From Candidatus Saccharimonadales bacterium (GTDB lineage: Bacteria; Patescibacteriota; Saccharimonadia; Saccharimonadales; EFPC-124): a stretch of DNA of 64,000 nucleotides. The notes under the pieces were generated by a model. It had not been told where the DNA came from, did no database searches, and saw only the letters and a list, made by a program, of their open reading frames with translations. The stretch spans positions 306,659 to 370,658 of the forward strand of contig DATIBO010000006.1 in the NCBI GenBank assembly GCA_035457485.1, given 5' to 3'. Position 1 is the first letter of the stretch, and each line of letters starts with the position of its first letter. The translations under genes were made by a program, and so were the position numbers. Positions 1-64,000 of the stretch are shown piece after piece.

Positions 1-706
1 GAGCTGATTTTTGCTTAGAGCCAAAAATCCATAACGAAGCTACTGCAACGTCATATAAAATAATTATCGGTACTGCAATTAGACACTGGTTTATTGGATC
101 GATTGTGGGTGTTACGATCGCTGCCAAAACAAAACTTACTAAAATCACCCAATGTTGGTTGAGCAAAAGCTTTTTTGGCTTTAGCGGTTTTATGCGATCA
201 ATGAAAATTAAAATTATTGGTAGCTGAAACATAAGCGCCGCAATCGCCAAGTTTACAAGTACAAACGACAAGTAAGAGTCGGTCGTAATCAAGGCTTGAA
301 TATTATTGGTGCTAAATTCCATTAAAAATTTTAGTGAGGCCGGTAGGGCTATAAAATAGCTAAAAGTAATACCAAGGGCTAAAAGAAAGATCGAACAAAG
401 AGTTAGGTAGAATATAAACAACTTTGCTTGATCGCGTAGAAGTGGCTTTAAAAAACTGAAAGCCTGAAAAAGTGCCATCGGGACCGCTAGCAGAGCGCCA
501 ACTAGCAAGCAAATCTTAAGCATAAGCTCAAGTCCGCCGCCCGGTTTTGTGTAATATAAAGTTTGGTTGAGGGGATGTATTAAGACCTGCAAAATATGGT
601 CATAAAGGGCATAGCCAATCCCAGCCCCAATCAGCAAAAATACAACTACCCAAAAAACTCGGGTACGCAGTTCGGTTAAATGACTGAGTAAGGTTTTCTC
701 TTCCAT
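1..706 (-). CDS. tatC: Sec-independent protein translocase TatC (C-terminal part runs off the window)
   Basis: Not in the ORF track because it is open to the window edge. My translation from the ATG at 706 is MEEKTLLSHLTELRTRVFWVVVFLLIGAGIGY... It is multi-TM with a typical TatC N-terminus. Confidence 0.8.
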   Translation of the reverse strand, partial: MEEKTLLSHLTELRTRVFWVVVFLLIGAGIGYALYDHILQVLIHPLNQTLYYTKPGGGLELMLKICLLVGALLAVPMALFQAFSFLKPLLRDQAKLFIFYLTLCSIFLLALGITFSYFIALPASLKFLMEFSTNNIQALITTDSYLSFVLVNLAIAALMFQLPIILIFIDRIKPLKPKKLLLNQHWVILVSFVLAAIVTPTIDPINQCLIAVPIIILYDVAVASLWIFGSKQKSA

Positions 707-732
707 TTAGCTCCCACCGAGCTCCCTAAGAC

Positions 733-909
733 TTAACTTTTTGAAGTTTCTTTGCTGCTAGTTTTTGCGTCGTCGCCATTAAATCCCTTGCGAACTTCGC
801 GTGCAGATTGACCAATGCTTTTTGCAAGCTCCGGAAGTTTACGTGCGCCAAAAATAAGCAACACGATAACCAAAATTATGATTAGCTCTGTTGTTCCTAT
901 CCCAAACAT
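733..909 (-). CDS. tatA: Twin-arginine translocase subunit TatA/E (58 aa)
   Basis: Below the track length cutoff. My translation is MFGIGTTELIIILVIVLLIFGARKLPELAKSIGQSAREVRKGF..., a canonical TatA TM helix plus amphipathic helix. It lies directly upstream of tatC. Confidence 0.8.
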   Translation of the reverse strand: MFGIGTTELIIILVIVLLIFGARKLPELAKSIGQSAREVRKGFNGDDAKTSSKETSKS

Positions 910-966
910 ATGTCCCTCACTTATAAGTTTGAGTTAAGTATATCATGAACCAACCAACTAAACTAA

Positions 967-1143
967 CTAGCCGCCGTATGCGCCAGAGCCAAAATTATTA
1001 GAGCTCGGCCTACCTGCAATGCGCTTTTCTATGTTGCCGAGATTGTTAAGCATGCCACTAATACCAGTTACGGTTAAAAATGCAAAACCCGCATACTGCA
1101 AAAACTGTTTTCGACTTATTTTTTTGTTTAAAAGTTCTCTCAT
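967..1143 (-). CDS. 58-aa protein with a twin-arginine-like signal (SRKQFL) and a short Gly-rich tail
   Basis: My translation is MRELLNKKISRKQFLQYAGFAFLTVTGISGMLNNLG...GSGAYGG. It has an RK variant of the S-R-R-x-F-L-K motif followed by a hydrophobic stretch. It is co-directional with tatA-tatC. Confidence 0.45.
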   Translation of the reverse strand: MRELLNKKISRKQFLQYAGFAFLTVTGISGMLNNLGNIEKRIAGRPSSNNFGSGAYGG

Positions 1144-1230
1144 ATTTGTTTTTTATCTTTAACATAATTGTACTTAAACTAATTTTAAATTCAATACCTT
1201 AAGCGTTATAAAATCATGTAGAATGTTAAT

Positions 1231-1878
1231 ATGAATTTAGTCAAGGCGTTACTGGTTTTTGCTACTTTTGCCGTCTTAACGTTGGCGAGTCCGATCTTGG
1301 CTCAAAGTTACGGATCGGGTGACTACGGAGCCTGTTTGTATGGCGAAGGCTGTCCTTCGTCTGGCGGTGGGGAATCTGGCGGCGGCACCACAACTGTTGC
1401 AACTCCGGCCGGGCTACAGGTTTCGATAAATCTAACTAACGGCCAAACGATTCCGGCTACTGGCTACCAGGTAATCGTTACGCCGCTAAATGGCCAGGGA
1501 TCCAGCTTTAAATATGTGGAATTTTTTGTCGATGGTAAATTGGCCGCAAGTATTGCGCCGGATCCTAACGGAACTGCGTATTGGTTTTGGGATGTCGTAA
1601 AATATCCCGGAACAACTCTAAAAGTTATTGTTTACGACCAAGATGGACAAGCGACAACGTATACTTTTACGGTTAAGATTGCCACGACTCCTACCGGCGT
1701 AACAAGCAAACCGACTCCAATACAAAAGGATTTAGGTTTTTTTGAACAAATCTTTGGCTATATAGCAGAAAACCCCTGGACTTGGGCTGTAGTGGTAGGT
1801 GTTCCGCTATCTATTTGGTGGATAACCCTTATTATTAGCCGACTGAGACACCGCACGCCTACTGGTTGGCAGTCTTGA
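1231..1878 (+). CDS. Secreted, C-terminally membrane-anchored protein with an Ig-like beta domain
   Basis: Track ORF. It has an N-terminal signal peptide (ALLVFATFAVLTLASPILA), a Gly/Ser linker and a C-terminal TM followed by a basic tail (SRLRHR). Confidence 0.6.
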   Translation: MNLVKALLVFATFAVLTLASPILAQSYGSGDYGACLYGEGCPSSGGGESGGGTTTVATPAGLQVSINLTNGQTIPATGYQVIVTPLNGQGSSFKYVEFFVDGKLAASIAPDPNGTAYWFWDVVKYPGTTLKVIVYDQDGQATTYTFTVKIATTPTGVTSKPTPIQKDLGFFEQIFGYIAENPWTWAVVVGVPLSIWWITLIISRLRHRTPTGWQS

Positions 1879-1892
1879 CTATAGAGTGCTAA
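1866..1892. promoter_or_regulatory. CIRCE-like HrcA operator upstream of hrcA
   Basis: TTGGCAGTC-N9-GAGTGCTAA versus the consensus TTAGCACTC-N9-GAGTGCTAA. The right arm is perfect and the left arm has 2 mismatches. The spacer holds a TTGACT -35-like hexamer. Confidence 0.6.
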
Positions 1893-1910
1893 GACAACTA
1901 AACTGTAAGT

Positions 1911-2606
1911 ATGACCGAGCGACAAGCGCGGATTTTAAGCGCAATTATCGAACAATATGCCGAAGTGGCAGTTCCAGTAGGATCTGTTACTCTTGCAAAG
2001 CTTTTTAATGTAAGTTCGGCGACGCTGCGTTCAGAGATGTCTCAACTCGAGGAGCTTGGATTTATCACGCAGCCTCATACAAGCGCAGGCCGAATCCCGA
2101 CTGATAAAGGTTATCGTTTTTACGTTAATCAAATTAGCGGAGCTCAGCAACAGCCGGATCGCAGTGTCAAAGCCATAGAGGCGCGGGTTTCTAACTATTC
2201 TTCTCACGCTGATCGAGCCATACGCAGCGCTGTAGATAGTTTGGTTGAACTTACGCACAATTTGGGCCTAGCCACAATCGGTGACCAGCTTTATATGAGC
2301 GGCATGGGTAATTTATTCGGTCAGCCGGAGTTTGCCAGCGGCCAACATGTTCGTCAGGTGGCAACCTTACTAGATAATCTTGAGCCATGGTTGCGAGAGA
2401 CCGCGCCAAACGAGCCTTTGAATGTTTACATCGGAACAGAGAACCCAATTGGCAAAGCCAGCGGTTGCACACTTATTATTAGTCGTTTCCGTTCACCATA
2501 CTCGGATAGCAGCTATATTGGGGTGCTCGGTCCAACAAGGCAAAGCTACGGTAGAGTTATGAACTTAGTGAGTCATGCCGGACGAATGTTAGAGGAGGTA
2601 CTTTAG
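1911..2606 (+). CDS. hrcA: Heat-inducible transcription repressor HrcA (short form, 231 aa)
   Basis: N-terminal winged-helix region RQARILSAIIEQYAEVAVPVGS...LRSEMSQLEELGFITQPHTSAGRIPTDKGYRFYV is typical of HrcA. It is followed by grpE. Confidence 0.85.
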   Translation: MTERQARILSAIIEQYAEVAVPVGSVTLAKLFNVSSATLRSEMSQLEELGFITQPHTSAGRIPTDKGYRFYVNQISGAQQQPDRSVKAIEARVSNYSSHADRAIRSAVDSLVELTHNLGLATIGDQLYMSGMGNLFGQPEFASGQHVRQVATLLDNLEPWLRETAPNEPLNVYIGTENPIGKASGCTLIISRFRSPYSDSSYIGVLGPTRQSYGRVMNLVSHAGRMLEEVL

Positions 2607-2716
2607 TGGAGATCTTTATTGCTGCGCTAATTGCGTTATCTTGCGTTGCCATTTACATGGTTTTTTCGCCAAACAGCGAGAGCTTTTTTGATCAACTTAA
2701 GAAAGGTAAGAAATGA
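2606..2716 (+). CDS. 36-aa single-TM mini-protein between hrcA and grpE
   Basis: The GTG overlaps the hrcA TAG by 1 nt, with GAGGAGG 7 nt upstream. The stop overlaps the grpE ATG (ATGA). Translation: VEIFIAALIALSCVAIYMVFSPNSESFFDQLKKGKK. Confidence 0.4.
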   Translation: MEIFIAALIALSCVAIYMVFSPNSESFFDQLKKGKK

Positions 2717-3153
2717 AGAAAAACGATAGTCAAATACAAGAGCTGACAAATGATTTACAACGTGTACGCGCGGATTTTGAAAACTACCGCAAACGCATGG
2801 AGATCGAAAAACTGACCTATGCCGATGCTGCTAAAGCCGCGACCGTTTTAAAATTGTTGCCAGTTATCGACAATATCGACCGAGCTGTGGCGCATATTCC
2901 GGCTGAGCTTACTAATAACAAATGGGCGCAAGGTGTTGTGGGTCTTAATAAAAATCTGGAAAAGTCGCTAGATGAGCTAGGTCTAACGCGAATTAACGCC
3001 GAAGTTGGTGTTGATTTTAATCCTGAACTTCATGAAGCAATCAGCATGGAAGACGAAGGTGGCGATCACGAAGTTATCGCAGAAGAACTGCGCCCTGGTT
3101 ATAAACTTGGCGAGAATGTAATCCGGCCAAGTATGGTGCGGGTTAAGAAATAA
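2713..3153 (+). CDS. grpE: Nucleotide exchange factor GrpE
   Basis: Track ORF with GrpE-type sequence (RVRADFENYRKRMEIE...LLPVIDNIDRA...HEA). Chaperone-operon context. Confidence 0.9.
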   Translation: MKKNDSQIQELTNDLQRVRADFENYRKRMEIEKLTYADAAKAATVLKLLPVIDNIDRAVAHIPAELTNNKWAQGVVGLNKNLEKSLDELGLTRINAEVGVDFNPELHEAISMEDEGGDHEVIAEELRPGYKLGENVIRPSMVRVKK

Positions 3154-3255
3154 TGAATCAGAACTCACATGATCAAGCTTGCTGGGCTACTTTAAATTTA
3201 CTTTGCACATAAAATTGGTATATATTTTTATTATCCTACCAAGGAGGTGATTAAT

Positions 3256-3411
3256 GTGGGTGTTTGTGGTGGTTGTAGCGGTCAGCGCACTGTGCCGTGT
3301 CAAGGACCGTGCAGTGGGACAGGGTTTATCCCTGGTACCAATATCCCGTGTCCGAAGTGCAACGGGAGTGCACGGATGACCTGTCCTTACTGCGCTGGCA
3401 AAAGTAGCTGA
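3256..3411 (+). CDS. 51-aa Cys-rich mini-protein with four DnaJ-type CxxCxG zinc-finger-like motifs
   Basis: Not in the track. GTG start 8 nt after AGGAGG. Translation: VGVCGGCSGQRTVPCQGPCSGTGFIPGTNIPCPKCNGSARMTCPYCAGKSS. An alternative overlapping ATG frame at 3254 is less patterned. Confidence 0.55.
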   Translation: MGVCGGCSGQRTVPCQGPCSGTGFIPGTNIPCPKCNGSARMTCPYCAGKSS

Positions 3412-3552
3412 TTTTAAGCTACTGCAGTAATGCATGTTAGGCCACTGTGACAAACACCGATCCTTAACGGATCTGCCATCGGCGGCTCTGCTATATTGGA
3501 GCTAAAGGCCGGTATGGCGGCGGTTGAGGATGTAAGGGGCCTTAATCGCTAA

Positions 3553-3590
3553 CCTGGTGGTGTCGTGATTTGCGACGCCACCAGGTTTTT
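3553..3590 (+). terminator. Rho-independent terminator
   Basis: A 13-bp stem (CCTGGTGGTGTCG / CGACGCCACCAGG, one G-U pair) followed by TTTTT. Confidence 0.65.
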
Positions 3591-3663
3591 ATAGTACTTA
3601 TTTTATTTTTTAAGGTTTTGTCGTAATATTTTTTAAGTCCCTTTTGTGAGAGGGGGTGAAAAA

Positions 3664-3816
3664 ATGCCCAACAAGAATTGCGGCAGATGCGGCGGTTCTG
3701 GATGGAGGCGATGCTCAAACCCTCAATGCCGAAGTGGCTGGGTGACCGGCCCTAACGGCGACAGCGCTCCGTGCGGCAAGTGCGGCGGCGCTGGCGGAGA
3801 AAGCTGCGGCTGCTAG
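3664..3816 (+). CDS. 50-aa Cys-rich mini-protein with CxxCxGxG motifs (DnaJ zinc-finger-like)
   Basis: Not in the track. ATG follows GAGAGGGGGTG. Translation: MPNKNCGRCGGSGWRRCSNPQCRSGWVTGPNGDSAPCGKCGGAGGESCGC. GC-rich. Confidence 0.6.
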   Translation: MPNKNCGRCGGSGWRRCSNPQCRSGWVTGPNGDSAPCGKCGGAGGESCGC

Positions 3817-4068
3817 TTGGCCATGGAGGCCGACAGGTGGTAGGTGGCATTTCTACCGTCAAACAACTGTCGGAATAGGTTGCTTTGCTGACTTCCAGAC
3901 AGTGCAGTAGTTTAGTACTGCTGCGGGATCTCCTGCTGGCGCCAAGTTGGGTGTTGGCAGGAGATCTTAATACTCGATTTTATTTGAACAAAAGCGTATT
4001 TATGTTATAGTTTTGTTGCAAGAAAGACTTAGCACGTTCATATCCATCACCGAACTTCGAGGTGTGCA

Positions 4069-4464
4069 ATGACCAAGTTCTCCGACCTGCTCTCCCAGAT
4101 ATGGGAAGCGCTCCCGACGATCTTCGACTTCTCGCGCGGCTACGACGTGGCCTTCGCCGGCAGCCTCGGCCTAACTCTCATCATGTGGGGCGTCTTCGCG
4201 ATCTGCGCCGGCCTGAACATGCGTAACGGCTATGGCAACGCCCCGGTTTCCACCACCGGTAGCTTCGCCTTCAACATGCTCGGGCTGACCGCCCTGATGA
4301 TCGCCGGCTACCTGATATGGGGTCGCTTCGGCGAGATCGTCATCGATGCGGTTGCCAGCGGATCGCCGGACATGGCCGTCCAGGCGCTGGGAACTTGCCT
4401 GGCCGCAGTTGTCGGCGCCATGTTCTGTCACATCTTCCTGACGAACAGCCTGGCGCGCATGTGA
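4069..4464 (+). CDS. GC-rich 131-aa integral membrane protein (about 4 TM), unknown function
   Basis: Track ORF with GAGGTG upstream and almost exclusively G/C-ending codons, unlike neighbouring grpE and dnaK. Confidence 0.7.
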   Translation: MTKFSDLLSQIWEALPTIFDFSRGYDVAFAGSLGLTLIMWGVFAICAGLNMRNGYGNAPVSTTGSFAFNMLGLTALMIAGYLIWGRFGEIVIDAVASGSPDMAVQALGTCLAAVVGAMFCHIFLTNSLARM

Positions 4465-4471
4465 TAACTGA

Positions 4472-4499
4472 CGGGGCCCGATCTTTGGGTCGGGCCCCG
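4472..4499 (+). terminator. GC-rich hairpin after the membrane-protein gene
   Basis: CGGGGCCCGA-N8-TCGGGCCCCG, a perfect 10-bp stem with a weak T-tract. Confidence 0.5.
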
Positions 4500-4534
4500 G
4501 ACGGTCTTTCTTGCAAGATCATTGAAATTATTAA

Positions 4535-4561
4535 TTGGCACTCTTGACTAGTGAGTGCCAA
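4535..4561. promoter_or_regulatory. CIRCE operator 1 upstream of dnaK
   Basis: TTGGCACTC-N9-GAGTGCCAA, a perfect inverted repeat. The spacer carries TTGACT, with TATACT 18 nt downstream. Confidence 0.7.
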
Positions 4562-4580
4562 TTTTTTTATACTAAAATAG

Positions 4581-4607
4581 TTAGCAATCCATGCGAGAGA
4601 TTGCTAA
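4581..4607. promoter_or_regulatory. CIRCE-like operator 2 upstream of dnaK
   Basis: TTAGCAATC-N9-GATTGCTAA, a perfect inverted repeat with CIRCE-like arms 19 nt after operator 1. Confidence 0.55.
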
Positions 4608-4654
4608 ACTTGAACTAGATAGGTACGCGAATTTATAAGTAAGTAGGAGAAGTT

Positions 4655-6538
4655 ATGGGAAAAATTATTGGAATCGACTTAGGTACAACTAACAGCGCGA
4701 TGGCTTACTTGGTTGCAGGCAAGCCTGAGGTTATTACAAACGCCGAAGGAAATCGCACGACTCCTAGTGTGGTTGCGATCAATAAAAACGGCGAGCGCCT
4801 CGTAGGCCAAGTTGCTCAACGTCAACGCGTAACTAACGCAAAAAATACAATTTATGGTGTAAAGCGTTTGATCGGCCGCAAGTTTGACAGCGATGAAATT
4901 CAAAAAGACCTGCACCTAATGCCTTACGAAATCGTAAAAGCTGGCGACGGCGTAAAAGTAAAAATGGGCGACAAAGAATATAGCCCCGAAGAAGTTAGCG
5001 CCATGATTTTGGCAAAACTCAAAGCAGATGCCGAAGCCTTTTTGGGCGAAAAAGTTACCGAAGCCGTTATTACAGTTCCGGCCTACTTTGATGATAGCCA
5101 GCGCCAAGCTACAAAAGACGCTGGTAAAATTGCCGGCCTTGAGGTTAAACGTATTATTAACGAACCAACTGCTGCAGCCTTGGCTTATGGACTCGAGAAG
5201 AAAAAAGAAGAAAAAATTGCTGTATTCGACCTTGGTGGTGGTACGTTTGACGTCTCTATCTTGGAACTTGGCGACGGCGTATTTGAAGTTAAAAGCACTA
5301 ACGGGGACACTCACTTAGGTGGTGAAGACTTTGACAACCGCATTATGAACTACTTTATGGAAGAGTTCAAAAAAGAGCACGGTGTTGACCTTAAGGGCGA
5401 CAACGCAGCCATGCAGCGATTAAAAGACGAGGCCGAAAAAGCTAAAAAGGAACTTTCGAGCACAAACGAGACCGAGATTAACTTGCCGTTCTTGACTGCT
5501 GACGCCGATGGTCCAAAGCACTTTGAAACCAAATTAACTCGCGCAAAACTCGAAGAGCTAGTTGCCGACTTGATCGAAAAAACAGTTGCCCCCTGCGAAA
5601 AAGCCCTAAAAGACGCAGGATTGAGCGCGAGTGACATCAACGAGATTGTTCTTGTTGGTGGTATGACTCGTATGCCGGCAGTTGTTGAAAAAGTTAAAAA
5701 GATCTTTGGCAAAGAGCCGCTAAAAGGCGTTAACCCAGATGAAGTTGTAGCGATTGGTGCTGCGATTCAAGGTGGAGTTTTGGCCGGTGATGTAAAAGAT
5801 GTGTTGCTTTTGGATGTAACTCCGTTGAGCCTTGGAATCGAAACCATGGGCAGCGTTACTACAAAATTAATCGAGCGCAACAGCACAATTCCTACGAGCA
5901 AGTCCGAGGTGTTTAGCACGGCTGCCGACAATCAGCCACAGGTAGAAATCCACGTTTTGCAAGGTGAGCGCGAGATGGCCGCTGATAACAAATCGCTTGG
6001 TAAGTTTGTACTAGATGGCATCGCGCCAGCGCCGCGTGGTGTTCCACAGATTGAAGTTACCTTTAACCTAGACGCCAACGGGATTTTGAACGTTACGGCG
6101 AAAGACAAAGGCACTGGTAAAGAACAAAGCATTACGATCCAAAACAGCGGTAACTTAAGCAAGGACGACATTGAAAAGGCGCAAAAAGAGGCCGAAGCTC
6201 ACGCCGAAGAAGACAAAAAGAAGCGCGAAGCCGTAGACGCTAAAAACATGCTTGCGCAAACGATTTACCAAGCCGAAAAGTTGGTAGCAGACAATGCCGA
6301 TAAAATTAGCGATGACGACAAAAAAACGATTGAAGAAGCTGTAACTGAGGCTAAAAAACACGAAAATTCGACCGACAAAGATGAGATCGAAAAAGCACAA
6401 AAAGATCTAAACGACAAGATCATGCCTATTGGTGCTAAAATGTACGAGAATGCGCAAAAAGAAGCGAAAACCGAGGAGCCATCCGAAGGTAAAAAAGATG
6501 AACCAGTTGAAGGTGAAGTTGTAGACGAGAAAAAATAA
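4655..6538 (+). CDS. dnaK: Molecular chaperone DnaK (Hsp70)
   Basis: [17 protein letters not shown] and [10 protein letters not shown] signatures. 627 aa. Confidence 0.98.
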
Positions 6539-6933
6539 TGACTAGCGCGACCCATTCGGTTAGTTGTAAGATTGCGATATATTCGCAAGATGGCTCAAAG
6601 GTTTTGGTGATGAAATACCCGCAGCTCGGAGCAAACGCTTACGGGCTGCCGGGTGGGCATTTGGAGCAAGGTGAAAACCCAGACGAAGCGGTTTTGCGCG
6701 AATTTAAAGAAGAAACTGGCGTAGACTACGACTTAAAAGTGCTACACGAAGATTTTTGGCTTCACGAAAACGGCAAAGTTGTTTTAGGATACATAGCGCA
6801 CGCTGACTTCAATTTACCGTCGGCGCCTGATCCAAGCTTCGAAATCGCTCAGTGGCAAAAAATAGCCGACATTAAAAGTGGAGCCGTAAACGTTGGTTCA
6901 TACAAAGATTTTGTAATTAGCAACGCCGGTTAA
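6538..6933 (+). CDS. NUDIX hydrolase
   Basis: Nudix box GGHLEQGENPDEAVLREFKEETG. The ATG overlaps the dnaK stop. Confidence 0.8.
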   Translation: MTSATHSVSCKIAIYSQDGSKVLVMKYPQLGANAYGLPGGHLEQGENPDEAVLREFKEETGVDYDLKVLHEDFWLHENGKVVLGYIAHADFNLPSAPDPSFEIAQWQKIADIKSGAVNVGSYKDFVISNAG

Positions 6934-6947
6934 GGTAGAATAAAATT

Positions 6948-7238
6948 ATGGCAGCACACGCTCACGTTCCAAAAAATGGCAAACACACTTTTTTAAATAA
7001 AATAGTGAACGTTATGGCTGTAGTAGGGCCTTTGTTTGGTTTACCGCAAGTTATTTCTATACATACAACACATCAGGTTGAGGGCTTGGCGCTTTGGTCT
7101 TGGATCGGTTTTTGCGCATACTCGATTGTGTTTTTGACATATGGTATTGTTTATAAACTGAGGCCGGTCATTTTAGCTCAAGTAATGTGGTTAACGGTCT
7201 ATACGCTGATTATTGTTGGAATTTTACTGTACAATTAG
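6948..7238 (+). CDS. 3-TM PQ-loop / SemiSWEET-like small membrane protein
   Basis: 96 aa with three hydrophobic helices and a PQ motif (GPLFGLPQVISI) in TM1. Confidence 0.5.
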   Translation: MAAHAHVPKNGKHTFLNKIVNVMAVVGPLFGLPQVISIHTTHQVEGLALWSWIGFCAYSIVFLTYGIVYKLRPVILAQVMWLTVYTLIIVGILLYN

Positions 7239-7244
7239 GAGTTT

Positions 7245-8351
7245 TTGGTGAGTAAGCGCGATTATTACGAAATTTTAGGTATTACAAAGTCAGCCTCGGC
7301 TGATGAGATTAAAAAAGCTTTTCGTAAGGCTGCCGTTAAGTATCACCCTGACAAAGGTGGTGACGAAGTTAAATTTAAAGAAGCCAACGAAGCCTACGAA
7401 GTTTTAAGTAATCCCGAAAAACGCCAGAGGTATGATCAGTTTGGTCATGCTGGGGTTGGCGGGAACGCTGGCGGAGGCGGAGGAGGAAATCCATTCGGCG
7501 GCGCAGGTGGGTACCAATATCAAAATATTAACTTTGATGATTTGGGTCTGGGTGATATCTTTGGTCAGTTTTTTGGTGGTGGCTCGGGTGGCGGTGATCG
7601 ACGACGCACCAGGCGCGGACAAGATTTAAGTGTAAATATAACGCTAACTTTTGAAGAAGCGATTTTCGGTGTAGAAAAGAAGATCGAGCTAAACACCGAA
7701 GATGTTTGTAAGCGTTGTAAGGGTGATGGTGCTGAGATCGGGTACAACTTACGCAACTGCACAACCTGCCATGGTAGCGGACAAATTAACCGAGCAATGA
7801 ATACGATTTTTGGACAAATCCAGCAAACCACAGAATGTACCACCTGTAATGGGCGCGGTAAGATTCCTGAAAAAGCTTGCTCGGCTTGTAACGGTCGCGG
7901 AATTACCCGCGAAGATCAAGAGCTTAAGCTTAAAATCCCGGCCGGAATTGATGACGGCGCAACAATTCGCCTAAACGGTCGTGGTCAAGCAGTACAGGGT
8001 GGCGAAAAAGGCGATTTATACGTAAGTGTAAAAGTTAAGCCGCACAAAAAGTTCACCCGCGAGGGCAACTTAATTATTAGCAGCGAAAAGATCGACATGG
8101 TAACTGCTGCCTTAGGGGGTGAGGTTGAAGTTGACACCGTGGATGGCGAAATAACCATGAAAATCCCAGCAGGCACACAGGGCGGAACTGACTTTAAATT
8201 GCCACATCATGGCGCGCCAAACTTGCGCAGCGGAAACAGAGGCGATCACATTGTCACCATTTATGTTGAAACTCCAACAAAGCTAAGTAAAAAGCAAAAA
8301 CAGCTGCTTGAGGAATTTAACGGGGCGAGCAAGCGCGGGTTCTTTTCTTAG
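7245..8351 (+). CDS. dnaJ: Molecular chaperone DnaJ
   Basis: J-domain (DYYEILG...KYHPDK), a G-rich linker and four CxxCxGxG repeats. The start is TTG at 7245 or GTG at 7248, after AGGAG. Confidence 0.95.
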
Positions 8352-8415
8352 CTACAGAGCGGGGGTCGGCAGGCGTATATTTTTAAGCTCAAGCTTTTCG
8401 TCGTATACTTAAAGT

Positions 8416-9945
8416 ATGTCGATAATTGGCGCAAATCACTGGAACAGGCTAACCCATACTCAGCGCCGGGACAAGATTTTACGGTTTTATAAAACCAACA
8501 GCGCAGAGCTTGTGCATGAATTTTTAAGTATTGTCCGAGCTCAAAAAGGTTATGGAATTTATGCTAGCATCGGGCCTAATTATCAGTATGCGGTTTTTGG
8601 TCGCGATTCTGTCGTAGTCGCCGAAGACATACTCGAGGTAAATCAGGCGCTTGCCAAAGAGATTATTCTGCTTTTGGCCTTTTTACAGGGGCGCGAATTT
8701 AATTTGGTCAGCGAAGAAGAACAAGGCAAGATCCATCACGAATACAGATCTCTATATTTTAGCGGCAAACTTGTGCCTAAAGCCGCTCAGACAGCCTTTA
8801 AAAAACTAGCACCACATTGGGGCGGCACCGACAAGGACATGCTCTACTATGGTTCGTTTGACGCCACGCCACGGTTCGTGAGTTTAGTTCATAAATACTG
8901 CGAGCTTTATGGTCTGGAAATATTAGACTACAAAATAAGCTCAAGGATGGGCAACGATCAGATGACTTTACGTGAGTACGTTCGTCAGGCAACCTCTTGG
9001 TTTGTCGAAAAAATCACGGCGTCGTCGTGGAAGTTATTTGAATTTAGACGTATAAATCCCGAAGGGCTCTACAACCAGGCTTGGGCGGATTCGAGCTTGT
9101 CGTATTTGCACAAAGATGGAACGATTGCCAATAGCGATAGCGGCGTTGCAGCGATAGAGTTGCAAGGCCATGCGTATGATGCTCTCCGCGCAGCCGCTGA
9201 GCTCGTGGCACTCGATGGCGGCGAGGCTAACAGCTGGCGCCATTTAGCGAGTATAGTGCGCAACAACACGCTCGAGCGCATGTGGATGGACGATGAAAAG
9301 TACTTTGCAATGGGGTTGGATCGAAGTACTAACGGCAAGACCCGTTTTGTCAGCGCACTCTCTTCCAATTCGGCGCTTTTGCTTGGAAGTGGCATGCTCA
9401 GGTTAACGCCCCACTATCGAATGTGGTCTCATATAGAGGCGCTGGTAAAAAAGCTGTTTAGCGAAGAATTCATGACAATTGTTGGCCCGCGGATACGCTC
9501 GCTCAAGTATGCTGATCTTGTAAGCTACGCCGACTACCATGGTAGTTATGTGAGTTGGCCAAAGCATACACACGCGATTGCCCTAGGATTACGAAACCAT
9601 GGTTTTTATAGACTAGCTAATTTATTAGACGACTGCGTCTTGCATGCGGTAGGTAAATCCGGTGAATTTTACGAGTTTTATTACGTAGATCGCTTAGGTA
9701 GACCAAAATACCACTACCGTCAGGAAAATCCTGATGAGCCCACTTTGCACGAATTCGCCGCCGCAGAGTTACCTGAGCAGGGACAAGCTTGGACGATCTC
9801 GGCAATTATTAATATCATAAATTACCGCCACTCCGAGCAGCCAATTCAACCAGTTTTAGGCGAAGTTAAAGCATTGGAAGACGAGATTCTACAACAGGAA
9901 AATGTAAAAAGTATAATCGAGCGCTTACCAAAAAAGTTAACTTGA
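8416..9945 (+). CDS. Amylo-alpha-1,6-glucosidase / glycogen-debranching-type six-hairpin glycosidase family protein
   Basis: 509 aa with the family-typical FGRDS motif near the N-terminus. The assignment is by sequence resemblance only. Confidence 0.55.
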   Translation: MSIIGANHWNRLTHTQRRDKILRFYKTNSAELVHEFLSIVRAQKGYGIYASIGPNYQYAVFGRDSVVVAEDILEVNQALAKEIILLLAFLQGREFNLVSEEEQGKIHHEYRSLYFSGKLVPKAAQTAFKKLAPHWGGTDKDMLYYGSFDATPRFVSLVHKYCELYGLEILDYKISSRMGNDQMTLREYVRQATSWFVEKITASSWKLFEFRRINPEGLYNQAWADSSLSYLHKDGTIANSDSGVAAIELQGHAYDALRAAAELVALDGGEANSWRHLASIVRNNTLERMWMDDEKYFAMGLDRSTNGKTRFVSALSSNSALLLGSGMLRLTPHYRMWSHIEALVKKLFSEEFMTIVGPRIRSLKYADLVSYADYHGSYVSWPKHTHAIALGLRNHGFYRLANLLDDCVLHAVGKSGEFYEFYYVDRLGRPKYHYRQENPDEPTLHEFAAAELPEQGQAWTISAIINIINYRHSEQPIQPVLGEVKALEDEILQQENVKSIIERLPKKLT

Positions 9946-10062
9946 TTTTTAAAACTTGTTGCTGGTATACTTTTAGTAGCTTATCTTACTTAAGGTGTTC
10001 TTGGGCATTTTTGAAACAATGTGCTGTCTTGCACCGTATGTAAGAGGAGGGAGAAAATTAGA

Positions 10063-11262
10063 ATGTCAAAACAACTACGTGTAGCAATGATAGCGCCGCC
10101 GTGGCTTCCGATTCCGCCTGCAGGTTATGGCGGGATTGAGAATGTCCTATATGCGCTTATTCCAGAACTTATGAAGCTGGGTGTTAAAATTGAGCTGTTC
10201 GCGACCGGCGACACAACTCTAAAAACCGATAAAAACCATTGGGTTTATAAAACTGGGCAGTATGAATATATACATAAACCTCAGTATGATTCTTTGCCAA
10301 TTAGCGTGGCGCACATGTTGGAAGCTATTAACACCATCCGTGAGGATGGTGGTTTTGATGTAATCCATGACCACAATAACTTTTTAGGTCCGTTAGCTTT
10401 TGCTTTCGCCGACAAAAGTTTGCCGCCAGTCGTTCACACAATTCATGGCCCATGCTTTACGACCCCGGATCGTATTGCTATGGGAATCCCAGACAACATG
10501 CGAATGTGGCGAAGATTTGGTACGGCTAATGTACACTTTGTACCGATTTCGCAAGCCTTGGCCGACGCTGCTCCAAAAGAGTTAAAGCCACGCTTGCTGC
10601 CAGTTGTGCACAACATGATTAACGTTGAACAGTTTCCGTTTGTGCAAAAAAAGAGTGACTACTTTATTACACTCGCAAGATTCCATCCAGAGAAAGGTCA
10701 GGCGATCGCCGTTAAAGTCTGCCAAGACCTAGATTACAAGTTAAAAATGGCTGGTGCTGTTGCAGGGATTACATCCCCACGTAAACTAAGTATGGAGCTA
10801 GCGAATCCATTAAGCGATTTTAGAGGAACTGTGGACTTTCGGTATTACAGTGATCGGATTTTTCCACACGTCGCCGATAATATTGAATACGTTGGCGAAG
10901 TTGCAGGTGAACACAAACTTAGGTTTATAAGCAAGGCCAAAGCGCTTTTGTTCCCGATACAGTGGGACGAGCCATTTGGAATGGCCGCGATAGAGGCGTT
11001 AGCCTGCGGAACTCCGGTAGTTTCTATGGATCGCGGTGCGCTACCAGAAATAATCGATCACGGCGTAAATGGATTTTTGGCCAAAAATTATCGAGAGTTC
11101 AAAAAATACACACAAATGGTCGATCAGATTGATCCAGTCGCTTGCCGCGAGTCCGTAAAACGTAAGTTCTCGGCTGAGCTGGTGGCGAAGTGTTATGTGG
11201 AGCGCTATAGAACGGTAATTGCCCTAAATAAGGGTAAAACCCCACCTCCACCAGTCTGTTAA
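10063..11262 (+). CDS. GT4-family glycosyltransferase
   Basis: RVAMIAPPWLPIPPAGYGGIE N-terminus and a C-terminal E(x7)E-type region (EPFGMAAIEALACGTPVV). Start moved to the ATG after GAGGAGGGAG. Confidence 0.8.
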   Translation: MSKQLRVAMIAPPWLPIPPAGYGGIENVLYALIPELMKLGVKIELFATGDTTLKTDKNHWVYKTGQYEYIHKPQYDSLPISVAHMLEAINTIREDGGFDVIHDHNNFLGPLAFAFADKSLPPVVHTIHGPCFTTPDRIAMGIPDNMRMWRRFGTANVHFVPISQALADAAPKELKPRLLPVVHNMINVEQFPFVQKKSDYFITLARFHPEKGQAIAVKVCQDLDYKLKMAGAVAGITSPRKLSMELANPLSDFRGTVDFRYYSDRIFPHVADNIEYVGEVAGEHKLRFISKAKALLFPIQWDEPFGMAAIEALACGTPVVSMDRGALPEIIDHGVNGFLAKNYREFKKYTQMVDQIDPVACRESVKRKFSAELVAKCYVERYRTVIALNKGKTPPPPVC

Positions 11263-11310
11263 TTGTAAAATACTATTGATAAAAAATTACTTAATCGTAC
11301 AATATGCCAC

Positions 11311-12255
11311 ATGGACAAGCCGATTGTTGGAATTTTCCGAGAAAAACGCGATAATTACTTTGAATTTAAGGCGCCGCACTATCGACAGGCCTATATTGAG
11401 ATTGGCTTAAAACTTGAACAAAAGGGGATTTATCCTGCGATTTTGGTTGGCCAAAGCACATATTTAGGTCAGGGAAAGTTCAGTAAACACTGGCATCCAG
11501 TAAAGGATGGCGATAACTTTGATTTTGAAGAGCGCGGTGAAATAACCGTTGATATGGTTTGGAATAAAGATCACTTTATTGATGACGGGAAGGTTCTAAC
11601 GGTAAACACTCGCGAGCTCAATGAAATATGCTGGTCCAAAAATAAAACCTACGAGGTTTTGAGCGAGTTTCATCCTAAAACCTTAAACGTGCAAAGCGCA
11701 CAAGAACTTAGAGACGCAATTGACTCTGTTCCAAGCGAAATGGTGGCAGTTAAGGAGATCGAGGGTAGTTCTGGTGATGGTGTTTTTGTGGGCTTAAAGC
11801 GCGATGCGTACAATACTAATCTAAAATTCCCGCTTATTGTTCAGGAATTTATAGAGACCAGCGCTGGTGTGCCTGGGATCACCGACAAACGTCATGATGT
11901 TAGAGTTGTGCTGGCCAACGGTCAACCCATTGCAGCGACGCTTAGGACTCCGCCCGAGGGTGGTTTTAAGTCTAACCTTGGATACGGGGGTGAAAATCGA
12001 TTATTAAATATAAGTGATCTGCCAGATGATTTACTGCAGATTTGCTCCAATATTGATAAAGTTTTACAAAGGTATGGCAAATTTAGGCTGTATTCTGTAG
12101 ACTTTGGACTGACGCCAAATGGTTGGCGAATGTTTGAGGCGAACGGCATGCCTGGAGTGATTGCGGTAAGTCGTGGCGAACAGGCGATTGAATATCAAGA
12201 TAAGCTGACGGATTTTTTAAAGATGATCGGCGAACGGGTCAAAGGTAAAAAATGA
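11311..12255 (+). CDS. ATP-grasp family ligase (RimK-like paralogue)
   Basis: 314 aa with an ATP-grasp-like core (VAVKEIEGSSGDGVF...IVQEFIE...DVRVVL). ATGA overlap with the next gene. Confidence 0.6.
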   Translation: MDKPIVGIFREKRDNYFEFKAPHYRQAYIEIGLKLEQKGIYPAILVGQSTYLGQGKFSKHWHPVKDGDNFDFEERGEITVDMVWNKDHFIDDGKVLTVNTRELNEICWSKNKTYEVLSEFHPKTLNVQSAQELRDAIDSVPSEMVAVKEIEGSSGDGVFVGLKRDAYNTNLKFPLIVQEFIETSAGVPGITDKRHDVRVVLANGQPIAATLRTPPEGGFKSNLGYGGENRLLNISDLPDDLLQICSNIDKVLQRYGKFRLYSVDFGLTPNGWRMFEANGMPGVIAVSRGEQAIEYQDKLTDFLKMIGERVKGKK

Positions 12256-12698
12256 ATCGACCGATTTTAGGTAAGAGCGAAAAGATTAGCTTTCCAGAAT
12301 TTGGCTTGACAGATGTTTTGGCTAAAGTTGATACCGGTGCATACACTTCGTCGTTAGATTGCGAGTTCGTAAAAGAGATCGAGAAAGATGGCAAAAAAGT
12401 CATCGAATTCGTACTTTTAAATACAAATCGCCCTGGTTATACTGGCAAAATATTTTATAGCGATGAGTATCTTTACACCGAAATCAAAAGTGCGAATGGT
12501 GTCCAGCTGCGCTATATGATCGTGACTGATCTTGTTTTGCACGAAAAAACATATTCAATCAGAATAAGTCTTAACGACAGATCAAAAATGATATATCCTG
12601 CCCTAATTGGGCGAAAATTAATTGCGTTAGGAGACTTTTTAGTGGATGTAAAAACCGGCGAAGGTCCAACCGACGACGAGGAGACGCGTGGATTATGA
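12252..12698 (+). CDS. RimK-associated retropepsin-like aspartic protease (RimB / DUF785-type)
   Basis: AKVDTGAYTSSL (D-T-G) motif. 148 aa. Coupled by ATGA overlaps on both sides. Confidence 0.65.
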   Translation: MNRPILGKSEKISFPEFGLTDVLAKVDTGAYTSSLDCEFVKEIEKDGKKVIEFVLLNTNRPGYTGKIFYSDEYLYTEIKSANGVQLRYMIVTDLVLHEKTYSIRISLNDRSKMIYPALIGRKLIALGDFLVDVKTGEGPTDDEETRGL

Positions 12699-13600
12699 AA
12701 ATCGGAATTCTATCACGAGAGCCTGAAAGCGTTGCAACAACGCGAATTTTTAATGAGGCAAAAAAACGTGGTCACGAAGTTGATATTATTAATTATACTG
12801 AATGTTATGGCACCGTTGAGCAAAGTAATCCGATTGTGCGGTACGAGGGTGAGGATTTAGGTGGTTATGATGCCATAATCCCGCGCATTGCGCAAAGTTA
12901 TACCAAGTATGGTACGGCAATTGTGCGCCAGTTCGAGATGCAGGGTGTTTTTACAACTGCAAGCTCGATTGCCATCTCGCGATCCCGTGACAAACTGCGA
13001 TCCATGCAGCTTTTGGCGCGAGCTGGGGTAGGTGTCCCAAAAACGCTTTTCGCCAGTGAGACCTCTGCCTTTGACGACGTGATTGCACAGCTAGGCGGCG
13101 CGCCGTTAATTGTTAAGGTTACGCGCGGTACTCAGGGAAACGGTGTGGTTTTGGCCGAGACCAACAAAGCCGCTAAGGCGGTAATGCAGGCATTTTATGT
13201 GGAAGGTGTGAACTTTTTGGTTCAGGAATTTGTAAAAGAATCTGCTGGCACAGATATTAGGGCTGTAGTAGTTGGAAATAGGGTTGTGGCGAGTTACATG
13301 CGTCAAAGTTTGGATGAAGATTTTCGTTCTAATATTCATCAAGGCGGAGTAGGCAAGCCAATTAAAATTACCGACGAAGAGCGCCATACTGCAATTAAAG
13401 CGGCGCGCGCAACCGGGCTACCAGTTTGCGGTGTAGATATGATGCGATCGGACCGTGGCCCATTAGTGCTTGAGGTGAATTCATCACCGGGACTTGAGGG
13501 CGTGGAACGCACAACCGGCCGCAATGTCGCCGAAAAAATAATTGAATATATTGAGCTAAACGCCAAACGACGCAGTAAAAAAGATCGCATTGGCGCCTAA
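12695..13600 (+). CDS. rimK: Ribosomal protein S6--L-glutamate ligase RimK (ATP-grasp)
   Basis: MKIGILSREP...PRI...SRDKLRSMQLLARAGVGVPKT...VKVTRGTQGNGV...EVNSSPGLEG is typical of RimK. Confidence 0.85.
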   Translation: MKIGILSREPESVATTRIFNEAKKRGHEVDIINYTECYGTVEQSNPIVRYEGEDLGGYDAIIPRIAQSYTKYGTAIVRQFEMQGVFTTASSIAISRSRDKLRSMQLLARAGVGVPKTLFASETSAFDDVIAQLGGAPLIVKVTRGTQGNGVVLAETNKAAKAVMQAFYVEGVNFLVQEFVKESAGTDIRAVVVGNRVVASYMRQSLDEDFRSNIHQGGVGKPIKITDEERHTAIKAARATGLPVCGVDMMRSDRGPLVLEVNSSPGLEGVERTTGRNVAEKIIEYIELNAKRRSKKDRIGA

Positions 13601-13631
13601 GATCGTAAAATTGCTCAGCTGGTGTTAATAT

Positions 13632-14120
13632 GTGCTTATGCCTGCTACAATTTTTTTAGCCGGGATAGGCGTAGCCTTATTTGCCTTAGCATTCTTAACT
13701 AAGCGCTCGTTTGGAGTCCTTGGTTTGGCACTTGCTGCCGGGTCACTGATTAGCGCAAATTTTGCAAATATCGTAACCACGCTGCTTGAATCCAACGGTG
13801 TTTCGGTTCAGTTTATTCCACTATCAACACTTGTGGAGTTACTTTTAGTAATCACGCCAGCGATTATTCTGTTGGTTAGCGGTCCAACTTACAGCGCAAT
13901 GTGGATGCGAATAATTGGTTCATTAGCTTTTGCGGTCTTGGCGTTGGTGTTTTTGTTGCAGCCACTCGGTGAGGCTTTGAATCTGGATGGTCCATCGTTA
14001 CAGACTTATCAGTGGTTTAGTTTAAATCAAAGCATTATAATTGTGATAGGTTTGATTTTGGCGGTTGCTGATACCTTATTTGTAAGAGGTAATAAACCAG
14101 CCAAGAAACACGGGCATTGA
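13632..14120 (+). CDS. Integral membrane protein (about 5 TM), unknown function
   Basis: Track ORF, hydrophobic throughout, GTG start. Confidence 0.55.
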   Translation: MLMPATIFLAGIGVALFALAFLTKRSFGVLGLALAAGSLISANFANIVTTLLESNGVSVQFIPLSTLVELLLVITPAIILLVSGPTYSAMWMRIIGSLAFAVLALVFLLQPLGEALNLDGPSLQTYQWFSLNQSIIIVIGLILAVADTLFVRGNKPAKKHGH

Positions 14121-14175
14121 CAAAAACAGATCAAAAATGGTAAAATTCTTCTGTTTTGTTAGTGCAAAACTACGC

Positions 14176-14252
14176 GGGACCATAGCTCAGCTGGTTAGAG
14201 CACCTGCCTTTTAAGCAGGGTGTCCTGGGTTCAAGTCCCAGTGGTCCCTCCA
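14176..14252 (+). tRNA. tRNA-Lys (anticodon UUU), CCA encoded
   Basis: I folded the cloverleaf by hand. Acceptor GGGACCA/TGGTCCC, anticodon arm CCTGC-CTTTTAA-GCAGG, T-arm CTGGG-TTCAAGT-CCCAG. A terminator hairpin follows (about 14264-14290). Confidence 0.92.
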
Positions 14253-14345
14253 GAATTTATCAAAAAGCTCCTGTGCAGGGAGTTTTTTGTTGTCTAGAAA
14301 ATGAGACAGTTTTTATCTTATAGCATATGATTTTATACTTCAGTC

Positions 14346-15269
14346 GTGTCTAAAAAGAAAATCCTGGTAACTGATAGCTTATTTATTTTCGACGAACACG
14401 TTAAACAGCTTAATGACGCTAATATATTTGTGGAGCGCTTAGATAAGTTGCGTGCCACCGAACAAGAGCTTATATCGGCTCTAAAGGGCAAAGATGGCTA
14501 TATTTTGGGCGGTGACGAGCGTGTGAGCGATGGCGTTGTTAAAAGCTTTGACAATCTTAAGGTGATTTCGGTTGCCGCAACCGACTGGCGACAGTTCGTG
14601 CCTGGGTGGCGCGAGGCGCTCAGTATGGGCATAAAAATTACTAACGCGCCGCATATTAATGCCAAGGCAGTTGCGGAATGGTTATTAAGTACTGGTTTGG
14701 CGATGAACCGCGATCTGTTTGGATTAGGCAAAATGGGTGACAAAACTTTTAATACCGTAAAAGAAATCAGCGAGCTTAAAGTGGGAGTAATTGGCCTAGG
14801 GCACATTGGTTTGGAAGCTGCTCGGCTTTTTGATGCAATTGGCGCAAACGTAGTTTATTGGAGTAAAAGCGTCAAGAATGTGAAATTCAAAAAACAAAAT
14901 CTTAACCAACTCTTAAAAACTAGCGATATCGTGTTGTTTTGTGTCTCGGCTGCTGCCGGTGAAGATTACGTTAATGCCGACAAACTGAAGATGTTAAAAA
15001 ATGGTGCAATCGTAACGTCGTTGAACATTGCCGTGACAGATGAAGAAGCGCTTTTGGCGGAGCTAAAGAACGGCAGAATCAGAGGATTCTTAGATTGGAC
15101 ACCTAAAAATCCTGAGTTTCAAAAAATATCATTTAGCAATTTTTATTGCTCAAACTCCAGCTCGGCGTTTAACACTCATAGGGCAAATAAAATGACGAGC
15201 GACATTGTCACTAGGTCGATTATTAAAATTTTAAATAGCCAAGACGATGAATATGTAGTAAATTATTAA
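14346..15269 (+). CDS. D-isomer-specific 2-hydroxyacid dehydrogenase family protein
   Basis: NAD-binding fingerprint VGVIGLGHIGLEAARL. 307 aa. GTG start. Confidence 0.7.
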   Translation: MSKKKILVTDSLFIFDEHVKQLNDANIFVERLDKLRATEQELISALKGKDGYILGGDERVSDGVVKSFDNLKVISVAATDWRQFVPGWREALSMGIKITNAPHINAKAVAEWLLSTGLAMNRDLFGLGKMGDKTFNTVKEISELKVGVIGLGHIGLEAARLFDAIGANVVYWSKSVKNVKFKKQNLNQLLKTSDIVLFCVSAAAGEDYVNADKLKMLKNGAIVTSLNIAVTDEEALLAELKNGRIRGFLDWTPKNPEFQKISFSNFYCSNSSSAFNTHRANKMTSDIVTRSIIKILNSQDDEYVVNY

Positions 15270-15272
15270 ATT

Positions 15273-15467
15273 ATGAAACACCTGTATCTTTCTAATCGCG
15301 ATAAGAAAATTTCCGGCCTTTGCGGTGGAATCGCCGAATACCTAAACGTAGACTCAACAATCATTCGACTACTTTGGGTAATTGTTACAATCTTTACGGG
15401 TGTATTCCCGGGAGTGCTGGCTTATTTAATTGGCGTGGCTGTGGTGCCGCAAGCACCAGCAAAATAG
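15273..15467 (+). CDS. PspC-domain membrane protein
   Basis: [25 protein letters not shown] is a typical PspC domain. 64 aa. Confidence 0.75.
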
Positions 15468-15507
15468 CGATTACCCGCCAAGTGCGGGTTTTTGTTAATA
15501 TTAAAGC

Positions 15508-15780
15508 ATGTGCAGGAATATTAAGACCTTATATAATTTTGATCCGCCGGCAACCGATGACGAGGTTTTTGCGGCAGCTTTACAGTATGTTCGTAAAATA
15601 TCCGGTTTCCACGAGCCGTCAGAGGTTAACAGAGAGGCTTTTGAAGATGCAGTTAAAGAAGTCGCACACGCGTCGCAGCATTTGCTGGATCACCTAAAAA
15701 CCAAAGCCCACCCGCATAATCGCGAAGAAGAAGCTAAAAAAGCGCACGAGCGGGCTTTAAAGAGGTTTGGGGGTAGGTAA
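15508..15780 (+). CDS. DUF2277-like small protein
   Basis: MCRNIKTLYNFDPPATDDEV... N-terminus is characteristic of this conserved family. Assigned from memory of the family. Confidence 0.55.
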   Translation: MCRNIKTLYNFDPPATDDEVFAAALQYVRKISGFHEPSEVNREAFEDAVKEVAHASQHLLDHLKTKAHPHNREEEAKKAHERALKRFGGR

Positions 15781-16173
15781 TTTAACTTTAATGTGTGTCG
15801 CGCCGTTTGGGATGTCGGCGCCTTCTTGGACGTCACAAAAAATCTGTTTAGTTCGATTGTCGTTTTGATGCGACTTCATGAAGCGAACACCCGCTTGACC
15901 CGAGGAGCCGGCGCTGAATTTCAGGGATTCGCGCATTGAAATTTGCTGAGAAATAAGCTCGATCTTGGTTTTATCTAAAGTGCTGGCGCGGTCAACTTTG
16001 AGTTTACGGTCTTGAAGCTTCCATTTTTTGCGCATCACCGATAATAGGGCGTGAGGTCGGTCACAAATTACGGCGACCTGACCATGGGGTATGTATGTTA
16101 GAATTTGCGATATCAATTCTTCAATCATTTTAGATCTGTTAGCAACAACAATTACATCTGAACGCGGCCTCAC
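15757..16173 (-). CDS. Hypothetical protein (138 aa)
   Basis: Track ORF with a GTG start preceded by AGGAGGG. Its 3' end overlaps the convergent gene by 24 nt. Confidence 0.5.
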   Translation of the reverse strand: MRPRSDVIVVANRSKMIEELISQILTYIPHGQVAVICDRPHALLSVMRKKWKLQDRKLKVDRASTLDKTKIELISQQISMRESLKFSAGSSGQAGVRFMKSHQNDNRTKQIFCDVQEGADIPNGATHIKVKLPTPKPL

Positions 16174-16324
16174 GTACCCTCCTCGGTCTAGCAGTAGAAT
16201 GAAATTTTTTACAGTTTGTGCTACTCTTGATATCTGTAGATAATATTTACAGCATTTACCAGTTGCTTAAGTAAATGATATATTCATAAAATAAGTCATG
16301 TCAATAACAAAGTTGTAGAATCTC

Positions 16325-17536
16325 ATGCAGTACTTCAGAAATCATGAACTAGCTAAAAGATATAACGTCTCTCAAACTACTGTTGGCAAGTGGGTGGAAG
16401 CTGCAAAAAACGGCAAACTAGATTTATCAATGATTGAGGATTCGGGTAAGTCATTTATAGCTGCAACGAATAAGAACTCGAAAGTCATCGAGGAACTGTT
16501 GGAGGATAGGAAGAAGTACGTTAATAAGCTTAGCCACAAAATCGTAACGCCAAAACCTGAGTTTTATGCCCGTTTTTCTCCTGAGCAAGTCTTGGATATC
16601 GTAAAGTCTTTAAGCGTTAATAAAGAGTTGCCGTGGTCTTATAACTACCACGGGCAAGGCGCAGCGTATTGGGATAGACAAGTTAAGATTAGACTTAGCG
16701 AATACGGGTCGCTTCCTGAAAGCGCTCTCATGAAGATGACTAAAAGTTACATAGATTCGATCACGAATGGATATAAAATAAATGTTATTGATGTTGGACC
16801 TGGAAATGCAGAGCCGGTTCGAGAATTTATAGCTGATCTTATAAAAGAGGGCAGGATGGGGCGATACATTGCAATCGATTCCAGTCCAGAAATGCTGGTT
16901 TTGGCCGAGAAAAATTTGAAAAAATGGTTTGGCGTTGGATTTAATTTTGAAGGCGATATTCGCGATGTGACTTACGAAAGATTTAGTGAGGTAATTGCTA
17001 AGGATAAAAATGATAAGTCTGTAAATTTACTTTTATTTTTAGGAGGAACTCTTTGTAATTTCCAATCAATGAATGACGCATTGAGAGTACTGTACGGAAG
17101 CATGGGTCCAGATGACTATCTTATACATAGTCAGAAATTGGATACTATTAGGAATAGGAGTATTTTTAGCTTTGAGCGGAGCAGAGGTGAGAAAAAACTA
17201 GCCTCTAATTACAGGACTGTTGTCGACCTCTTGAATATTGATGACGACTCCTTATTTAATGTAGTAATGGGGTTTGATGAAAAGCTACAGCGCAGGTATC
17301 TTGGCGTAGAATTAAGAGTGTCGTTGACCATTGACTTTAAAATTGAAGCCTGCAATTTGACACAGTCTGTAGACTTTAAAAAAGGTGATGTAATAATGCT
17401 TTGGTACTATAAGCATCAATCAGCCGAAGAAGTAATTGATCAATTTAGCGATAATGGTTTTGATGTTATTCACTCTAGTCAGACGCAGGATAGGGAGTTT
17501 ATGATAGTCGTCACTAGCTTGAAGCATGCTCGTTGA
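16325..17536 (+). CDS. N-terminal HTH fused to an EgtD-like (Methyltransf_33-type) SAM-dependent methyltransferase
   Basis: HTH-like YNVSQTTVGKWVEAAKNG, then VIDVGPGNAEPVREFI...IAIDSSPEML...LFLGGTLCNF resembling histidine-specific methyltransferases. Confidence 0.45.
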   Translation: MQYFRNHELAKRYNVSQTTVGKWVEAAKNGKLDLSMIEDSGKSFIAATNKNSKVIEELLEDRKKYVNKLSHKIVTPKPEFYARFSPEQVLDIVKSLSVNKELPWSYNYHGQGAAYWDRQVKIRLSEYGSLPESALMKMTKSYIDSITNGYKINVIDVGPGNAEPVREFIADLIKEGRMGRYIAIDSSPEMLVLAEKNLKKWFGVGFNFEGDIRDVTYERFSEVIAKDKNDKSVNLLLFLGGTLCNFQSMNDALRVLYGSMGPDDYLIHSQKLDTIRNRSIFSFERSRGEKKLASNYRTVVDLLNIDDDSLFNVVMGFDEKLQRRYLGVELRVSLTIDFKIEACNLTQSVDFKKGDVIMLWYYKHQSAEEVIDQFSDNGFDVIHSSQTQDREFMIVVTSLKHAR

Positions 17537-17573
17537 ATTCGCTAAACAGATGTAAAAATGCTAAAATAACTAT

Positions 17574-18374
17574 ATGAAAATTCTAGACGGTCTTGAGTTG
17601 GCTGGTTATATTAAGGAGCGGCAGGCTCGGCAGGTGCGGGCGTTGCGGCAGTCGCAACAAATCTTTCCTAAGTTGGCGATTGTTCGCACTATTGACGATG
17701 CGCGGATCGCGGCTTATGTCCGGCTTAAAAAAGCTTACGGTAACGATATTTTAATTGATGTAGAGGAGCATTTTGTTCGGCAAGGCGAGGCTTTGGAGCT
17801 GATCAAAAAACTCAATGCGGCGAACGATGTGACTGCGATAATTATCCAGCTGCCGCTTGCTGATCCCGCTCAGACAGAAGAGCTTTTAAACGCGGTTGAT
17901 CCTAAAAAGGATGTCGATGGCTTGGGCAAAAACGCAATTTTGCAACCTGCTACCGCACTTTCGATTATGTGGTTGCTAGATGGCTATAATATTGAACTTA
18001 GGGGTAGAAAGATTGTAATTGTTGGTCGTGGTCGTTTGGTTGGGGCTCCTCTTGAGAAAATGCTTAAAGAACTTAACTTGGATGTTACGGTTGTAACAAA
18101 AGAGACCTCTGGGAATGAACAAGTTATTCGCGACGCGGATATTTTAATTAGCGCAGCCGGTGCGCCAGGGCTTGTAAAATCTGACATGATTAAAATTGAC
18201 GCCGTTGTGGTTGACGCGGGCGTGGCTACAGATAAAGGGAAGCTCGTAGGTGATATTGATCCGGCTGCACGTGAGCGTCATGATCTTACCATTACTCCCG
18301 AAAAGGGCGGCGTTGGGCCGTTAACGGTGTGTGCTTTGTTTGATAATGTGATCCGCGCAGCCTCCTTGAATTGA
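17574..18374 (+). CDS. folD: Bifunctional methylenetetrahydrofolate dehydrogenase/cyclohydrolase FolD
   Basis: Typical FolD sequence (ILDG...QLPL...DPKKDVDG...VVGRGRLVG.P...GGVGPLT). Confidence 0.9.
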   Translation: MKILDGLELAGYIKERQARQVRALRQSQQIFPKLAIVRTIDDARIAAYVRLKKAYGNDILIDVEEHFVRQGEALELIKKLNAANDVTAIIIQLPLADPAQTEELLNAVDPKKDVDGLGKNAILQPATALSIMWLLDGYNIELRGRKIVIVGRGRLVGAPLEKMLKELNLDVTVVTKETSGNEQVIRDADILISAAGAPGLVKSDMIKIDAVVVDAGVATDKGKLVGDIDPAARERHDLTITPEKGGVGPLTVCALFDNVIRAASLN

Positions 18375-18405
18375 CTTAACTAAGCAAAAGTTATATAAGT
18401 TCGGT

Positions 18406-18663
18406 ATGAATATTTACCGACGGTACAGCGAAAGAACGCCGCTAAAAGAAGACCTCGAACATAAAGCTCAGAGGCGACGAAAGTTAGGAATGGCAGCGAT
18501 TACTGCGGTAGTTTTAGTCGTAACAGGTCAAGGAATCGAAGCTGCGGGTGACGTGGTGGATTTACTAAAAAACACGTACATATGGCAAACCAACGGTTAT
18601 GAGCCTGGTGAGCCAGTCATAAATCAGCCGCTTTTAGAGCCCGAAAACGGCGTAATGAACTAA
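18406..18663 (+). CDS. Small single-TM hypothetical protein
   Basis: Track ORF with one TM (LGMAAITAVVLVVTG). Confidence 0.4.
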   Translation: MNIYRRYSERTPLKEDLEHKAQRRRKLGMAAITAVVLVVTGQGIEAAGDVVDLLKNTYIWQTNGYEPGEPVINQPLLEPENGVMN

Positions 18664-19046
18664 GCTACGCCCAAAGCTTCTTTGACTTTTTGGGTAACCT
18701 GACTTGGAGTTAAATCAGCTTTAACAATGTAAGAATGAACATTTAAGTCTTTTAGTTCTTTCGGGGCCTCCTCTTCGCCGAGGTTTGTCAAAATTATAAC
18801 CGGAATGGTTCTGCCCCAATCTGTTGCGCGAATTTTTGCCAAAGCTTGTTCGCCGGTCATTTCGGGCATTTTCAAATCTAATAAAATCATGTCGGGTTGC
18901 ATTTCTTGGCAAAGGTCAACGCCCAGTTTGCCGTTAGACGCAACTTGAACGTCAAAACCTTCGCTCGCAAACTTCATTCGATACATTTGGGCGATCACAT
19001 CGTCATCTTCGATAATTGCGATTTTCAGAGGCTTGTCGTTTTTCAT
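18660..19046 (-). CDS. Stand-alone response-regulator receiver protein (CheY-like)
   Basis: KIAIIEDDD...DMILLDLKMPEMTG...K, with the receiver-domain acidic pocket and phospho-Asp. Confidence 0.85.
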   Translation of the reverse strand: MKNDKPLKIAIIEDDDVIAQMYRMKFASEGFDVQVASNGKLGVDLCQEMQPDMILLDLKMPEMTGEQALAKIRATDWGRTIPVIILTNLGEEEAPKELKDLNVHSYIVKADLTPSQVTQKVKEALGVA

Positions 19047-19155
19047 AGTTATTTAATTATAACCTAAAAATCCCAAAAAATCATGAGCATAAGCGCATAC
19101 ACTTTGGATGTGTATTTATATAATAAATTCTAGATATTGCAATTTTTAGGAAGGT

Positions 19156-19401
19156 ATGATATACCTAAAAACAGTCAAATCAATGACAGTTATGCTGAAA
19201 TATGCCAAAAAAAGCAAGTATCTAAACGTCAAGTTTATTGAACGTCTAGAATACATTACCCCTTATTTTTTATTCGATCTTAAAAAAATCGACAGCAATT
19301 ACAATGCGCTTAAAAAGCACCTAACTAACTTTACTATATCGACTGCCAATATTGCAAATGTAAAATTTACATCTTTTGCCGATCAAGAAGGAGTTAGATA
19401 A
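19156..19401 (+). pseudogene. Probable remnant of the N-terminus of an Orn/DAP-type decarboxylase
   Basis: The ORF contains ITPYFLFDLKKIDSNYNALKKHL. This mimics the N-terminal TPfyvyDl...l motif also present in the next gene (TPFMLTDLGVIRNHCRTFKRL). No catalytic region follows. Confidence 0.35.
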
Positions 19402-20513
19402 TGAGTTACAATAGCAACTTAAATACGCAGACCCCAACGCCATTTATGCTTACAGACCTTGGGGTGATTCGAAACCACTGCCGAACTTTTAAACGGTTAA
19501 TGCCAAAAATTGAACTTTCGTATGCAATGAAAGCCTATCCAGACGACCAAGTACTGCGCGTAGTGGGTGAAGAAGTATCTGGGTTTGACGCCGCATCTAT
19601 TGGCGAAATTGATAAACTTTTAAATATTGGTGTAGACCCAGCTAGGATCGCCTTTAATAACCCTGTCAAATCGCAACAAAACATAGATGAAGCCGTACAA
19701 AAAGGCGTGGTTAAATTTACCTTTCAGTCTAGACAAGAGCTAGATAAACTTGCTAAAAGTGGCAAAAAGCTTGAAGTTTTTGCTCGGGTAAAAATGGATG
19801 ATAGCCACAGTGTTGTTCCACTTTCGACTAAATTTGGTTGTGCGCCCGAAGATGTAACTGAACTTTTACAGTACGCCGAACGACTGGGATTGGCTGCTAA
19901 AGGTATTGCGTTTCATGTTGGCTCCCAACAAACTGGCCTAAACGAATGGACAAGCGCAATTAAAAACGGTATTCAAATCATTAGAAATGCACAAAAGAGC
20001 GGTGTAAAGGCCGATATGATCAATGTTGGTGGTGGCTTTCCGGCGCAGTACCACAAAGGTGATACGACTTTTAAGCAGGTTGCCGAACAAGTCAATGCTG
20101 CAATTGCTGACGCCGATGACATTAAATTTATCGCCGAGCCAGGACGTTATCTAGCGGCTGAATCTTCGATGATCATAACTAGTGTGATCGGTAAAGAAGA
20201 GCGCGGCGGTAAAACCTGGCTATTTTTAGATACCGGTATTTTCCAGGCCTTTGCAGGTGCTCTACGTTTTAAACCTTTCCCATACCCGCCATATTGCCAG
20301 GATAAAACAAGCGAATCGACCAAAGACTATGTTTTGACTGGCCCGACCTGCGACTCGCAAGACGTTTTTCCAGAAGAGATGACCCTGCCTGATAACGTTG
20401 GGGTTGGCGACAAAATATGTTTTCCAAATTCTGGTGCGTACACAGTAGTATACGGCTCGGATTTTAACGGTTTTAGTGTTCCCAAAAGGGTATTTATAGA
20501 TTCGGAAAGGTAA
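19401..20513 (+). CDS. PLP-dependent Orn/Lys/Arg(DAP)-type decarboxylase (alanine-racemase fold)
   Basis: YAMKAYPD (PLP Lys), HVGSQ, GGGFP, EPGRYL and a CDSQD-type C-terminal motif. Confidence 0.8.
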   Translation: MSYNSNLNTQTPTPFMLTDLGVIRNHCRTFKRLMPKIELSYAMKAYPDDQVLRVVGEEVSGFDAASIGEIDKLLNIGVDPARIAFNNPVKSQQNIDEAVQKGVVKFTFQSRQELDKLAKSGKKLEVFARVKMDDSHSVVPLSTKFGCAPEDVTELLQYAERLGLAAKGIAFHVGSQQTGLNEWTSAIKNGIQIIRNAQKSGVKADMINVGGGFPAQYHKGDTTFKQVAEQVNAAIADADDIKFIAEPGRYLAAESSMIITSVIGKEERGGKTWLFLDTGIFQAFAGALRFKPFPYPPYCQDKTSESTKDYVLTGPTCDSQDVFPEEMTLPDNVGVGDKICFPNSGAYTVVYGSDFNGFSVPKRVFIDSER

Positions 20514-20515
20514 AA

Positions 20516-21802
20516 ATGGAAATAGTAACTCACGACCCAACAGATCAAGAATTTAAGCGGGTTGATGAAGCTGCAGATCCATTATCCCAGCTAGAGCGCG
20601 ACGTTGAAAACAAAGAAATTGGAACGCCGATAGACTATGAAACTTACCGCGCATTTTGCGACGTGGCCAACGACGGTTTTAGGCGAATTGGGATTTTAGA
20701 CCCAGAAGCTTATGAGTGGGCCGTTCGCGACAAACGCACAATTCTTTGTAACATCGATGGTCGTACAGTGCCGGCTTTGGTGCCGCTTGACTACGAGGCG
20801 CGCTATAACGATATCCGGACTAAGGAGATGGTCGGAAAGCATGAGGTGATGTTGTTAACGATCCCGATAGATACTGTTGCCGAAGCAAATTTTTCGTTGC
20901 CACAAATTTTAGAAGGTCAGGGTTTGCGCGGTGATTTTGGGATTTTGGTTGAACAACTCCACGAAGGATCGGAGGCTGATATTGAGTTTAAGCGCCAAGA
21001 ACTAGCTAGGCAGTTCGCCTTTTTTGGCGATCTACAGGTTTATGAATTTACTGATCCGCGCATCGATAAACCAGATAACAAAACATCCTGGATGGCCGTT
21101 TACGACTTTAGTTTTAAGTCAGAACGCGAGTATATGGGTGAAAAAACTGGACTTAAACCCGTTGATGCTCTAACAGAAGCCTGGAAGGCTTACAAAGCCG
21201 AGAAGAGTTTACCTGACGAGCCGTCACAAGATTCCAACGCAACCTATCTTTTTACGGCGCGTGAACTTATGGAGAACCAAAGGTTACTCAACGACCTGTG
21301 GGCGATCTCGGAGGTGGGTTTCGGCGAAGTCTTAGGTGCGTACCACCCAATTTCGATGGAAGTTACAAAAAGCTTTTTTCAAGCGCACGTTACCAGCGAC
21401 GAAGTTTTAACGTCTGTAAAATTTGTTAATGGTAAGGCGGTTTGTTTTGGATTTTTAGCGCCAAACATGGAATATAACGACTGGATGGATTGCGACTCGA
21501 CAGTATTGAAGGAGTCGATTCAGGGTGCAAAAGAAAACGGCAAGCAAGTCGCTCATTTCTTTGAGCTGATAAGTGGTGGTGAAGCGGGTTTAGCGCTTTC
21601 GTCGAGTATTATCGACTTATTCTTGGAGCTTGCAAGTCGCACAGAATATCCAGATTGGCATGTGATTTTTGAATCAACGAACTTGTCCGATATGTATATT
21701 CCACGAATCGCTGAGCTCTTGATCCGACGATCGCAAAACGTTTTGTTGACTCAACCAGTAAAAAAGGCAGCCCAGCTCGATTACTGGTGTCTTGCTGCTT
21801 AA
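20516..21802 (+). CDS. Hypothetical 428-aa acidic protein tightly coupled to the decarboxylase
   Basis: Track ORF starting 2 nt after the decarboxylase stop. I recognise no family. Confidence 0.55.
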   Translation: MEIVTHDPTDQEFKRVDEAADPLSQLERDVENKEIGTPIDYETYRAFCDVANDGFRRIGILDPEAYEWAVRDKRTILCNIDGRTVPALVPLDYEARYNDIRTKEMVGKHEVMLLTIPIDTVAEANFSLPQILEGQGLRGDFGILVEQLHEGSEADIEFKRQELARQFAFFGDLQVYEFTDPRIDKPDNKTSWMAVYDFSFKSEREYMGEKTGLKPVDALTEAWKAYKAEKSLPDEPSQDSNATYLFTARELMENQRLLNDLWAISEVGFGEVLGAYHPISMEVTKSFFQAHVTSDEVLTSVKFVNGKAVCFGFLAPNMEYNDWMDCDSTVLKESIQGAKENGKQVAHFFELISGGEAGLALSSSIIDLFLELASRTEYPDWHVIFESTNLSDMYIPRIAELLIRRSQNVLLTQPVKKAAQLDYWCLAA

Positions 21803-23997
21803 TTGATGTACAATTAAAGCATGAGCTTATTTTGTCGTACTGGGCAGCAATGGACGGTTTAGTCTTTACTTTGCTGCTGTTGTATTTTATTGAGGTCATA
21901 GGCTTTTTTGTAATTGCCGGCTTGGTTATATTGCGCAAAAGAACCTCGCTTTATGTTGGGTTCTTTTTGTTTTCGCTTTTTGTGGGAATTTGGCAGTCTA
22001 TGCAGTTTTTGTCGCAGGTTGTCTCAGCTAATCATGCGGCTGCTGTCGCGTTTTTGCAGACCTCGATTGTTTTTGCTGGCCCGATGGCAGCATTCTTTTT
22101 GATTTTTGCTAGGCTTTATACAGGTCAAAAACCCAAGTATTTACTGTATGTAAGCATCGGAACTCTAACCGGTTTGATAACGCTTTTATCCGATAACGTG
22201 CAGAATGTCGAAATTGATTATTTGGGGATTGGCGTTCCTAAGCTTGACTTGTGGTATGGACTGCTGATCGGTTTTGGCGCTTTTTGCATAACATCGGGAG
22301 TAGTTAAAATTATTTTGCATTTAAAGCATGCAAAAAATCAAAATGATCGTCGGCGCGATATAACTCTAATTACTGTGATGGCAAGTGTCGGTGCTTTAGT
22401 CACATTTTCGAGTTTTTACACATCCGACTTTTCCGCGAGTATAATCGCGCAACATTTAATTCCGGCTGCGGTTTTGGCTGCAATGTTCTCGTTTTTCTAC
22501 GTGATTTATCGCGGCTTGTTTGATATTCATTTTTTTGTGATTCGTGCTTTATCATATTTGATAACAGTTTTTATCTTGACAGTGTTTGTGATAACTCCAA
22601 TTGTGTTAGGTTTAAGTTATGTTGCCAATGTTAAATTGACTTTTGGTCAAGTAATAATTTTGGCACTTGGCACGGTCTTACTACTTTACTTGTTACTTTT
22701 GATTAGACGCGTTTTTGACAAAGTAACAAAGCGTGTGTTTTTCAGGGATATATATAGCTCGCAAGATGTCATTGACAGCCTGAGCGGCGCATTAGCACGC
22801 ACAATCGATCTTGATCTGATAATTCAAAAGAGTTCAAACATTTTAACGCGGGCACTAAAACCGACTTTTGTTAGATTTATTTTAAACAACGTACATTCGG
22901 GCGAGGATCAGGAATTGCTTAACACTATCCAGGAATTCTCGTTTCCTAAAACGAACTGTATCTTATTCGATGATTACTCGGATTCTAAGCTGCCGCGAGT
23001 AATAAAAGAAAACAAGGTTGATGCAGTTGTGCGTTTAAGATCAACCAGCGCTGTAATTGGCTATATTGTTTTGGGACACAAAGAGTCTGGTCAAACATAC
23101 ACGACGCGCGACACAAGGCTTCTGAGCACTGTATCGCAGGAGTTAGCTATTGCCTTGCAGAATGCGTTGCATTTTGAGGAGATCCAAAACTTTAACCTAA
23201 AACTTAAACAAGAAGTCGAAGACGCTACGGCTCAGCTTCGTGAAACCAATAAAAAGCTGCGTAAGCTTGACGAAATTAAAGATGAGTTTATCAGCATGGC
23301 CTCGCACCAGCTTCGAACGCCGCTCACGAGCGCCAAGGGGTACATTAGCATGGTTTTAGAAGGCGATGTGGGTAGGGTGACTCCACAGCAACGTGAGTTG
23401 TTGGAACAGGCTTTTAGCAGTACTCAGCGTATGGTTTATTTGATCGGTGATTTTTTAAATGTTTCACGCCTGCAAACTGGTAAGTTTATAATTGAATGGA
23501 AGTTATCTAATTTGGCGGATATTGTCGAGCAAGAGGTCAAACAGCTGCGCGAAACCGCGAAGCGCCGCGACATTGAGTTAATTTACGACAAGCCACAAAA
23601 CTTCCCTGAGATTTACTTGGACGAGACTAAAATCCACCAGGTAATCATGAACTTTATAGACAACGCTATTTTTTACACCCGACCTCAAGGCAAAGTCGAG
23701 GTCAGGTTATCCGCGCTACCCGAAGGCTATAAACTAGAAGTAAAAGACAACGGAATCGGTGTCCCCGAAGCTGAACGCCACAAATTATTTAGTAAGTTCT
23801 TTAGAGCTGATAATGCCAAAAAAGCTCGGCCAGATGGCACTGGAATCGGTCTGTTTATGGCTAAAAAAGTAGTTAACGCACTGGGCGGTAGTTTAATTTT
23901 TGACTCTAAAGTAGGCAAGGGGAGTACGTTTGGGTTTTTGCTGCCGAGTAGTTTGAAAGAAAAACCCAGTTCAATTATTCAGACTGATCAGAATTAA
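21787..23997 (+). CDS. Multi-TM sensor histidine kinase
   Basis: About 8 TM N-terminal region, H-box SHQLRTPLTS, and N/G boxes (NAIFYT, DNGIGV, GTGIGL). The exact start is uncertain. Confidence 0.85.
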   Translation: MSCCLIDVQLKHELILSYWAAMDGLVFTLLLLYFIEVIGFFVIAGLVILRKRTSLYVGFFLFSLFVGIWQSMQFLSQVVSANHAAAVAFLQTSIVFAGPMAAFFLIFARLYTGQKPKYLLYVSIGTLTGLITLLSDNVQNVEIDYLGIGVPKLDLWYGLLIGFGAFCITSGVVKIILHLKHAKNQNDRRRDITLITVMASVGALVTFSSFYTSDFSASIIAQHLIPAAVLAAMFSFFYVIYRGLFDIHFFVIRALSYLITVFILTVFVITPIVLGLSYVANVKLTFGQVIILALGTVLLLYLLLLIRRVFDKVTKRVFFRDIYSSQDVIDSLSGALARTIDLDLIIQKSSNILTRALKPTFVRFILNNVHSGEDQELLNTIQEFSFPKTNCILFDDYSDSKLPRVIKENKVDAVVRLRSTSAVIGYIVLGHKESGQTYTTRDTRLLSTVSQELAIALQNALHFEEIQNFNLKLKQEVEDATAQLRETNKKLRKLDEIKDEFISMASHQLRTPLTSAKGYISMVLEGDVGRVTPQQRELLEQAFSSTQRMVYLIGDFLNVSRLQTGKFIIEWKLSNLADIVEQEVKQLRETAKRRDIELIYDKPQNFPEIYLDETKIHQVIMNFIDNAIFYTRPQGKVEVRLSALPEGYKLEVKDNGIGVPEAERHKLFSKFFRADNAKKARPDGTGIGLFMAKKVVNALGGSLIFDSKVGKGSTFGFLLPSSLKEKPSSIIQTDQN

Positions 23998-24898
23998 TTT
24001 CCCTCCACCGTTTGATCTCGTCTTGGGTTGGCTTTGATAAACTTACGTCAATCTTAATACTACTAAGTAATAAATCTAAAGTTCTACTGTTAAGTAATTC
24101 AATTATTTTATCTTTATCAAATCCGTGCTTGTAGTTTTTGGCCCATACGGCAATGTGATTTTTTATCTGTTTGTATTTAGGGTGTAGTTTTTTTTGAGTT
24201 ATAGATTCACGGGCTAGTTTTAAAACTTCTTTTTTGCTGAAGGTTTTAGATATTAAATACCCTGCAGTAACTGTAGTCGATTCTTTTTCTTGTAGAGTGT
24301 CGCTCATTTTGCAGTAGGCGTATGTTTTCTTACGAAGCTCTCGACTGATCGTGTCTGCTAAAATCACCGACAGCCTTGTGAAAATTGCAAGATTCTCATC
24401 GTTTTGTCCATAAGCTGTCTTAGGTAATTTAATTTTAATCCGCAATCCATTAAAGTTTTCAAGCGCAGGAATAAACTTGTAGTAGTCTAAATTTTCATGA
24501 TCAGCGTCCTGAGGGTCTTTAAAGTTACTTGTTTTTTGCCAGTCGTTGTTGTAAAGCTTATTCAAGGCATCCTTCAAGGCGTCGATTTCAAAATTAATTC
24601 TGCATGCATCCTCTGCTTCAACCTCTTTTATTGCTGCAGTAATTTGGACGTCCTCGGGTGGCTGTAGGTTTTTTAAGGATTCCTTAAAAACACTAATTGT
24701 GTTGTCGTCGTAAAAAACAAACGACAGCTTAATTAAGTGGCCACTAAATGTGTTGGCAAAGATAAAGAAGTCAATGTCTGGTACGAACCCTTTTTTAGCT
24801 AAAGTATCCTCAAGGTTTGCAATGACAATATGCTCATATAAATGAGCTATATCCCAGTTGTGGGGTTTGTAGTTTTTTGTAAAAAATATTGTCTTCAT
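23975..24898 (-). CDS. Hypothetical 307-aa protein (very AT-rich gene)
   Basis: Track ORF, convergent with the kinase gene and overlapping it by 23 nt. No recognisable motifs. Confidence 0.5.
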   Translation of the reverse strand: MKTIFFTKNYKPHNWDIAHLYEHIVIANLEDTLAKKGFVPDIDFFIFANTFSGHLIKLSFVFYDDNTISVFKESLKNLQPPEDVQITAAIKEVEAEDACRINFEIDALKDALNKLYNNDWQKTSNFKDPQDADHENLDYYKFIPALENFNGLRIKIKLPKTAYGQNDENLAIFTRLSVILADTISRELRKKTYAYCKMSDTLQEKESTTVTAGYLISKTFSKKEVLKLARESITQKKLHPKYKQIKNHIAVWAKNYKHGFDKDKIIELLNSRTLDLLLSSIKIDVSLSKPTQDEIKRWREINSDQSE

Positions 24899-24908
24899 TT
24901 TGTGATTG

Positions 24909-24936
24909 CCTCACGCCCTCTTCGAAGGGCGTGAGG
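24909..24936. terminator. GC hairpin between convergent/tandem genes
   Basis: CCTCACGCCC-N8-GGGCGTGAGG, a perfect 10-bp stem. Confidence 0.5.
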
Positions 24937-24966
24937 ACTTTGTCTTGCTGATCGGGCCTGATGAAG

Positions 24967-25179
24967 CTACCTGCGCTTCTTCTTGGCCTTACCCTTGCCG
25001 TGGCTCATCTTGCTGGAGCCAAGGCCCAGTAGGTGGTCGATGAACGTACCGCCACCGTGACCACCAGCGCCGTTGCCTCGACCGCCGCCGCTACTTCCGC
25101 GACGGGGCTGACCAGACTGACCTCGCCCGTCCATGTGGGGTTGGCTTTGTCCGGCGCCGAATTGCTTCGACTTTGCCAC
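24967..25179 (-). CDS. GC-rich 70-aa Gly-rich, strongly basic peptide
   Basis: GTG start 7 nt after GAGGGAG. Translation: MAKSKQFGAGQSQPHMDGRGQSGQPRRGSSGGGRGNGAGGHGGG...KGKAKKKRR. Composition contrasts with the flanks. Confidence 0.5.
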   Translation of the reverse strand: MAKSKQFGAGQSQPHMDGRGQSGQPRRGSSGGGRGNGAGGHGGGTFIDHLLGLGSSKMSHGKGKAKKKRR

Positions 25180-25255
25180 CGAGTTCTCCCTCGGGTATCG
25201 AAATTAAGACTACTTTCTGTAGCCCAATATATTATGAACTGTAACAACCAAATTT

Positions 25256-25486
25256 TCAATTAATAATGCGAATAAACTCGTAAATCAAATACCCAAAAAT
25301 AACAATCCCACCCGCAATCATAGCGATTAGTTTTACGCGCTTTTTGTTCTCGTGCCACCATTCACCCAGCGGCGACCGCACTACGGCAGTAACTCGAGTG
25401 ATGTTAGGTTTAGAAGCAGCTGCATCTGCACCGGAATACTTTCTATCACGCTTCTTATTTTTACGACTCATATGTTTATTATACAA
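25256..25486 (-). CDS. Small basic membrane-anchored protein (76 aa)
   Basis: Track ORF with a basic N-terminus and a C-terminal TM (LIAMIAGGIVIFGYLIY). Confidence 0.45.
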   Translation of the reverse strand: MYNKHMSRKNKKRDRKYSGADAAASKPNITRVTAVVRSPLGEWWHENKKRVKLIAMIAGGIVIFGYLIYEFIRIIN

Positions 25487-25539
25487 CTAAAACCGCCCCA
25501 TTCACAGGGGCGGCCGTAGTTGCTTAGAGCGGTCAGTTA

Positions 25540-27009
25540 TTATCGCTTAAAGATTTTGTCTAGTAGGTTTTTGCGGCTTGCGCGGTAGTACATACCAGCA
25601 CCAGCTACGCTACCAAGGCCTAGAGCGCTCATTGCGATTTCGGCAGGACCGGTTTTAACGATCTCTTTTGGTAGGATTTCCTTACAGGCGTCATCACCCT
25701 TAGGGATTCCGGGCTTACATTCCTCTACAGGAGGCTGACATTCAGGCGCGTTTGGGGTATCCTCGCAGGTATACTCACGAAGCTCGATCTCGACCTGACA
25801 TTGTTTGCTTTGCACACCGTTGGCTACGCTAAAGTCTAGCTTGGCTTTAATAACTTTTTTACCAGTTAGCTTTGCGTCGTATTCGTGCTCAACTTTTACT
25901 AAGATTTTGCCAGTTTCAACAGCAGGTTTGATGTTGTTTGCAGCTTGGCCGTCACCAAAGTCAAAGTCGACTTTGTTTAGTTTTGCGCCGTCTTTAGCGG
26001 TAGCTTGTAGTTCAAACAAGTATTTGCGTTTGCCGCTAATTAATTTAGCGCTTAGAGTGTCGCAGGCGTATACAGGAACTTTTTCTTCTTCGACAGTTAC
26101 TTCGGTAACACAGTACTCACTAGTAAAGGTTTTAGTTTTGTTGCCTGGCAAAGTTACGGTAACTGTAACTTTTACAGTGTATTTACCAGCCTTGGTGTAG
26201 CTGTGTTGGTAGGCGAACATCTCGCTCTTGTTAGTAACTTCTTTTTTATTACCGTCACCAAAGTCGTACTCAACTTTTGTGATGTTAGCATTGTTTTTTT
26301 CGTAGGTGTCAGTTTTAAACTTGAATGTGTTGCGATTGATCTTGTCGGCAGACAAAGATTTACATTTGTATTCAGGTTTAACGTTTTTACCCCAAACTGG
26401 GTTACCACAGCTGTTCATTGCAGCGAATTCTACTTCACCGTCGTCGTTGAACAAAATGAACACTGGGATTTTTTGAGTTGTAGGAGCAAAGCCAACTTCT
26501 AATATGCTCTTGTAGTAAGTTTCGGTGCCAACTTTAATTGCGACACGACGTGGGTCTTGGCGGTCTTGGCGACCAAGGCTCCATGCGTTAGTCATGTAAA
26601 CGGTGTTACCGTCCATTGAAGTCACGCGACCATCGCGCCATGCCCAGCCTTGAACGCCTTGGCTAACATAACGATCTAAGTCGGCTTGGCTTAAACCGCC
26701 ATTTGCAACGCTACTGTTAAAGTTATGTGCGTAAAGGTTTTTTAAGTCCTTAGTGGCGTTAGTGTTGTACTTACTCTTAAATTCGTTAAGGTTTTGAAAA
26801 CCACACCAAATAATAGAGTTGTCGTCACAGTCTTGCGGAAGAGCGTGAACAACGCTTTGAGTTAATGTATTGTAACCAAGCAATCCAGCAACGGCCATAG
26901 TTAGGCCTAACGCAAACATCTTTGGTTTAAACAATTTTTTAATAAAATTCACCTTGAACACCTCGTTTAAGATTTGTTTTATAGTAACATTAAACCTTAA
27001 TAATGTCAA
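25540..27009 (-). CDS. Secreted surface protein with two PKD-like repeats and a C-terminal sorting-signal-like tail
   Basis: N-terminal TM/signal, YDFGDGN and FDFGDGQ PKD signatures. C-terminus: VKTGP + hydrophobic stretch + RASRKN. Confidence 0.65.
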   Translation of the reverse strand: MTLLRFNVTIKQILNEVFKVNFIKKLFKPKMFALGLTMAVAGLLGYNTLTQSVVHALPQDCDDNSIIWCGFQNLNEFKSKYNTNATKDLKNLYAHNFNSSVANGGLSQADLDRYVSQGVQGWAWRDGRVTSMDGNTVYMTNAWSLGRQDRQDPRRVAIKVGTETYYKSILEVGFAPTTQKIPVFILFNDDGEVEFAAMNSCGNPVWGKNVKPEYKCKSLSADKINRNTFKFKTDTYEKNNANITKVEYDFGDGNKKEVTNKSEMFAYQHSYTKAGKYTVKVTVTVTLPGNKTKTFTSEYCVTEVTVEEEKVPVYACDTLSAKLISGKRKYLFELQATAKDGAKLNKVDFDFGDGQAANNIKPAVETGKILVKVEHEYDAKLTGKKVIKAKLDFSVANGVQSKQCQVEIELREYTCEDTPNAPECQPPVEECKPGIPKGDDACKEILPKEIVKTGPAEIAMSALGLGSVAGAGMYYRASRKNLLDKIFKR

Positions 27010-27076
27010 CTATGCTAATGAGTAAAATCATGTTTTTCCACAGATTTTCATCTGTTAATGAGGTATAATAAAAATT

Positions 27077-27487
27077 GTGAAAAAAGACTTGACGAACTTT
27101 GCTAAGATAATTTCTACCCCTGTTAGGGCTGGGTTTCCTAACCCGGCAGAAGATGCGCGTGGCGTGGCTCTCGATCTTAACGATTTGATTGTCAAGAATC
27201 CAATCAGCACTTTTTATGTAAGGGTCGAAGGAGACTCGATGGTAGGCGCCGGAATTAACGGGGGTGATATCGTGGTTATCGACAAATCTTTAAATCCAAA
27301 AAATGGCGATATTGTAATAGCGGCTGTAGATGGTGAGTTTACTTTAAAACACCTTAAAACCGAAGGCAGAACCAAAGCCTGGTTGATTGCTGCCAATCCA
27401 GACTACCCACCAATTTCGCTACACGAAGCCGCGGAGGCTAGTATATGGGGTGTTGTAACCTACGTAATTCATAAAACGCGAGTATAA
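27077..27487 (+). CDS. umuD: UmuD/LexA-type S24 peptidase
   Basis: GDSM (catalytic Ser) and the ...LKHL K region. 136 aa. GTG start. A umuC-like gene lies nearby. Confidence 0.75.
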   Translation: MKKDLTNFAKIISTPVRAGFPNPAEDARGVALDLNDLIVKNPISTFYVRVEGDSMVGAGINGGDIVVIDKSLNPKNGDIVIAAVDGEFTLKHLKTEGRTKAWLIAANPDYPPISLHEAAEASIWGVVTYVIHKTRV

Positions 27488-27494
27488 TTAAATT

Positions 27495-27941
27495 ATGAAT
27501 TTACAAGATCTTATTAAAAGTTATGTTCTACAAGGCCAAGTTACGCAGTTAGCGACCATTCAAGATGGCAAGCCTTGGGTCTGTACGGTTCTTTTTGACG
27601 CTGATGAAAACTTAAACCTATATTGGGTGAGCGATACAGATTGCCGACATAGCCAAGAGATTTCAAACAACCCTCAAGCGGCTGCTGCAGTGGCCATAAA
27701 GACGGATTGGCCGGTTGTTGGCTTGCAATTTGAAGGCGTGGCTGGGACGGTCGACGACGACGCGGAACTTGAGCGCGCCTTAAAAAGCTATGCAAAAAAA
27801 CATGATCGTGATGAAAAGTTTGTATCCAGCGTGATCGACGGGTCGTCTGGTAAAAAAGTCTATCGTTTAATGCCAGATCATATACAGCTGTTCAGTCCTA
27901 AAGATTTTCCAGATGAGCCGAAACAAGAATGGCGGCTGTAA
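27495..27941 (+). CDS. Pyridoxamine 5'-phosphate oxidase-like FMN-binding protein
   Basis: 148 aa with a split-barrel-type sequence (ATIQDGKPWVCTVLFDADENLNLYWVS). Resemblance only. Confidence 0.5.
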   Translation: MNLQDLIKSYVLQGQVTQLATIQDGKPWVCTVLFDADENLNLYWVSDTDCRHSQEISNNPQAAAAVAIKTDWPVVGLQFEGVAGTVDDDAELERALKSYAKKHDRDEKFVSSVIDGSSGKKVYRLMPDHIQLFSPKDFPDEPKQEWRL

Positions 27942-29212
27942 AACCGATTTACGCTCTAGTTGATTGCAATAACTTTTTTGTAAGTTGTGAGCGCGTTTTT
28001 AGACCAGATTTATGGAATAAGCCGGTCTGCGTTTTAAGTAATAACGATGGCTGCATAGTCGCGCGTAGCAACGAGGTTAAAGCTATGGGCGTAAAAATGG
28101 GCGCGCCGTATTTTGAAATGCGTGATATTTTGACTCGTAATAACGTTACGCTTTTTTCGGGGAACTTTGCGCTTTATGGAGATTTTTCGCAGCGTGTTGT
28201 GCAGATTTTAAAGCAAGAATCTCCTAACATTGAAGTTTATTCGGTGGATGAATCTTTTTTGGAAATTTCGGGTTTGCCGATTAAAGATTACTCGGAGTGG
28301 GGTCGGCAGCTTAGCGCTAGAGTTTTTAAAAATATTGGAATTCCAGTATCTGTCGGAATCGCGCCGAGCAAAACGCTGGCCAAAGCGGCGGCTGATTTTG
28401 CCAAAAAGAACCCAGACGTGCAAGGCGCCTTTAGTGTGGCTGGTAACGATAGCGAGCGCGAACGGCTTTTAAGATGGCTGCCGGTTGGTGATGTTTGGGG
28501 TGTTGGCTGGCGAACGGCGCCAAAATTGATAGGACGAGGTATTCGCACCGCTTACGATTTAAGCAAGGCCGATCTAACATGGGCGCAGAATCAGCTGAGT
28601 ATTAGGGGAGTCAAAACAGTTCGTGAACTCCGTGGCGAAAGCTGCATAAGTTTAGATGTGAACGATGAGTTGCAAAAGACCATGACTCGGAGTCGAAGCT
28701 TTGGACACACGATACGTAATTATTTTGAGCTCGAAGCAGCGATTGCTACTTTTACGGCTCAGGCAGCGGCAAAATTGCGTGATAAAAAAGAGATCGCTGG
28801 CTCAATTACAGTCTTTTTGTACGGATCGAAACACGCCGAAGTTCGCAGCGGTGGCTCCCTTGAAGTTAAATTGATGCCGCCCACCAATCACACTGGCCAA
28901 CTTATAAACTCCGCTCTGCAAGGGCTACAAAAAGTTTATGATCAAGATTTTGGATATAAAAAAGCCGGCGTGACTCTAACCAACCTGTTGCCTGAAAGCG
29001 CACGCCAGCTTGAGTTGGGTGCCGATACCAAAAAATTAGACAAGCATATAAAACTCATGCAAACCGTCGATTTAATAAATAGATCGGTCGGGGCGCGGTT
29101 GGTTCGCCATGCTAGTGAGGACCCAATGCGAACTTACTGGTTTAGTCGAAAGCAGCTAAAAAGCCCGGCCTATACAACAAGTTGGTCGGAATTACCAGTT
29201 ATTAAACGCTAA
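27929..29212 (+). CDS. umuC: Y-family translesion DNA polymerase (UmuC-like)
   Basis: N-terminus YALVDCNNFFVSCERVFRPDL...VLSNNDGC..., then SVDE, is typical of UmuC. Confidence 0.8.
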   Translation: MAAVKPIYALVDCNNFFVSCERVFRPDLWNKPVCVLSNNDGCIVARSNEVKAMGVKMGAPYFEMRDILTRNNVTLFSGNFALYGDFSQRVVQILKQESPNIEVYSVDESFLEISGLPIKDYSEWGRQLSARVFKNIGIPVSVGIAPSKTLAKAAADFAKKNPDVQGAFSVAGNDSERERLLRWLPVGDVWGVGWRTAPKLIGRGIRTAYDLSKADLTWAQNQLSIRGVKTVRELRGESCISLDVNDELQKTMTRSRSFGHTIRNYFELEAAIATFTAQAAAKLRDKKEIAGSITVFLYGSKHAEVRSGGSLEVKLMPPTNHTGQLINSALQGLQKVYDQDFGYKKAGVTLTNLLPESARQLELGADTKKLDKHIKLMQTVDLINRSVGARLVRHASEDPMRTYWFSRKQLKSPAYTTSWSELPVIKR

Positions 29213-29313
29213 GTTGTGTTGGGACCGGCCATCGTTTGCATAAACTTATCTTGCTTTTTTATAAGAAATGTTGTATAAAATATTTCTGGGAAACTAGTCA
29301 ACCGGAGGTAGAA

Positions 29314-29886
29314 ATGCACTGGGTTGTTCGAGCGGTTCTGACGGGGTCTATGCCACCGTTGAGTTCCGTCGAAAAGTCGGAGTACATCGAGAACTTCAAC
29401 GCGATTGCCGATCGGGTCACCAAGGTGACGTTGATCGAAGAGCAGAAGTCGGTGTACGCGCAGCGTAAGGCCTCGGGGCTCGACAACGCGCAGAAGAACG
29501 CGGCCGTCATGGCGAACATCGCTGTGGTTGCGGCGGGCATCATCGCCCTAATCAATGCCGACGTCAGTCTGGCGTCAATGGCGCTGGTCGCCACCTCGCT
29601 CGTCTTCATGATCCTCGCTGTGGTGATCTCGTACGTGATGTTCGCGCCCAAGTCCAAGAACTGGAAGCGTGCAAGTCGCAACGAGAACACCCGCCGGACA
29701 TCGCTCAAGCGAGTCCAAGCGGCCGCCAATGGCGATGATGCTCTTCTGGAGTACATATACCTCGAGGCGGTCGAAGGCGAGCATCACTGGAACTACCTGC
29801 TGCTACTGGAGCGCCGCGAGTTCGGGCTGATCTGCGTGCTGAGCGCGCTCGGCCTGATCCTGTCCGCGCTCAGCCTGCTCTTCTGA
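29314..29886 (+). CDS. GC-rich membrane protein (190 aa; cytosolic N-domain, central TM pair, C-terminal TM)
   Basis: Start moved to the ATG after CGGAGG. The first 26 track codons are AT-rich and unlike the rest. G/C-ending codons. Confidence 0.6.
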   Translation: MHWVVRAVLTGSMPPLSSVEKSEYIENFNAIADRVTKVTLIEEQKSVYAQRKASGLDNAQKNAAVMANIAVVAAGIIALINADVSLASMALVATSLVFMILAVVISYVMFAPKSKNWKRASRNENTRRTSLKRVQAAANGDDALLEYIYLEAVEGEHHWNYLLLLERREFGLICVLSALGLILSALSLLF

Positions 29887-29904
29887 GCGGGCGTTTCCCA
29901 CAGA

Positions 29905-29936
29905 CTCCGGTCCTGCGCAAGTGTGCGGGGCCGGAG
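29905..29936 (+). terminator. GC-rich hairpin after 29314-29886
   Basis: CTCCGG...CCGGAG outer stem with an inner GCGC/GTGC stem. No long T-tract. Confidence 0.45.
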
Positions 29937-30011
29937 TTAGGAAGAACTTATTTTGACAAAGAACATCATTTATTAGAAAATATTTCAGCACCAAATAGAA
30001 GGAGGTGCTGG

Positions 30012-30563
30012 ATGAGGAAAATCCTCATCGGACTAGCCGTGCTTAGCCTGGCGCTGAGCGGCTGTGCTATCCGCGACGAGGTCAACGAGACCACGGCCGA
30101 GATTCAGGCTGAGAACAGCCGGCAGGAACATCTGGCTCTGCTCGACAGTCTGATGTCTGGCAAGGGTTGGTACGGTTCCGGTCTCGACGCCAACGGTCGC
30201 GAGATCGCCCACGAGGAGCAGGCGGACGGCTCGTTCGCTTATCTGGTGGAGGTCGGTCACAACAACCGCTTTTGCCAGCCGGTGTTCATGATGGTGAGAA
30301 AGGCGACGGCCACAACCGAGACGAAGTTGGAGCCCAAGAACTGGGGTTTCAAGATCGTTCGACTTCAGCCGGAGCCGAAGACTCAACACTTGCCCACACT
30401 GGATCCGGTCGACGGCGAGATCCTGGCCAAGGACCTGCCTGCTGAGTGGAGGGTGATGGACCTGGATGCTGCGACCTACAAGAAGCAGCTCGAGGTGATC
30501 ACCGCCAATCCGCAGGGCGAGTCGCAGGAGCGGATCGCTAACCTCTGCAAGTCCAAGCGGTAA
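30012..30563 (+). CDS. GC-rich lipoprotein (183 aa)
   Basis: Lipobox LALSGC after a signal peptide (MRKILIGLAVLSLALSGC). AGGAGG upstream. Confidence 0.7.
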   Translation: MRKILIGLAVLSLALSGCAIRDEVNETTAEIQAENSRQEHLALLDSLMSGKGWYGSGLDANGREIAHEEQADGSFAYLVEVGHNNRFCQPVFMMVRKATATTETKLEPKNWGFKIVRLQPEPKTQHLPTLDPVDGEILAKDLPAEWRVMDLDAATYKKQLEVITANPQGESQERIANLCKSKR

Positions 30564-30593
30564 GTGTCGGGTTAGCCCGGCCGTACCCATGGC

Positions 30594-30621
30594 GGGGGAG
30601 TCGCTTCAGTGCGACTCCCCC
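30594..30621 (+). terminator. GC-rich hairpin after the lipoprotein gene
   Basis: GGGGGAGTCGC-N6-GCGACTCCCCC, a perfect 11-bp stem. Confidence 0.55.
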
Positions 30622-30646
30622 AGGAAAGAACTCATATTATAATTCG

Positions 30647-30958
30647 CTAATGCTTCTTTTTAGCTTGTCTTTCGAGTACCCATTTCATTGATGGGCTTAA
30701 CGGTTTGTCGGTCCGGTGGATACATCCCACCCAGCAACAGGGGCGACGCTTGCCTTCAGAGAGCTCATTTATTGTTCTCTCAACGTGGTTTTTGCGTGTG
30801 TCGGCTTGTTTGACCGTTGTAACCCAACAAATCCATTCATTGCGGGCAAGGGGGGTGATATTTTCCCAGGCTTGAAGTGACTTCGGGCGGGCTAGCAGCG
30901 CCGCGCGTAAGTCTGTCGACAATTTATGAACAGTTCCGCCGGAGATTTTTATGGCCAT
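30647..30958 (-). CDS. YdeI/OmpD-associated family protein
   Basis: LQAWENITPLARNEWICWV...KRRPCCW is typical of the YdeI family. Confidence 0.6.
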   Translation of the reverse strand: MAIKISGGTVHKLSTDLRAALLARPKSLQAWENITPLARNEWICWVTTVKQADTRKNHVERTINELSEGKRRPCCWVGCIHRTDKPLSPSMKWVLERQAKKKH

Positions 30959-30996
30959 AAGTTTATTTTACAGCAAATTTGGTCCGGTTCGACAAG

Positions 30997-31437
30997 CTAC
31001 GCGGTGGCGCTTGATTTCACCTCAGCGATTCGGGCGCGCACGGTATTTTGTAGGTGCGCAATAGCTTGCTCCTTGTTTTTGCGAGCATCTGTAATTATGT
31101 CAGGTGAATTTTTTAATTCGCTATGTGTATCACTCCAAAGCATCATCTCAACCATCGTTGGAATCAAGTCGATGCCACGCTCAGTTAAGATGTAAGTTTG
31201 TTTGGTTTTGCTTTTGCGCTCGGCGTCAAACTGTTTTTCAATAATTCCTGCATGCTCTAACATTTTTAATCGTTGTGCCAAAATGTTTGTGGCGATTTTT
31301 TCGTTGGATTCAAGCATTTCTTTGTAGGTCAACTTCCCCGAAAAAACCATGTCACGGACAATTAGTAAGCTCCACTTGTCGCCAAGTGTTTCCAAAGCAA
31401 AATTTAACGGACAGTCTGAACGAAGGCTTTGCAACAT
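30997..31437 (-). CDS. HxlR-family transcriptional regulator
   Basis: CPLNFALETLGDKWSLLIVRDM is an HxlR signature. Divergent from an MFS gene. Confidence 0.85.
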   Translation of the reverse strand: MLQSLRSDCPLNFALETLGDKWSLLIVRDMVFSGKLTYKEMLESNEKIATNILAQRLKMLEHAGIIEKQFDAERKSKTKQTYILTERGIDLIPTMVEMMLWSDTHSELKNSPDIITDARKNKEQAIAHLQNTVRARIAEVKSSATA

Positions 31438-31456
31438 AACGTGATTTTAGCAAATT

Positions 31457-31475
31457 AACTTGCATTTTGCAAGTT
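31457..31475. promoter_or_regulatory. Candidate HxlR operator (perfect palindrome)
   Basis: AACTTGCA-TTT-TGCAAGTT in the hxlR/MFS divergent intergenic region. Confidence 0.45.
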
Positions 31476-31581
31476 TATAATGTAACCTGCAATACATAAG
31501 CTAAAAAAGTAGGAATTTTTATGGCAAAAAATACAGATCGTGCCGCGCTCACGACGCAAATTTTAATGCGAAAGGTAAGTT

Positions 31582-32925
31582 GTGAATAAAAAAGTAATTT
31601 TGTTTTTGGCATGTTTAGCGCAATTTATTGTAATTGTAGACCTTGCCATTGTTAACGTTGCTCTACCGACAATAGGCCAACAGATGTCGTTAACTTCAAG
31701 TGCACTGCAATGGATTGTAGTTGCTTACGGTCTATTTTTTGGTGGCTTTTTATTAATGGGCGGTCGCTTAGGCGATGTTCTGGGTCGCCGCAAAGTACTT
31801 TTGAGCGGTCTTACCTTGTTTACAGCAGCGTCTTTGGTGGCTGGATTTGCGGACTCTGCCCTTGTCTTGATTGCGGCCCGTGCTGTGCAAGGTCTGGGTG
31901 CGGCATTAATTGCGCCGTCAGCTTTAGGTATTCTAGCCTCGACGTTTGCCGAAGGTAAAGAACGCGCTAAAGCCTTGGGTGTTTTTGGTGCTGTTGGTGG
32001 CGCAGCCGGATCTGTTGGAGTTGTAGCAAGCGGTTTATTAACCGATGGTCCAGGTTGGCAGTGGATATTTTTTATCAACATCCCGCTTGGTGCTTTGTTG
32101 ATTGCCTTAGCTTTGAAAAACTTACCCAAAGAGACACGTACTAAAAACGAACGCATCGATGTACTCGGTGCCGCGTCTGTTACAGGTGGACTTCTGGCCT
32201 TTATTTACGGATTAAACCATGCCGTCGAAGCCGGATGGACTTCGCCGCTGACTCTGGGTGCATTTGCAGTAGCCATCTTATTGTTTGTAGTTTTTTGGCG
32301 CAGTGAATCTCGCTCGAGTGACCCGCTTGTACCGTTTGCCGCGCTTAAAAATCGAACGTCGTCTGCTTCGTTACTGATCGGGCTGTTCACGTTCGGAGCG
32401 CTGTTTGCGTTCATATATATGACCTCGCTTTATATGCAGCAACAGCTCCACTTTTCGCCAACGCAAACTGGTGTAGCTTGGTTAGTAATGTCGGTGTCCT
32501 CGTTTGCGGCATCTATTTTTACTGGAGCTAAATTGCTTGGCCGGCTTTCTATTAAACAACTCTTATTTATAAGCTTGTCAGCAATGGTTGTAGGTGTGCT
32601 TTGGATTTTACGCGCACCGGCTGAACCTATGTTTATGCTAGATATCGTGCCTACACTTTTACTTATGGGAATTGGTGGTGGTATGGCGATCCCAGCCATT
32701 CAGGTTGGGGCACTGACTGGTGTCGAGCCTAAGCGTGTCGGCCTGATATCGGGCTTGGCCGAAACTACTCGTGAGCTTGGCGCCGTCGTCATTATCGCCG
32801 GTGTTACAACTGCGATTGTTATGCAAGATGCTTTACTGGCAGGATTTCGAGCTGGTTTTGCGGTAATTGCAAGTGCTGCGATTTTGGCGATCGTGATCGC
32901 TGCAGTCGTGTTCAGAAAAAAGTAA
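31582..32925 (+). CDS. MFS transporter, DHA2 (EmrB/QacA)-like
   Basis: VDLAIVNVALPTI, GGRLGDVLGRRKVL and 14-TM-type length. GTG start. Confidence 0.85.
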   Translation: MNKKVILFLACLAQFIVIVDLAIVNVALPTIGQQMSLTSSALQWIVVAYGLFFGGFLLMGGRLGDVLGRRKVLLSGLTLFTAASLVAGFADSALVLIAARAVQGLGAALIAPSALGILASTFAEGKERAKALGVFGAVGGAAGSVGVVASGLLTDGPGWQWIFFINIPLGALLIALALKNLPKETRTKNERIDVLGAASVTGGLLAFIYGLNHAVEAGWTSPLTLGAFAVAILLFVVFWRSESRSSDPLVPFAALKNRTSSASLLIGLFTFGALFAFIYMTSLYMQQQLHFSPTQTGVAWLVMSVSSFAASIFTGAKLLGRLSIKQLLFISLSAMVVGVLWILRAPAEPMFMLDIVPTLLLMGIGGGMAIPAIQVGALTGVEPKRVGLISGLAETTRELGAVVIIAGVTTAIVMQDALLAGFRAGFAVIASAAILAIVIAAVVFRKK

Positions 32926-32986
32926 TCTAAAAAATAACTAAATCAAAAAGACTTTCTGCAGTGGAAAGTCTTTTTGATTTTACTAA

Positions 32987-33544
32987 CTAAAGATCCTTCG
33001 CCATTTCTGGTAGGCGCTTTCTTCGGTGGTTTGCGACGCGCTCCCTAGTTGAGCATCGGCTGGAACAGTATTTTCGGCCACCACCTTTCCCTAGGTCGAT
33101 AAACGGTTTGCCGCAAATACAAATTCCGCAGACATTACGCTGCTTTTCGGCGAGTAAGATGGCAAGCGCGAATGCCGACGATGCCGCAAACCATTCTGCC
33201 CATGGCGCGTGATCGTTACTGTCGATGTGCAAGTGCCAGGGAGTTGCAGAATGAGCGCTTAGTCTAGGTTGGTGTGCGTAATCTCGGAGTAATTCATTTA
33301 TTAAGTTGACTGCAAAGTCGGTCTTTTGAGTAATAAATATGGCGTATAGTCGTTTCGATGCGGCTTTTAATTCAATTAAATCGGTTTTAGTGATCTTGGG
33401 ATTGGTCTCGCCGTAAACTTTGAGTATTTGCTCAACATCTCTTTCTGTTGAATGTGGCTGAACATGCAAAATATAAACCATATCAGCGGCGCGTTTCGCT
33501 GCGTGCGCGGTGGGTCCTAAAGAAAACTGATTTGCTTTTTCCAT
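32987..33544 (-). CDS. CGNR zinc-finger (ABATE + zf-CGNR) putative regulator
   Basis: C-terminal C..C....GGGRKYCSSRCSTRERVANHR motif. Divergent from an MFS gene. Confidence 0.75.
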   Translation of the reverse strand: MEKANQFSLGPTAHAAKRAADMVYILHVQPHSTERDVEQILKVYGETNPKITKTDLIELKAASKRLYAIFITQKTDFAVNLINELLRDYAHQPRLSAHSATPWHLHIDSNDHAPWAEWFAASSAFALAILLAEKQRNVCGICICGKPFIDLGKGGGRKYCSSRCSTRERVANHRRKRLPEMAKDL

Positions 33545-33568
33545 CGCCTCAGTATACTATTATGTAAC

Positions 33569-34744
33569 ATGAAAAAGCAACAAATACGTTACACATTAAA
33601 ACACTACCTCCTAGGCGCTATTTCGGCTCGACTTGGCGACGAGATGACCGGTCAGGCGATCTTACTGCTTGGAATTTCGTTAGGCTCAGCAGCACTAGGC
33701 TCAACATTGCTTGCTGGGCTCACGTTTTCGGCTGCAATCGGAGGCCCTTTACTCGGTGCGGTTCTTGATCGCAGTGAGCGACCAGGGCGGACGTTGGCTC
33801 TTTCGCTAGGCTTGTATGCGGTCGGAATTGGGTTAATCGCTTGGTCGATTGGTCATGTTCCGGCTACAATATCGTTCGCGCTTGCTCTGTTGGCTGGTAT
33901 TTTTATGCCTGCGATTTCGGGAGGGTGGTCTTCGCGACTAAAGTCCTTTAATCCTAAAGAGCACATGACGCGTGTTAGTGCCATAGACGCCGCCACTTTT
34001 AATATAGTTGGGCTGGCTGGCCCAGCTTTGGCGGGTATTATCGCTGGATGGCTTGGCGCGAGTTGGGCTGTGGCTGTGATCATTGCGCTACTAGTTGCCG
34101 CATTGCCCATGGCTTGGATTTTGCCTAAACACAAGATCGAATTCGAAAAACGAACATCATTTTTACAAGATGTTCTGTCTGGTTTAAAAATCATTGTTAC
34201 TAATCGAGCTTTGTTTAGGGTTACACTTTTGTCGGTAATTTCTTACATGGGTATTGGTATGTTGTGGGTAATTTGTCCGTTAATTGGCTTGACTCAAACC
34301 GGAAGTGTTGGCTTTGGTGGAATTATGATGTCTGTGCTTTCGGTCGGGGCTCTAATCGCGACATCTCTTTATGCTAAGTGGCCGACGAAGTATAGTGCAG
34401 ATTCTGTTGCGCTGACGACTACGATAATTTTGGCTACTGCTCTTTTGCTATTGGCTTTCGCGGGCAATGTTTTTGTGGTTTTGGCGGCCATGTTTGTTGC
34501 GGGCTTGGCCGACGGTCCTCAGCTAGCCGCGGTGTTTTCTGTACGTCATCGTGAGGCGCCGGAGCAGTTTAGGAGCCAAGTATTCACAACGGGCGCCAGT
34601 TTAAAAATTACTGCCGCCGCGGTAGGTGCACTTGTTGCCGGATATTTGGCCGAGCAATCGATTGTAGTGTCTGCGGTTCTAGCGGCAGGCGTTCAATTGT
34701 TGGCGGCGCTTTCGTACATTTTGGTTCGCAAGGCTAGACATTAG
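33569..34744 (+). CDS. MFS transporter
   Basis: 391 aa, 12-TM-type hydrophobic profile, D-R-x-x-R-type loop (LDRSERPGR). Confidence 0.75.
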   Translation: MKKQQIRYTLKHYLLGAISARLGDEMTGQAILLLGISLGSAALGSTLLAGLTFSAAIGGPLLGAVLDRSERPGRTLALSLGLYAVGIGLIAWSIGHVPATISFALALLAGIFMPAISGGWSSRLKSFNPKEHMTRVSAIDAATFNIVGLAGPALAGIIAGWLGASWAVAVIIALLVAALPMAWILPKHKIEFEKRTSFLQDVLSGLKIIVTNRALFRVTLLSVISYMGIGMLWVICPLIGLTQTGSVGFGGIMMSVLSVGALIATSLYAKWPTKYSADSVALTTTIILATALLLLAFAGNVFVVLAAMFVAGLADGPQLAAVFSVRHREAPEQFRSQVFTTGASLKITAAAVGALVAGYLAEQSIVVSAVLAAGVQLLAALSYILVRKARH

Positions 34745-34955
34745 AGCCACGTAATTGGGATCGTTAGGAATTTCGAAACATATATCCATGCTTCGAGCAA
34801 TGAGGGAAGAGCTAAGATTTCGACCATAAGCTTCGAAGAAATCGCCACAAACTCAGTAATGCGCGTTTTATACGGATGTAATCCTATCGGATTTAAATCA
34901 CCAACGACAGTTTTAAAGGAGCCAAATTACAGGTACCATCAAAAAGTTGTGTAGT

Positions 34956-35729
34956 TTAGGCTAACAAAACACCTCCATCTACTACAACTTGTGACCCAGT
35001 CATATAAGATGACATATCTGAGGCTAAGAACAAGGCTACCTTTCCGATTTCGTCTGGCTCGCCAAATCGCTTCATTGGAATTTTTGCCGTAAAAGCCTCC
35101 ATCCCGGGTGCTACTTTACCGTTTTTAGCGCCTGTCCCGGGTGTGATTATGCCGCCAGGTGCAATCGCATTAACACTAATGTTGTGCGGCGCGAGCTCTA
35201 ATGCTACGTTTTTTGTGAATCCCCAGACTCCATGTTTTGATGCGTCGTAAGGGGCTAGGCCGATCATAGATGGATGAAGTGCGTCGATTGAAGTAATGTT
35301 GATAATTTTGCCAGCTAATCCCTTAGCGATCATATGTTTGCTAACAATTTTTGTTGTCATAAAGACGCTTCTTAGGTTGACGCTCATAATTCGGTCAAAT
35401 TCTTCGGTGTTGAGCTCCGACATCGGCTTGATGGGGTAAATGCCGGCGTTATTAACGAGAATGTCGATCTTACCAAAAGCTGCGATTGTCATCTGACACA
35501 TGTTATCTATGTCCTGTTCTTTGGCGACGTCCGCTAGCGTGTAGCTTATTTTCCAGCCTTTGGGGTCGAGCTTGCTTTTGGCTTCATCTAGGTTAGCCTG
35601 ATTGACATCGGCAATCATTACATTGGCGCCAGCCTCGGCTAAACGGTAAGCTATTCCAAAGCCAATGCCTACGCCTGCGCCTGTTACAACTGCACTTTTA
35701 CCATTTAAGTTTAAAAGCTCAGTTTTCAT
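34956..35729 (-). CDS. Short-chain dehydrogenase/reductase (SDR)
   Basis: TGAGVGIG, NNAG and YDASK motifs. Start moved to the internal ATG (MKTELLNLNGK). Confidence 0.85.
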   Translation of the reverse strand: MKTELLNLNGKSAVVTGAGVGIGFGIAYRLAEAGANVMIADVNQANLDEAKSKLDPKGWKISYTLADVAKEQDIDNMCQMTIAAFGKIDILVNNAGIYPIKPMSELNTEEFDRIMSVNLRSVFMTTKIVSKHMIAKGLAGKIINITSIDALHPSMIGLAPYDASKHGVWGFTKNVALELAPHNISVNAIAPGGIITPGTGAKNGKVAPGMEAFTAKIPMKRFGEPDEIGKVALFLASDMSSYMTGSQVVVDGGVLLA

Positions 35730-36180
35730 TTTTAAGATCCTTAAAAATATTTTTATCACCAGCGTTGTGACCTTTGTAATGCGCTAGCCGTGCGGTAAGG
35801 AGTTTAATACTGATCACTTGGTAAGATCCGGCCCTTATTTTTGCAAGAGGCGGCAACCAGTCTGCTGAGTTTGCGTAAATCTTAGACATTTCTCTCATAA
35901 CCTGATCGATTATTCTGACATCATTTACTACTGAGACATCACCGCTGAGCTGCAAGCTACTATTGTCCGACGAGTCAACGATAGTTACCGAGACCATAGG
36001 GTTTTCTTGTATATTCTTGAATTTTTGAGTCTCGGTTTTTGTAATAAAGTAAAGCTGGTCGATTGATTTAGCGTAAATATAAATTGCTGCACCGAACGGC
36101 CTACTGCTTTTGCCTGTAGTGCCCAAAACGGCTACAGGGTGGTCCTTTATGTAGTTTACAATTTCCTGCTGGGTGGGCAT
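35719..36180 (-). CDS. Pyridoxamine 5'-phosphate oxidase family protein
   Basis: HPVAVLGTTGKSSRPFGAAIYIY... is a split-barrel-type N-terminus. Resemblance only. Confidence 0.55.
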   Translation of the reverse strand: MPTQQEIVNYIKDHPVAVLGTTGKSSRPFGAAIYIYAKSIDQLYFITKTETQKFKNIQENPMVSVTIVDSSDNSSLQLSGDVSVVNDVRIIDQVMREMSKIYANSADWLPPLAKIRAGSYQVISIKLLTARLAHYKGHNAGDKNIFKDLKNEN

Positions 36181-36258
36181 TTCAATCTCCTTTGTTGCAA
36201 ATGGGCGTCTAAAATTAGTTTATTACATTATGTTACTGCGGGCTAATTTTGACGGTTA

Positions 36259-36681
36259 TTACCGCGAGACTGAAATAGTTGCACCGTTTTCAGCGTCTGG
36301 TGCGGCGACGGTTACGATATCGTTAGAGTCCACTGCAACAGTGTATCCGGTATTGTCTGTGGTGCCGCCGCTAGGATCGAGTGGGATATCTTTTATGTAA
36401 TTTGCGAGTGGTGTTGCTAAATTGTCGCAGGTTCCGCATGTCCCTATGTCGGTTACTGCTTGACCAGCCGTTAGGCCCGTTGGTAGTGTTCCGTCATTAT
36501 CAACGATGTATTCATGAATCGCCGTCAAAACTGTATTAACGTCACTCCATCGCCTAGAGTTTCGAGAATCAGCAAAACGTCGGGCTGGATCGTACGAGAC
36601 TAGAGCTATAGAAGCTAGAATTCCGATAACCGTTATAACTATTAATAATTCTAGAATTGTAAAACCTTTTTTACTTTTCAT
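36259..36681 (-). CDS. Type IV pilin (likely major pilin)
   Basis: Prepilin leader and N-methylation site KKGFTILELLIVITVIGILASIAL. Confidence 0.85.
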   Translation of the reverse strand: MKSKKGFTILELLIVITVIGILASIALVSYDPARRFADSRNSRRWSDVNTVLTAIHEYIVDNDGTLPTGLTAGQAVTDIGTCGTCDNLATPLANYIKDIPLDPSGGTTDNTGYTVAVDSNDIVTVAAPDAENGATISVSR

Positions 36682-36727
36682 CTTTAATCTCCTTTTACTT
36701 TAAACAAAATGTGCTTGGGCTATTTTT

Positions 36728-37099
36728 TCATGGCCCCTCCTGCCAGTCTAGGATGTTGACCGTAGTGTTCCGTTCGGCTATAACATGTAGGTTTTTGGTG
36801 TAATCTTGATAACTCCCTGCAACTTTAAAGTCCCATATATTGCCAGTGTGTGAGTTAAGAGTGATCGTACAGGTTGTTGTGGGCGTTATGATGTTTGCCG
36901 GAAGTGAATTATTTGCGCGCAGATACAATAAAACATCTTCGGTGCAACCTTCGACGGCACTTAGGGTTTTGTAAGAAACCGCCATGGTTCGTGATGATTG
37001 CAGGCTATTTATAGACGAAGCAGTCAACGTTATTGTGATTATTGTTAAAATCGCAGTTAAAACTATAACGCTAATTATTGCAACGTAACCCTTTTGCAT
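36728..37099 (-). CDS. Pilus-associated protein (PilX-like N-terminal TM)
   Basis: N-terminal hydrophobic helix within the pilin gene block. The stop of the upstream gene abuts it. Confidence 0.45.
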   Translation of the reverse strand: MQKGYVAIISVIVLTAILTIITITLTASSINSLQSSRTMAVSYKTLSAVEGCTEDVLLYLRANNSLPANIITPTTTCTITLNSHTGNIWDFKVAGSYQDYTKNLHVIAERNTTVNILDWQEGP

Positions 37100-37596
37100 T
37101 ATTCGGCCCTCACTTCGCTGGCAGAAGTTAGTGTTTGGCTCGCCTTAAATTCACTGCGATCGCCGGTTAACTCACCACCAATTGTGAACTTGATGTTGTT
37201 TGAGTTGCCGTGGCTTAAGTTTTCAAAGCTCAAGGTAGCATTAACATCCTGTGGTGTTAAATTGCATGGGTTGGTTGCCGGGCAGGGGGCGGAACTTCCC
37301 CATCCGATTCGTACACGGCCAGAGCTTAAGTCTATTACTGTTGGGTTGCGGGCTGCGTCGAGCGAAGCCAAAGAGACCGAGGTCGGGGTAACTGAATTTA
37401 TTGCGCTTGCGGCTCTAATTTCGAGCTCAATTCGACTGCTTGCAAACCGCAAAGAATTGCTAAGCTTTTGTTGAGTTTGGCTTTTACTGCTAGTGTAGAT
37501 AGCATCCCAGCCAAAAATAACCGCCGACAGAACCAAAATGCTGACTAACCCCACGTAAAGAATTACTTCGATAAATGTAAAACCTGATTTTTTCAT
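37099..37596 (-). CDS. Minor (pseudo)pilin with prepilin-type N-terminus
   Basis: KKSGFTFIEVILYVGLVSIL. Confidence 0.75.
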   Translation of the reverse strand: MKKSGFTFIEVILYVGLVSILVLSAVIFGWDAIYTSSKSQTQQKLSNSLRFASSRIELEIRAASAINSVTPTSVSLASLDAARNPTVIDLSSGRVRIGWGSSAPCPATNPCNLTPQDVNATLSFENLSHGNSNNIKFTIGGELTGDRSEFKASQTLTSASEVRAE

Positions 37597-39011
37597 TGTG
37601 GCCCCGCTACGATTAATTCTGCAGAATTATCATCAGTAACGGCGTAAAGACGATCTTGGCCTGCGGAATAACTTACGCCATTGATATCGGCGCTAGTGTT
37701 GAGTGAGCCGAGTAGAACTGGCGTGGTTAAAGCTGTGTGGTTGATAACCTGGAGCTCCATAGTGTTTTCGTCGGTTGCAGCAAACAAGTAGTTGTTACTG
37801 TTAAAAAGTTCTAAGTCGTTAACGCTAGCTTGCGCGTTAAAAGTGCTGATCTGCACTGGTGAGGCTGGCGTTGTTACATCGATGTAGTGAACTAGGCCGC
37901 CTACCCGGCCAATAATTGCCGTATTAGAAAAGCTTGTGACCGATAGCGCATCGACGTTTCCTGAGGCGTCAAACGAGCTGGTTAAGCTGGGAGTGGTCGG
38001 AGTTGTTACGTTTATAATTTGCAACTCGGCGTTATTACCAGAGGTTGCAGCGTAAGCGTAGGTTTGGTCTGGTTTTACGAAGATGTCGTTGACTGAATTG
38101 GTTCCTAGGCTTAAAGTGCCCAGTAACGTAGGCGAAGAAGGCGTAGTTATATCGATTGTCAAGAAGCTGCCCGCTCTACCAAGGTAGGCGATATTGCCAA
38201 CTGCATATACGCTAAGGCCATTAGCGTTTCCGGATGCGTTAAAACTACCAATTAAAGATGGGCTTGCGGGGTTGGAAATGTCAACAATCTGGAGCTCCTG
38301 AGAGTTAGAGCTAGAGCTTACTAGCGCAGTCGAGCCAATTACATAAAGGTTTGTCGGTGCGTTGCTTAAAGTTAAGCTGCCGACAACGCTTGGGCTTGCG
38401 GGGTTGCTAATGTCCACTGCATAAAAGTTTGTTCCACTACTGGCTATAACGAAAGCATAGTTGCCCTTAACCTGAACCTTTAGGCCATTATTGTTACCAC
38501 TTAAATTAAGACTCCCAACTTGCTGAGGCGTGGCCCACCCGCTGGTGATTGCCTTTGCGAAGTTAGTTAAGTACGTGATGAACGAAACCGAATTAGTTCG
38601 TGTTGGTGAAAAGTTCCAGGTGACGGTTGAGGTTACTTTAAATAAGTCTGGGTCTGCTGTTCCGCCGCTGTCAACTATTTCGTTGCCGCTCCCGCGCTGA
38701 CCAGGAGTAAGATTTACCTGGCGCGTGAACTTGCCAATAGCTTGACTAGTTCCTGCAAATTCCCAAAAGCCGTTCGTGGTGGTTAGGCCGTGGTCGCCCG
38801 GGGTGAGGTTGTTCCAATTTTGAGCACGAATTGATCTTGTAGCTTCGATCGCCTCCTGTGATAAGTCTTTAGCTACTCCCAGCTCTTGCTCGAGTCGGTT
38901 GACGGATAAGCTGTGTAATATTGCGGTGGTACCACCCGCAAAAGCCACTGTAAATATTCCTATAGCGACGATTACCTCGATAATACTAAATCCAAAAATG
39001 CGCCGCATCAA
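37593..39011 (-). CDS. Prepilin-type N-terminus fused to a multi-repeat LVIVD-type beta-propeller (candidate pilus tip adhesin)
   Basis: FGFSIIEVIVAIGIF leader region. At least 6 repeats of the form (V/I)D(I/V)(S/T)xPxSPxxxG(S/T)(L/F). Confidence 0.7.
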   Translation of the reverse strand: MMRRIFGFSIIEVIVAIGIFTVAFAGGTTAILHSLSVNRLEQELGVAKDLSQEAIEATRSIRAQNWNNLTPGDHGLTTTNGFWEFAGTSQAIGKFTRQVNLTPGQRGSGNEIVDSGGTADPDLFKVTSTVTWNFSPTRTNSVSFITYLTNFAKAITSGWATPQQVGSLNLSGNNNGLKVQVKGNYAFVIASSGTNFYAVDISNPASPSVVGSLTLSNAPTNLYVIGSTALVSSSSNSQELQIVDISNPASPSLIGSFNASGNANGLSVYAVGNIAYLGRAGSFLTIDITTPSSPTLLGTLSLGTNSVNDIFVKPDQTYAYAATSGNNAELQIINVTTPTTPSLTSSFDASGNVDALSVTSFSNTAIIGRVGGLVHYIDVTTPASPVQISTFNAQASVNDLELFNSNNYLFAATDENTMELQVINHTALTTPVLLGSLNTSADINGVSYSAGQDRLYAVTDDNSAELIVAGPQ

Positions 39012-39427
39012 TTATCCTCTAGTGTGCCTACCGGGCTTAAGGTTAGGTTGATCGAACGATTATCGCCGCTAACTGTTAATGATAACGTTTGCGATGGTTC
39101 GCCGCGTGGGCTATTGAAGCTTACGTCGCTAAGGCCCGTAACATTCACGCTTTGCGGAATCGAAAAATCCTCACTAAAAGCAGGCGAAGAGCAACTGCTG
39201 CTATAAAGTCTGATGGTACTGGAAGTCTGGCAAACACCCCATGGCCCGCTACCCTTATTTGACATGGCATATGACTGAGCTTTAAGGAGGTAGCTTTTTA
39301 ATATCCCAACTGTCGATATAAATTGCTGTTGTCTGAGTGAATTTGCCGCAAATGGCGCGGTTGCTGTCGCCAGTATGGCAATAAGCGCGATAACCAAAAT
39401 TACTTCTAAAAAACTCACACCTTTCAT
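39008..39427 (-). CDS. Minor pilin (GspH/FimT-like) with prepilin-type N-terminus
   Basis: MKGVSFLEVILVIALIAILA. Confidence 0.7.
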   Translation of the reverse strand: MKGVSFLEVILVIALIAILATATAPFAANSLRQQQFISTVGILKSYLLKAQSYAMSNKGSGPWGVCQTSSTIRLYSSSCSSPAFSEDFSIPQSVNVTGLSDVSFNSPRGEPSQTLSLTVSGDNRSINLTLSPVGTLEDN

Positions 39428-40485
39428 ATTGATAAACTATAAGTTAGGTTGTAAATCGGGCTAAGTAGCGCGATCGCGAACAACCCCACGCTGACCCCCA
39501 AAATAAGAATAAGTACAGGCTCAATGGTTGTGGATATGTTTCTTATCGAATCGTTGACTTCTTCGCGGTAAAAACTTGATAGATATATGAGGTTTTCGTC
39601 GAGATTACCACTCTTTTCGCCTACCACAATCATTCTGGTTACTAGTGGTGGGTAAAGATTATGGTTGTCAATTTTAGCTATACTTTTACTGATCGAGGTT
39701 CCAGATTTTAGGAGTTTAGCGATTTTCTCGAGACTATCACGATATTCTTTGTTAGTTAGGGTTGGTGCTGTTGTCTCTATGGATGTGGCAACAGGTAGGC
39801 CACTCTTAAGAAGTGTGCCAAGGTTTCGTGAAAGTCGCTCTAACTGAGATGATCTAACAACGTCGCGGATGATCGGCAGGTTTAGTAGTGTACTTTGCCA
39901 CCACGGGGAAAGAATAGTGCGAGCTAAAATTACGAATAGAGAAACCAGGACAATTAAACCGATAATTATAGAAATGCCGTAGTCGCTCAAAAAGCCTAAG
40001 AAATTTAGTAAAAATTTGGTCGAGGTTGGAACCGATTCGAACGCCTGCGAGAATTCGATCAATCGCGGAAAAACAATAACGCTCACGATAATTCCAACGA
40101 CGACAAGAGTTACCAGTATGATTGCTGGATAAATCAGAGCCCCTCCGATTCGTGTTTTTAGCCGATATTCGTTCTCGAGTTGCTGCGCTAAAAAAGCTAA
40201 GTTCTCGTTAAGTGACCCCGTTGCTTCACCCGAGGCAACAACGCTTGTGTAAAAGTCATCGAAGATTTTAGGGTACTTTTTTATTGATTTGGTCAGTGTT
40301 TGCCCGTTGTTGATGCTATCGGCTATGCCGCCGAGTGCGATTTTAAGCTGTTTTGATTTTGTTTGCTCTTGCAGAGTTTTTAGAGAATCAACCGGCGAAA
40401 TTCCACTTTTTAGCATTAAAGATAAGTGTCTTGTAACCAACATTTTTTCTTTTAACAGATTCCGCGTGCCAAAAAGTTCGTTCAC
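39424..40485 (-). CDS. pilC: Type IV pilus platform protein PilC (GspF family)
   Basis: 353 aa with duplicated GspF domains and 3 TM segments. Overlaps pilB by 4 nt. Confidence 0.85.
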   Translation of the reverse strand: MNELFGTRNLLKEKMLVTRHLSLMLKSGISPVDSLKTLQEQTKSKQLKIALGGIADSINNGQTLTKSIKKYPKIFDDFYTSVVASGEATGSLNENLAFLAQQLENEYRLKTRIGGALIYPAIILVTLVVVGIIVSVIVFPRLIEFSQAFESVPTSTKFLLNFLGFLSDYGISIIIGLIVLVSLFVILARTILSPWWQSTLLNLPIIRDVVRSSQLERLSRNLGTLLKSGLPVATSIETTAPTLTNKEYRDSLEKIAKLLKSGTSISKSIAKIDNHNLYPPLVTRMIVVGEKSGNLDENLIYLSSFYREEVNDSIRNISTTIEPVLILILGVSVGLFAIALLSPIYNLTYSLSI

Positions 40486-42161
40486 ATTACTTCCTTTATG
40501 ATCCCCAAAATTTCGTCCAAACTAGTAATACCCTGTCTAACTTTATTCAGGCCATCTTCTATAAGTGGTTGCATCCCATTTTTTATGGCGAGATCGCGAA
40601 TGACCTGAGTGTCTTTTTTGTCGGTAATAGCTTTACGAATTTCTTTGTTAGTTTCGAGTACTTCAAAAATTCCTGTCCGACCGCGGTATCCTGTATTAAA
40701 ACAAACTGAGCAACCCTTACCTTTATATGCGCTAAGCTCGGAGATGCTTGAACCAAAGTACTTTTCAATTTCCTTTTTTTCATCGGCAGTAATCTCGTGT
40801 GTTACTCGACAATTTCGACATAGACTACGGACTAATCTTTGTGCAACGATTGAATTCAGCGCGCTCGCTACCAAATAAGCCTCAACACCCATTTCTGACA
40901 TGCGCGCGGGAACTGTCGCTGCATCGTTTGTATGGAAAGTGGACATCACGAGATGACCGGTAAGTGCAGCGTTTATTGCGATGTCGGCTGTTTCTTGATC
41001 TCGGACTTCGCCGACTAGAATAACATTAGGGTCTTGGCGAATTATTGAGCGTAATCCTTTTGCAAAAGTTAGACCTGCTGCCGGATTAACTTGGATTTGG
41101 CGGATTCTTTCGATCTGGTATTCCACTGGATCCTCGATTGTCATTATGTTGAGCTCCGGCTTGTTTATGAGCTTCAAAATTGCATACATTGTGGTTGTTT
41201 TGCCGCAGCCGGTCGGACCGGATGCTAAAAGCATTCCTCGCGATTTTGAGTAAGCTGACTTAATTTTTTGTAGATTGGCCGCCGAAATACCGAGTTCGTG
41301 AATTGAGAGCTCGTGAATATTTTCAGACAAAAGCCGTAGCACAATGTTTTCGCCACGAGTTGTTGGCACTATAGACACTCGAATGTCGATTTGTTTTTCA
41401 TCGGCCAGAAAGGGTATGCTACCATCTTGCGGGCTAAAATGCTCGTCTATTTTTAAATTAGATATGACCTTAATGCGTGTTATGACCTGGTCGAATAAAT
41501 TAGCCGAGATGGTCGTTACGTCATGCAAAATTCCATCGACGCGGAATCTTATTAAGGTTGAATTCTCGCTAGGTTCAATATGAATGTCCGATGCTTTGCT
41601 TCGATAGGCGTAGAGTATTAGTAGGTCTACCAGCTCGATAATATTAGGCCTAGCATCGGAGGGTCTTACCTCGGCCTGCGCTATGCTTGTTGCTAGCTCG
41701 GTTAAAAGATTACCTAAGTAATTCAACAGCGCATCAACAATGTCATTATCGGTGGCATAATAGAGTTCAATTGGTAAATTACTCTTTTGCTTGATCCAAT
41801 CGATCGTGGCCGGTTCTTGCAAGGGGGAGGATGTGGCGACTTTTAGTTTGGTCCCGTTTTTTGCAAACGCGATTAGTTTATGCTTTTGGGCGAAATCCTC
41901 AGGTACTATCTGTAGCACATCAAGTGGTAAGGATATTTGTGAAAGCTGCACGAATGGTAGCTTGTAAAGGTCGGCGACAATTTGACCCAAGATTACGTCG
42001 TCTACCAGCCCTTGATCGGAGATGACTTTTGCTAATGTTTGGCCGCTTTGCTTCGCAAGTGAATATGACTCTTGTAACGACTGAGCCTCCACAATGCCAG
42101 ACTTTCTCAAGAAATCCAAAAGAGATGTGTCGATATCAATGTTCTTCATCGTCCTTACCAT
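40482..42161 (-). CDS. pilB: Type IV pilus assembly ATPase PilB (GspE family)
   Basis: Walker A GPTGCGKTTT, Asp/His boxes, tetracysteine motif (CxxC...CxxC). Confidence 0.92.
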   Translation of the reverse strand: MVRTMKNIDIDTSLLDFLRKSGIVEAQSLQESYSLAKQSGQTLAKVISDQGLVDDVILGQIVADLYKLPFVQLSQISLPLDVLQIVPEDFAQKHKLIAFAKNGTKLKVATSSPLQEPATIDWIKQKSNLPIELYYATDNDIVDALLNYLGNLLTELATSIAQAEVRPSDARPNIIELVDLLILYAYRSKASDIHIEPSENSTLIRFRVDGILHDVTTISANLFDQVITRIKVISNLKIDEHFSPQDGSIPFLADEKQIDIRVSIVPTTRGENIVLRLLSENIHELSIHELGISAANLQKIKSAYSKSRGMLLASGPTGCGKTTTMYAILKLINKPELNIMTIEDPVEYQIERIRQIQVNPAAGLTFAKGLRSIIRQDPNVILVGEVRDQETADIAINAALTGHLVMSTFHTNDAATVPARMSEMGVEAYLVASALNSIVAQRLVRSLCRNCRVTHEITADEKKEIEKYFGSSISELSAYKGKGCSVCFNTGYRGRTGIFEVLETNKEIRKAITDKKDTQVIRDLAIKNGMQPLIEDGLNKVRQGITSLDEILGIIKEVM

Positions 42162-42519
42162 TCAAAAGCGAGATAGCCTTACTAACGACTTTTGTCAGTG
42201 AAACGTGTGACTTTACCAAGTAATCTTTTGCGCCCAGACTTTTGGCTCGCCGAATGTCTTCTGGTTGACTCAAATTTGAAAGCACAAGAACCAGCTTGTT
42301 TTTATCACGAACACTTTCTAGCACGTCCCAGCCATCTAAATTCGGCATTAAAATGTCTAAAATAATGAGATCGAAGCTATTTGACTCGATCAGAGGAATA
42401 GCTTCAACGCCGTCAAGAGCGACTGTCGCTAGAAAACCGTCGGCTTCAAATCGCTGTTTTAAAGCTTTGGCGAGAGCCTCTTCATCTTCAATTATTAAAA
42501 CGCTAAACTGTTTTTTCAT
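42136..42519 (-). CDS. Response-regulator receiver protein
   Basis: VLIIEDEE...DLIILDILMPNLDG...K. Located between the kinase and pilB. Confidence 0.85.
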   Translation of the reverse strand: MKKQFSVLIIEDEEALAKALKQRFEADGFLATVALDGVEAIPLIESNSFDLIILDILMPNLDGWDVLESVRDKNKLVLVLSNLSQPEDIRRAKSLGAKDYLVKSHVSLTKVVSKAISLLNGKDDEEH

Positions 42520-43558
42520 CTTGCAATCCTTTCTTGCGCATTCCAGTTAGAGGTATAGATACATAAAATGTTGTACCAGGATGTTTAGGTGAGCCAGACT
42601 CTGAAGGTGATGTGTACCAAATTTTTCCGCCCGCTTCTTCTATAAGGCGTTTTGCATCAAACAAACCTAAACCAACGCCACGCGGGTCGGCGAGCCTAGC
42701 TTCTTCTGATCTAAAGAATTTAGTAAACATCTGTTCTCGATATCGTGGTGAGATTCCAAATCCTGTGTCTTCGACGGTGCAAATAACGTTTTTTGCTTGG
42801 TCGAGCGAGTGTGATATATTAACTGATCCACCAGGCGGGGTGTAGGTAATTGCATTAGAAACCAATGTGCGATACACAGTTCCAAGGATATTAGGATCAA
42901 CTTTAATTACGGGTATTTCATCATGTGACTCACGTATGTAAACTCCTTTTTTGTTTGCTTCATTCTTGAAATACTCTACGGCGCTGTGCATGATTTTGAC
43001 CACATCTCCAGGTACGGGATCGATCGCAAAAGTGTTGAGTTCGATTCGCGAGGCATAGAGTAGCTCATCGGTTGTCTCAATTGCCTTGAGTGTGGCAACC
43101 TCGGCCTCGAGTAAGTAGCTTTTCTGCTCGTCGTTCAGCGTTGGGTCATGTGAAAGACTCTCGACGTACCAACGAATAACTGTTAGTGGAGTTTGAAGTT
43201 GGTGCCCAGCGAGCGAAATAAATTGGGTCTTAGCATCGTCAAGCTCTTTTTGCTTTGTCATGTCGGAGTGCACCTCGACGAAAAATTCAACCTCCTTGTG
43301 GTCATCTAATACCGGAAAAATCATCGCTCGGCTGTAAAAAATGCTGCCATCTTTACGCTTGTTTTTGAACTCACCTATAAAAGGCTTTTTTTGCAATTTT
43401 ATAGTCTGCCATAGCTTTTTATAAAACGACTTTGGCATAAGACCGCCCCAAAGTTCTTTTGAGCCAACTTTTTTACCGACAACTTCGTTAAGTGGGAATC
43501 CAGTTAGTTCCTCGACGGCTTTATTGGCGTAAAAAACCGTACCGTCAACATCAGTCAT
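42503..43558 (-). CDS. PAS-domain sensor histidine kinase
   Basis: PAS (DVDGTVFYANKAVEELTG), H-box AGHQLQTPLT, N/G boxes. The frame stays open 81 nt upstream with no canonical start, so the PAS N-terminus may be clipped or use an unusual start. Confidence 0.8.
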   Translation of the reverse strand: MTDVDGTVFYANKAVEELTGFPLNEVVGKKVGSKELWGGLMPKSFYKKLWQTIKLQKKPFIGEFKNKRKDGSIFYSRAMIFPVLDDHKEVEFFVEVHSDMTKQKELDDAKTQFISLAGHQLQTPLTVIRWYVESLSHDPTLNDEQKSYLLEAEVATLKAIETTDELLYASRIELNTFAIDPVPGDVVKIMHSAVEYFKNEANKKGVYIRESHDEIPVIKVDPNILGTVYRTLVSNAITYTPPGGSVNISHSLDQAKNVICTVEDTGFGISPRYREQMFTKFFRSEEARLADPRGVGLGLFDAKRLIEEAGGKIWYTSPSESGSPKHPGTTFYVSIPLTGMRKKGLQDEKTV

Positions 43559-43717
43559 AGTAATATGATCTGATGAGTTATCGGTTGCTAGTTTAAATAT
43601 TTGCGGGTTAATATTTTTCGTTCCAATAACTTAATAAGTTAGTATAAGCATATTGTAACATTAAATAAACTAACATAAATTTTATTTTTTAATCGATATT
43701 TCGATACAATTAATATA

Positions 43718-45124
43718 ATGAAACCGTTTCCGGCACTTACAACTCGCGAGTTACCAGAGGCGCCACGATGGACTAAAGCTATAGGTGTTGGTGTTGTGGC
43801 ACTGGGCTTGGCGATAGGAACAGGGGAGCTTATACTCTGGCCAACTCTTGTAGTTAAATTTGGACCGAATATTTTATGGGGCGCGTTTATTGGTCTTACT
43901 CTACAGTTATTTATAAATTATGAGGTCGCTCGTCATACGCTGGCAACTGGCGAAAGTTTTTTTACCTCGTCGGCACGTTTGTTTAAGTGGTTTGCGCCCT
44001 TTTGGCTAGTAGCTGCATTTTTTTTGTATATCTGGCCAGGGTGGGCAAGCGCGCTGGGAACAATCTTGAATGCTCTGATGGGATTTGGAAATCCTGTTCT
44101 GTGGGCTTGGGCAACTCTTATCTTGGTGCTGCTTATGACTTTGGTTGGCAGGCAAGCCTATCACACACTTGAAGTATCTATGAAAATTATTGTCCCAGCT
44201 TTTTTTATTCTTTTGCTTTTTGTTAGTTTCAATAATCTTAGCCTAAACGACGTCGCACAGGGTGTTAAAGGTTTGTTTAGTATTGGTTGGATTCCAGCCG
44301 GTATAGATGTGAGTTTGTTTTTTAGTGCAATTGTTTTTGCTGGAACTGGCGGAATGCTTAATTTGTGTGTTTCGTTGTGGTATCGCGATAAGCAGGTGGG
44401 GATGGCAGCTTATAGCTCGCCGATAAAAAATCCCCTAACCTCGCAGGAACAAACACAAGATGTTAGCGGCCACACTTTTGAGGCTAAAGGCCAAAACCTT
44501 GCCCATTGGAAAAAATGGCTAAGCTACGTTCGCGGTGAGCAAGTTATAATTTTTTGGTTGCTAGGGCTTATAACGCTTTTTTTACTTAGCATTAACGCCT
44601 ATGCCGTGCTTGCGCCGAGGGGAATTGTGCCCGAAGGTGCCGATGTTGCAATTGCTCAGGCAGCAATATTTGGCGAAACCTGGGGTGACGTGGGCGTAAA
44701 AGCATTTTTGATTATGGCTTTTTTGATGTTATTTTCGGTGATGTGGACCATAATAAACGCTTTTACACGCATAATTAGCGATGTTATTTTTGTTAATTCG
44801 CATGTGGGCCCGCTCCAGCGCATGTTTAGTAAGTTCAAAAATATAAGTCAAAGCAAACTTTACTATTTGTTGGTTGTCTTGTTGGTTATTATTCAGGCGG
44901 CGCTTGTACCATTTAGCCAGCCGCTGCCTTATCTGGTGCTAACATCGGTGCTTGGCGGTATGGTGATGGCTATATATGTGCCCGTAATTTTGGTTTTAAA
45001 CAATCGTCACCTTGCGCAGTCACTGCGGCCTAAACTTTTTAGCAACTTTATTTTGGTTATTGCTGCCCTAACTTATACGGTATTTTCGATCATTGTATTG
45101 TTGTCGCTATTTGGAGTGATGTAG
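43718..45124 (+). CDS. Multi-TM transporter, Nramp/APC-superfamily-like
   Basis: 468 aa, about 11-12 TM, GLAIGTGELILWP motif. Family assignment is tentative. Confidence 0.45.
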   Translation: MKPFPALTTRELPEAPRWTKAIGVGVVALGLAIGTGELILWPTLVVKFGPNILWGAFIGLTLQLFINYEVARHTLATGESFFTSSARLFKWFAPFWLVAAFFLYIWPGWASALGTILNALMGFGNPVLWAWATLILVLLMTLVGRQAYHTLEVSMKIIVPAFFILLLFVSFNNLSLNDVAQGVKGLFSIGWIPAGIDVSLFFSAIVFAGTGGMLNLCVSLWYRDKQVGMAAYSSPIKNPLTSQEQTQDVSGHTFEAKGQNLAHWKKWLSYVRGEQVIIFWLLGLITLFLLSINAYAVLAPRGIVPEGADVAIAQAAIFGETWGDVGVKAFLIMAFLMLFSVMWTIINAFTRIISDVIFVNSHVGPLQRMFSKFKNISQSKLYYLLVVLLVIIQAALVPFSQPLPYLVLTSVLGGMVMAIYVPVILVLNNRHLAQSLRPKLFSNFILVIAALTYTVFSIIVLLSLFGVM

Positions 45125-45206
45125 TGTTTAAAGCTACGAACAGATTCATAGGGCTATTTATTTGATGAAGATTAGGCTAATCTATAACCGTAACACGAGG
45201 AATTAA

Positions 45207-45761
45207 ATGCGAAAAATTATAGCAACAATATCGTTAAGCGTTGACGGTTACTTTTGTGGCCCGAATGGCGAGATCGACTGGTTTGTATTAGATAAAGAAT
45301 TTGACGATCACTCACTAGAAGTTTTGGACACGGTTGATACATTTTTGTTTGGTCGTACAACTTACGAAGGTATGGCGAACTATTGGCCAACACAGGGAGA
45401 TAAGTATAATCCAGAAGTTGCTAAACGAATGAATGGCTATGCGAAGATTGCGGTTTCTGACAAGCCGATCGATCTAAGCTGGAACAATTCGCAACAACTC
45501 CAGGGTGATTTAATCGAAGAAGTCACGAAATTAAAACAGCAAGAGGGCGCAAATATTTGCATTTACGGAAGCGGCGACATTGTGCGTCAGCTAACCGATG
45601 CAGGTTTAATTGATGAATACAACTTACTAATTGACCCGGTTATTCTTGGCGATGGCAAAACCTTGTTTAAAGGAGTGAAACATAGAACGGCTTTAAATCT
45701 TAACGAAGTCCGACAGTTCAAGTCTGGCGTAGTTTTGCATAATTATACATTGCAAAAGTAG
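45207..45761 (+). CDS. Dihydrofolate-reductase-like (RibD C-terminal domain) family protein
   Basis: ISLSVDGY...FGRTTYEGMANYW...IYGSGDIVRQL...DEYNLLIDPVILGDGKTLF. Confidence 0.75.
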   Translation: MRKIIATISLSVDGYFCGPNGEIDWFVLDKEFDDHSLEVLDTVDTFLFGRTTYEGMANYWPTQGDKYNPEVAKRMNGYAKIAVSDKPIDLSWNNSQQLQGDLIEEVTKLKQQEGANICIYGSGDIVRQLTDAGLIDEYNLLIDPVILGDGKTLFKGVKHRTALNLNEVRQFKSGVVLHNYTLQK

Positions 45762-45786
45762 CTAAAAACATAATGCGATGCTCGTG

Positions 45787-46236
45787 TTATTTTGCTTGTA
45801 AAACTTCTAGAGTATACAAAATTTCACTCGCGTGAGTTGCGGGTGTGACTTTGGGAAATTCATGCACGATTTGACCATCAGGGTTGATAATAAAAGTTTT
45901 TCGCAACGTTCCAACATGTCCTAAAAAACCTTTGCCCCACGCGCCGTAGGCCTTAATGGTGCTTTTGGCGGGGTCGCTTAAAAGCGTAAATGGTAACTTG
46001 TAGTTTTTAATAAAATTAGCGTGACTTTCGACCGAATCTTTAGAGATGCCGATCACAACGGCATCTTTTGCTATTAGCGACTCATTAGCGTCACGAAATG
46101 AACATGCCTCGGCAGTGCATCCCGGAGTTTGGTCTTTAGGGTAAAAGTACAGAACTACCCATTTGCCGGCAAAATCCGTCAGCGTTTTGACGTTGCCGTT
46201 TTGATCTTTTAGCGAAAAGTTTGGAGCTTGCTTCAT
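45787..46236 (-). CDS. bcp: Peroxiredoxin Bcp (thiol peroxidase)
   Basis: FYPKDQTPGCTAEAC active-site region. Confidence 0.88.
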   Translation of the reverse strand: MKQAPNFSLKDQNGNVKTLTDFAGKWVVLYFYPKDQTPGCTAEACSFRDANESLIAKDAVVIGISKDSVESHANFIKNYKLPFTLLSDPAKSTIKAYGAWGKGFLGHVGTLRKTFIINPDGQIVHEFPKVTPATHASEILYTLEVLQAK

Positions 46237-46304
46237 AAGTATACTTTATCATTTAGTGAGTTAAACTTAAATTCGGCCAGCTATTGAGGCTAAAACTAAA
46301 AGTA

Positions 46305-46333
46305 TTGACATGGGCGTGACGGTAAACTACAGT
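46305..46333 (+). promoter_or_regulatory. Sigma70-like promoter upstream of the lasso precursor
   Basis: TTGACA-17 nt-TACAGT in AT-rich sequence about 65 nt upstream of the precursor ATG. Confidence 0.5.
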
Positions 46334-46399
46334 TTTTATTTGTGCGTTGTACATACACACATCGCACGTACCCACGAATCCCGCAAAGGGGGTGAATGA

Positions 46400-46516
46400 A
46401 TGAACTTCGACGAGGAGTACGAGGTCCCGGCCACGCAGGAGATCGGTGGCGTGGTGGAAATCACGCTCGGCTCGGCCGGCAACGACAAGAAGGACGACAC
46501 CCAGTACTGGGTGTGA
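46400..46516 (+). CDS. Lasso peptide precursor (38 aa; predicted 23-aa leader + 15-aa core)
   Basis: Not in the track, which shows a different frame. Translation: MNFDEEYEVPATQEIGGVVEITL|GSAGNDKKDDTQYWV. AAGGGGGTG lies 5-7 nt upstream. Thr at -2, Gly1 and Asp9. Immediately upstream of C-B1-B2. Confidence 0.8.
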   Translation: MNFDEEYEVPATQEIGGVVEITLGSAGNDKKDDTQYWV

Positions 46517-46524
46517 CGTCCGAA

Positions 46525-46556
46525 CCTCGAGGCCAGGCTTGCGCCTGGCCTCGAGG
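46525..46556 (+). promoter_or_regulatory. Perfect 14-bp GC hairpin between precursor and cyclase genes (attenuator/stabiliser)
   Basis: CCTCGAGGCCAGGC-TTGC-GCCTGGCCTCGAGG. No T-tract follows. Confidence 0.6.
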
Positions 46557-46579
46557 CCCCATCTACTCAAAGGAGTAAT

Positions 46580-48349
46580 ATGCAATGGGTTGCAGGGTTC
46601 TGGCCTCGACGAGACGCCATGAACAAACCTGTGGTTTTCCCAAAAAACTCACATGCCCACAATATGCTGTGGAATGTTGGGTACGAATGTACCGAGTTCC
46701 GTCGATTTAGCTCTGGTTCCACAACCGTCACGGTTGTAGGATCATGTCTGGCTACAGACGTCGAACTCAACGCCGCACTCCCAGCCGCCGATTCCGAGCG
46801 CTGGGAGATTTTTGCACAGTGGCCAGGTTCGTACATTGCCGTTGTGCAAAGAGCGCATGAAGCAGTAGTGATTACTGATCTTGCTGGGGCGAAACCGGTC
46901 TTCTGGGTAAAAACCGACTCTGGATGGTGGTGGTCGACAGCAGCGACACCTTTGGCGGCGTTGATGCGGTCAAAGGTTAACATTCGAGCACTTCTTACGC
47001 CTCTGATGGTGGCAGGAGTAGATGCGTGGGGCGGAGAAACGCCTTACGAGAAGGTGATGGTAGTTAAGCCGGGTTCGGTTCTTCGCCTGTCACATGACGG
47101 GCCGAAGGTCGAAACTTGGTATAAGCCAACGGTATTGTCGTTCGCCGAAGGGCAGCACAATTTCCGCGCCGCTCTCACTGATTCAGTCGGTCGGCGAGCA
47201 GCCCTAGGTGACATCTCTAGCGATTTGTCGGGAGGTATCGACTCAAGCCTTATTGCGCTGCTCGCAAGCCGCTTGACGGTTGTTCACGGAGCGACCTATG
47301 TTGATCCGTGGCAAAGAAACGATGACGCCGATTATGCTCGGCGCGTCGCAGGGTTCGGCGGAATCAGGCAAATTCTTGTCGAAGGCGACCAAACAACCAC
47401 TCACTACAGCGATCTCGATGAAGCGCCATTTACGGATACACCGTCGGCCGATGGGGTCTTGTTCGGCTACAACCGAGCAAAGCTTCAAGCTGTGAAGGCG
47501 GCGGGTTCTCGACACCATCTAACCGGAGCTGCGGGTGATTGCATGCTTTTGTCTCCCTACCCATGGGTGGCGGAGCTGTATAAGCACCAGCGGCTTCAGG
47601 CTCTCCGTTGGGCGCGCCAAGAAGCTCGGCGTCGTTTGACGTCAAGTCGGCGATTCATCCTCGCAACGCGTCGACTGGCTACAACATCATTTGCCAATGA
47701 AGCCGCAAGGCTGGCAGGCGGAGTTGAGGTGGCCGAAAAGACGGCATGGTCTTCAGTCTGCTGGCTTAAGTGGATGGAGTCCGCCATCTGGCTAACCGAA
47801 CAAGGTCGCTCGATGTTGTGTGGTCGTCTCGAGGAGATATCCTACGAGTTGGATCCGCCCGAGAATCCTGGCGCGAATCTCGATTGGCAAAGTCTTAGGG
47901 CTACGGCGATCGAGCGCACGACCGCGGTTGAGTTTGCGCGTTCCATTGGAATCACGCTCCACAATCCGTTTTTCGACACTCAGGTGATTGATGCTTGCCT
48001 GTCGATTCCGGGATATGAGCGTGCTCCCCTGGACACGTTTAAGCCGCTAGCAACGCTGGGCTTTATGGCAGAGTTGCCGGAGTTTTTGCGCCAGCGTCGC
48101 ACTAAGGGCGACTTTGCCGGCACGATGCTTCACGGTATTCTGTTTAACCAGCACTGGCTGAAGCGCATGATCGAAAGTTCGGCTCTGGTAGAAATGGGGT
48201 TGATCGACAGAGATCAGCTACGTCAAAGTGTTCAATCTGCGATTTACGGATTTGACACTCAGCTGCGCGGGATTCACCACCTGACTACGATCGAAATGTG
48301 GTTGAGGTCCCGCGATCTGCGTCCTACTGTTTGGTGGGAGATGCTGTGA
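46580..48349 (+). CDS. Lasso peptide cyclase (asparagine synthetase-like, C protein)
   Basis: 589 aa with the PP-loop ATP-pyrophosphatase motif DLSGGIDSS. AAGGAG RBS. Lasso cluster context. Confidence 0.85.
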   Translation: MQWVAGFWPRRDAMNKPVVFPKNSHAHNMLWNVGYECTEFRRFSSGSTTVTVVGSCLATDVELNAALPAADSERWEIFAQWPGSYIAVVQRAHEAVVITDLAGAKPVFWVKTDSGWWWSTAATPLAALMRSKVNIRALLTPLMVAGVDAWGGETPYEKVMVVKPGSVLRLSHDGPKVETWYKPTVLSFAEGQHNFRAALTDSVGRRAALGDISSDLSGGIDSSLIALLASRLTVVHGATYVDPWQRNDDADYARRVAGFGGIRQILVEGDQTTTHYSDLDEAPFTDTPSADGVLFGYNRAKLQAVKAAGSRHHLTGAAGDCMLLSPYPWVAELYKHQRLQALRWARQEARRRLTSSRRFILATRRLATTSFANEAARLAGGVEVAEKTAWSSVCWLKWMESAIWLTEQGRSMLCGRLEEISYELDPPENPGANLDWQSLRATAIERTTAVEFARSIGITLHNPFFDTQVIDACLSIPGYERAPLDTFKPLATLGFMAELPEFLRQRRTKGDFAGTMLHGILFNQHWLKRMIESSALVEMGLIDRDQLRQSVQSAIYGFDTQLRGIHHLTTIEMWLRSRDLRPTVWWEML

Positions 48350-48615
48350 AGCTTTCTCAGGATGCATACCCTGTGTTCGACAAGCTTACGGGATCGGCGT
48401 ACGTTCTCCTGCTCAGGACTGGCAAGTGGCGTTTTTTTAATCCGTCGGCCGGAAAGCTGTTAAAGCAACTAGCCGACGGTGTAGATCTGGAAACGGCTCT
48501 ACGAAACGTCGCCGCAGGATACAGGAGGCCGGTTGACGTCGATGTCTTAAGGATCGACATGGAGCCCGTACTTCGGGCAATGATCGACCTCGGAATCCTA
48601 GAGGAGAACGAGTGA
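48346..48615 (+). CDS. PqqD-like RiPP recognition element (lasso B1 protein)
   Basis: 89 aa from a GTG overlapping the cyclase TGA (GTGA). The track gives a longer in-frame ORF from 48298. Size and position fit B1. Confidence 0.7.
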   Translation: MKLSQDAYPVFDKLTGSAYVLLLRTGKWRFFNPSAGKLLKQLADGVDLETALRNVAAGYRRPVDVDVLRIDMEPVLRAMIDLGILEENE

Positions 48616-49028
48616 CAGTTAATATGCTGCCGCCAGATAGTTCTGGCAGTGGGCTGAGCCTTGGCTACAAAGTCCTGGGTTTTCTGAGCCTTCTTTTGGC
48701 GGTCACTTCACTTCGAGTTCTGTCCTTGGCGACGTTGGTTACCACCTTGATCAAGGTGAAGCCTGATCGTGCAGCCAGCTCAAGGCAGGCAGAGGACTAC
48801 ATCCGCGCTATTCAGTGGGCAGGTAATTTCTACTTCGGTAGAGTTGCCTGCCTAGAAAGAGCTGTCGGTGTCGCAATCCTCGCGGCCATGGTCCGCAGGC
48901 GGGTTACAAGTTGCATTGGTGCTCGCTTTCGACCCAACGAGTTCCATGCTTGGACTGAGGTCGACGGCACTCCGGTCATGGAGATCGAAAGTGCCGATTG
49001 GCCCTACCAAGCCGCGGTAAGGTTTTAG
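48612..49028 (+). CDS. Transglutaminase-like cysteine protease (lasso leader peptidase, B2 protein)
   Basis: 138 aa with Cys in GRVACLERA and His/Asp in EFHAWTEVDG. The GTG overlaps the B1 stop. Confidence 0.8.
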   Translation: MTVNMLPPDSSGSGLSLGYKVLGFLSLLLAVTSLRVLSLATLVTTLIKVKPDRAASSRQAEDYIRAIQWAGNFYFGRVACLERAVGVAILAAMVRRRVTSCIGARFRPNEFHAWTEVDGTPVMEIESADWPYQAAVRF

Positions 49029-49033
49029 GGTAC

Positions 49034-49062
49034 GGTCTGCATGGCATCCAGCTATGCAGACC
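49034..49062 (+). terminator. Hairpin closing the lasso cluster
   Basis: GGTCTGCAT-N11-ATGCAGACC, a 9-bp stem 6 nt after the B2 stop. Confidence 0.5.
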
Positions 49063-49253
49063 ACTAACGATATTATTAAACTGCATCAGAGTACTGGGAT
49101 GCCAGTTACCAAAACTCTAACGAAAGTGACGCCACGCGTTGTTTAGTCAGTTGGGAGAAGTAAAGCCACATCTTTGTTTTATTAAGTTAACAAATATATT
49201 TGATTATCCTGCAACTTTCTGAGATGATGTAATTATAACTAAGGGGAGGTTCT

Positions 49254-50099
49254 ATGGTCTTAAGCTCAGTTCGCAAAATAAGCAGATTTTTTATTGGACT
49301 TTTGGTTTCGGCTTTAATGGTTTTACCAGCGGTCGGCGTTCAAGCAGCTGCACCAGGCAGTTTATATAGCTACACTCTTGATGGCGCGTCAGCGACAGTG
49401 ACGAATAATGCCGCAGCTAACACCAACGTAAACCTTAACTTACTCGGTGATTGGTCGCAAACTAGCTTTGGGGTCAAGTTCGAGGGCAACACAACTAATA
49501 AGCAGTCTGTAGGCTATGCTAAACCAGCTAGCGGCAGTACCATTAACGTTCCTGCTTCGCAAGCATTCGGCGGAAGTGTCTTGTTTAAGTACCAGGCACC
49601 AACAAGCGGAACGTGCTTTGCAGACTCGCCAAACATCACACAAATTGGCAAATATGGCGCGGGTCTTACGCAGTTTAAATTTCAAATAAGTAATTGTGGC
49701 AAGAGTCAAACTGCAGTGTTTCCCCAGTGTCGTGTTGCGGGAAGTAGTGGCGCGAACAATCCAGTAATGGGAACTCAATCCCTGATCGATGGCTACGATT
49801 ATATTTTGCAGTGTATAAAATCTCCAGATCCAGCTAGCGGGAGCGCAAGTTTGCAAATGAACTTGACTAAAATTGACCCAGTAAATGGTAATGTGACCTA
49901 CACAAACAATTTTGCGATTAACAAAACTGGAACACTTAATTCCACTCAGTATTTAAGTGTTGCCAATCAATACCCACTTAAGTCGCAGGCAAACAACACT
50001 GATCAATTTAACGGTGAAGTTTCGAAAGTTGCTTATTGCACCGGCGCAACTGTAGCCGACGCACAAATTTGTTTGGATACAGAAGTACCTCTACAGTAA
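49254..50099 (+). CDS. Secreted protein (281 aa), unknown function
   Basis: Signal peptide ending VGVQAAAPG. Thr/Asn/Gly-rich beta-type sequence. GGGGAGG RBS. Confidence 0.6.
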   Translation: MVLSSVRKISRFFIGLLVSALMVLPAVGVQAAAPGSLYSYTLDGASATVTNNAAANTNVNLNLLGDWSQTSFGVKFEGNTTNKQSVGYAKPASGSTINVPASQAFGGSVLFKYQAPTSGTCFADSPNITQIGKYGAGLTQFKFQISNCGKSQTAVFPQCRVAGSSGANNPVMGTQSLIDGYDYILQCIKSPDPASGSASLQMNLTKIDPVNGNVTYTNNFAINKTGTLNSTQYLSVANQYPLKSQANNTDQFNGEVSKVAYCTGATVADAQICLDTEVPLQ

Positions 50100-50108
50100 G
50101 TTAAGTAA

Positions 50109-51185
50109 TTGTCATATCGTTTGTATTACAATAAACATATGACACCAAAAGAAACTGGCGGTAGATATCACTCACTCTATATTATTCTTTTTATAGCATT
50201 GTGTGTGGCTCTACTCGCCAGTGCGGTCTTGGCTTGGTATTACGCGCAGGATTTGACAAAATCACCCGTTGCCGATTCTTCGGTTAGTAACCAATCGTTT
50301 ACCTTTGCGGCTGCAGGCGATTTTGATAGCGCGCCTGCTTTTGTCGACGTACTTAAGCAGATAAAAGCGAGTGACGCTAACTTCACTCTTGGTCTGGGCG
50401 ACCTAAGTTATGGCAATGTTATCGAGCGAGAGTGGTGCGATAAAGTTCACGAAACACTCGGAGCTACGCATGCTTTTGAGTTGGTATTTGGTAATCATGA
50501 CGATGTTTCGGGTAGTAAGGCAGGGCTTATGGCGGCATGCTTGCCTAACCGCATGCCTGATATGGTGGGCGACTACGGAAGCAAGTACTACTTTGACTAT
50601 AAAGGTTTGGCGCGAATCATCGGAATTACGCCCGACATTACACTTTACGGGCAAACAAACCAATATGATCAGGGGTCAGAGCAGTATAAATGGCTGTCTG
50701 ATCGTATTGACGAAGCGCAGAAGCAACAGCTTTGGGTGGTTGTTTCAATGCACAAAAACTGCCTGACGATTGGTGTTAAAGACTGCGAAATAGGCCAAGA
50801 CCTATTTAATATGCTATTACAAAAACGCGTTGATATTATTTTACAGGGTCACGAACATGGTTATATGCGCAGTAAACAGCTACGCGTGGGTGAAGATTGC
50901 ACTAGCCCTACCGTGGGATTCAAACCTAATTGTTTAGCGAGTGATTCAAACGACCTATACAACAAAGGTGATGGTTCAGTACTGGTAATCACCGGAACAG
51001 GAGGAGTAGAACCGCGTGACGCTCAGCTTGACAGCCCACTAGCTCCTTATTTTGCCAGTGTGCACGTTAAAAACGCCAACCCAGTATACGGTCCAACGAT
51101 TTTTTATGTGACTCCCGTCGCGATAACGGCGCAGCTGATAGATACGGCCGGGAATGTTCAGGACTCATTTAGGATAGAACGCTGA
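50109..51185 (+). CDS. Membrane-anchored calcineurin-like metallophosphoesterase
   Basis: GDF/GDLSY, GNHD and GHEH motifs. N-terminal TM. Start is TTG at 50109 or ATG at 50139. Confidence 0.75.
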   Translation: MSYRLYYNKHMTPKETGGRYHSLYIILFIALCVALLASAVLAWYYAQDLTKSPVADSSVSNQSFTFAAAGDFDSAPAFVDVLKQIKASDANFTLGLGDLSYGNVIEREWCDKVHETLGATHAFELVFGNHDDVSGSKAGLMAACLPNRMPDMVGDYGSKYYFDYKGLARIIGITPDITLYGQTNQYDQGSEQYKWLSDRIDEAQKQQLWVVVSMHKNCLTIGVKDCEIGQDLFNMLLQKRVDIILQGHEHGYMRSKQLRVGEDCTSPTVGFKPNCLASDSNDLYNKGDGSVLVITGTGGVEPRDAQLDSPLAPYFASVHVKNANPVYGPTIFYVTPVAITAQLIDTAGNVQDSFRIER

Positions 51186-51451
51186 TCATTGACTTTATCG
51201 GCATATGAATTGACGTGATCTAACGAGGTCCAAGTGGAGCCCATTCCGAGTTCTTTTCAAGCTTGATCTAAACTACACCCCAGGACTACGAGCAGAGGTA
51301 GCGCATTTGCAGGTCGTAGTCTTCCGGCTTTACCTCAGTTAGGCCACCACTTACATATCCACTTCAGGATCGGCTTGTTTTTAGCTCGCTCCAAAACGCC
51401 TCACTCGCATCAAATTGCTTAACGGAGGAACAAAAAACCTCCGCTAATGAG

Positions 51452-52180
51452 TTACTGGACGTCGTAAGAAATACGAACCGTGCCAGCCTGAGTTTTTATT
51501 TTCCTGATTGTCTCACGCCCTATGTCTTTTAGTGCAGCAACATGCGTCCCGCCACATGGCACGCCAAAATCACCATATAACACAACTCGGCTCGGCTTAT
51601 CTTTTGGTAGATACTCCGGCACATGTCGGCAAAGTTTTGCCATTTCCTCTTTATTGACGAAACGTATTTCAGTGGTAATACCGCGGCTCAGGATTTCGGC
51701 AATCTTTTGCGATAACTTTTCCATTACATCTTCCTTGGCCTCGTTGCCCAAGTCACCTTGGTATTCAACGTACGCACCCTGTGGAAAGTGATAGCCTTTG
51801 CCCGGAACCCAGTCGTAGCCGAGTTCGTTTACCGCCATATCTAAAACGTGTCCGCCAGAGTGAACTCGAGTATTTAGTTCACGGCGATCTTTATCTACCG
51901 CGCACTCCACGTCTTCGCCTTGCATGAACGGATAGCCTTCAAAACGCCCGATGTGTAGTACGAGTCCCTCGGCAAAGCGCACCTCCTCAACGGTAAATGT
52001 GGAATCTGGGCTTGAAATTGTGCCGGTATCGTAGGGTTGCCCGCCGCCTTGCGGGTAAAAAACCGTTTGGTCTAGGTAGACGATTGTCTTTCCATCCTTT
52101 TCTTCAACCTTTTCAACGTATGCCGTACAAGCAAGTTGTTGCATATTTTCTAAATAAAGTAGTTTCGTGTGATTCATCAT
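51452..52180 (-). CDS. AlaX-type tRNA trans-editing protein (Ala/Thr-tRNA synthetase second additional domain)
   Basis: Zinc-binding motifs HSGGHVL (HxxxH) and CGGTHV (CxxxH). 242 aa. Confidence 0.8.
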   Translation of the reverse strand: MMNHTKLLYLENMQQLACTAYVEKVEEKDGKTIVYLDQTVFYPQGGGQPYDTGTISSPDSTFTVEEVRFAEGLVLHIGRFEGYPFMQGEDVECAVDKDRRELNTRVHSGGHVLDMAVNELGYDWVPGKGYHFPQGAYVEYQGDLGNEAKEDVMEKLSQKIAEILSRGITTEIRFVNKEEMAKLCRHVPEYLPKDKPSRVVLYGDFGVPCGGTHVAALKDIGRETIRKIKTQAGTVRISYDVQ

Positions 52181-52229
52181 ATTCCTTTTTAACTTAAATA
52201 GAATTGACAGATTCAGTCATAATTATATC

Positions 52230-53351
52230 CTAAAGATATCCTGCTGCGCCGTGATTAATTTTACTGTATACAGCATCGTAAATTTCGTTTGCTTCTTGGT
52301 TTGTTAGCGATCTTTCCAGATGCCTAAGCGTAATGCGTACTAGTACATTTTTTTGATCTGGCTTGCAGCCTAGTCGTTCACGGGCAATTTGCGGCAGATC
52401 CTTGTAGAGAGTTTCGTTTAATACTTCAACACTTTCAAGAATATTTACTTTGTCTCCTAGGGCTTGACGAATATCCTCGTTTATATCTTCTTCTACATGC
52501 TTCGCTGGAATGCTATATGACATGTCACGCGTAATCGCCGGTTGGTGTGATACTTCGGTATATTTTTCAAGGTCTTTCATTTGAACAGCGATCGCAGGGT
52601 TTGTAGAGCGAAGATAGCGAATGTCTGGGATATCTTTGAGCGTCATAACCAAGCGGTCGAGTCCAATACCCATAGCCCAGCCAGAATGTTTGGCCGGATC
52701 AAGCCCAGCATCATTGAGTATTTGATCGTTGATTAAGCCGCACTCTAAGATCTCGATATCTTGGTCGCCTAGCACGGCGTTTACTTCTACGCCCTGCTTT
52801 GTGTAGGGGTGTGGGCTGTCGATAATACGCAGTTTCCAGTCTGGGGCCGCGATTTCGGCGATTCTCCTGACCGTTTCAAGTAGATCTTCTTTAACAATTG
52901 TGGGTTTTCGGCTAATACGCCAAATGTCTAATTGATGGAGCACGCCCAAGTGCTTTTTGTCGGTAACATCACGGCGGTACGCAAGGCCAGGTAGTAAAAT
53001 CACAACATCTTGCCAGTCGTTTCGCGCGGCGAGCTGCTTTAGCAGTGCTGGCGCATGTGCAGTGGTGTGGGTGCGCAAAAGGTGTTCTTGGTCGACGTAG
53101 TGTGTGTAGGTGGATGAGCGGCTTATGTTGTCTTTAGGGACAAGCAGGGCATCGTAGTTGTCTGCGGCCAATACGATCGGATTATCGCGGTGGACAATTG
53201 TCTCGCTCATTGGATGTGCTGCTCGCACGCTATCTTCGATTTTTTGGTATAGCAAGGCGACCGCGTGTGGCTCGCCGGCTTGTGTTAGGTCTGGAATTGC
53301 TAAATAGCTTTTTAGCGCTTCTTTGCTGAGTGGTTTTATATACATTTTCAT
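52230..53351 (-). CDS. pheS: Phenylalanyl-tRNA synthetase alpha-type catalytic core fused to a C-terminal FDX-ACB-like domain (mitochondrial-style single-chain architecture)
   Basis: Class II motif 2 (YRRDVTDKKHLGVLHQLD), motif 3 (GWAMGIGLDRLVM), then about 115 aa with RDMSYSIP...VRITLRHLERSLTNQEANEIY resembling an FDX-ACB domain. No pheT is adjacent. Confidence 0.7.
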   Translation of the reverse strand: MKMYIKPLSKEALKSYLAIPDLTQAGEPHAVALLYQKIEDSVRAAHPMSETIVHRDNPIVLAADNYDALLVPKDNISRSSTYTHYVDQEHLLRTHTTAHAPALLKQLAARNDWQDVVILLPGLAYRRDVTDKKHLGVLHQLDIWRISRKPTIVKEDLLETVRRIAEIAAPDWKLRIIDSPHPYTKQGVEVNAVLGDQDIEILECGLINDQILNDAGLDPAKHSGWAMGIGLDRLVMTLKDIPDIRYLRSTNPAIAVQMKDLEKYTEVSHQPAITRDMSYSIPAKHVEEDINEDIRQALGDKVNILESVEVLNETLYKDLPQIARERLGCKPDQKNVLVRITLRHLERSLTNQEANEIYDAVYSKINHGAAGYL

Positions 53352-53370
53352 TGTAATTCCTTGTTTTGTT

Positions 53371-53396
53371 AAATAAAAAAGCCCCTTTCGGGGGCT
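53371..53396 (-). terminator. Rho-independent terminator 20-45 nt upstream of the PheRS start (possible attenuator)
   Basis: On the minus strand: AGCCCC-GAAA-GGGGCT followed by TTTTTTATTT. Confidence 0.6.
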
Positions 53397-53674
53397 GCTT
53401 GGTTCATGTTGGTAAAATGCTAGCGGGTAAAGTTAGCTAAGCCCCCGTGGGTGGAGCTTGTAAAGAAAACGGCCTGGTTTTGGACTTGGTAAATCACATT
53501 GTCTATTATATCATCGTTATTTCATTATACAAATAGCTCATCCTGCATTGGAAGCTTTGACTCTTGAACTATAGGCCATAAACGAAAAGAGATCACCCAA
53601 AAGATTTAGCGTTTAACAAAGCGAGCAAACAGCAGTCTCTCATAAAAATAGGTTTGAGCTTACTTGGAGCAGCA

Positions 53675-53700
53675 TTGATACCCAAAAGGAATCGAACCCT
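53675..53700 (-). repeat. Decayed copy of the tRNA-Glu 3' end (possible att scar)
   Basis: TTGATACCCAAAAGGAATCGAACCCT versus the tRNA-Glu 3' end TGGTGATCCCAAGGGGAATCGAACCCCT (59590-59617). Confidence 0.55.
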
Positions 53701-53720
53701 AAAAATAACTGATATGACGC

Positions 53721-53782
53721 AACAAAAAAGCTCCAATAAAATAAATTATGGAACTTTTCGTATCTGTTGATAAATTTGGTGA
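53721..53782. repeat. Copy of the about 62-bp tRNA-Glu 3'-flank unit (hairpin + spacer + TGGTGA)
   Basis: Aligns with 59534-59595 with only a few substitutions or indels by hand alignment. Confidence 0.7.
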
Positions 53783-53816
53783 GCTCACTGGATAAAAAAT
53801 GGAACACTATCTACCC
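53778..53816 (+). repeat. R repeat copy 1 (about 39 bp)
   Basis: GGTGAGCTCACTGGATAAAAAATGGAACACTATCTACCC. Confidence 0.8.
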
Positions 53817-53862
53817 AAGTTTAATTTTGCTTTACCAAAAATCAATACTGCTCGGAATAGAC

Positions 53863-54426
53863 CTAGACTAACAGCTTCTGCAATTCTTCAAAAACAAAAG
53901 GTACTTCGAATATTCCATCTTCAGAGCCAAAGTGCCCTTTGTCGTGCAGTACAATACCTTTCGCCTGCAACTTATTTTTAAACAAATCCATTTGATCAAG
54001 TTTTATAAAAGGATCGTTATCAGAATGTATCGCTACAAATTTGTCACAGTGTTCTCGTATATTCGTCCAATCCAGCTCGTGATCAAAGAAGGTATCATGC
54101 TGGCCTTTGTATTCGCTAAATTTTTCGCCAAATCCGGCGATCATAATAACGCCGCCAACCTTTTCGTTTTCGGAAAGAGTTTCGAGATATCGAAGAATAG
54201 TAATGCAACCAAGACTGTGGCCAATAAGGTAAGTATTAGTAGTTGGACGGCCTACGGTTTGCATGAGTTTCTCTGTCCATTCACTAGCAGCCGGATGTTC
54301 CGGGTTTGGCATGGCCGGAACATCAACATTCCATGCACCTGTGGCTTCAAGCTCTTTCTTAAGCCAAGGCTTCCAGTTGCTCTCGGGTTTGCTCTTCCAG
54401 CCGTGTACAATAATTGCGTGATTCAT
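53863..54426 (-). CDS. YdeN/RBBP9-type alpha/beta serine hydrolase
   Basis: IIVHGW...PESNWKPWL, nucleophile elbow GHSLGC, and C-terminal D...H. Start moved to the internal ATG (MNHAIIVHGW). Confidence 0.75.
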   Translation of the reverse strand: MNHAIIVHGWKSKPESNWKPWLKKELEATGAWNVDVPAMPNPEHPAASEWTEKLMQTVGRPTTNTYLIGHSLGCITILRYLETLSENEKVGGVIMIAGFGEKFSEYKGQHDTFFDHELDWTNIREHCDKFVAIHSDNDPFIKLDQMDLFKNKLQAKGIVLHDKGHFGSEDGIFEVPFVFEELQKLLV

Positions 54427-54561
54427 GGATTTATTATAGCAATAGCCAAAGCGGCTCAGGTGGCTCCCTACGGGAATCAAACTCAATTTTACAGAGGTGG
54501 TACAAACAAAAATGTCCCAGGCTTTATTTTCTGGAACATATTTATACCTGTTGTCTAAAAT

Positions 54562-54595
54562 GGTGAACTCGCTGGATAAAAGATGGAACACTATT
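54562..54595 (+). repeat. R repeat copy 2
   Basis: GGTGAACTCGCTGGATAAAAGATGGAACACTATT. Confidence 0.8.
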
Positions 54596-54698
54596 TTGAG
54601 CAGCACCCATATGCTCTACGTAAAGCTTATTAAGTTAGGCCTCGAGCTGAAGTAAGCCTCTTCCATTTTTGCTAGAATAATTAAAGATTGGAACCAAG

Positions 54699-55292
54699 AT
54701 GATAAAAAAACATGTTGAGATATATGCAAAATATGCCGGCCTGGCCACAGTTTGTTTTGAGTGGTTGGCAGTCATACTCTTTTTTCTAATTAGGCCAGCG
54801 GATTTTAATGGCCAAAACCCCATAAGCTACTTTGCTTCATTGCCAGAGACACGAGCAATTTTTAGTGTCTGTTTGACCATAGCTGCTGTAAGTTTTTGGA
54901 TATTTACAAGATTTCATTTGCCCAAGCACTATGCTGTTCCGGTGCGACTCTTTGCCGCGTCTATGTTGGGTTACGCTTTGCTAGCACTTGTGCCATACGA
55001 CCCTAACAATGTTGCTAGTGATATAATCCACAGAATCTTAGCTCTATTTTTCTCTGTGACATTCCTCGCCGGAATTTATCTTGTCGGAAAAAATAACCGC
55101 GATGCTCAGGTGCGCTGGGTGTCATACATAGCCGCGGCTTTGAGCGGAATTATACTAATAATGTTTTTAGCTTTTCCAAAAAGTCCGATTCTATTAGTAC
55201 TAGAGGCACTCAGCGCTTTTATAGGGCAAGCTTGGATTGTATGGATTTCGTTTCATAGTTTTGCAAAAGCAAGAACTGTACAAACGAAGTGA
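54699..55292 (+). CDS. Integral membrane protein (about 6 TM; DUF998-like)
   Basis: Track ORF, hydrophobic. Family resemblance is tentative. Confidence 0.55.
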   Translation: MIKKHVEIYAKYAGLATVCFEWLAVILFFLIRPADFNGQNPISYFASLPETRAIFSVCLTIAAVSFWIFTRFHLPKHYAVPVRLFAASMLGYALLALVPYDPNNVASDIIHRILALFFSVTFLAGIYLVGKNNRDAQVRWVSYIAAALSGIILIMFLAFPKSPILLVLEALSAFIGQAWIVWISFHSFAKARTVQTK

Positions 55293-55307
55293 TGTAATAA
55301 TTGCAAT

Positions 55308-55346
55308 GGCGACCTCACTGGATAAAAGATGGAACTCATTTATTCC
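55308..55346 (+). repeat. R repeat copy 3
   Basis: GGCGACCTCACTGGATAAAAGATGGAACTCATTTATTCC. Confidence 0.75.
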
Positions 55347-55470
55347 TGGTCTCTATTAGGCCGTTGGTCTTAAATAACACAGATGACTTGCCGAATGCCT
55401 ATTTTGCGTAGTGAGAAAGTGTTACGCCCACTGCATGGTGGACTATTGGCGATAATGAGACAAGCGCTTT

Positions 55471-57222
55471 TTAGCGCTTAGCCTCATATCGATCAAAACC
55501 ATACTCCAAAAAGCCTTCGCCGCTCGTAAGATTTGGTAGTCCTTGTTGCAAATCATGTACCTGAGCAGACGGAATATCCCCTGTAATCACATACATTTGG
55601 CCTTGTACTTTCGTATCTTTAGGGACGGCGCGAAGTTTTGCCAGAGCTGACAAGACGCCAGCAATCGATTCGCTCGGGATTTCAAGCTTAAAGTGACAAA
55701 TTGGCTCACAAATTACCGTGCCCGCTTGCTCCAGAGCCACACGTAAGACCACTGGAGTTAGCTTACGAAAATGAGCCGCCGTTGTTCTAGGCGTGTCGCT
55801 GATTGGCTTGGCTGTTCCGTCCCCTGTGTAGTAACTGCAGTCAGTCATGGTAACAATACAGTCGGTAACCTCTAGATCATACAACCCTTGCTGGAGGGTA
55901 TCTTTAATATATTGTGTCATGTGCGCTACGAAGTTACCGGTGTTTTTGTAAATATATAGCGGGATGTAATGGTCTACGCCAAGTCGGAATATAACCCCCG
56001 AACCTGGTATTCCTGGCTCAATGCTTAGTCCCACCGTGGCCGAAGTAGGATTGCGCTCTTCTTGCAAGAATTCGGCCGCGTGGCCACTGCCTATTGGCCG
56101 CTCGATACAAATTGGCTGTGTCCGCTCAAATTGTGCGGCAACGCCAAAGTCATGTGCAAGCGTGGCGGCAATTACCTCCTTTTGCACTTCGCCATAGAGC
56201 GAGACGTATAACTTTTGGGTGCTTTGCCGAAGGTTAATGAGCGGATCTTGCTCGGCAAGCTGCTTGAGCGCAGCATGCAGCTTGGGCTGTTGGCCGGTAT
56301 TTTTTGCGACTACTGCCGCTTCTAGCGTTGGGGCCACGAATGAAAAGCCACTATTGCGAACGTCGCCTATTGTGTCGCCAACTTGTGCGTTTTCTAAGCC
56401 CCACACTTTGCCAATCTCGCCGGCTCTTATACTCGAAGCCTGGGCGCGGCCAAAAACTTGCAACGCACTCACTTTGCCGTATGCCAGCTTTTCGCGCGCC
56501 TTGATTGCACCTGAAAAGAGGCGCAGGTAAGCAATTTTCTCACCCCGCGGCCCGCGCTCAATCTTGAAGATAGTACCGGAGGTAGTATTACTATAGGTTA
56601 GTGAGATCGGCAATATTAGAGGTAAGGCTCGCATCAAATCCTCGACTCCAGCGCCTGTGATTGCCGACCCAAAGAACACAGGGGTTGCGTTGGAAGGCTG
56701 GCATTGTGGCTTGAGTTTAAAGCTGGCATTGGGCTGGCCGATATTTTCTACCATGCCCATTGGTACAATCTTCAGCGCTAATTTGGTTGCAATTACATCG
56801 AGCAAATCAGAATATCGAGCACCCACACGGTCAATCTTATTCACAAAAATGACAGTCGGGATTTTTAATTTTTGCAAGGCTACCGTCAAAATGCGCGTCT
56901 GCGGTTGCACTCCCTCGACGGCCGAAATGACCAACACTACGCCGTCAAGCACACTTAAAACGCGCTCGACCTCGGCAATAAAGTCCGGGTGTCCGGGTGT
57001 GTCGATTAAGTTAACGCGAGTTTCGCCAATGTCAAACGAGGCCACGGCGGATTTTATCGTGATGCCGCGCTGACGCTCAAGTACGAGCGAATCCGTTTGA
57101 GTATTGCCCGCGTCTACACTGCCGACATTTTTAATAACCCCAGCAGCATAAAGCAGCCGCTCAGTTAAACTTGTTTTACCGGCGTCTACATGAGCCAGTA
57201 TTCCTAGATTTAGATATTTCAT
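55471..57222 (-). CDS. Tet(M)/Tet(O)-type ribosomal-protection GTPase homologue (EF-G-like)
   Basis: The N-terminus LNLGILAHVDAGKTSLTERLLYAAGVIKNVGSVDAGNTQTDSLVLERQRGITIKSAV...NLIDTPGHPDFIAEVERVLSVLDGVVLVISAVEGVQPQTR...NKIDR closely parallels the Tet(M) G-domain. 583 aa. Confidence 0.75.
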   Translation of the reverse strand: MKYLNLGILAHVDAGKTSLTERLLYAAGVIKNVGSVDAGNTQTDSLVLERQRGITIKSAVASFDIGETRVNLIDTPGHPDFIAEVERVLSVLDGVVLVISAVEGVQPQTRILTVALQKLKIPTVIFVNKIDRVGARYSDLLDVIATKLALKIVPMGMVENIGQPNASFKLKPQCQPSNATPVFFGSAITGAGVEDLMRALPLILPISLTYSNTTSGTIFKIERGPRGEKIAYLRLFSGAIKAREKLAYGKVSALQVFGRAQASSIRAGEIGKVWGLENAQVGDTIGDVRNSGFSFVAPTLEAAVVAKNTGQQPKLHAALKQLAEQDPLINLRQSTQKLYVSLYGEVQKEVIAATLAHDFGVAAQFERTQPICIERPIGSGHAAEFLQEERNPTSATVGLSIEPGIPGSGVIFRLGVDHYIPLYIYKNTGNFVAHMTQYIKDTLQQGLYDLEVTDCIVTMTDCSYYTGDGTAKPISDTPRTTAAHFRKLTPVVLRVALEQAGTVICEPICHFKLEIPSESIAGVLSALAKLRAVPKDTKVQGQMYVITGDIPSAQVHDLQQGLPNLTSGEGFLEYGFDRYEAKR

Positions 57223-57313
57223 TTAAAGAATGTGCTTTCGTGTTGAGTTTGTAGTTGTGAGTTAAGATGGTCTTTTGAAACATAGAATCTCCTGTTTGTT
57301 GATTATTTTGAAA

Positions 57314-57884
57314 CTAATTATTTGTATTAAACTTTATATCTGCCGCTAAGTCCGGCCGGTACTTTGCCATAAAGTCGCGTTCGTTCGGCATCCAAATATT
57401 GAGCCACAACCAGTCGTGATTATTGGCAATTGAAATATCGCGCGACATGCCACGTTTTGTGGCAACTTCGAGCGGGCAATCTACCCATATTTTATAGCCG
57501 TAAAACCTCAATATATCTGGGTGAAACATGCTTAATCCTTCGACAATGAGGTATTGGGATCTTGGCACAACACGCCACTCTCCAAGCCGGTCGTTTTTCC
57601 AGTCGTAGACTTGGTGACTAATTTTGCAAAGCTGGTTCAAGCACTTGTTTTTGCAAGCGCGGGCGATCGTAGCTATTCCAATCTTCTGTGCGATGTCGGC
57701 AACGGCTGATAATAAAGTCGTCAGCAGCGATTACTTCGGCATTGCCAAGTTTTTCTTTGAGCTTCGCTGCCAGCGTTGACTTACCCGAGCCGCCGTAGCC
57801 AGAAATAGCGATGATGATCGGACAATTTTTGTGTTGTTTTAGTTTTTGTATAGCAGTTACAATTTCTTGCATATTTTTCTCCAA
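57314..57884 (-). pseudogene. P-loop uridine-kinase-like NTP kinase split by a frameshift
   Basis: The N-terminal ORF (57618-57884, Walker A GYGGSGKST) and the C-terminal ORF (57314-57640) overlap in different frames around an A4 run (TTGCAAAATTAG). Confidence 0.6.
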
Positions 57885-58068
57885 AAAGAAACGAGCGCCT
57901 TATGCGAAAGCTAGTAGCTTAAGCGGCGCTCGTTTCTTTATAGATTAAATATGTTTAGACACAACAAAAAACAGTGCTTAAGCGACTAGTTTAAAAGTTG
58001 TGTTCCTGCCATGTATTAAATCTTTCCTTTTATTGTATTAAAGCATAAACATGTAATGTTAGTCAAGC

Positions 58069-58093
58069 TGGCACTCCTAAAAGGAATCGAAAC
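58069..58093 (-). repeat. Second decayed copy of the tRNA-Glu 3' end
   Basis: TGGCACTCCTAAAAGGAATCGAAAC versus TGGTGATCCCAAGGGGAATCGAACC. Confidence 0.5.
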
Positions 58094-58118
58094 ATTCTCC
58101 AGAGGTAGTTTACTAAAC

Positions 58119-58150
58119 AAAAAACTCCACGATTTAATATGGAGTTTTTT
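58119..58150. terminator. Bidirectional A/T-flanked hairpin (diverged copy of the tRNA-flank hairpin)
   Basis: AAAAAACTCCA-N10-TGGAGTTTTTT. Confidence 0.6.
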
Positions 58151-58191
58151 GTCATCTGTAGAGTTTCCAAAGAAGATGAGAATGATGTCTT

Positions 58192-58230
58192 GGTGACCTC
58201 ACTGGATAAAAGATGGAACACTATTTACCC
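58192..58230 (+). repeat. R repeat copy 4
   Basis: GGTGACCTCACTGGATAAAAGATGGAACACTATTTACCC. Confidence 0.8.
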
Positions 58231-58453
58231 AGGTTTTCTATTAATCTTCGAAAGGCTAAAGCGGGTTGGAATCTATTTAAGAAAACAGGATGTTCTCTTA
58301 CGTAAAAGCTTTGTTGTTCATTAAATTAAAATGCCCAGTCTACACTGGGCACCATTTTTGCGTCGTGACAGACGTGTCGCCAACGTTGCGCATGTAGATC
58401 CGTGGTCATTGTCGTACAATGGATATCAGATTTACAAGGCAGGATGGAGACAT

Positions 58454-58951
58454 ATGACAAAAATCTTTACCGAACAAGAAAACCAATCATGGGCACAAAA
58501 ACTACCTGGCAAAATGACAAGTGCCTGTATTGCACTACGCTCATCGGACAAAGTACTCATGGTGAAGGCGAGCTACAAAGACCACTGGACATTTCCAAGC
58601 GGCATCGTTGACCCAGGCGAATCACCTAAAGCAGCTGCTATCCGCGAGACACTCGAAGAGGTTGGGCTAACGGTTCCATCTGACGATTGTCAGCTTTTGA
58701 CCGTTATCTACACAGCTGCCGCCCACGAGGCTGATCGTGACCGATTCAATTTCGCATTCGTTTCAGATGCTTTCGATGAGAACATCGATTTATCTGTTCC
58801 GAATGACGAGATTGAGAAGGCTGAGTGGGTGAACTTCAACAAAGTGGCCGAACGATCTGGCGGCAAAGGTAGCTACGCTAACTTTCAGCGACTACTGCTT
58901 GCTGCCGACAATTCGGAGCCTTACGTCGAAGTCCACCCCGCAGCGAACTAG
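58454..58951 (+). CDS. NUDIX hydrolase
   Basis: Nudix box GIVDPGESPKAAAIRETLEEVGL. Start moved to the ATG after GGAG, because the track N-terminus spans a terminator-like hairpin at 58331-58362. Confidence 0.75.
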   Translation: MTKIFTEQENQSWAQKLPGKMTSACIALRSSDKVLMVKASYKDHWTFPSGIVDPGESPKAAAIRETLEEVGLTVPSDDCQLLTVIYTAAAHEADRDRFNFAFVSDAFDENIDLSVPNDEIEKAEWVNFNKVAERSGGKGSYANFQRLLLAADNSEPYVEVHPAAN

Positions 58952-58955
58952 ATCA

Positions 58956-59279
58956 CTAGATTTCTACTAGCCGTGCCAACTCATCCCAGAAGAATTTGTA
59001 GTAGGCCGGTTCGTAGTGCACCGGGTTGAGGCCCCATGGATGAGAAGCCGACCCTACGAAGAGCTGCTGAGGGTAGACGATCTGTCGACAGCCGGACTCA
59101 GCCTTGAACATATCGTCGACGCCAGCCCAGCGTTCATTCTTCGCACTGAGTCGCTCCGGCCCCGCAAAGCTTCCGTCCCCACCTGACTGGTAGCCAGAGT
59201 AGCTGAGCGCAAACCGAGCGGAGTTCAGAACAAGTACGGCGTTGGGCAGCTGGCGACTGTCCTTGCTGGAAGCGTTCAT
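58956..59279 (-). CDS. GC-rich hypothetical protein (107 aa)
   Basis: Start taken at the internal ATG (MNASSKDSRQL...). The upstream track codons are AT-rich. No recognisable family. Confidence 0.45.
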   Translation of the reverse strand: MNASSKDSRQLPNAVLVLNSARFALSYSGYQSGGDGSFAGPERLSAKNERWAGVDDMFKAESGCRQIVYPQQLFVGSASHPWGLNPVHYEPAYYKFFWDELARLVEI

Positions 59280-59533
59280 GCTACACTTTCTTTGAGTGGT
59301 TTTCGATTGTAAATGTTCTATAAGCCGCCGAATTACATAGAAATAAAGGCGAAACACCTTCTATCTTAAATAAACTTCAGCGGCCTACTACAAACAGGTT
59401 GGCATTTTTGATTCTGATGACGAAGTAATCGATGGTTAATATTCCAAGTATTTAACCGTAACCTGGCAGGTCGGAGCCATTGCGTCCATCCGTACCCCGG
59501 TTGCTCCAGTGAGTCTTCAAAATAACAGAGTTA

Positions 59534-59589
59534 AACAAAAAAGCCCCACAAAATAAATTATGGAACTCTTTCGTATCTGTTGATAATTT

Positions 59590-59595
<6 letters not shown>
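59534..59595. repeat. tRNA-Glu 3'-flank unit (master copy) incl. terminator-like hairpin
   Basis: AACAAAAAAGCCCCACAAAATAAATTATGGAACTCTTTCGTATCTGTTGATAATTTTGGTGA, duplicated at 53721-53782. Confidence 0.7.
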
Positions 59596-59664
<69 letters not shown>

Positions 59665-59729
59665 GTAACGGTATTAACAGATGTAAATTATAACAAAATA
59701 ATGATAATTGTAAAGCCCTAAAACGGTGA

Positions 59730-59771
59730 ACGCCCCGGTAGCGTGACAGGTTCGTCACACTTCCGGGGCGT
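59730..59771 (-). terminator. Compound GC hairpin after the SPFH gene
   Basis: ACGCCCCGG...CCGGGGCGT outer stem enclosing GTGAC-N6-GTCAC. Confidence 0.5.
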
Positions 59772-59822
59772 CTTCCGCAGAGCACTTACATGTTGCGGGC
59801 GCGAGCCATCAGGCTCGCTTTG

Positions 59823-60854
59823 TTACTTGGCCGGCGCCTTCGGGTCGGGGATGGTGATCCCCAGCCCGGCTCCCCCGAGGGAGAGCAGGCCGTCCGGCAG
59901 GGCGTTCAGCGCGTCGATCTGTGCGCAGCTCGGGCACGTGTTGTACCCGCGCTGGCGCGCCTCGTTCGCGTCGGCGTCCAGCACGGCCTTGGCCTTGGCC
60001 GCCTGCGCGGCGTTGGCGTCGGCCCAGGCGGCCAGCGTCTTGTCGATGCTCGTCTGAACCTTGTCGCTGATGACCAGTTCGACGCTGTTGAACACGACCT
60101 TGATCTCGCCGACCCAGCCGCCGAGCTTGGCCAGCTCTTCCTCGAGCCGCTTCTGCACGGCCGTCTGGATCTTCTCCCGGTTCGACGTCGCCTCAGGCGT
60201 CATCGCATCCGGGTTGATCACCTCCACGGGAGTCTGACCAGGCTTGACCTCGGTGGTGGTCTGCGGCTTGACCAGCTTGCACTTCGGGTTGAGCGCAGTG
60301 CAGTCGTACTTGACGATCTCGTCGCGGATGGCCGCGTCCGAGGCCTTGATCAGCACCGCGTCCAGGAAGGCGCGCCACCCCTTGAGCTCGTCGTACGAGT
60401 CGGACGGGAAGTAGAACTCCCCGTCGGCGCCCCGGTACTTGCGCGAGCCGTAGCTCGCGTCGAACTCCTTCAGCTTCTCGGCGTCACCCGTGATCGTGAT
60501 CAGCATCTGCCCCTTGATGCCGACGTCGATGCCGTCGCGCGTGGGGAAGGCGTTGTAGTTCACGCCGGGCTCGTCGGTCTTGTATGCGCCGACGAAGTCG
60601 ATGGGCTGCGGGGAACTGGGGTAGTACCGGACCTTCGACCACCAGCCGGTCCACTTGATGTTGGAGCCGGATCCGATGGTCATGAAGGGCTTACGGTCGT
60701 CGAACGGGCCGCCGTTGCGGACGACCGCGATCTGGCCGCTCTCGGTACTGGTGTAGCTGTCGAGAACGCCGACGAAGCCGACGCTACCGATCAGCGCGAG
60801 GAGGACGAAGAAGCCCTTCGTGGGCCCCGATCGCTCTCTCAGCCAGTCGATCAT
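59823..60854 (-). CDS. GC-rich membrane-anchored SPFH/band-7 (prohibitin-like) domain protein
   Basis: N-terminal TM, then GQIAVVRNGG...-type SPFH start, and a C-terminal Ala/Lys-rich coiled region. Start at the ATG after GGGAG. Strongly G/C-ending codons. Confidence 0.6.
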   Translation of the reverse strand: MIDWLRERSGPTKGFFVLLALIGSVGFVGVLDSYTSTESGQIAVVRNGGPFDDRKPFMTIGSGSNIKWTGWWSKVRYYPSSPQPIDFVGAYKTDEPGVNYNAFPTRDGIDVGIKGQMLITITGDAEKLKEFDASYGSRKYRGADGEFYFPSDSYDELKGWRAFLDAVLIKASDAAIRDEIVKYDCTALNPKCKLVKPQTTTEVKPGQTPVEVINPDAMTPEATSNREKIQTAVQKRLEEELAKLGGWVGEIKVVFNSVELVISDKVQTSIDKTLAAWADANAAQAAKAKAVLDADANEARQRGYNTCPSCAQIDALNALPDGLLSLGGAGLGITIPDPKAPAK

Positions 60855-61063
60855 GGCAAACTCCCAGTTGTGCATGAGCAATACGGTTGCTCACCCGGAG
60901 AAGATTAAAATCCCCTCATAAAAAAGCCAGAAAGCCCTGGCCGTCTTAAGAAGAGATTTTTGTCTTCAGCGATCTAAAATATACAACTTTTTTTACTAAA
61001 CGTCAACTATTTTGTATATTGTGCACTTCTCCTTTTAAGCTCGATCTGTTATCCTATAGGTCG

Positions 61064-62479
61064 ATGAACAAGATTAAATCTTTTAAAAGGGCAAAAATTT
61101 TAGCTACGGTCGGCCCGGCTAGTGACAGTTATGAGACTATCCTAGACATGATCAAAGCAGGCGTTAACGGCTTTAGGCTTAACTTTAGCCATGGAACTCA
61201 CGAGGAACGTGACATCCAGATCCCACTTATTCGCAAAGCGAGCCGAGAAGTTGGTAAGCCGGTTGCGATTTTGCAAGATTTACAAGGTCCAAAAATTCGT
61301 TTAGGCGATTTTGAGGGCGAGATCGCTGTTAAAAATGGCGAGATCTGGACTTTGGTTTATAAGCAAGACCTTAAAAGCGACAAAGAACTGCCTGTTCAGT
61401 TCGACTTAAGCCAAAAATGCAAGCCAGGCGAGCGTGTTTACATTTTTGATGGCAAAGTTAAAACAATCATTACAGCCGTAAACCCATCCCGCGTAACTGT
61501 AAAAGTCGAAAATGACGGAATTTTAATGCAGCGCAAGGGCATTAACTTGCCAGACACCGATTTTGGTGGTGATGTTATTACCGAAAAAGACATGCGCGAT
61601 ATTGATTATGGTGCCGACAAAGATATCGACTATGTGGCAATGAGCTTTGTGCAGACGGCAGAAGACGTCTTGAAACTTAAGAGCTTGCTCGCTGAGCGTG
61701 GTTCTCGCGCTAAAGTTGTTTCTAAAGTCGAGACTCAAGCGGCAATCCGCGAAGAAAACCTAGAAGCTATTGTTATGGCTAGCGACGCAGTCATGGTCGC
61801 GCGTGGTGACTTGGCGGTAGAAACCAGCCCAGAGATCGTGCCAATTGTACAGCGCCAAATTTTGCAACTAGCGCAAAAACACGGCAAAATCAGCATTGTT
61901 GCCACACAAATGATGGCCAGCATGCAAAATAACCCAGAACCAACCCGCGCCGAAGTTAGTGACGTTGCCAACGCGGTTATTACTGGCGCTGATTGCGTAA
62001 TGCTTAGCGACGAAACCGCAAATGGAAAATACCCAGTAGAAACCGTGGCCACAATGAAGCGCGTGATTATGTACACCCAAGACCACGCCCCAGTACGACC
62101 ATTGTTTTACAGTGAAGACAATCACAACACTCAAGATGCGATCAGCTCCGCTGCGATCACATTGGCTCACCAAATTGGTGCAACTGCGATAGTTTGCGAA
62201 ACAAAATCTGGTGCAACTGCACTCAGTATTGCTGCTCATCGCCCAAGTATGCCAATTATTTCGGTCACCTCTGACGCTCGCGTAGCTCAGCAGCTTTGCC
62301 TGATGTATGCAAACAAGAGCTTCTTGCGACCAGATGGCGAAACTGCCGGATTAACCCAAGCTCAAGACTTGGTTAAAAAAGGTACTTTACACAAAGGCGA
62401 TAAAGTTGTTCTAGTTAGCGGTCGCCAACCAGGTTTAATTGGTGGAACCGACACGATAAAAGTTAGAGTTTTAGAGTAG
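61064..62479 (+). CDS. pyk: Pyruvate kinase
   Basis: KILATVGPAS, GVNGFRLNFSHG, MVARGDL and ATQMM signatures. Start moved to the internal ATG (MNKIKSFKRAKI). Confidence 0.93.
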   Translation: MNKIKSFKRAKILATVGPASDSYETILDMIKAGVNGFRLNFSHGTHEERDIQIPLIRKASREVGKPVAILQDLQGPKIRLGDFEGEIAVKNGEIWTLVYKQDLKSDKELPVQFDLSQKCKPGERVYIFDGKVKTIITAVNPSRVTVKVENDGILMQRKGINLPDTDFGGDVITEKDMRDIDYGADKDIDYVAMSFVQTAEDVLKLKSLLAERGSRAKVVSKVETQAAIREENLEAIVMASDAVMVARGDLAVETSPEIVPIVQRQILQLAQKHGKISIVATQMMASMQNNPEPTRAEVSDVANAVITGADCVMLSDETANGKYPVETVATMKRVIMYTQDHAPVRPLFYSEDNHNTQDAISSAAITLAHQIGATAIVCETKSGATALSIAAHRPSMPIISVTSDARVAQQLCLMYANKSFLRPDGETAGLTQAQDLVKKGTLHKGDKVVLVSGRQPGLIGGTDTIKVRVLE

Positions 62480-62548
62480 CTTTATTACTAATAAGTTCTG
62501 AAACGAGGGAGCTGTGGCGCGAGGCCATGCTCCCCCAGTTTCGTTCGT

Positions 62549-63082
62549 TCAGCAACCGCCGACTGTGTTGAGTGGGACGCGGAGCTGATCGGCGTACCAC
62601 CGTCGAGTGTGTGGCCGAGTGTATGGCACGGTCGGAGTCTGAAGTTCCTGACGCTGCGACTGCGTGAGTGTGGTCAGGTAGTTCATCAGAATCCGATTGG
62701 AGTGCGAGTTGTTGGGCAGCCGGCGGGCGAACAACTGTTCGCACCAGGCATCCCACATCACTCGGTTGATCAGGTACACGTTCTTGTGCGAGCCGTTGAT
62801 GACCCCGTTGGTCAGTTCGCGAACAGTTCCGCGAGCGATGATGACGCCGAGCACCAGCGCGATGACTGACGTGATCGCCCAGAACGCAGTGCGCCCGTTA
62901 CCGGTGATCTCGAACAGCTTCACGATACAGAAGATGATGATCTGAAAGATCAGCATCGAGAGGCCCGGCACCCAGCCGTGGTTGTTGTAAGCCCAGGCCT
63001 TGAGCGAGCGGGGCTTGCGGCTGATAGCCACATACGTGTTCATGTGCTTCCGATCTGCTCGTAGACGAACAAAACTTGCCAT
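62549..63082 (-). CDS. GC-rich 2-TM membrane protein (177 aa), unknown function
   Basis: Track ORF with G/C-ending codons. An AT-rich, SD-less upstream region has TATGAT 5 nt before the ATG. Confidence 0.55.
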   Translation of the reverse strand: MASFVRLRADRKHMNTYVAISRKPRSLKAWAYNNHGWVPGLSMLIFQIIIFCIVKLFEITGNGRTAFWAITSVIALVLGVIIARGTVRELTNGVINGSHKNVYLINRVMWDAWCEQLFARRLPNNSHSNRILMNYLTTLTQSQRQELQTPTVPYTRPHTRRWYADQLRVPLNTVGGC

Positions 63083-63124
63083 ACTATATCATAATTTTAT
63101 TAAAATGTACATAAGTTCAGACTT

Positions 63125-63152
63125 CCAACTGCCAGCACGGGGCGGCAGTTGG
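63125..63152 (-). terminator. Hairpin after the 63169-63672 gene
   Basis: CCAACTGCC-N10-GGCAGTTGG, a 9-bp stem with no T-tract. Confidence 0.4.
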
Positions 63153-63168
63153 GTAGTCCTCGTTCTGG

Positions 63169-63672
63169 TCAGACGTTCTTGGCTGGGAAGGCGTAGCTGA
63201 GTAGGTTCTGCAGGGCGTTGTTCCGGTCTTCGCTGGTGCTTTCGGCCGTGTTGACCGACCACCAGAAGCCGGCATTCTGCGCCAGAATGCGCTCTGCCGT
63301 GAGCACATCGATCGGACCGACCTCGGTGGCCCGAGCCCGCATCATTTGGAGCCACAGCTTGTGTAGATCCCGGCGGATGATCGTGATGCCTGCGACCCGG
63401 TTACGGCTGATGACGTCTTCTGCGACGACCGTCATCCCGAAGCCCATGAACATCACGGTGAAGATCGCGACGACCAAGACGGCCAAGTACTCAAGGAGCG
63501 AGTACGCGTCTCCCGCGTTTGCGCGCTTGATCAGCCCATTCGTGATCAGGCCGAACACAAGAACGCCCCATGTCATCAGATGCGCGAAGCGGTGGTTGAA
63601 CACCCACTTCATCACGCTGAGGCGGTCGCCGATTGCGATACGATCGCCCTCTCGCCAAAAGACATTTTTCAC
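63169..63672 (-). CDS. GC-rich 2-TM membrane protein (167 aa), unknown function
   Basis: Track ORF with a GTG start after GGAGGAGGG. Its architecture is similar to 62549-63082. Confidence 0.55.
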   Translation of the reverse strand: MKNVFWREGDRIAIGDRLSVMKWVFNHRFAHLMTWGVLVFGLITNGLIKRANAGDAYSLLEYLAVLVVAIFTVMFMGFGMTVVAEDVISRNRVAGITIIRRDLHKLWLQMMRARATEVGPIDVLTAERILAQNAGFWWSVNTAESTSEDRNNALQNLLSYAFPAKNV

Positions 63673-63791
63673 TTGCCCTCCTCCAATTCTCGGAGTTGAC
63701 TCTTGTGGAACGAGTCTACGGCCAGTAATTATACAACTTAATTAAAACTTGTCAAAATGAATTAACCGCCTGCTTATGCTTAAATACAAGT

Positions 63792-64000
63792 ATGACTTTT
63801 GATAAAAAAACCATAAAAGACGTGCCGCTGCACGGAAAGACTATTCTAGTTCGCGCCGACTACAATGTGCCGCTGACTAAAAATGGCGAAATTAGTGACG
63901 ATTACAGATTACGTGAATCGCTCCCAACCCTAAAATACCTGATTAAAGCTGGCTGCAAAATAATTATTTGCTCGCATTTAGGACGACCCGAAGGCAAAGT
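63792..64000 (+). CDS. pgk: Phosphoglycerate kinase (N-terminal part; runs off window)
   Basis: My translation is [28 protein letters not shown]..., a canonical Pgk N-terminus. Open to the window edge, so absent from the track. Confidence 0.9.

Follow-up and report, generated by a model that had tools for sequence, protein, structure and literature searches.

Can a member of the Saccharibacteria make a lasso peptide of its own, and if so, of which kind? Saccharibacteria live as obligate epibionts, and their genomes measure about 1 Mb. [quoted passage not shown] The locus analyzed here derives from a MAG named by NCBI as Candidatus Saccharimonadales bacterium, in which an 889-kb contig carries a complete A-C-B1-B2 lasso-peptide operon, with four genes in 2.7 kb at positions 46400–49028 of the window (the whole 64-kb stretch of DNA analyzed, with all features given below lying on its + strand). 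We regard this operon, with a probability of about 85%, as an intact minimal unit consisting of a promoter candidate, A, a hairpin, C, B1 and B2, for the production of a class II lasso peptide without disulfide bonds. The initial annotation had considered the genome CPR-like, which agrees with the name of the source as well as with a flanking 468-aa membrane protein having relatives in Patescibacteria MAGs alone. It also held a lasso cluster to be unexpected in a reduced genome, which is valid for the phylum at large but does not make this genome unique, as sister clusters were found in Saccharibacteria contigs. In GenBank, B1 is 'hypothetical' and the precursor, initially described as unannotated, is indeed missing, whereas the cyclase and B2 had both been automatically named as lasso enzymes. 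The operon is uncommon and its parts are well known, with standard biochemistry and with enzymes that automated annotation already recognises.

The lasso cyclase C (46580–48349, 589 aa, GenBank HSE29343.1) had been described as asparagine-synthetase-like with the PP-loop motif SGGIDSS, which agreed well with its match to PF00733 (102.7 bits) and with the location of the motif at residues 217–223 (nt 47228–47248). Over residues 3–578 the protein also scored 315.1 bits against NF033561 (cutoff 300), a subfamily model for the albusnodin/ikarugamycin family macrolactam cyclases, and PGAP assigns the same name to HSE29343.1. The start codon is supported by the N-terminus MQWVAGF, resembling MRWIAGW and MHWIAGY in relatives.

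B2 (48612–49028, 138 aa, HSE29345.1), the predicted leader peptidase, carries the name 'lasso peptide biosynthesis B2 protein' in GenBank and matched PF13471 (58.5 bits) and the lasso B2 model NF033537 (56.6 bits, cutoff 33), while a profile of its relatives scored it at 113 bits. The transglutaminase-like family and the Cys and His residues were as initially proposed, but the Asp was not: C80 (48849–48851), H112 (48945–48947) and E124 (48981–48983) are invariant in the alignment whereas D118 of 'EVDG' is not conserved, and the third catalytic residue is more likely E124 than D118.

B1 (48346–48615, 89 aa, HSE29344.1) is a PqqD-like predicted leader-recognition (RRE) protein, which on its own stayed below the Pfam and NCBIfam thresholds (PqqD 17.1 bits, lasso_PqqD_Strm 22.5 bits). 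Its original description as a PqqD/RRE-sized protein was nonetheless upheld by a profile of the cluster-linked B1 proteins of seven relatives, scoring 34.9 bits (E 7e-13), and by a collinear alignment with those B1 proteins of related clusters that Pfam does recognise. A model predicted from the single sequence (pLDDT 65, N-terminal half unreliable) had as best PDB folds the TbiB1 structures 5v1u and 5v1v (probability 0.91–0.98, rmsd 1.8–2.2 Å), a match that is suggestive and, at E-values of 0.2–0.6, not significant. The system of that protein, TbiB1/TbiB2/TbiC of Thermobaculum terrenum (PDB 5V1U, 5V1V), has leader recognition and peptidase split as here, with no phmmer-detectable sequence similarity between TbiB1 and B1; phmmer searches of C, B1 and B2 against PDB gave nothing meaningful.

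The precursor gene A (46400–46516, 38 aa) was assigned as an ORF that could be aligned in register with related precursors (six in one comparison), namely those of the Saccharibacteria clusters L041 (GCA_035457345.1, cyclase HSE60792.1), L042 (GCA_964609585.1) and L043, of L046, and of Streptomyces. It is made up of a leader, MNFDEEYEVPATQEIGGVVEITL (46400–46468), and a core of 15 residues, GSAGNDKKDDTQYWV (46469–46513). The precursor scored 15.1 bits against lasso_leader_L3 / NF033521, below the cutoff of 19, and its exact sequence was not found in a collection of 15 billion proteins. It has Thr at position –2 and, in the core, Gly as residue 1 and Asp as residue 9, and altogether holds each of the residues Y-17, P-14, G-8, T-2, G1 and D9 reported as conserved in 48 lassimiditide precursors. 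At leader position –12 it has Thr, versus Val or Ala in the relatives compared. The ring motif of the core is D6-K7-K8-D9 (DKKD), giving two ring lysines, and position 10 is Asp. All features of a split-B lasso cluster, that is cyclase, B2, B1 and precursor, were in this manner found at the sequence level, and the four-gene cluster first proposed was recovered with all of its ORFs in place, with C and B2 identified through family matches and B1 through the profile of its relatives.

The elements for expression of the operon could largely be read from the DNA. Ribosome-binding sites precede the precursor (AAAGGGGGTG, 46385–46394, a Shine-Dalgarno sequence 5 nt ahead of the start), the cyclase (AAGGAG, 46570–46575) and B1 (GGGAG, 5 nt upstream of the start), and B1 and B2 each start with a GTG that overlaps the stop codon of the preceding gene, the two GTGA overlaps at C-B1 and B1-B2 being seen directly as had been pointed out before. 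A sigma-70-like promoter candidate, TTGACA-17 nt-TACAGT (46305–46333), lies 67 nt 5' of the precursor ATG in intergenic DNA of host-like GC (0.40); with 10 of 12 positions agreeing it is a consensus match only, three such sites being present in the region versus 1.8 expected.

Between A and C, a perfect 14-bp GC-rich hairpin, CCTCGAGGCCAGGC-TTGC-GCCTGGCCTCGAGG (46525–46556), was predicted by folding at –36.8 kcal/mol (z = –6.3, with none of 200 shuffles folding equally well). It has no T-run downstream and was not among the five terminator-like sites of a terminator scan. Strong hairpins occur at the equivalent position in six related clusters (z –2.3 to –5.75), with one visible in L046. The hairpin probably attenuates transcription by partial termination or else stabilises the 3' end, which would keep precursor mRNA in excess of enzyme mRNA; no usable report of hairpins between A and C in lasso clusters came out of a literature search.

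The absence of a linked exporter, immunity gene or regulator, together with the rarity of the cluster in its lineage, could suggest a decaying or silent remnant from which the peptide is no longer made. We find this very improbable in view of the four intact ORFs with translational coupling and good ribosome-binding sites, the PP-loop, the invariant Cys, His and Glu, the evidently constrained codon usage of the precursor, and the fact that none of the conserved positions has been lost from the leader or core of the precursor although the enzymes have diverged by about 60%.

The cluster had been perceived as a GC-rich islet in an AT-richer backbone, and the figures are in line with this. Its GC content is 0.55 against a background of 0.45, with individual genes at GC 0.54–0.62 and GC3 0.56–0.92, whereas the flanking genes have GC 0.40–0.46 and GC3 0.40–0.43 and both flanking intergenic regions have GC 0.40. 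The cyclase GC3 of 0.56 is 4.1 sd above that of 31 host ORFs (0.43±0.03), and its GC1 (0.60) and GC2 (0.49) are also higher than in the host. As a separate observation, the window contains a second and much more GC-rich outlier, a gene at 59823–60881 with a GC3 of 0.93.

A compositional outlier in a MAG, as opposed to an isolate, may be a foreign fragment joined into a Saccharimonadales contig upon assembly or binning. We consider such an artefact highly improbable, since the 889-kb NCBI contig and a 45-kb Logan contig, assembled separately though possibly from the same reads, have identical junctions, with the cluster bordered on both sides by genes of host composition, among them pheS, type IV pilus genes and the membrane protein restricted to Patescibacteria. 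The host-like GC of the flanking intergenic DNA, and the embedding of the nearest homologous clusters in Saccharibacteria contigs as well, also argue against it. The simplest explanation for the islet is instead that this genome acquired the operon from a higher-GC source, with a composition like that of higher-GC Saccharibacteria. When we looked for an empty site, the loci with relatives of the 468-aa membrane protein were all from Patescibacteria and had no other neighbour in common with this locus, including that of a 77% relative (L008), and for the 281-aa secreted protein encoded downstream, the JGI metagenome relatives (43–46% identical, on contigs of 66–69% GC) had no shared neighbours. 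The evidence for insertion is therefore compositional.

As to the source, the nearest cyclases among 1.84 billion representatives were 38–39% identical and came from contigs of other Saccharibacteria, in clusters of identical architecture and with matching precursors. These sister clusters (L041–L045, and probably L046) are, like the present one, minimal A-C-B1-B2 units without accessory genes and with an A-C hairpin, and a search around four of the Saccharibacteria clusters found no shared exporter, immunity or tailoring genes. Their leaders have Y/F-17, P-14, G-8 and T-2 and their cores of 15–16 aa follow the pattern G-x-x-x-x-x-x-x-D9-x-T-x-Y13, as here, although they read NNNAD or FNDAD where this core has NDKKD. 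Their genomic neighbourhoods differ from this one, and in L041 and L042, with a higher GC of about 52%, the cluster matches the host composition, unlike the islet seen here.

It is unlikely that the islet is essentially actinobacterial DNA, acquired recently and directly from a host or neighbour such as a Streptomyces-like donor. The split-B order A-C-B1-B2, which the initial annotation regarded as actinobacterial, is indeed typical of Actinobacteria, as is the NF033561 subfamily, and cultured Saccharibacteria are epibionts of Actinobacteria. The precursor is furthermore similar to Streptomyces lassimiditide precursors, with VTLG…DDTQY in common, the GC1 and GC2 of the cyclase exceed the host values, and the outlier gene at 59823–60881 indicates uptake of high-GC DNA by this genome. 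Against such a donor, the Streptomyces cyclases found (P0004–P0006) are only 30–33% identical, all four of the closest taxonomically placeable cyclases are in Saccharibacteria, and the GC3 of the enzymes (0.56–0.61) is unlike that of Streptomyces (0.86) and equals that of native-looking clusters in Saccharibacteria of about 52% GC. In an NJ tree of the cyclase the query grouped with the Saccharibacteria copies; bootstrap support was weak at 29–46%, and we claim no resolved clade. An ancient actinobacterial origin of the whole lasso group is possible. We place the operon in a small and deeply diverged set of lasso clusters with 15-residue cores, found repeatedly in Saccharibacteria and related to the actinobacterial and firmicute lassimiditides, albeit without their methyltransferase.

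G/C-ending codons had been noted for the block at the outset; in the precursor they do not indicate recent transfer. Precursor A has a GC3 of 0.92–0.95, but this value is 0.89–1.00 in all five related clusters, versus about 0.55 in their own enzymes, and 0.87–1.00 across the sister clusters in Saccharibacteria, and judged from these sequences such codons are a conserved peculiarity of the precursor genes in this lasso family. Two potential causes were rejected. With regard to RNA structure, folding of the coding regions is not stronger than that of shuffled sequences (z –1.75 to +0.07), and with regard to recent transfer, the same bias is found in five clusters with enzymes about 60% diverged, two of them with host-matching enzymes. 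A bolder reading, which we put forward as tentative and rather doubtful, has two joint parts: that Saccharibacteria maintain their own deeply diverged and ultra-compact (15-aa) lasso family, derived from the lassimiditide scaffold of their actinobacterial hosts with loss of the tailoring enzyme, and that the precursor genes of the family, having GC3 of 0.89–1.00 where genomes and operons have about 0.45–0.6, are under a hitherto unrecognised synonymous-site constraint. If true, the constraint would point to codon- or mRNA-level control of the precursor:enzyme ratio, and the compact family would be used on or against hosts or rival epibionts. That the peptide is antagonistic or directed at the host is at this stage speculation.

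By homology with characterised split-B systems, biosynthesis may be outlined as follows. B1 would bind the leader through the Y-17/P-14/G-8 motif, whereupon B2, as a Cys80-His112-Glu124 peptidase, would cleave after Thr-2/Leu-1 and release Gly1. At its PP-loop, the cyclase would then activate Asp9 by adenylation of the side chain and link it to the amine of Gly1. The product should be a 9-residue macrolactam (G1-D9) in which D10-Y13 form a 4-residue loop and W14-V15 a 2-residue tail. It is predicted to be threaded with Y13 above the ring and W14 below as steric locks, in the topology solved for lihuanodin. The lock positions are those of lihuanodin, whose ring, loop and tail comprise 9, 4 and 2 aa and whose locks are Y13/R14; its core is equally long, and D9, T11 and Y13 are retained here, whereas the lock at position 14 is W instead of R. 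D9 is an experimentally proven ring acceptor in both cellulonodin-2 and lihuanodin, and where cellulonodin-2 has A8, a residue reported to matter for its cyclisation, the core here has Lys.

The remaining question is whether the ring would be modified further. Lassimiditide clusters encode a PIMT/PCMT methyltransferase, but none is present in this operon or elsewhere in the 64-kb window, where tblastn with the PIMT of a Streptomyces cluster gave a best E of 1, and no PF01135/PCMT, methyltransferase, acetyltransferase or ABC transporter Pfam families are recorded for called genes in the flanking ±10 kb. As DKKD moreover replaces DTAD, we predict an untailored lasso, with a computed mass for cyclo(G1-D9)-GSAGNDKKDDTQYWV of 1664.743 Da ([M+2H]2+ 833.379; linear core 1682.754 Da). 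As a 2.7-kb operon whose precursor is defined and whose product has an exactly predicted mass, this locus is among the easiest entry points to a natural product from an uncultivated, host-dependent lineage.

That an enzyme encoded elsewhere tailors the peptide, either by aspartimidylation at D6 through a PIMT homologue or by Lys acetylation as in albusnodin, has little probability in our view. Such an enzyme, like an exporter, could lie beyond the 64 kb searched of the approximately 889-kb contig, the methyltransferases of lassimiditides work on the mature lasso and can also accept non-cognate ones, and D6 and D9 of the DTAD frame are still present in the core, along with two ring lysines. Still, the Thr/Ser7 that aids aspartimide formation and directs hydrolysis back to Asp is Lys here, and a tailoring gene was found in none of four sister Saccharibacteria clusters. 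The cyclase does pass the model named after albusnodin of Streptomyces albus (315 versus 300 bits), but albusnodin production requires AlbT, an acetyltransferase encoded in the cluster, and acetylation there takes place on Lys10, which is conserved in the precursors, whereas no acetyltransferase family was seen within ±10 kb here and position 10 is Asp, which sets this cluster apart from the albusnodin type.

For the untailored product that we favor, the closest comparison is with the lassimiditides, of the lihuanodin type. They have the same A-C-B1-B2 order and a cyclase of the same NCBIfam subfamily, and their leader features (Y-17, P-14, G-8, T-2) and core features (G1, the D9 acceptor, D6, T11 and Y13, in 15–16 aa) are found here. 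Core residues 6–9, however, which read D(T/S)AD in lassimiditides, are DKKD here, with D6 and D9 kept and T/S7 and A8 replaced, and a cluster-encoded O-methyltransferase homologous to PIMT is lacking, while the lassimiditide-type cyclases of Streptomyces are 30–33% identical to this one, from a CPR bacterium. The lasso family of Saccharibacteria and the lassimiditides hence form a natural comparison, of one scaffold with and without the aspartimide machinery.

The four co-directional genes of the lasso cluster encode, by the mechanical ORF list, a 38-aa precursor (A, 46400-46516), a 589-aa Asn-synthetase-like cyclase (C, 46580-48349), an 89-aa putative leader-recognition protein (B1, 48346-48615, with the start at 48346 backed by alignment with relatives) and a 138-aa transglutaminase-like leader peptidase (B2, 48612-49028). 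C joins B1, and B1 joins B2, through a GTGA start/stop overlap with a GGAG-type ribosome-binding site in front of it, and on the ORF list and these junctions the A-C-B1-B2 cluster described in the initial annotation is real. The precursor start is preceded at 5 nt by a strong Shine-Dalgarno sequence, AAAGGGGGTG, and a candidate sigma-70-like promoter matching 10 of 12 consensus positions lies at 46305-46333.

The cyclase matched Asn_synthase with 102.7 bits and the NCBIfam model NF033561 ('albusnodin/ikarugamycin family macrolactam cyclase') with 315.1 bits, above the curated cutoff of 300; with its PP-loop SGGIDSS at residues 217-223, this agreed with its earlier description as Asn-synthetase-like. 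B2 scored 56.6 bits with the lasso B2 model (cutoff 33) and 58.5 bits with Transglut_core3, which upheld the proposed transglutaminase-like family. Cys80, His112 and Glu124 were invariant among relatives, but the Asp that had been named as catalytic, D118, was not conserved. The PqqD/RRE-type assignment of B1 held through comparison with relatives: by itself the protein stayed below threshold (PqqD 17.1 bits, lasso_PqqD_Strm 22.5 bits), but its alignment was collinear with Pfam-positive B1 proteins from related clusters, and a profile built solely from the B1 proteins of seven relatives scored it at 34.9 bits (E 7e-13). When its mediocre single-sequence AlphaFold model (pLDDT 65) was compared with 350,542 PDB chains, the best three matches were all TbiB1, a lasso leader-binding protein (probability 0.91-0.98, rmsd 1.8-2.2 Å, E 0.2-0.6), a fold match that may be counted as supporting evidence only for the identity of B1.

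An exhaustive HMMER search with the cyclase against 1.84 billion representatives gave 208 matches below E 1e-30, none exceeding 39% identity, and every one of the best matches with readable context belonged to a minimal A-C-B1-B2 cluster whose precursor matched. These were L041 (NCBI 'Candidatus Saccharimonadales bacterium', HSE60792.1; precursor …DLTR/GTAGNNNADGTEYYE, the slash marking the leader/core border), L042 (GCA_964609585.1; …DETH/GSNGFNDADDTQYDQA), L043-L045 (ENA, JGI and Logan contigs; …EVTL/GNKSNNNADDTEYRE) and L046 (a JGI contig; …VATN/GTNSNNNADDTEYYQ). Taxonomic placing by flanking housekeeping genes covered L042 and L043 and put both contigs in Saccharibacteria, through a malic enzyme 75-78% identical to several Saccharibacteria proteins for L042 and a DinB 89% identical to one such protein for L043. 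The B2 gene of L041 (L041:7990-8421) had not been called, a minus-strand call standing in its place, and neither had the B1 gene of L042 (L042:11665-11970); automated surveys would therefore score both clusters as incomplete. A neighbor-joining tree placed the window cyclase with the copies from these loci, apart from the Streptomyces lassimiditide clade (100% support), the bootstrap of the Saccharibacteria grouping being just 29-46%. No accessory gene or neighbourhood was common to the four Saccharibacteria clusters. As a separate observation, a 232-kb contig with P0003 from JGI sample 3300047160 is a multi-lasso 'farm', with five tandem Asn-synthase-type lasso cyclase genes in about 16 kb. 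Behind each of them comes a partner gene, PqqD-like and/or transglutaminase-like, whose unusual product length (213-372 aa) suggests fused B proteins.

Between A and C lies a hairpin (46525-46556) with a perfect 14-bp stem and no T-run (-36.8 kcal/mol, z = -6.3). Hairpins of comparable strength occupied the same gap in all six other clusters folded (z -2.3 to -5.75), with sequences that differ among the clusters. Such a hairpin probably serves as a partial terminator or 3'-end stabiliser and so leaves precursor mRNA in excess, a role proposed from what is generally known of RiPP operons; a literature search on hairpins in lasso A-C intergenic regions gave nothing usable.

The precursor genes also shared a codon anomaly. 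In all five mid-GC clusters compared (window 46400-46516, L041:5701-5817, L042:9638-9748, L043:7017-7166 and L046:9808-9930) the GC3 of the precursor was 0.89-1.00, where the codon usage of its own enzymes predicts 0.51-0.56 and windows of the same length within the enzyme genes reached at most 0.71-0.82. With amino-acid content controlled, this excess had P ≤ 5e-6 in each cluster. Recent transfer does not explain it, since the bias spans clusters with enzymes about 60% diverged, two of them matching their hosts in composition, and specific RNA structure is likewise not the cause, because the coding regions folded no better than shuffles (z -1.75 to +0.07). The cause may instead be selection, acting either on codons through the rate or yield of translation or on the GC content of the mRNA as a whole.

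The host contig (889,392 bp, NCBI source name 'Candidatus Saccharimonadales bacterium') carries type IV pilus genes upstream of the cluster and a neighbouring gene for a 468-aa membrane protein, relatives of which were found in Patescibacteria/Saccharibacteria MAGs only; a 45-kb contig of a Logan assembly shows the identical arrangement. A type IV pilus/T2SS set (PilB-like T2SSE, PilC-like T2SSF and N_methyl pilins), typical surface machinery of Saccharibacteria, was seen upstream of the lasso region at about 37500-43600 (L001:1-6979), with genes for a response regulator and a PAS histidine kinase beside it.

The cluster had been described as a GC-rich islet in a lower-GC genome, and this description stands. 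Its genes have GC 0.54-0.62 and GC3 0.56-0.92 versus 0.40-0.46 and 0.40-0.43 in flanking genes, with GC 0.40 in both flanking intergenic regions, and for the cyclase GC3 exceeds that of 31 host ORFs by 4.1 sd. No empty site was found: neighbours were not syntenic even in the 77% relative of the membrane protein, and the downstream gene led to distant relatives on high-GC contigs. That gene (49254-50099, plus strand), directly downstream of the cluster, has a host-like GC of 0.44 and encodes a 281-aa protein that bears a signal peptide and matches no Pfam family, whose sole JGI metagenome-contig relatives are 43-46% identical, on contigs of 66-69% GC (L047, L048), and which has no linkage to lasso genes at any other locus. 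A gene for a 352-aa SPFH/Band_7 protein (59823-60881, minus strand; PF01145, 38 bits; GC 0.655, GC3 0.93) departs from the host composition much more strongly than the islet does. With a tRNA gene (59593-59664) at a distance of about 160 nt, it has the look of high-GC DNA recently acquired at a tRNA. Mild GC enrichment (0.53-0.56) also marks a second stretch (29000-31500), which held small ORFs without Pfam matches, including a lipoprotein-like 183-aa ORF (30012-30563). In this stretch, too, an OmdA/YdeI 'bacteriocin-protection' domain protein (30647-30958, minus strand; PF13376, 58 bits) is adjoined by a 146-aa putative small transcriptional regulator, so named by resemblance (30997-31437, minus strand), and an MFS-like transporter (31582-32925).

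Comparing host and cyclase GC3, the cluster looks native by composition in L041 (0.60 and 0.58) and L042 (0.59 and 0.59), and cyclase GC3 is elevated over the host in L043 (0.42 and 0.50) and the window (0.43 and 0.56). The window enzymes therefore match clusters resident in Saccharibacteria of about 52% GC and not Streptomyces, with its GC3 of 0.86. We infer that the islet came from a source of higher GC, and another Saccharibacterium is a plausible one; in that case the link to the lassimiditides of actinobacteria would predate this acquisition. A direct recent actinobacterial origin finds no support in sequence identity, which is just 30-33% to the Streptomyces cyclases.

Bacteria of many kinds commonly carry lasso clusters, and the predicted chemistry is of the standard type. 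GenBank names the cyclase (HSE29343.1) and B2 (HSE29345.1) automatically, lists B1 as 'hypothetical' and has no record of the precursor. New are the precursor call with its ring and lock assignment, the tie to the lassimiditide scaffold minus its methyltransferase, and the repeated occurrence of related clusters in Saccharibacteria. From this phylum BGCs are seldom reported, and our literature search found no published lasso cluster for it. The locus is a clean, testable natural-product target in an uncultivated epibiont lineage, with no mechanistic surprise.

The precursor divides into the leader MNFDEEYEVPATQEIGGVVEITL and the core GSAGNDKKDDTQYWV, with Y-17, P-14, G-8, T-2, G1 and D9 present, coinciding exactly with the six positions reported as conserved in 48 precursors of PIMT-associated lasso clusters. 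The NMR structure of lihuanodin, with a 9-aa ring, 4-aa loop, 2-aa tail and steric locks Y13 and R14, maps directly on the 15-aa core as ring G1-D9, loop D10-Y13 and tail W14-V15. As the likeliest product we predict a class II lasso without tailoring, with a computed mass of 1664.743 Da. Streptomyces relatives of the cyclase reside in A-C-B1-B2-PCMT clusters, with precursors ending …VTL/GTNNFDTADDTQYKNA. No PIMT homologue was found in the 64-kb window (tblastn, best E = 1), and genes called within ±10 kb had no methyltransferase, acetyltransferase or ABC transporter Pfam family on record. Lassimiditides combine PIMT with Thr/Ser7, which aids aspartimide formation and steers aspartimide hydrolysis back to Asp, whereas the window cluster lacks PIMT and its ring motif, DKKD, lacks Thr/Ser7. 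Albusnodin-type peptides require AlbT and have a conserved Lys10, in contrast to Asp10 in the window core. Judged by sequence, the window cyclase is assigned to the NF033561 subfamily, yet the DKKD motif and Asp10, together with the lack of a PIMT in the 64 kb and of an acetyltransferase within ±10 kb, argue that its predicted peptide belongs with neither the lassimiditides nor the albusnodin-type products.

What the first reader, a model, noticed from the sequence alone, without database searches (positions are those of the whole stretch)
46400..46516. Hidden 38-aa precursor: leader fits YxxPxLx3Gx5Tx, predicted 15-aa core GSAGNDKKDDTQYWV with a G1-D9 ring
The ORF track reports a different frame here (46396-46578). 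The frame starting at ATG 46400 gives MNFDEEYEVPATQEIGGVVEITLGSAGNDKKDDTQYWV.

Y7, P10, G16 and T22 occupy four of the five conserved positions of the actinobacterial leader motif YxxPxLx3Gx5Tx. Thr sits at -2 and Gly is the first core residue.

The only acidic residue at core positions 7-9 is Asp9, which predicts a 9-membered-residue macrolactam. Y13 and W14 are candidate steric plugs in a 6-residue tail.

The ring (S, A, G, N, D, K, K) is unusually hydrophilic and charged compared with the hydrophobic 15-mer lasso peptides I know of, such as the sungsanpin/chaxapeptin type.
Basis: partly seen in the sequence, partly recalled or inferred. Interest (0 to 1): 0.8.

Follow-up and report, generated by a model that had tools for sequence, protein, structure and literature searches.

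The report
Unannotated lasso-peptide precursor in a Saccharibacteria genome
The small ORF is very likely a real, unannotated lasso-peptide precursor gene with its complete processing machinery; the chemistry is ordinary, but the host is an ultra-small (about 0.9 Mb) Saccharibacteria/CPR genome, a group in which such gene clusters are rarely reported.

Summary
ATG 46400–TGA 46516 encodes MNFDEEYEVPATQEIGGVVEITL|GSAGNDKKDDTQYWV. Immediately downstream lie a lasso cyclase (C), a PqqD-type leader-binding protein (B1) and a Cys protease (B2).

A profile of 113 Streptomyces precursors, built without this sequence, scores this frame at 32.4 bits (E = 5e-9). The next best of 1,846 six-frame segments scores 4.7 bits. 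The rival frame (46396–46578) has no coding signature.

The closest characterised relatives are cellulonodin-2 and lihuanodin. [quoted passage not shown] That supports the predicted G1–D9 ring and the Y13/W14 plugs. This peptide differs in having DKKD where the family has its hallmark DTAD motif. No aspartimide-forming methyltransferase gene lies within the 64-kb window.

The window comes from an 889-kb contig of a Candidatus Saccharimonadales genome, where C, B1 and B2 are annotated but the precursor is not. I found three more methyltransferase-less relatives. At least two sit in Saccharibacteria-type contexts, and two of the three precursors are also uncalled.

All four precursor genes have GC3 of 0.87–0.97, against 0.50–0.59 in their own cyclases. 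I cannot explain this.

Verdict: new member of a known kind, with moderate interest because of the host. Nothing here shows expression or a product.

The parts
46305..46333 (+). Sigma-70-like promoter candidate (TTGACA, 17 nt, TACAGT) at the left edge of the GC-rich island
   Evidence: 10 of 12 matches, the best site in 45700-51500. This is a consensus match only; 8 sites were found against 5.7 expected by chance.
46385..46395 (+). Shine-Dalgarno-like AAAGGGGGTGA, 4 nt upstream of the ATG
   Evidence: Read directly from the sequence.
46400..46516 (+). Precursor gene A (38 aa plus stop). Leader 46400-46468 (MNFDEEYEVPATQEIGGVVEITL); core 46469-46513 (GSAGNDKKDDTQYWV).
   Evidence: family HMM 32.4 bits, E = 5e-9; lasso_leader_L3, 15.1 bits, below cut-off; GC3 = .92.
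46525..46556 (+). Perfect 14-bp GC-rich hairpin (4-nt loop, no U-tract) between A and C; likely an mRNA 3' stabiliser or attenuator
   Evidence: -37.9 kcal/mol, z = -4.9; a perfect 11-14-nt inverted repeat, or a strong predicted hairpin, follows the A stop in all seven homologous clusters compared, in the same place but with different sequences.
46580..48349 (+). Lasso cyclase C (589 aa), preceded by AAAGGAG at 46569-46575
   Evidence: Asn_synthase, 4e-29; NF033561, 315 bits against a cut-off of 300; PP-loop SGGIDS at residue 217; 100% identical to the NCBI protein annotated as a macrolactam cyclase in Ca. Saccharimonadales.
48346..48615 (+). B1, a PqqD-like leader-recognition protein (89 aa). 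It starts at GTG 48346, which overlaps the C stop codon (GTGA).
   Evidence: alignment with homologues fixes the start; weak PqqD and lasso_PqqD hits; family profile hits TfuB1 6jx3 and TbiB1 5v1u, E about 5e-7.
48612..49028 (+). B2, a transglutaminase-like Cys protease (138 aa); its start overlaps the B1 stop codon
   Evidence: Transglut_core3, 7.5e-16; lasso_biosyn_B2, 56.6 bits against a cut-off of 33; invariant C80, H112 and E124.

Best explanation
ORF 46400-46516 is the precursor gene (A) of a four-gene lasso-peptide operon, A-C-B1-B2, carried in a Candidatus Saccharimonadales (CPR) genome. The inferred mechanism follows the established lasso pathway. B1 binds the leader through Tyr-17 and Pro-14. 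B2 (Cys80/His112) cleaves after Leu-1, with Thr-2 as the recognition residue. C uses ATP at its SGGIDS PP-loop to activate the Asp9 side chain and joins it to the Gly1 amine. This gives a 9-residue ring through which the tail DDTQYWV is threaded, held by Tyr13 above and Trp14 below. The predicted product is a 15-residue class II lasso peptide with monoisotopic mass 1664.743. It probably carries no aspartimide, because no methyltransferase gene is nearby and the DTAD recognition motif has become DKKD. The GC-rich hairpin after A probably stabilises the short A transcript or attenuates read-through, so that precursor exceeds enzyme. Shown here: the gene content, the homologies, the conserved residues and the host assignment. 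Inferred: expression, processing, ring position, threading and the role of the hairpin. The biological target is unknown. The nearest characterised relatives have no reported activity in the paper read here (the word 'biological' does not occur in it).
For: Translation and gene order. The precursor aligns with Streptomyces family precursors at 14 invariant positions. The family HMM, built without this sequence, hits this frame alone. The family is the cellulonodin-2/lihuanodin family, with the G1-D9 ring shown by D9N mutants and Y13/R14 as locks by NMR. D9 is present in every core recovered, while D10 is variable. The enzymes are intact: PP-loop, B2 Cys/His/Glu, B1 related to the leader-binding proteins TfuB1 and TbiB1, and GTGA start/stop overlaps at C/B1 and B1/B2. 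The hairpin is conserved in position across homologous clusters. Host: the cyclase, B2 and neighbours are 100% identical to proteins of one 889-kb Ca. Saccharimonadales contig, and the flanking PheRS-like gene's relatives at 60-72% identity are nearly all labelled Saccharibacteria, Saccharimonadales or other Patescibacteria. Related methyltransferase-less clusters with the same leader spacing occur in another Saccharimonadales MAG (L029) and in a contig syntenic with a Saccharibacteria MAG (L031).
Against: There is no expression or product evidence of any kind. Ala8 is present in 113 of 120 relatives, and in cellulonodin-2 the A8G variant gave mainly linear core; here position 8 is Lys, which might impair cyclisation unless the cyclase has co-adapted. 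Phe5, nearly universal in the Streptomyces family, is Asn here. No exporter or immunity gene is in or next to the island. B1 scores below the curated cut-offs on its own. The only second assembly of this locus (L007) is 100% identical and so is not independent. No close relative exists (cyclase at most 39% identity), so purifying selection on this copy could not be measured.
Confidence: 0.82

Rival explanations
1. The operon is an inactive remnant of a horizontally acquired cluster. The ORFs are still open, but the peptide is no longer made or no longer cyclised.
For: The cluster sits on a GC island (0.553 against 0.450) in a reduced genome. It has no exporter or immunity gene. The strongly conserved Ala8 and the nearly universal Phe5 are replaced. 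B1 is weak against curated models.
Against: All four ORFs are intact and keep their catalytic and motif residues. The overlapping start/stop codons, the Shine-Dalgarno sites and the post-A hairpin are preserved. Diverged relatives (35-37% cyclase identity) keep the same architecture in other Saccharibacteria-type genomes, which implies long-term maintenance.
Confidence: 0.08
2. The peptide is processed, but with a different linkage or topology: a Gly1-Asp10 ring of 10 residues, or an unthreaded branched-cyclic product.
For: Asp10 is adjacent to Asp9. The Lys7-Lys8 ring is unprecedented in the family, so the ring geometry may differ.
Against: Asp9 is present in every core recovered, while position 10 can be N, S, E or G. 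D9N abolishes lasso formation in both characterised homologues even though cellulonodin-2 and lihuanodin have further acidic residues. The 15-aa layout matches lihuanodin's 9/4/2 structure.
Confidence: 0.06
3. The lasso island is an assembly or binning artefact: DNA of another organism joined into a Saccharimonadales contig.
For: GC rises abruptly at about 46300 and falls at about 49100. The A gene has actinomycete-like GC3 of 0.92.
Against: The island lies inside an 889-kb contig with host-like genes on both sides. A separate Logan assembly gives identical junctions. C, B1 and B2 have intermediate GC3 (.56-.61), unlike Streptomyces loci at 70% GC. Related clusters occur in two other Saccharibacteria-type contexts with the same GC pattern.
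Confidence: 0.03
4. The annotated-style longer ORF in the other frame (46396-46578, 60 aa) is the real gene.
For: It is longer, and an ORF-length heuristic would report it.
Against: Its product is Arg/Gly-rich sequence with no relatives. It reads through the 14-bp hairpin and into the Shine-Dalgarno site of C. Its codon-position GC is non-coding-like. It gets no family HMM score.
Confidence: 0.01

Closest known systems
Lihuanodin (Lihuaxuella thermophila; PDB 7LCW) and cellulonodin-2 (Thermobifida cellulosilytica), the aspartimidylated lasso peptides of Cao et al. 2021 (bioRxiv 10.1101/2021.05.19.444711)
   Same: A-C-B1-B2 gene order. Leader with conserved Y, P and G and a penultimate T. Gly1 and Asp6 are present. 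The isopeptide acceptor is Asp9, giving a 9-aa ring. Like lihuanodin, the core is 15 aa with Tyr13 and a bulky residue 14 as locks.
   Different: The DTAD motif at positions 6-9 is DKKD here. No PIMT-type O-methyltransferase gene lies within the 64-kb window, so no aspartimide is expected. The host is a CPR bacterium, not an actinobacterium or a firmicute.
Predicted Streptomyces/Kitasatospora DTAD-type precursors (e.g. S. decoyicus, ...VVAVTL|GTNNFDTADDTQYKNA), with a PCMT gene after B2
   Same: 41-47% precursor identity with 14 invariant positions. The ...TLG junction and the DDTQY block are identical. A GC-rich hairpin follows A.
   Different: Their cyclases are only 31-33% identical to ours and fall outside the clade containing ours in 100 of 100 bootstrap replicates. 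They have 16-aa cores with Phe5 and carry a PCMT gene. Their genomes are at 70% GC.
Methyltransferase-less relatives found here: L029 (Ca. Saccharimonadales MAG) GTAGNNNADGTEYYE; L031/L032 (Saccharibacteria-like contig) GNKSNNNADDTEYRE; L030 (taxon unknown) GSNGFNDADDTQYDQA
   Same: The same leader spacing (aromatic -17, P-14, G-8, T-2). Cores of 15-16 aa with D9, T11 and Y13. C, B1 and B2 present without PIMT. A-gene GC3 of .87-.97 against cyclase GC3 of .50-.59. A hairpin follows A. Their cyclases are the nearest relatives of ours.
   Different: Cyclase identities are only 35-37%. These three have Asn6 and Ala8, whereas ours keeps Asp6 and has Lys7-Lys8.
Leader recognition by TfuB1 (fusilassin, PDB 6JX3) and TbiB1 (PDB 5V1U/5V1V)
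   Same: The B1 family profile matches both at E about 5e-7. From my own knowledge of those structures, the leader contacts are Tyr-17, Pro-14 and Leu-12, and the first two are at the same positions here.
   Different: Position -12 is Thr here and Val in the Streptomyces relatives, not Leu. The core peptides are unrelated.

Membership tests
Lasso peptide biosynthetic gene cluster (split-B type) | Precursor with a leader ending in Thr at -2, a small first core residue, and Asp or Glu at core position 7-9 | tested here: met
   T22 at -2, G1, D9.
Lasso peptide biosynthetic gene cluster (split-B type) | Asparagine-synthetase-like cyclase with an ATP-binding PP-loop | tested here: met
   PF00733, 4e-29. 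NF033561, 315 bits against a cut-off of 300. SGGIDS at residue 217.
Lasso peptide biosynthetic gene cluster (split-B type) | PqqD-like leader-recognition protein (B1) | tested here: met
   On its own it falls below the curated cut-offs (17.1 and 22.5 bits). It aligns with the B1 proteins of homologous clusters, and the family profile hits TfuB1 and TbiB1 at E about 5e-7.
Lasso peptide biosynthetic gene cluster (split-B type) | Transglutaminase-like Cys protease (B2) with catalytic Cys and His | tested here: met
   PF13471, 7.5e-16. NF033537, 56.6 bits against a cut-off of 33. C80, H112 and E124 are invariant.
Lasso peptide biosynthetic gene cluster (split-B type) | Threaded [1]rotaxane topology of the product | not testable with these tools
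   This needs MS/MS, carboxypeptidase and heat assays, or NMR.
Cellulonodin-2/lihuanodin (aspartimidylated) lasso peptides | Conserved DTAD motif at core positions 6-9 | tested here: not met
   The motif is DKKD here. 106 of 120 relatives have DTAD and none has DKKD.
Cellulonodin-2/lihuanodin (aspartimidylated) lasso peptides | PIMT-homologous O-methyltransferase gene in the cluster | tested here: not met
   tblastn of the S. decoyicus PIMT against the whole 64-kb window gives a best E of 1.0. The ORF after B2 is a signal-peptide protein with host-like GC. The rest of the 889-kb genome could not be searched.
Cellulonodin-2/lihuanodin (aspartimidylated) lasso peptides | Gly1, Asp6 and the ring-forming Asp9, with the Y/P/G/T leader | tested here: met
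   All are present and aligned.
Cellulonodin-2/lihuanodin (aspartimidylated) lasso peptides | Cyclase groups with those of DTAD clusters | tested here: not met
   In the NJ tree the clade holding ours excludes the Streptomyces DTAD cyclases in 100 of 100 replicates. TceC and LihC themselves were not available for comparison.
NCBIfam NF033561 albusnodin/ikarugamycin-family macrolactam cyclase | Score above the curated cut-off | tested here: met
   315.1 bits against a cut-off of 300. This is a broad subfamily model and does not imply acetylation; no acetyltransferase was seen near the cluster.

The most novel reading that the evidence does not exclude
Saccharimonadales, which are obligate epibionts with genomes of about 0.9 Mb, maintain their own old and diverged lineage of methyltransferase-less lasso peptides. 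These peptides act on the actinobacterial host or on its competitors. The precursor genes are kept at actinomycete-like codon usage (GC3 .87-.97 in genomes of 45-51% GC), either by repeated capture of precursor cassettes from hosts or by an unknown selection on the precursor mRNA.
Probability: 0.2. Interest if true: 0.75.

Novelty: new member of a known kind. Interest (0 to 1): 0.5.

Why it matters
Lasso peptides are common, and this operon follows the standard biosynthetic logic, so the chemistry is not new.

The host is what matters. The papers I could search describe gene clusters in CPR/Patescibacteria as rare and of unknown role (PMC7298704, PMC9765116), and none of them mentions a lasso cluster there.

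A 0.89-Mb genome that keeps a 2.7-kb peptide operon is probably under selection to do so. Diverged relatives in other Saccharibacteria-type genomes point the same way. The cultivated members of this group live on Actinobacteria (PMC10633639), so a compact, stable secreted peptide is a plausible tool for dealing with the host or its competitors.

The peptide is also a natural experiment for the aspartimide family. It keeps Asp6 but has lost the DTAD motif and the methyltransferase.

There is a practical lesson as well. Three of the four precursors in this subfamily are missing from public gene calls, so cluster surveys of CPR genomes will under-report them.

Tried and rejected
1. Close relatives of the cyclase in the GTDB species representatives and in JGI metagenomes: none found.

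2. A degenerate DNA pattern for DKKDDTQY in metagenomes gave six hits. All are chance matches with no leader and no lasso neighbours.

3. L007 looked like an independent second occurrence, but it is 100% identical over 17.4 kb, so it is the same genome.

4. An 'empty site' test in 13 related Saccharibacteria loci was uninformative. No synteny is conserved around the PheRS-like gene, and none of the loci has lasso genes within 10 kb.

5. The 281-aa ORF after B2 as a tailoring enzyme: rejected. It has a signal peptide, a Ser/Thr/Asn-rich sequence and host-like GC, with no Pfam, NCBIfam or PDB match.

6. 'The A gene arrived recently from an actinomycete' as the explanation for GC3 = .92: weakened, because three diverged relatives show the same bias.

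7. 'Adaptation to host translation': rejected. Host genes, including the EF-G-like gene, use 39-51% C at the same codons, against 11 of 11 in A.

8. 'Selection for mRNA structure': not supported. The coding region alone gives z = -1.75.

9. No flanking direct repeats, no nearby tRNA and no Rfam family at the island.

10. Organism names for the neighbours of L030 and L031: none on record.

11. Single-sequence PDB searches with C, B1 and B2, and a profile search with B2, found nothing meaningful.

12. No precursor was found upstream of the L033 cyclase with the family HMM.

Full report
**Observation.**
The window has an ATG at 46400 that opens a 38-codon ORF ending at TGA 46514-46516. A longer ORF in another frame (46396-46578) also exists. 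A TGA lies in frame directly before the ATG, so there is no alternative start. An AAAGGGGGTGA Shine-Dalgarno-like element ends 4 nt upstream of the ATG.

**Context.**
Three genes follow on the same strand:
- an Asn-synthase-like protein of 589 aa (46580-48349);
- a PqqD-like protein;
- a transglutaminase-core protein of 138 aa (48612-49028).

NCBIfam assigns them to a macrolactam cyclase subfamily (315 bits, cut-off 300), to lasso PqqD chaperones (weak), and to lasso B2 (56.6 bits, cut-off 33).

Alignment with homologues moves the B1 start to GTG 48346, which overlaps the C stop codon as GTGA. B1 and B2 overlap in the same way. The cyclase keeps its PP-loop SGGIDS. B2 keeps invariant Cys80, His112 and Glu124. 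A profile of the B1 family matches the leader-binding proteins TfuB1 (6jx3) and TbiB1 (5v1u) at E about 5e-7.

A perfect 14-bp GC hairpin lies between A and C (-37.9 kcal/mol, z = -4.9) and has no U-tract. A sigma-70-like site, TTGACA-17-TACAGT, lies at 46305-46333.

**Is the small ORF the gene?**
The cyclase's homologues in Streptomyces sit in A-C-B1-B2-PCMT clusters whose called precursors read ...VVAVTL|GTNNFDTADDTQYKNA. Our peptide aligns with them at 41-47% identity and 14 invariant positions. These include Y-17, P-14, G-8, T-2, L-1, G1, D6, D9, D10, T11, Q12 and Y13.

A profile search recovered 120 such precursors, nearly all from Streptomyces. An HMM of 113 of them, with ours excluded, scores the 46400 frame at 32.4 bits (E = 4.8e-9). 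No other of the 1,846 six-frame segments in the window exceeds 4.7 bits.

The frame also has a coding-type GC periodicity (GC2 = .33, GC3 = .92), which the rival frame lacks. The rival product is Arg/Gly-rich and reads through the hairpin. No Rfam family matches the region.

**What family?**
Cao et al. (bioRxiv 10.1101/2021.05.19.444711) describe exactly this precursor family. It has conserved Y, P and G in the leader, a penultimate T, G1, and a DTAD motif at positions 6-9. A PIMT-like methyltransferase converts Asp6 of the mature lasso into an aspartimide.

D9N abolishes lasso formation in both cellulonodin-2 and lihuanodin. Lihuanodin's NMR structure has a 9-aa ring, a 4-aa loop and a 2-aa tail, with Y13 and R14 as steric locks. 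Our 15-aa core has the same layout, with D9, Y13 and W14.

**How it differs.**
- Of 120 relatives, 106 have DTAD and none has DKKD. Position 5 is almost always Phe, and ours is Asn.
- No PIMT homologue is detectable anywhere in the 64-kb window (best tblastn E = 1.0).
- The ORF after B2 is a signal-peptide, Ser/Thr/Asn-rich protein with host-like GC, not an enzyme.
- No transporter is adjacent. The neighbours are Nramp, a RibD_C-domain protein, a peroxiredoxin, a metallophosphoesterase, an AlaX-like protein, a PheRS-like protein, and type IV pilus PilB/PilC-like genes.

One caveat: in cellulonodin-2 the A8G variant gave mainly linear core, and ours has Lys8.

**Host.**
The cyclase, B2 and five neighbours are identical to proteins of a single 889,392-bp contig labelled Candidatus Saccharimonadales bacterium. 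The accession numbering leaves no slot for a precursor gene, and no gene with this product is on record.

The flanking PheRS-like gene gives independent support. Its closest relatives, at 60-72% identity, are nearly all labelled Saccharibacteria, Saccharimonadales or other Patescibacteria.

The lasso genes form a GC island (0.553 against 0.450 for the rest of the window). It has no flanking repeats and no nearby tRNA.

**Not a one-off.**
An exhaustive HMMER search of 1.84 billion cluster representatives finds no cyclase above 39% identity. Among the closest are three informative loci:
- **L029**, from another Ca. Saccharimonadales MAG (P0140). Its uncalled 38-aa ORF is MKEIEKYEPPKVTSLGNALDLTR|GTAGNNNADGTEYYE.
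- **L031/L032**, whose two leftmost genes are syntenic with a Saccharibacteria MAG at 70% and 42% identity. Its uncalled precursor is ...ETFAAPVVIDAGTFSEVTL|GNKSNNNADDTEYRE.
- **L030**, of unknown taxon, with a called 36-aa precursor, MEEYETPEAFELGNLRDETH|GSNGFNDADDTQYDQA.

All three have B2 and none has a PIMT.

In an NJ tree the window, L029 and L031 cyclases group together. With L030 and two unnamed sequences they form a weakly supported clade (47 of 100 replicates). That clade excludes the Streptomyces DTAD cyclases in 100 of 100 replicates. Pairwise identities within the group are 35-37%.

This points to old, diverged lineages in Saccharibacteria-type genomes and not to a recent import from Streptomyces. 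The weak support and the unknown hosts of some members keep this tentative. A profile of the four precursors retrieves only three called proteins from 5.8 billion, so these genes are systematically missed.

**Unexplained.**
The A gene has GC3 = .92, and all 11 of its two-fold/Ile Y-ending codons end in C. No 39-codon window of C, B1 or B2 exceeds .74 (binomial P about 1e-6).

The same contrast holds in L029, L030 and L031: A-gene GC3 of .87-.97, cyclase GC3 of .50-.59, and flanks at .45-.51 GC. Recent arrival of this particular A gene is therefore unlikely.

Host genes do not share the bias. The coding region is not unusually structured (z = -1.75). Repeated precursor exchange with high-GC donors, or an unknown selection on the transcript, remain open.

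**Literature.**
In the searchable library, gene clusters in CPR/Patescibacteria are described as rare. Sharrar et al. found a lanthipeptide, a terpene and azole-peptide clusters (PMC7298704), and PMC9765116 says the same. One long-read study found none in its Patescibacteria MAGs (PMC11613949).

No paper I found mentions a lasso cluster in this group. Most lasso families are said to be confined to one phylum (PMC12070363). Cultivated Saccharibacteria are epibionts of Actinobacteria (PMC10633639, abstract). Large automated catalogues outside this library may already list the cluster type, because NCBI names C and B2.

**Verdict.**
It is a new, unannotated member of a known kind. It is a canonical split-B lasso operon whose precursor is related to the cellulonodin-2/lihuanodin family, but it lacks the DTAD motif and the methyltransferase. 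Its interest lies in the CPR host, the small sibling subfamily and the codon-usage oddity. Expression, product and function remain untested.

Noticed in passing
window 46400-46516; L029 5701-5817; L030 7638-7748; L031 about 7044-7166: The precursor genes of all four methyltransferase-less clusters have GC3 of .87-.97. Their own cyclases have GC3 of .50-.59 and the flanks are at 45-51% GC. Recent transfer of this copy, host codon preference and mRNA folding do not explain it.
   Followed up: partly
window 52230-53351 (-) and 51452-52180 (-): A 373-aa protein combines a class II PheRS core (tRNA-synt_2d) with a C-terminal FDX-ACB domain, an architecture like a single-chain PheRS. It is annotated 'hypothetical' in the record and is conserved at 60-72% identity in a dozen MAGs, nearly all labelled Saccharibacteria or other Patescibacteria. 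An AlaX-like 242-aa editing-domain protein lies next to it.
   Followed up: partly
window 39424-42161 (-) and 42136-43558 (-): Type IV pilus/secretion ATPase (T2SSE with an MshEN domain) and platform protein (T2SSF) genes lie next to a PAS histidine kinase and response regulator pair, a few kb upstream of the lasso island.
   Followed up: no
window 49254-50099 (+) and 50109-51185 (+): A 281-aa protein with a signal peptide, rich in Ser/Thr/Asn and with several Cys, has no family or PDB match. A metallophosphoesterase follows 10 nt downstream. Both have host-like GC and lie directly after B2.
   Followed up: partly
L033 8001-13059: A related lasso C-B1-B2 set (33% cyclase identity) is followed by a 708-aa YcaO-nitroreductase fusion. 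That is the azole-peptide cluster type reported as widespread in CPR genomes. The host is unknown, and the family HMM found no precursor upstream.
   Followed up: partly
JGI contig of P0003 (no DNA available) and L034 25-9452: Lasso cyclase genes occur in tandem arrays: four Asn-synthase-like genes with PqqD or transglutaminase partners within 15 kb on the JGI contig, and three C plus fused-B pairs in L034.
   Followed up: no
L029 7977-8412: In the second Saccharimonadales MAG, B2 is not called. A 105-aa gene is called on the opposite strand at 7977-8294, while tblastn places a B2 homologue (42% identity) on the + strand at 8098-8412. The precursor there is also uncalled.
   Followed up: partly
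L001 266-412: A cyclase at about 37% identity sits on a contig with 60% GC. Its called 48-aa peptide ends in ...DRTAEGGQGNNLESTGRWYG. It does not match the Y/P/G/T leader spacing, and its cleavage site is unclear.
   Followed up: no

Follow-up and report, generated by a model that had tools for sequence, protein, structure and literature searches.

An Otr(A)-branch, RPP-like translational GTPase of reduced size and its overlapping leader ORF in Saccharimonadales

The genome of a Candidatus Saccharimonadales bacterium encodes, within the 64,000-nt stretch of DNA analysed here (the window), a translational GTPase which some pipelines label as ‘ribosomal protection tetracycline resistance protein’. 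Such a label raises the question of whether this protein, which is shorter than Tet(M) and Tet(O), belongs to the ribosomal protection proteins (RPPs), on which branch of them it lies, and how its expression may be controlled. The mere presence of the gene in Saccharimonadales is not new, because RPP-like genes have already been reported in bulk in genomes of the candidate phyla radiation (CPR) (PMC8651080), and an earlier note on this DNA, which had called an RPP-like gene in such a genome notable, has to be corrected in this respect. What is new here is a leader open reading frame (ORF) that overlaps the start codon of the GTPase gene.

The GTPase gene and its family placement

The gene and the G domain of its product are located as follows:

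55471–57222, minus strand: coding sequence of a 583-aa Otr(A)-branch RPP-like translational GTPase, starting with ATG (Pfam, NCBIfam)
56608–57222, minus strand: G domain, residues 1–205 (alignment with Tet(M), Tet(O), Otr(A)-like proteins and EF-G)

The ORF and its 583-aa product are as claimed in the earlier note, and an NCBI protein from Saccharimonadales is 100% identical to this product. The protein matches the Pfam families GTP_EFTU, EF-G D2, EFG_III, EFG_IV and EFG_C, and comprises a G domain, a remnant of the G′ subdomain and domains II–V, while the C-terminal extension is absent. The alignment contains all of the GTPase motifs in intact form, namely G1 (AHVDAGKT), G2 (RGITI), G3 (DTPGH), G4 (NKID) and G5 (GSA). 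The G-domain consensus string previously drawn up with Tet(M) is correct except for one gap, where seven residues rather than six lie between ‘SF’ and ‘N.IDTPGH’. Residues 1–159 share 58.5% identity with Tet(M), 72.3% with the Streptomyces Otr(A)-like protein and 46.5% with E. coli EF-G. The AF2 model (pLDDT 81.9) has the five-domain EF-G/TetM fold; Foldseek searches with this model matched EF-G and Tet(M) equally well (E-values of 1e-45 to 1e-49), and Foldseek was therefore dropped as a discriminator between the two. The gene is under strong purifying selection, with a dN/dS of 0.07–0.10 against six orthologues.

The profile scores agree with the earlier proposal that the protein is of the ribosomal protection lineage rather than an EF-G or RF3 paralogue. 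Among the NCBIfam models, the Otr(A) exception model (NF000120) gives 603.1 bits and tet_protect (NF012153) 570.6 bits, versus at most 241 bits for EF-G and 173 bits for RF3. Both of the former scores are under the curated RPP cut-offs (900 and 775 bits, respectively), and so are those of the long Otr(A)-like relatives (664–738 bits for Otr(A) and 658–696 bits for tet_protect). The GTPase scores 360 bits with the TetM/W/O/S model (NF033148), which has a cut-off of 1100, and 228 bits with the EF-G model TIGR00484, which has a cut-off of 659, while a PDB search gives 293 bits for Tet(M) and 188 bits for EF-G. In a neighbour-joining (NJ) tree with 100 bootstraps, from which RF3 was left out by a length filter, the GTPase is grouped with all validated RPPs and EF-G falls outside, with 100% bootstrap support. 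Within this group, the GTPase and the Streptomyces Otr(A)-like protein are joined at 100%, while the clade of Tet(M), Tet(O), Tet(S), Tet(W), Tet(36) and TetB(P) (85% support) leaves the GTPase out.

The GTPase is thus a member of the RPP lineage, on the Otr(A)/actinobacterial branch rather than the Tet(M)/Tet(O) one, and this branch is otherwise mainly found in Actinomycetota. Its former designation as ‘Tet(M)/Tet(O)-type’ does not hold, in view of the separate branch, the score of 360 against 1100 bits and an overall identity of only 33–36% to Tet(M), Tet(O) and Tet(W). The accompanying remark on actinobacterial donors of Otr(A) type is in line with the closest full-length relatives, which among the matches listed are mostly from Actinomycetota. 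Otr(A) of Streptomyces rimosus and the chromosomal Otr(A)-like ‘TetM’ proteins of Actinomycetota (probably including SCO0783 of S. coelicolor; NF000120) are the known proteins that give the best HMM match, and the Otr(A)-like proteins, including that of Streptomyces chartreusis in the 100% clade, are 47–57% identical to the GTPase. They differ in their hosts, which are high-GC actinomycetes, whereas the host of the GTPase has a reduced CPR genome of ~45% GC. Tet(M), Tet(O), Tet(W) and Tet(S) (NF033148; PDB 3J9Y, 4V6V) share with the GTPase the five-domain EF-G-like fold, identical G1–G5 motifs and 58% identity in the G domain. EF-G (TIGR00484) and EF-G2 have the same fold and GTPase motifs and presumably the same ribosomal binding site, but EF-G is 29% identical and lies on a branch apart, its domain IV loops differ, and its ‘HxVDS’ loop is absent from the GTPase.

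The NJ tree contains a short clade of 44 proteins (~585 aa), which is monophyletic at 100% and whose source-named members are labelled Saccharimonadales. The members of this clade are 66–79% identical to one another, and the architecture of 582–593 aa recurs in at least 40 distinct proteins.

Lost parts and the enlarged loop III of domain IV

Two further regions of the protein were delimited by alignment:

56680–56775, minus strand: G′ subdomain remnant, residues 150–181 (32 residues)
55768–55842, minus strand: domain IV loop III region, residues 461–485, ‘DCSYYTGDGTAKPISDTPRTTAAHF’

The GTPase is shorter than Tet(M) and Tet(O), as had been pointed out earlier, owing to losses in the G′ subdomain and at the C-terminus. 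The G′ subdomain, which in EF-G is the part contacting L7/L12, is reduced to 32 residues, versus 66 in Tet(M), 67–75 in the Otr(A)-like proteins (i.e. a deficit of ~35–43 residues relative to the latter) and 100 in EF-G, and the HMMER match breaks into two stretches at this remnant. The C-terminus of the GTPase corresponds to the position of Tet(M) residue 614, and the last ~25 residues of Tet(M) have no counterpart. The extension missing here (...NPLxRKEYL... in the Otr(A)-like proteins) is present in all seven reference RPPs, namely Tet(M), Tet(O), Tet(S), Tet(W), Tet(36), TetB(P) and the Otr(A)-like protein. No remnant of it was found downstream of the GTPase in any frame, which rules out an extension masked by a frameshift. 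Most of G′ and the whole C-terminal extension are lost across the ~585-aa clade, while both are complete in the Tet(M) group. The short helix of the C-terminal extension is described in the literature as important for the function of Tet(M) (PMC4750697). As the extension of every compared validated RPP is absent, tetracycline resistance by the GTPase cannot be assumed from its sequence.

The losses are partly offset by an insertion of ~11 aa in loop III of domain IV and one of 7 aa in the neighbouring loop. The flanks of loop III in the GTPase (YY and TP..TT) align to ‘YYSPVST’ of Tet(M), where Y506-Y507...S508-P509-V510 presumably form the loop at the tetracycline site. The ~11-aa insertion lies between these conserved flanks and is common to the long Otr(A)-like proteins, which also possess the extra insertion of ~7 aa in the neighbouring loop. 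In the Tet(M) group, the flanks ‘YY’ and ‘(S/T)P..(S/T)T’ are kept, but loop III is 11–12 residues shorter than that of the GTPase. Twelve residues of the region (Y464, Y465, D468, G469, K472, P473, I474, S475, T477, P478, T480 and T481) are invariant in a 9-sequence alignment of the clade. The ~585-aa clade is a pared-down form, which retains, with strong conservation, the GTPase core, domains II–V and, at the tip of domain IV, the long Otr(A)-type loop III.

The overlapping leader ORF

Two features lie at the 5′ side of the GTPase gene:

57176–57283, minus strand: upstream leader ORF (uORF) of 35 codons (MFQKTILTHNYKLNTKAHSLNEISKSRNTGSCRRR), also found in relatives
57289–57293, minus strand: Shine–Dalgarno (SD)-like AGGAG, ending 5 nt before the ATG of the leader ORF

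The leader ORF is read in a different frame from the GTPase gene; it begins 61 nt 5′ of the main ATG, crosses the main start and stops 47 nt inside the GTPase gene, where the last letter of the P-loop codon GGT (Gly15) and the first two letters of the Lys16 codon together form its TAA. No SD-like motif precedes the main ATG at 57222. The short-form context comprises 13 loci; the matches listed by motif scans of genome and metagenome contigs (AHVDAGKT, NLIDTPGH and GHPDFIAE) were almost only of the long form. An overlapping uORF of 35–36 codons starts at −61 or −64 in 12 of the 13 short-form loci, all 12 of which carry an SD-like motif before the uORF, while 11 of the 12 lack one before the main ATG. 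The sole short-form locus without the uORF has an SD of its own at the main gene.

Among the GC-rich long-form Otr(A)-like loci, 78 of 82 have an equivalent uORF, as does the Otr(A)-like gene of Streptomyces chartreusis. In both forms the uORF (MR...) ends at the P-loop GGT-AAx codons, but the Saccharimonadales versions differ from the Otr(A)-like ones in having no SD at the main start. The Gly codon in which the uORF stop begins is GGT in 76 of 90 GC-rich relatives, although GGT accounts for only 12.6% of their Gly codons, and this bias shows selection on the uORF stop codon.

Codons 4–7 of the uORF pair with the main SD and start in the long-form leaders (96% of cells paired, versus at most 60% in slid controls), and the helix contains compensatory UA/CG changes at two pairs. 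The type-A Saccharimonadales leaders form a helix of about −22 kcal/mol with a z-score near −4; the window’s own leader is of type B, and there the uORF start pairs only weakly with the main start (−11 kcal/mol, z −1.7). No structure common to both Saccharimonadales leader types was found by RNAalifold. Selection on the leader peptide is not claimed, because no periodicity by codon position was seen in the uORF, and two of the three frames have a pN/pS of ~0.75. Pairwise pN/pS and codon-position conservation likewise gave no frame preference in the leaders of the short and long forms, and a conserved stalling peptide is not claimed. The conservation of the leader could instead sit at the RNA level. 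That a frameshift fuses the leader ORF to the main one was rejected, because the main N-terminus matches those of Tet(M) and the Otr(A)-like proteins residue-for-residue. A scan for promoters and terminators gave counts at the level of shuffled sequences and was uninformative.

Leader ORFs are known from several genes whose products act on the ribosome. The arrangement found here resembles the leader attenuation of ermC, cat/cmlA, tet(M)/tet(W) (tetLP) and ABC-F genes in that the 5′ leader holds a short ORF with its own SD, the downstream initiation region pairs with early leader codons (in the long-form and type-A relatives) and the controlled gene acts on the ribosome. It differs in that the leader ORF of the GTPase gene crosses the main start and stops 47 nt inside the gene, in the P-loop. 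The genes of the Tet(M), Tet(O), Tet(W) and Tet(S) group are drug-inducible and have leader-peptide genes as well; these are situated upstream and are not known to overlap with the start codon. Both tet(M) and tet(W) have leader-peptide genes and are tetracycline-inducible (PMC3350403), while SCO0783 of S. coelicolor, annotated as ‘tetM’, is induced via the WblC/WhiB7 translation-stress regulon (PMC7157823) and is probably an Otr(A)-like homologue.

Genomic surroundings and competing explanations

The surroundings of the GTPase gene contain the following features:

57314–57884, minus strand: frameshifted P-loop kinase gene of the uridine-kinase/PRK family, directly upstream and co-oriented
58190–58272, plus strand: R repeat copy, upstream of the kinase gene
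55307–55350, plus strand: R repeat copy, shortly after the end of the GTPase gene
54560–54642, plus strand: R repeat copy, flanked by the Ser_hydrolase and DUF998 genes
53721–53858, plus strand: R repeat copy and a 67-nt stretch (families D1, D2 and D4)
59590–59664, minus strand: tRNA-Glu with anticodon TTC (ARAGORN, Rfam), the only tRNA-Glu in the window

The frameshifted kinase described in the earlier note is genuine, since the two ORFs (57618–57884 and 57314–57640, passing from frame −3 to −1) jointly match intact orthologues of 187–190 aa and the gene is split in an independent assembly as well. The kinase–GTPase pair, with an intact kinase in the relatives, is found at 7 of the 13 loci (the window, L099, L100, L101, L181, L183 and L184). 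In the window, the two genes are bracketed by the R repeats at 55307–55350 and 58190–58272, as that note had also stated. The core of the R repeat has four copies in the window versus 0 expected by chance, and the repeats resemble the 3′ end of tRNA-Glu in the same orientation. The 67-nt stretch within 53721–53858 shares 76% identity with the 3′ end of the tRNA-Glu and the 3′ flank that follows it, and the repeat at this position is the far edge of an accessory gene block of ~5.8 kb. The term ‘tRNA-Glu array’ previously given to this region is nonetheless a misnomer, as ARAGORN and Rfam give one tRNA-Glu, accompanied by four degenerate local repeats. The R repeats were also rejected as tRNA pseudogenes, as no covariance-model match was obtained even at E up to 5. 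Similar repeats flanking the GTPase gene were not found in L097, L098 or any other locus, neither an integrase nor a transposase was found at the window locus, and a search for the donor of the GC-rich Band 7 gene gave a best homologue of only 35% identity. The loci of the relatives contain accessory or resistance-like genes, e.g. those for APH, glyoxalase, RibD_C and VanY/M15-like proteins; three of them adjoin conjugation genes and, at one of these three, a serine recombinase gene, while tRNA-Glu or PheRS genes lie near the GTPase gene in several loci.

The best explanation of these observations, with a probability of about 0.6, is that the protein is a functional, EF-G-shaped GTPase of the RPP lineage which displaces ribosome inhibitors and is controlled by the leader ORF. 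In its GTP form, the GTPase would dock at the factor-binding site of a ribosome with a blocked A site, and the tip of domain IV would reach the 30S decoding centre, where the bound inhibitor (tetracycline-class or another A-site binder) would be displaced. GTP hydrolysis would then free the factor and permit the entry of aminoacyl-tRNA. Expression would depend on the conserved leader ORF overlapping the main start codon, where a ribosome stalled early on the leader may expose the main start by translation attenuation in the style of erm and cat, as early leader codons pair with the main start region in those relatives with assessable RNA structure. What the data establish are the family, the architecture with its two losses, the purifying selection, the leader ORF with its conservation, and the genomic surroundings; drug displacement, drug specificity and inducibility are predicted properties of the GTPase and its gene, and protection against tetracycline is a plausible prediction.

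A broader proposal, which is tentative and at present rather doubtful, is that one undescribed control device is common to the whole Otr(A)-like branch and that the Saccharimonadales proteins are the smallest natural RPPs. This device would consist of a leader of ~36 codons that starts ~61 nt upstream, runs across the main start and has its TAA within the P-loop codons (GGT-AAR), with its early codons paired to the main ribosome-binding site. It would extend over the high-GC soil Actinomycetota as well as the pared-down form in Saccharimonadales, and may sense ribosomes blocked at or just after initiation, as caused by A-site inhibitors like tetracycline.

Of the competing explanations, the one that survives best, although it is itself unlikely, regards the GTPase as an RPP descendant that now serves as a stress or rescue factor of translation, clearing or recycling stalled or hibernating ribosomes rather than conferring resistance. 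[quoted passage not shown] The scores under the curated RPP cut-offs point in the same direction as the losses, yet the GTPase nests within the RPP radiation and does not branch off EF-G, EF-G2, RF3, LepA or BipA. The partly conserved synteny (the kinase upstream in 7 of 13 loci, tRNA-Glu or PheRS near several) makes the gene resemble a resident chromosomal gene more than fresh cargo, whereas resistance-like genes and conjugative modules often adjoin it. Finally, strong purifying selection in organisms without known tetracycline exposure speaks for a repurposed factor, but the overlapping leader ORF speaks against it, being a typical feature of resistance genes that are induced by drugs.

It is highly improbable that the gene is truncated and decaying, with its shortness resulting from pseudogenisation in a reduced genome: the GTPase is 55–80 aa shorter than its relatives and lies beside a kinase gene that is a genuine frameshifted pseudogene, but its architecture recurs in at least 40 distinct proteins, dN/dS is ~0.08, the catalytic motifs are all intact, and the deletions are clean, in frame and at domain boundaries in a model that folds confidently. 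A recently acquired, mobile clinical resistance determinant of Tet(M)/Tet(O) type, in favour of which the 58% identity of the G domain to Tet(M) and Tet(O) and the conjugation genes beside some relatives might be cited, is refuted by the phylogeny (Otr(A) branch, 100% support) and the HMM scores (360 versus 1100 bits), and is also at odds with the low overall identity, the window locus without integrase or transposase, and the diversification of the clade to 66–79% identity, from which it follows that the acquisition is old.

If the short GTPase still protects ribosomes, as the preferred explanation holds, it would be a natural minimal RPP that tests which parts of an RPP are dispensable, and it would reveal the role of the enlarged loop III at the decoding centre. 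If the Saccharimonadales proteins are indeed the smallest natural RPPs, neither G′ nor the C-terminal helix would be needed for ribosome protection. The overlapping leader ORF provides a concrete candidate regulatory element for the many Otr(A)-like genes, most of which are uncharacterised. At present, resistome surveys count these genes as tetracycline resistance on homology alone, and the present GTPase, which is labelled as an RPP by some pipelines yet fails the curated thresholds, is a caution for such calls. Saccharibacteria live on Actinomycetota, and the placement of the GTPase points to old gene flow between these two groups, in one direction or the other. That so small a genome has kept the gene for so long speaks for genuine selection on these epibionts by compounds that target the ribosome, or by translation stress.

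Placement of the GTPase in the Otr(A) branch

The ORF at 55471-57222 (minus strand) is confirmed, with an ATG start and a 583-aa product in which Pfam recognizes GTP_EFTU (E = 1e-54) and EF-G domains II, III, IV and C; no second translational GTPase gene is found within the window. Over residues 1-159 the protein shares 58.5% identity with Tet(M), 72.3% with the Otr(A)-like protein of Streptomyces chartreusis and 46.5% with E. coli EF-G, and the Tet(M) consensus given in the earlier note is correct overall, with one gap miscounted. The identical NCBI protein, on an 889-kb contig, is annotated 'translation factor GTPase family protein [Candidatus Saccharimonadales bacterium]', a source consistent with the small-genome epibiont guessed previously.

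The top NCBIfam models are those of Otr(A) (NF000120, 603 bits) and of tetracycline ribosomal protection proteins (RPPs) in general (NF012153, 571 bits); scores are lower for TetM/W/O/S (360 bits), RF3 (173) and EF-G, none of whose models exceeds 241. In a search of solved structures, about 293 bits is reached with Tet(M) and Tet(O), compared with about 187 for EF-G. The curated RPP cut-offs are missed by the protein, and its long relatives fall below them as well. A neighbour-joining tree (588 trimmed columns, 100 bootstraps), in which an Otr(A)-like protein, Tet(M), Tet(O), Tet(S), Tet(W), Tet(36) and TetB(P), all from annotated plasmids, serve as reference RPPs alongside EF-G, LepA and BipA of E. 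coli K-12, unites the protein with all RPPs to the exclusion of EF-G (100% bootstrap) and joins it to the Otr(A)-like protein (100%), Tet(M/O/S/W/36/B(P)) forming a separate clade (85%). The protein thus belongs to the Otr(A) branch and the 'Tet(M)/Tet(O)-type' label of the earlier note is wrong, while a housekeeping grouping is contradicted by the tree for EF-G and by the HMM scores for RF3. Among the matches listed, the closest full-length relatives (640-680 aa, 49-59% identity) come from Thermoleophilia, Actinoplanes, Streptomyces, other Actinomycetota and soil metagenomes, with 63-73% GC. The otr(A) group has been sourced to Actinobacteria (PMC7725328), and RPP-like matches in CPR genomes have been reported at survey level (PMC8651080).

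Motifs G1-G5 are intact in the alignment, the gene is under selection (dN/dS 0.07-0.10 against six orthologues, with dS near saturation), and a confident AlphaFold model (pLDDT 81.9, pTM 0.72) has the EF-G/Tet(M) fold. These features point clearly to a functional protein.

Short-form clade and lost regions

The protein falls in a clade of 44 short forms (100% support, 567-611 aa, 66-79% identity to it), whose source-named members carry Saccharimonadales labels and one Bacillota label. Two regions are lost. At 32 residues, the G' region is far shorter than that of Tet(M) (66 residues), Otr(A)-like proteins (67-75) or EF-G (100), and the C-terminal extension ('RPNSRIDKVRYMF' or 'NPLxRKEYL'), present in 7/7 reference RPPs, is absent, with no remnant in any frame of the downstream DNA. 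The helix of this extension is described as important for Tet(M) (PMC4750697), and the protein therefore lacks one defining RPP feature. Loop III of domain IV, described in a study of Tet(M) mutants as 'functionally most important', retains the YY and TP..TT flanks of Tet(M) 'YYSPVST' on either side of a roughly 11-residue insertion (YYTGDGTAKPISDTPRTT), which is common to the long Otr(A)-like proteins and nearly invariant across the short-form clade.

With G' and the C-terminal helix gone, the protein may have changed job to a non-antibiotic ribosome-rescue role; this is the main rival explanation. The evidence best fits a functional ribosomal-protection GTPase of the Otr(A) branch, acquired long ago and then streamlined in the short-form clade, which would probably act on A-site-blocked ribosomes; tetracycline displacement and a drug spectrum are what we infer for it.

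A sister group (P0049, P0117 and P0058, the last at L182:6001-7770; 588-593 aa; P0117 named Saccharibacteria) shares the absence of G' and of the C-terminal extension. Its loop III ('GYESPGSTAGDF') is not of the long Otr(A) type: it is short and resembles that of Tet(M).

Accessory block and gene neighbourhood

The GTPase gene has an unremarkable GC content, 49.8% against a slightly lower 45.5% for the window as a whole. It belongs to a block of about 5.8 kb flanked by a PheS-like gene and tRNA-Glu(TTC), the small accessory genes of which are Ser_hydrolase, DUF998, a kinase pseudogene, the GTPase, NUDIX and a DUF6270 fragment. Four direct repeats, confined in the window to this block, separate one- or two-gene units.

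53776-53858, plus strand: direct repeat, core 53784
54560-54642, plus strand: direct repeat, core 54568
55307-55350, plus strand: direct repeat, core 55314
58190-58272, plus strand: direct repeat, core 58198
59590-59664, minus strand: tRNA-Glu(TTC), the single tRNA-Glu of the window

The repeats share the orientation of tRNA-Glu and look like its 3' portion (T-arm, acceptor and CCA end), and at one copy the duplication takes in 56 nt of the tRNA-Glu 3' flank as well (matching stretches 53721-53787 and 59534-59600). Infernal finds no tRNA-like match in them, and the 'tRNA-Glu array' proposed earlier reduces to one tRNA-Glu. They may be decayed attachment-site scars of repeated insertion at tRNA-Glu, or cassette boundaries; no integrase was found at the window locus, and the repeats, absent from the relatives' loci, are specific to the source organism.

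The kinase gene beside the GTPase is frameshifted, as the earlier note had it, in two independent assemblies.

57314-57884, minus strand: uridine-kinase-family P-loop kinase, frameshifted
L099:1587-2150, L100:9341-9913, L181:1718-2287, L183:5306-5905, L184:5348-5911: kinase in relatives' loci
L003:1-19460, L004:2452-11985, L182:977-3673: conjugation-associated loci

The kinase lies directly upstream of the GTPase in 7/13 short-form loci, and tRNA-Glu lies within 3 kb in three of the 13. Conjugation genes (VirB4/TraG-like, TrwB-like, CHAP, TraC-like) adjoin the GTPase in the three Saccharimonadales loci listed, L003 also encoding a serine recombinase and a relaxase-like protein, while APH, glyoxalase, RibD_C, VanY/M15-like and NUDIX genes are frequent neighbours in relatives. 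This gene content suggests integrative conjugative elements with resistance-like cargo (APH, glyoxalase, VanY/M15-like) in this phylum.

Elsewhere in the window, an SPFH/Band 7 gene (59823-60881, minus strand) adjoining tRNA-Glu looks foreign, because its GC content (65%, GC3 93.5%) is far above the 45.5% of the window and its best homologue elsewhere is just 35% identical; no donor is identifiable. A 373-aa protein (52230-53351, minus strand) joins a PheS-type class II catalytic core to a C-terminal FDX-ACB anticodon-binding fold, which we take to be the architecture of monomeric mitochondrial PheRS and not of bacterial PheS/PheT, and is adjoined by an AlaX-like editing-domain protein (51452-52180, minus strand). 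A GC-rich patch (50-56% GC; 46580-49028, plus strand) holds genes for an asparagine-synthase-like protein of 589 aa and a transglutaminase-core protein of 138 aa, and a 105-aa ORF with no match; together these presumably resemble a lasso-peptide maturation set.

Overlapping leader ORF

A short upstream ORF (uORF) crosses the main ATG (57222) in a different frame, and its stop codon TAA consists of the last base of the P-loop Gly codon GGT and the first two of the Lys codon that follows.

57283 (ATG) to 57178-57176 (stop), minus strand: leader ORF, 35 codons, AGGAG before the ATG

The same arrangement is found in 12/13 short-form loci, with the uORF at -61 or -64 and preceded by a Shine-Dalgarno (SD)-like motif in all 12, the main ATG having no such motif in 11 of them; in L181, the sole locus without the uORF, the main gene has an SD and overlaps the kinase gene upstream of it in an ATGA. 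An equivalent uORF of about 37 codons, conserved at the nucleotide level (L102-L180, L017-L028, L005), occurs in 78/82 GC-rich long-form Otr(A)-like loci examined (consensus MRQAFMSIEKAFGTYSEG...), and the Streptomyces chartreusis gene also has an overlapping uORF. The P-loop Gly codon is GGT in 76/90 long-form genes (mean GC3 0.86), where GGT makes up just 12.6% of Gly codons; the sequences are related, so this count is not an independent-sample statistic, and the favouring of a rare codon at this site in GC-rich genes speaks for selection on the uORF stop. Codon-position periodicity was found in neither the short-form nor the long-form uORFs, thus peptide-level selection is not seen, and the leader peptides match no NCBIfam model.

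The RNAalifold structure of the long-form leaders joins the main SD and start to uORF codons 4-7, and the GGCGCAU at the Ala-His codons to the uORF start. Pairing holds in 96% of cells, versus at most 60% in slid controls, with UA/CG compensation at two pairs. Saccharimonadales leaders are of type A, with a comparable helix (about -22 kcal/mol, z near -4), or of type B, as in the window, where the helix is weak (-11 kcal/mol, z -1.7); the two types gave no shared structure. The leader ORF of L182 is of type A.

The 'tetM' gene of S. coelicolor (SCO0783) presumably belongs to the Otr(A)-like group. It is induced via WblC/WhiB7 (PMC7157823), and leader-peptide genes with tetracycline induction precede tet(M) and tet(W) (PMC3350403). 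Targeted full-text searches of one literature library found no description of the overlapping uORF, weak evidence that it is new. Expression of the GTPase would probably be coupled to the leader ORF as a translation sensor, and we infer that it is inducible. The main interest of this ribosomal-protection GTPase lies in its minimal architecture and in the clade-wide overlapping leader ORF.
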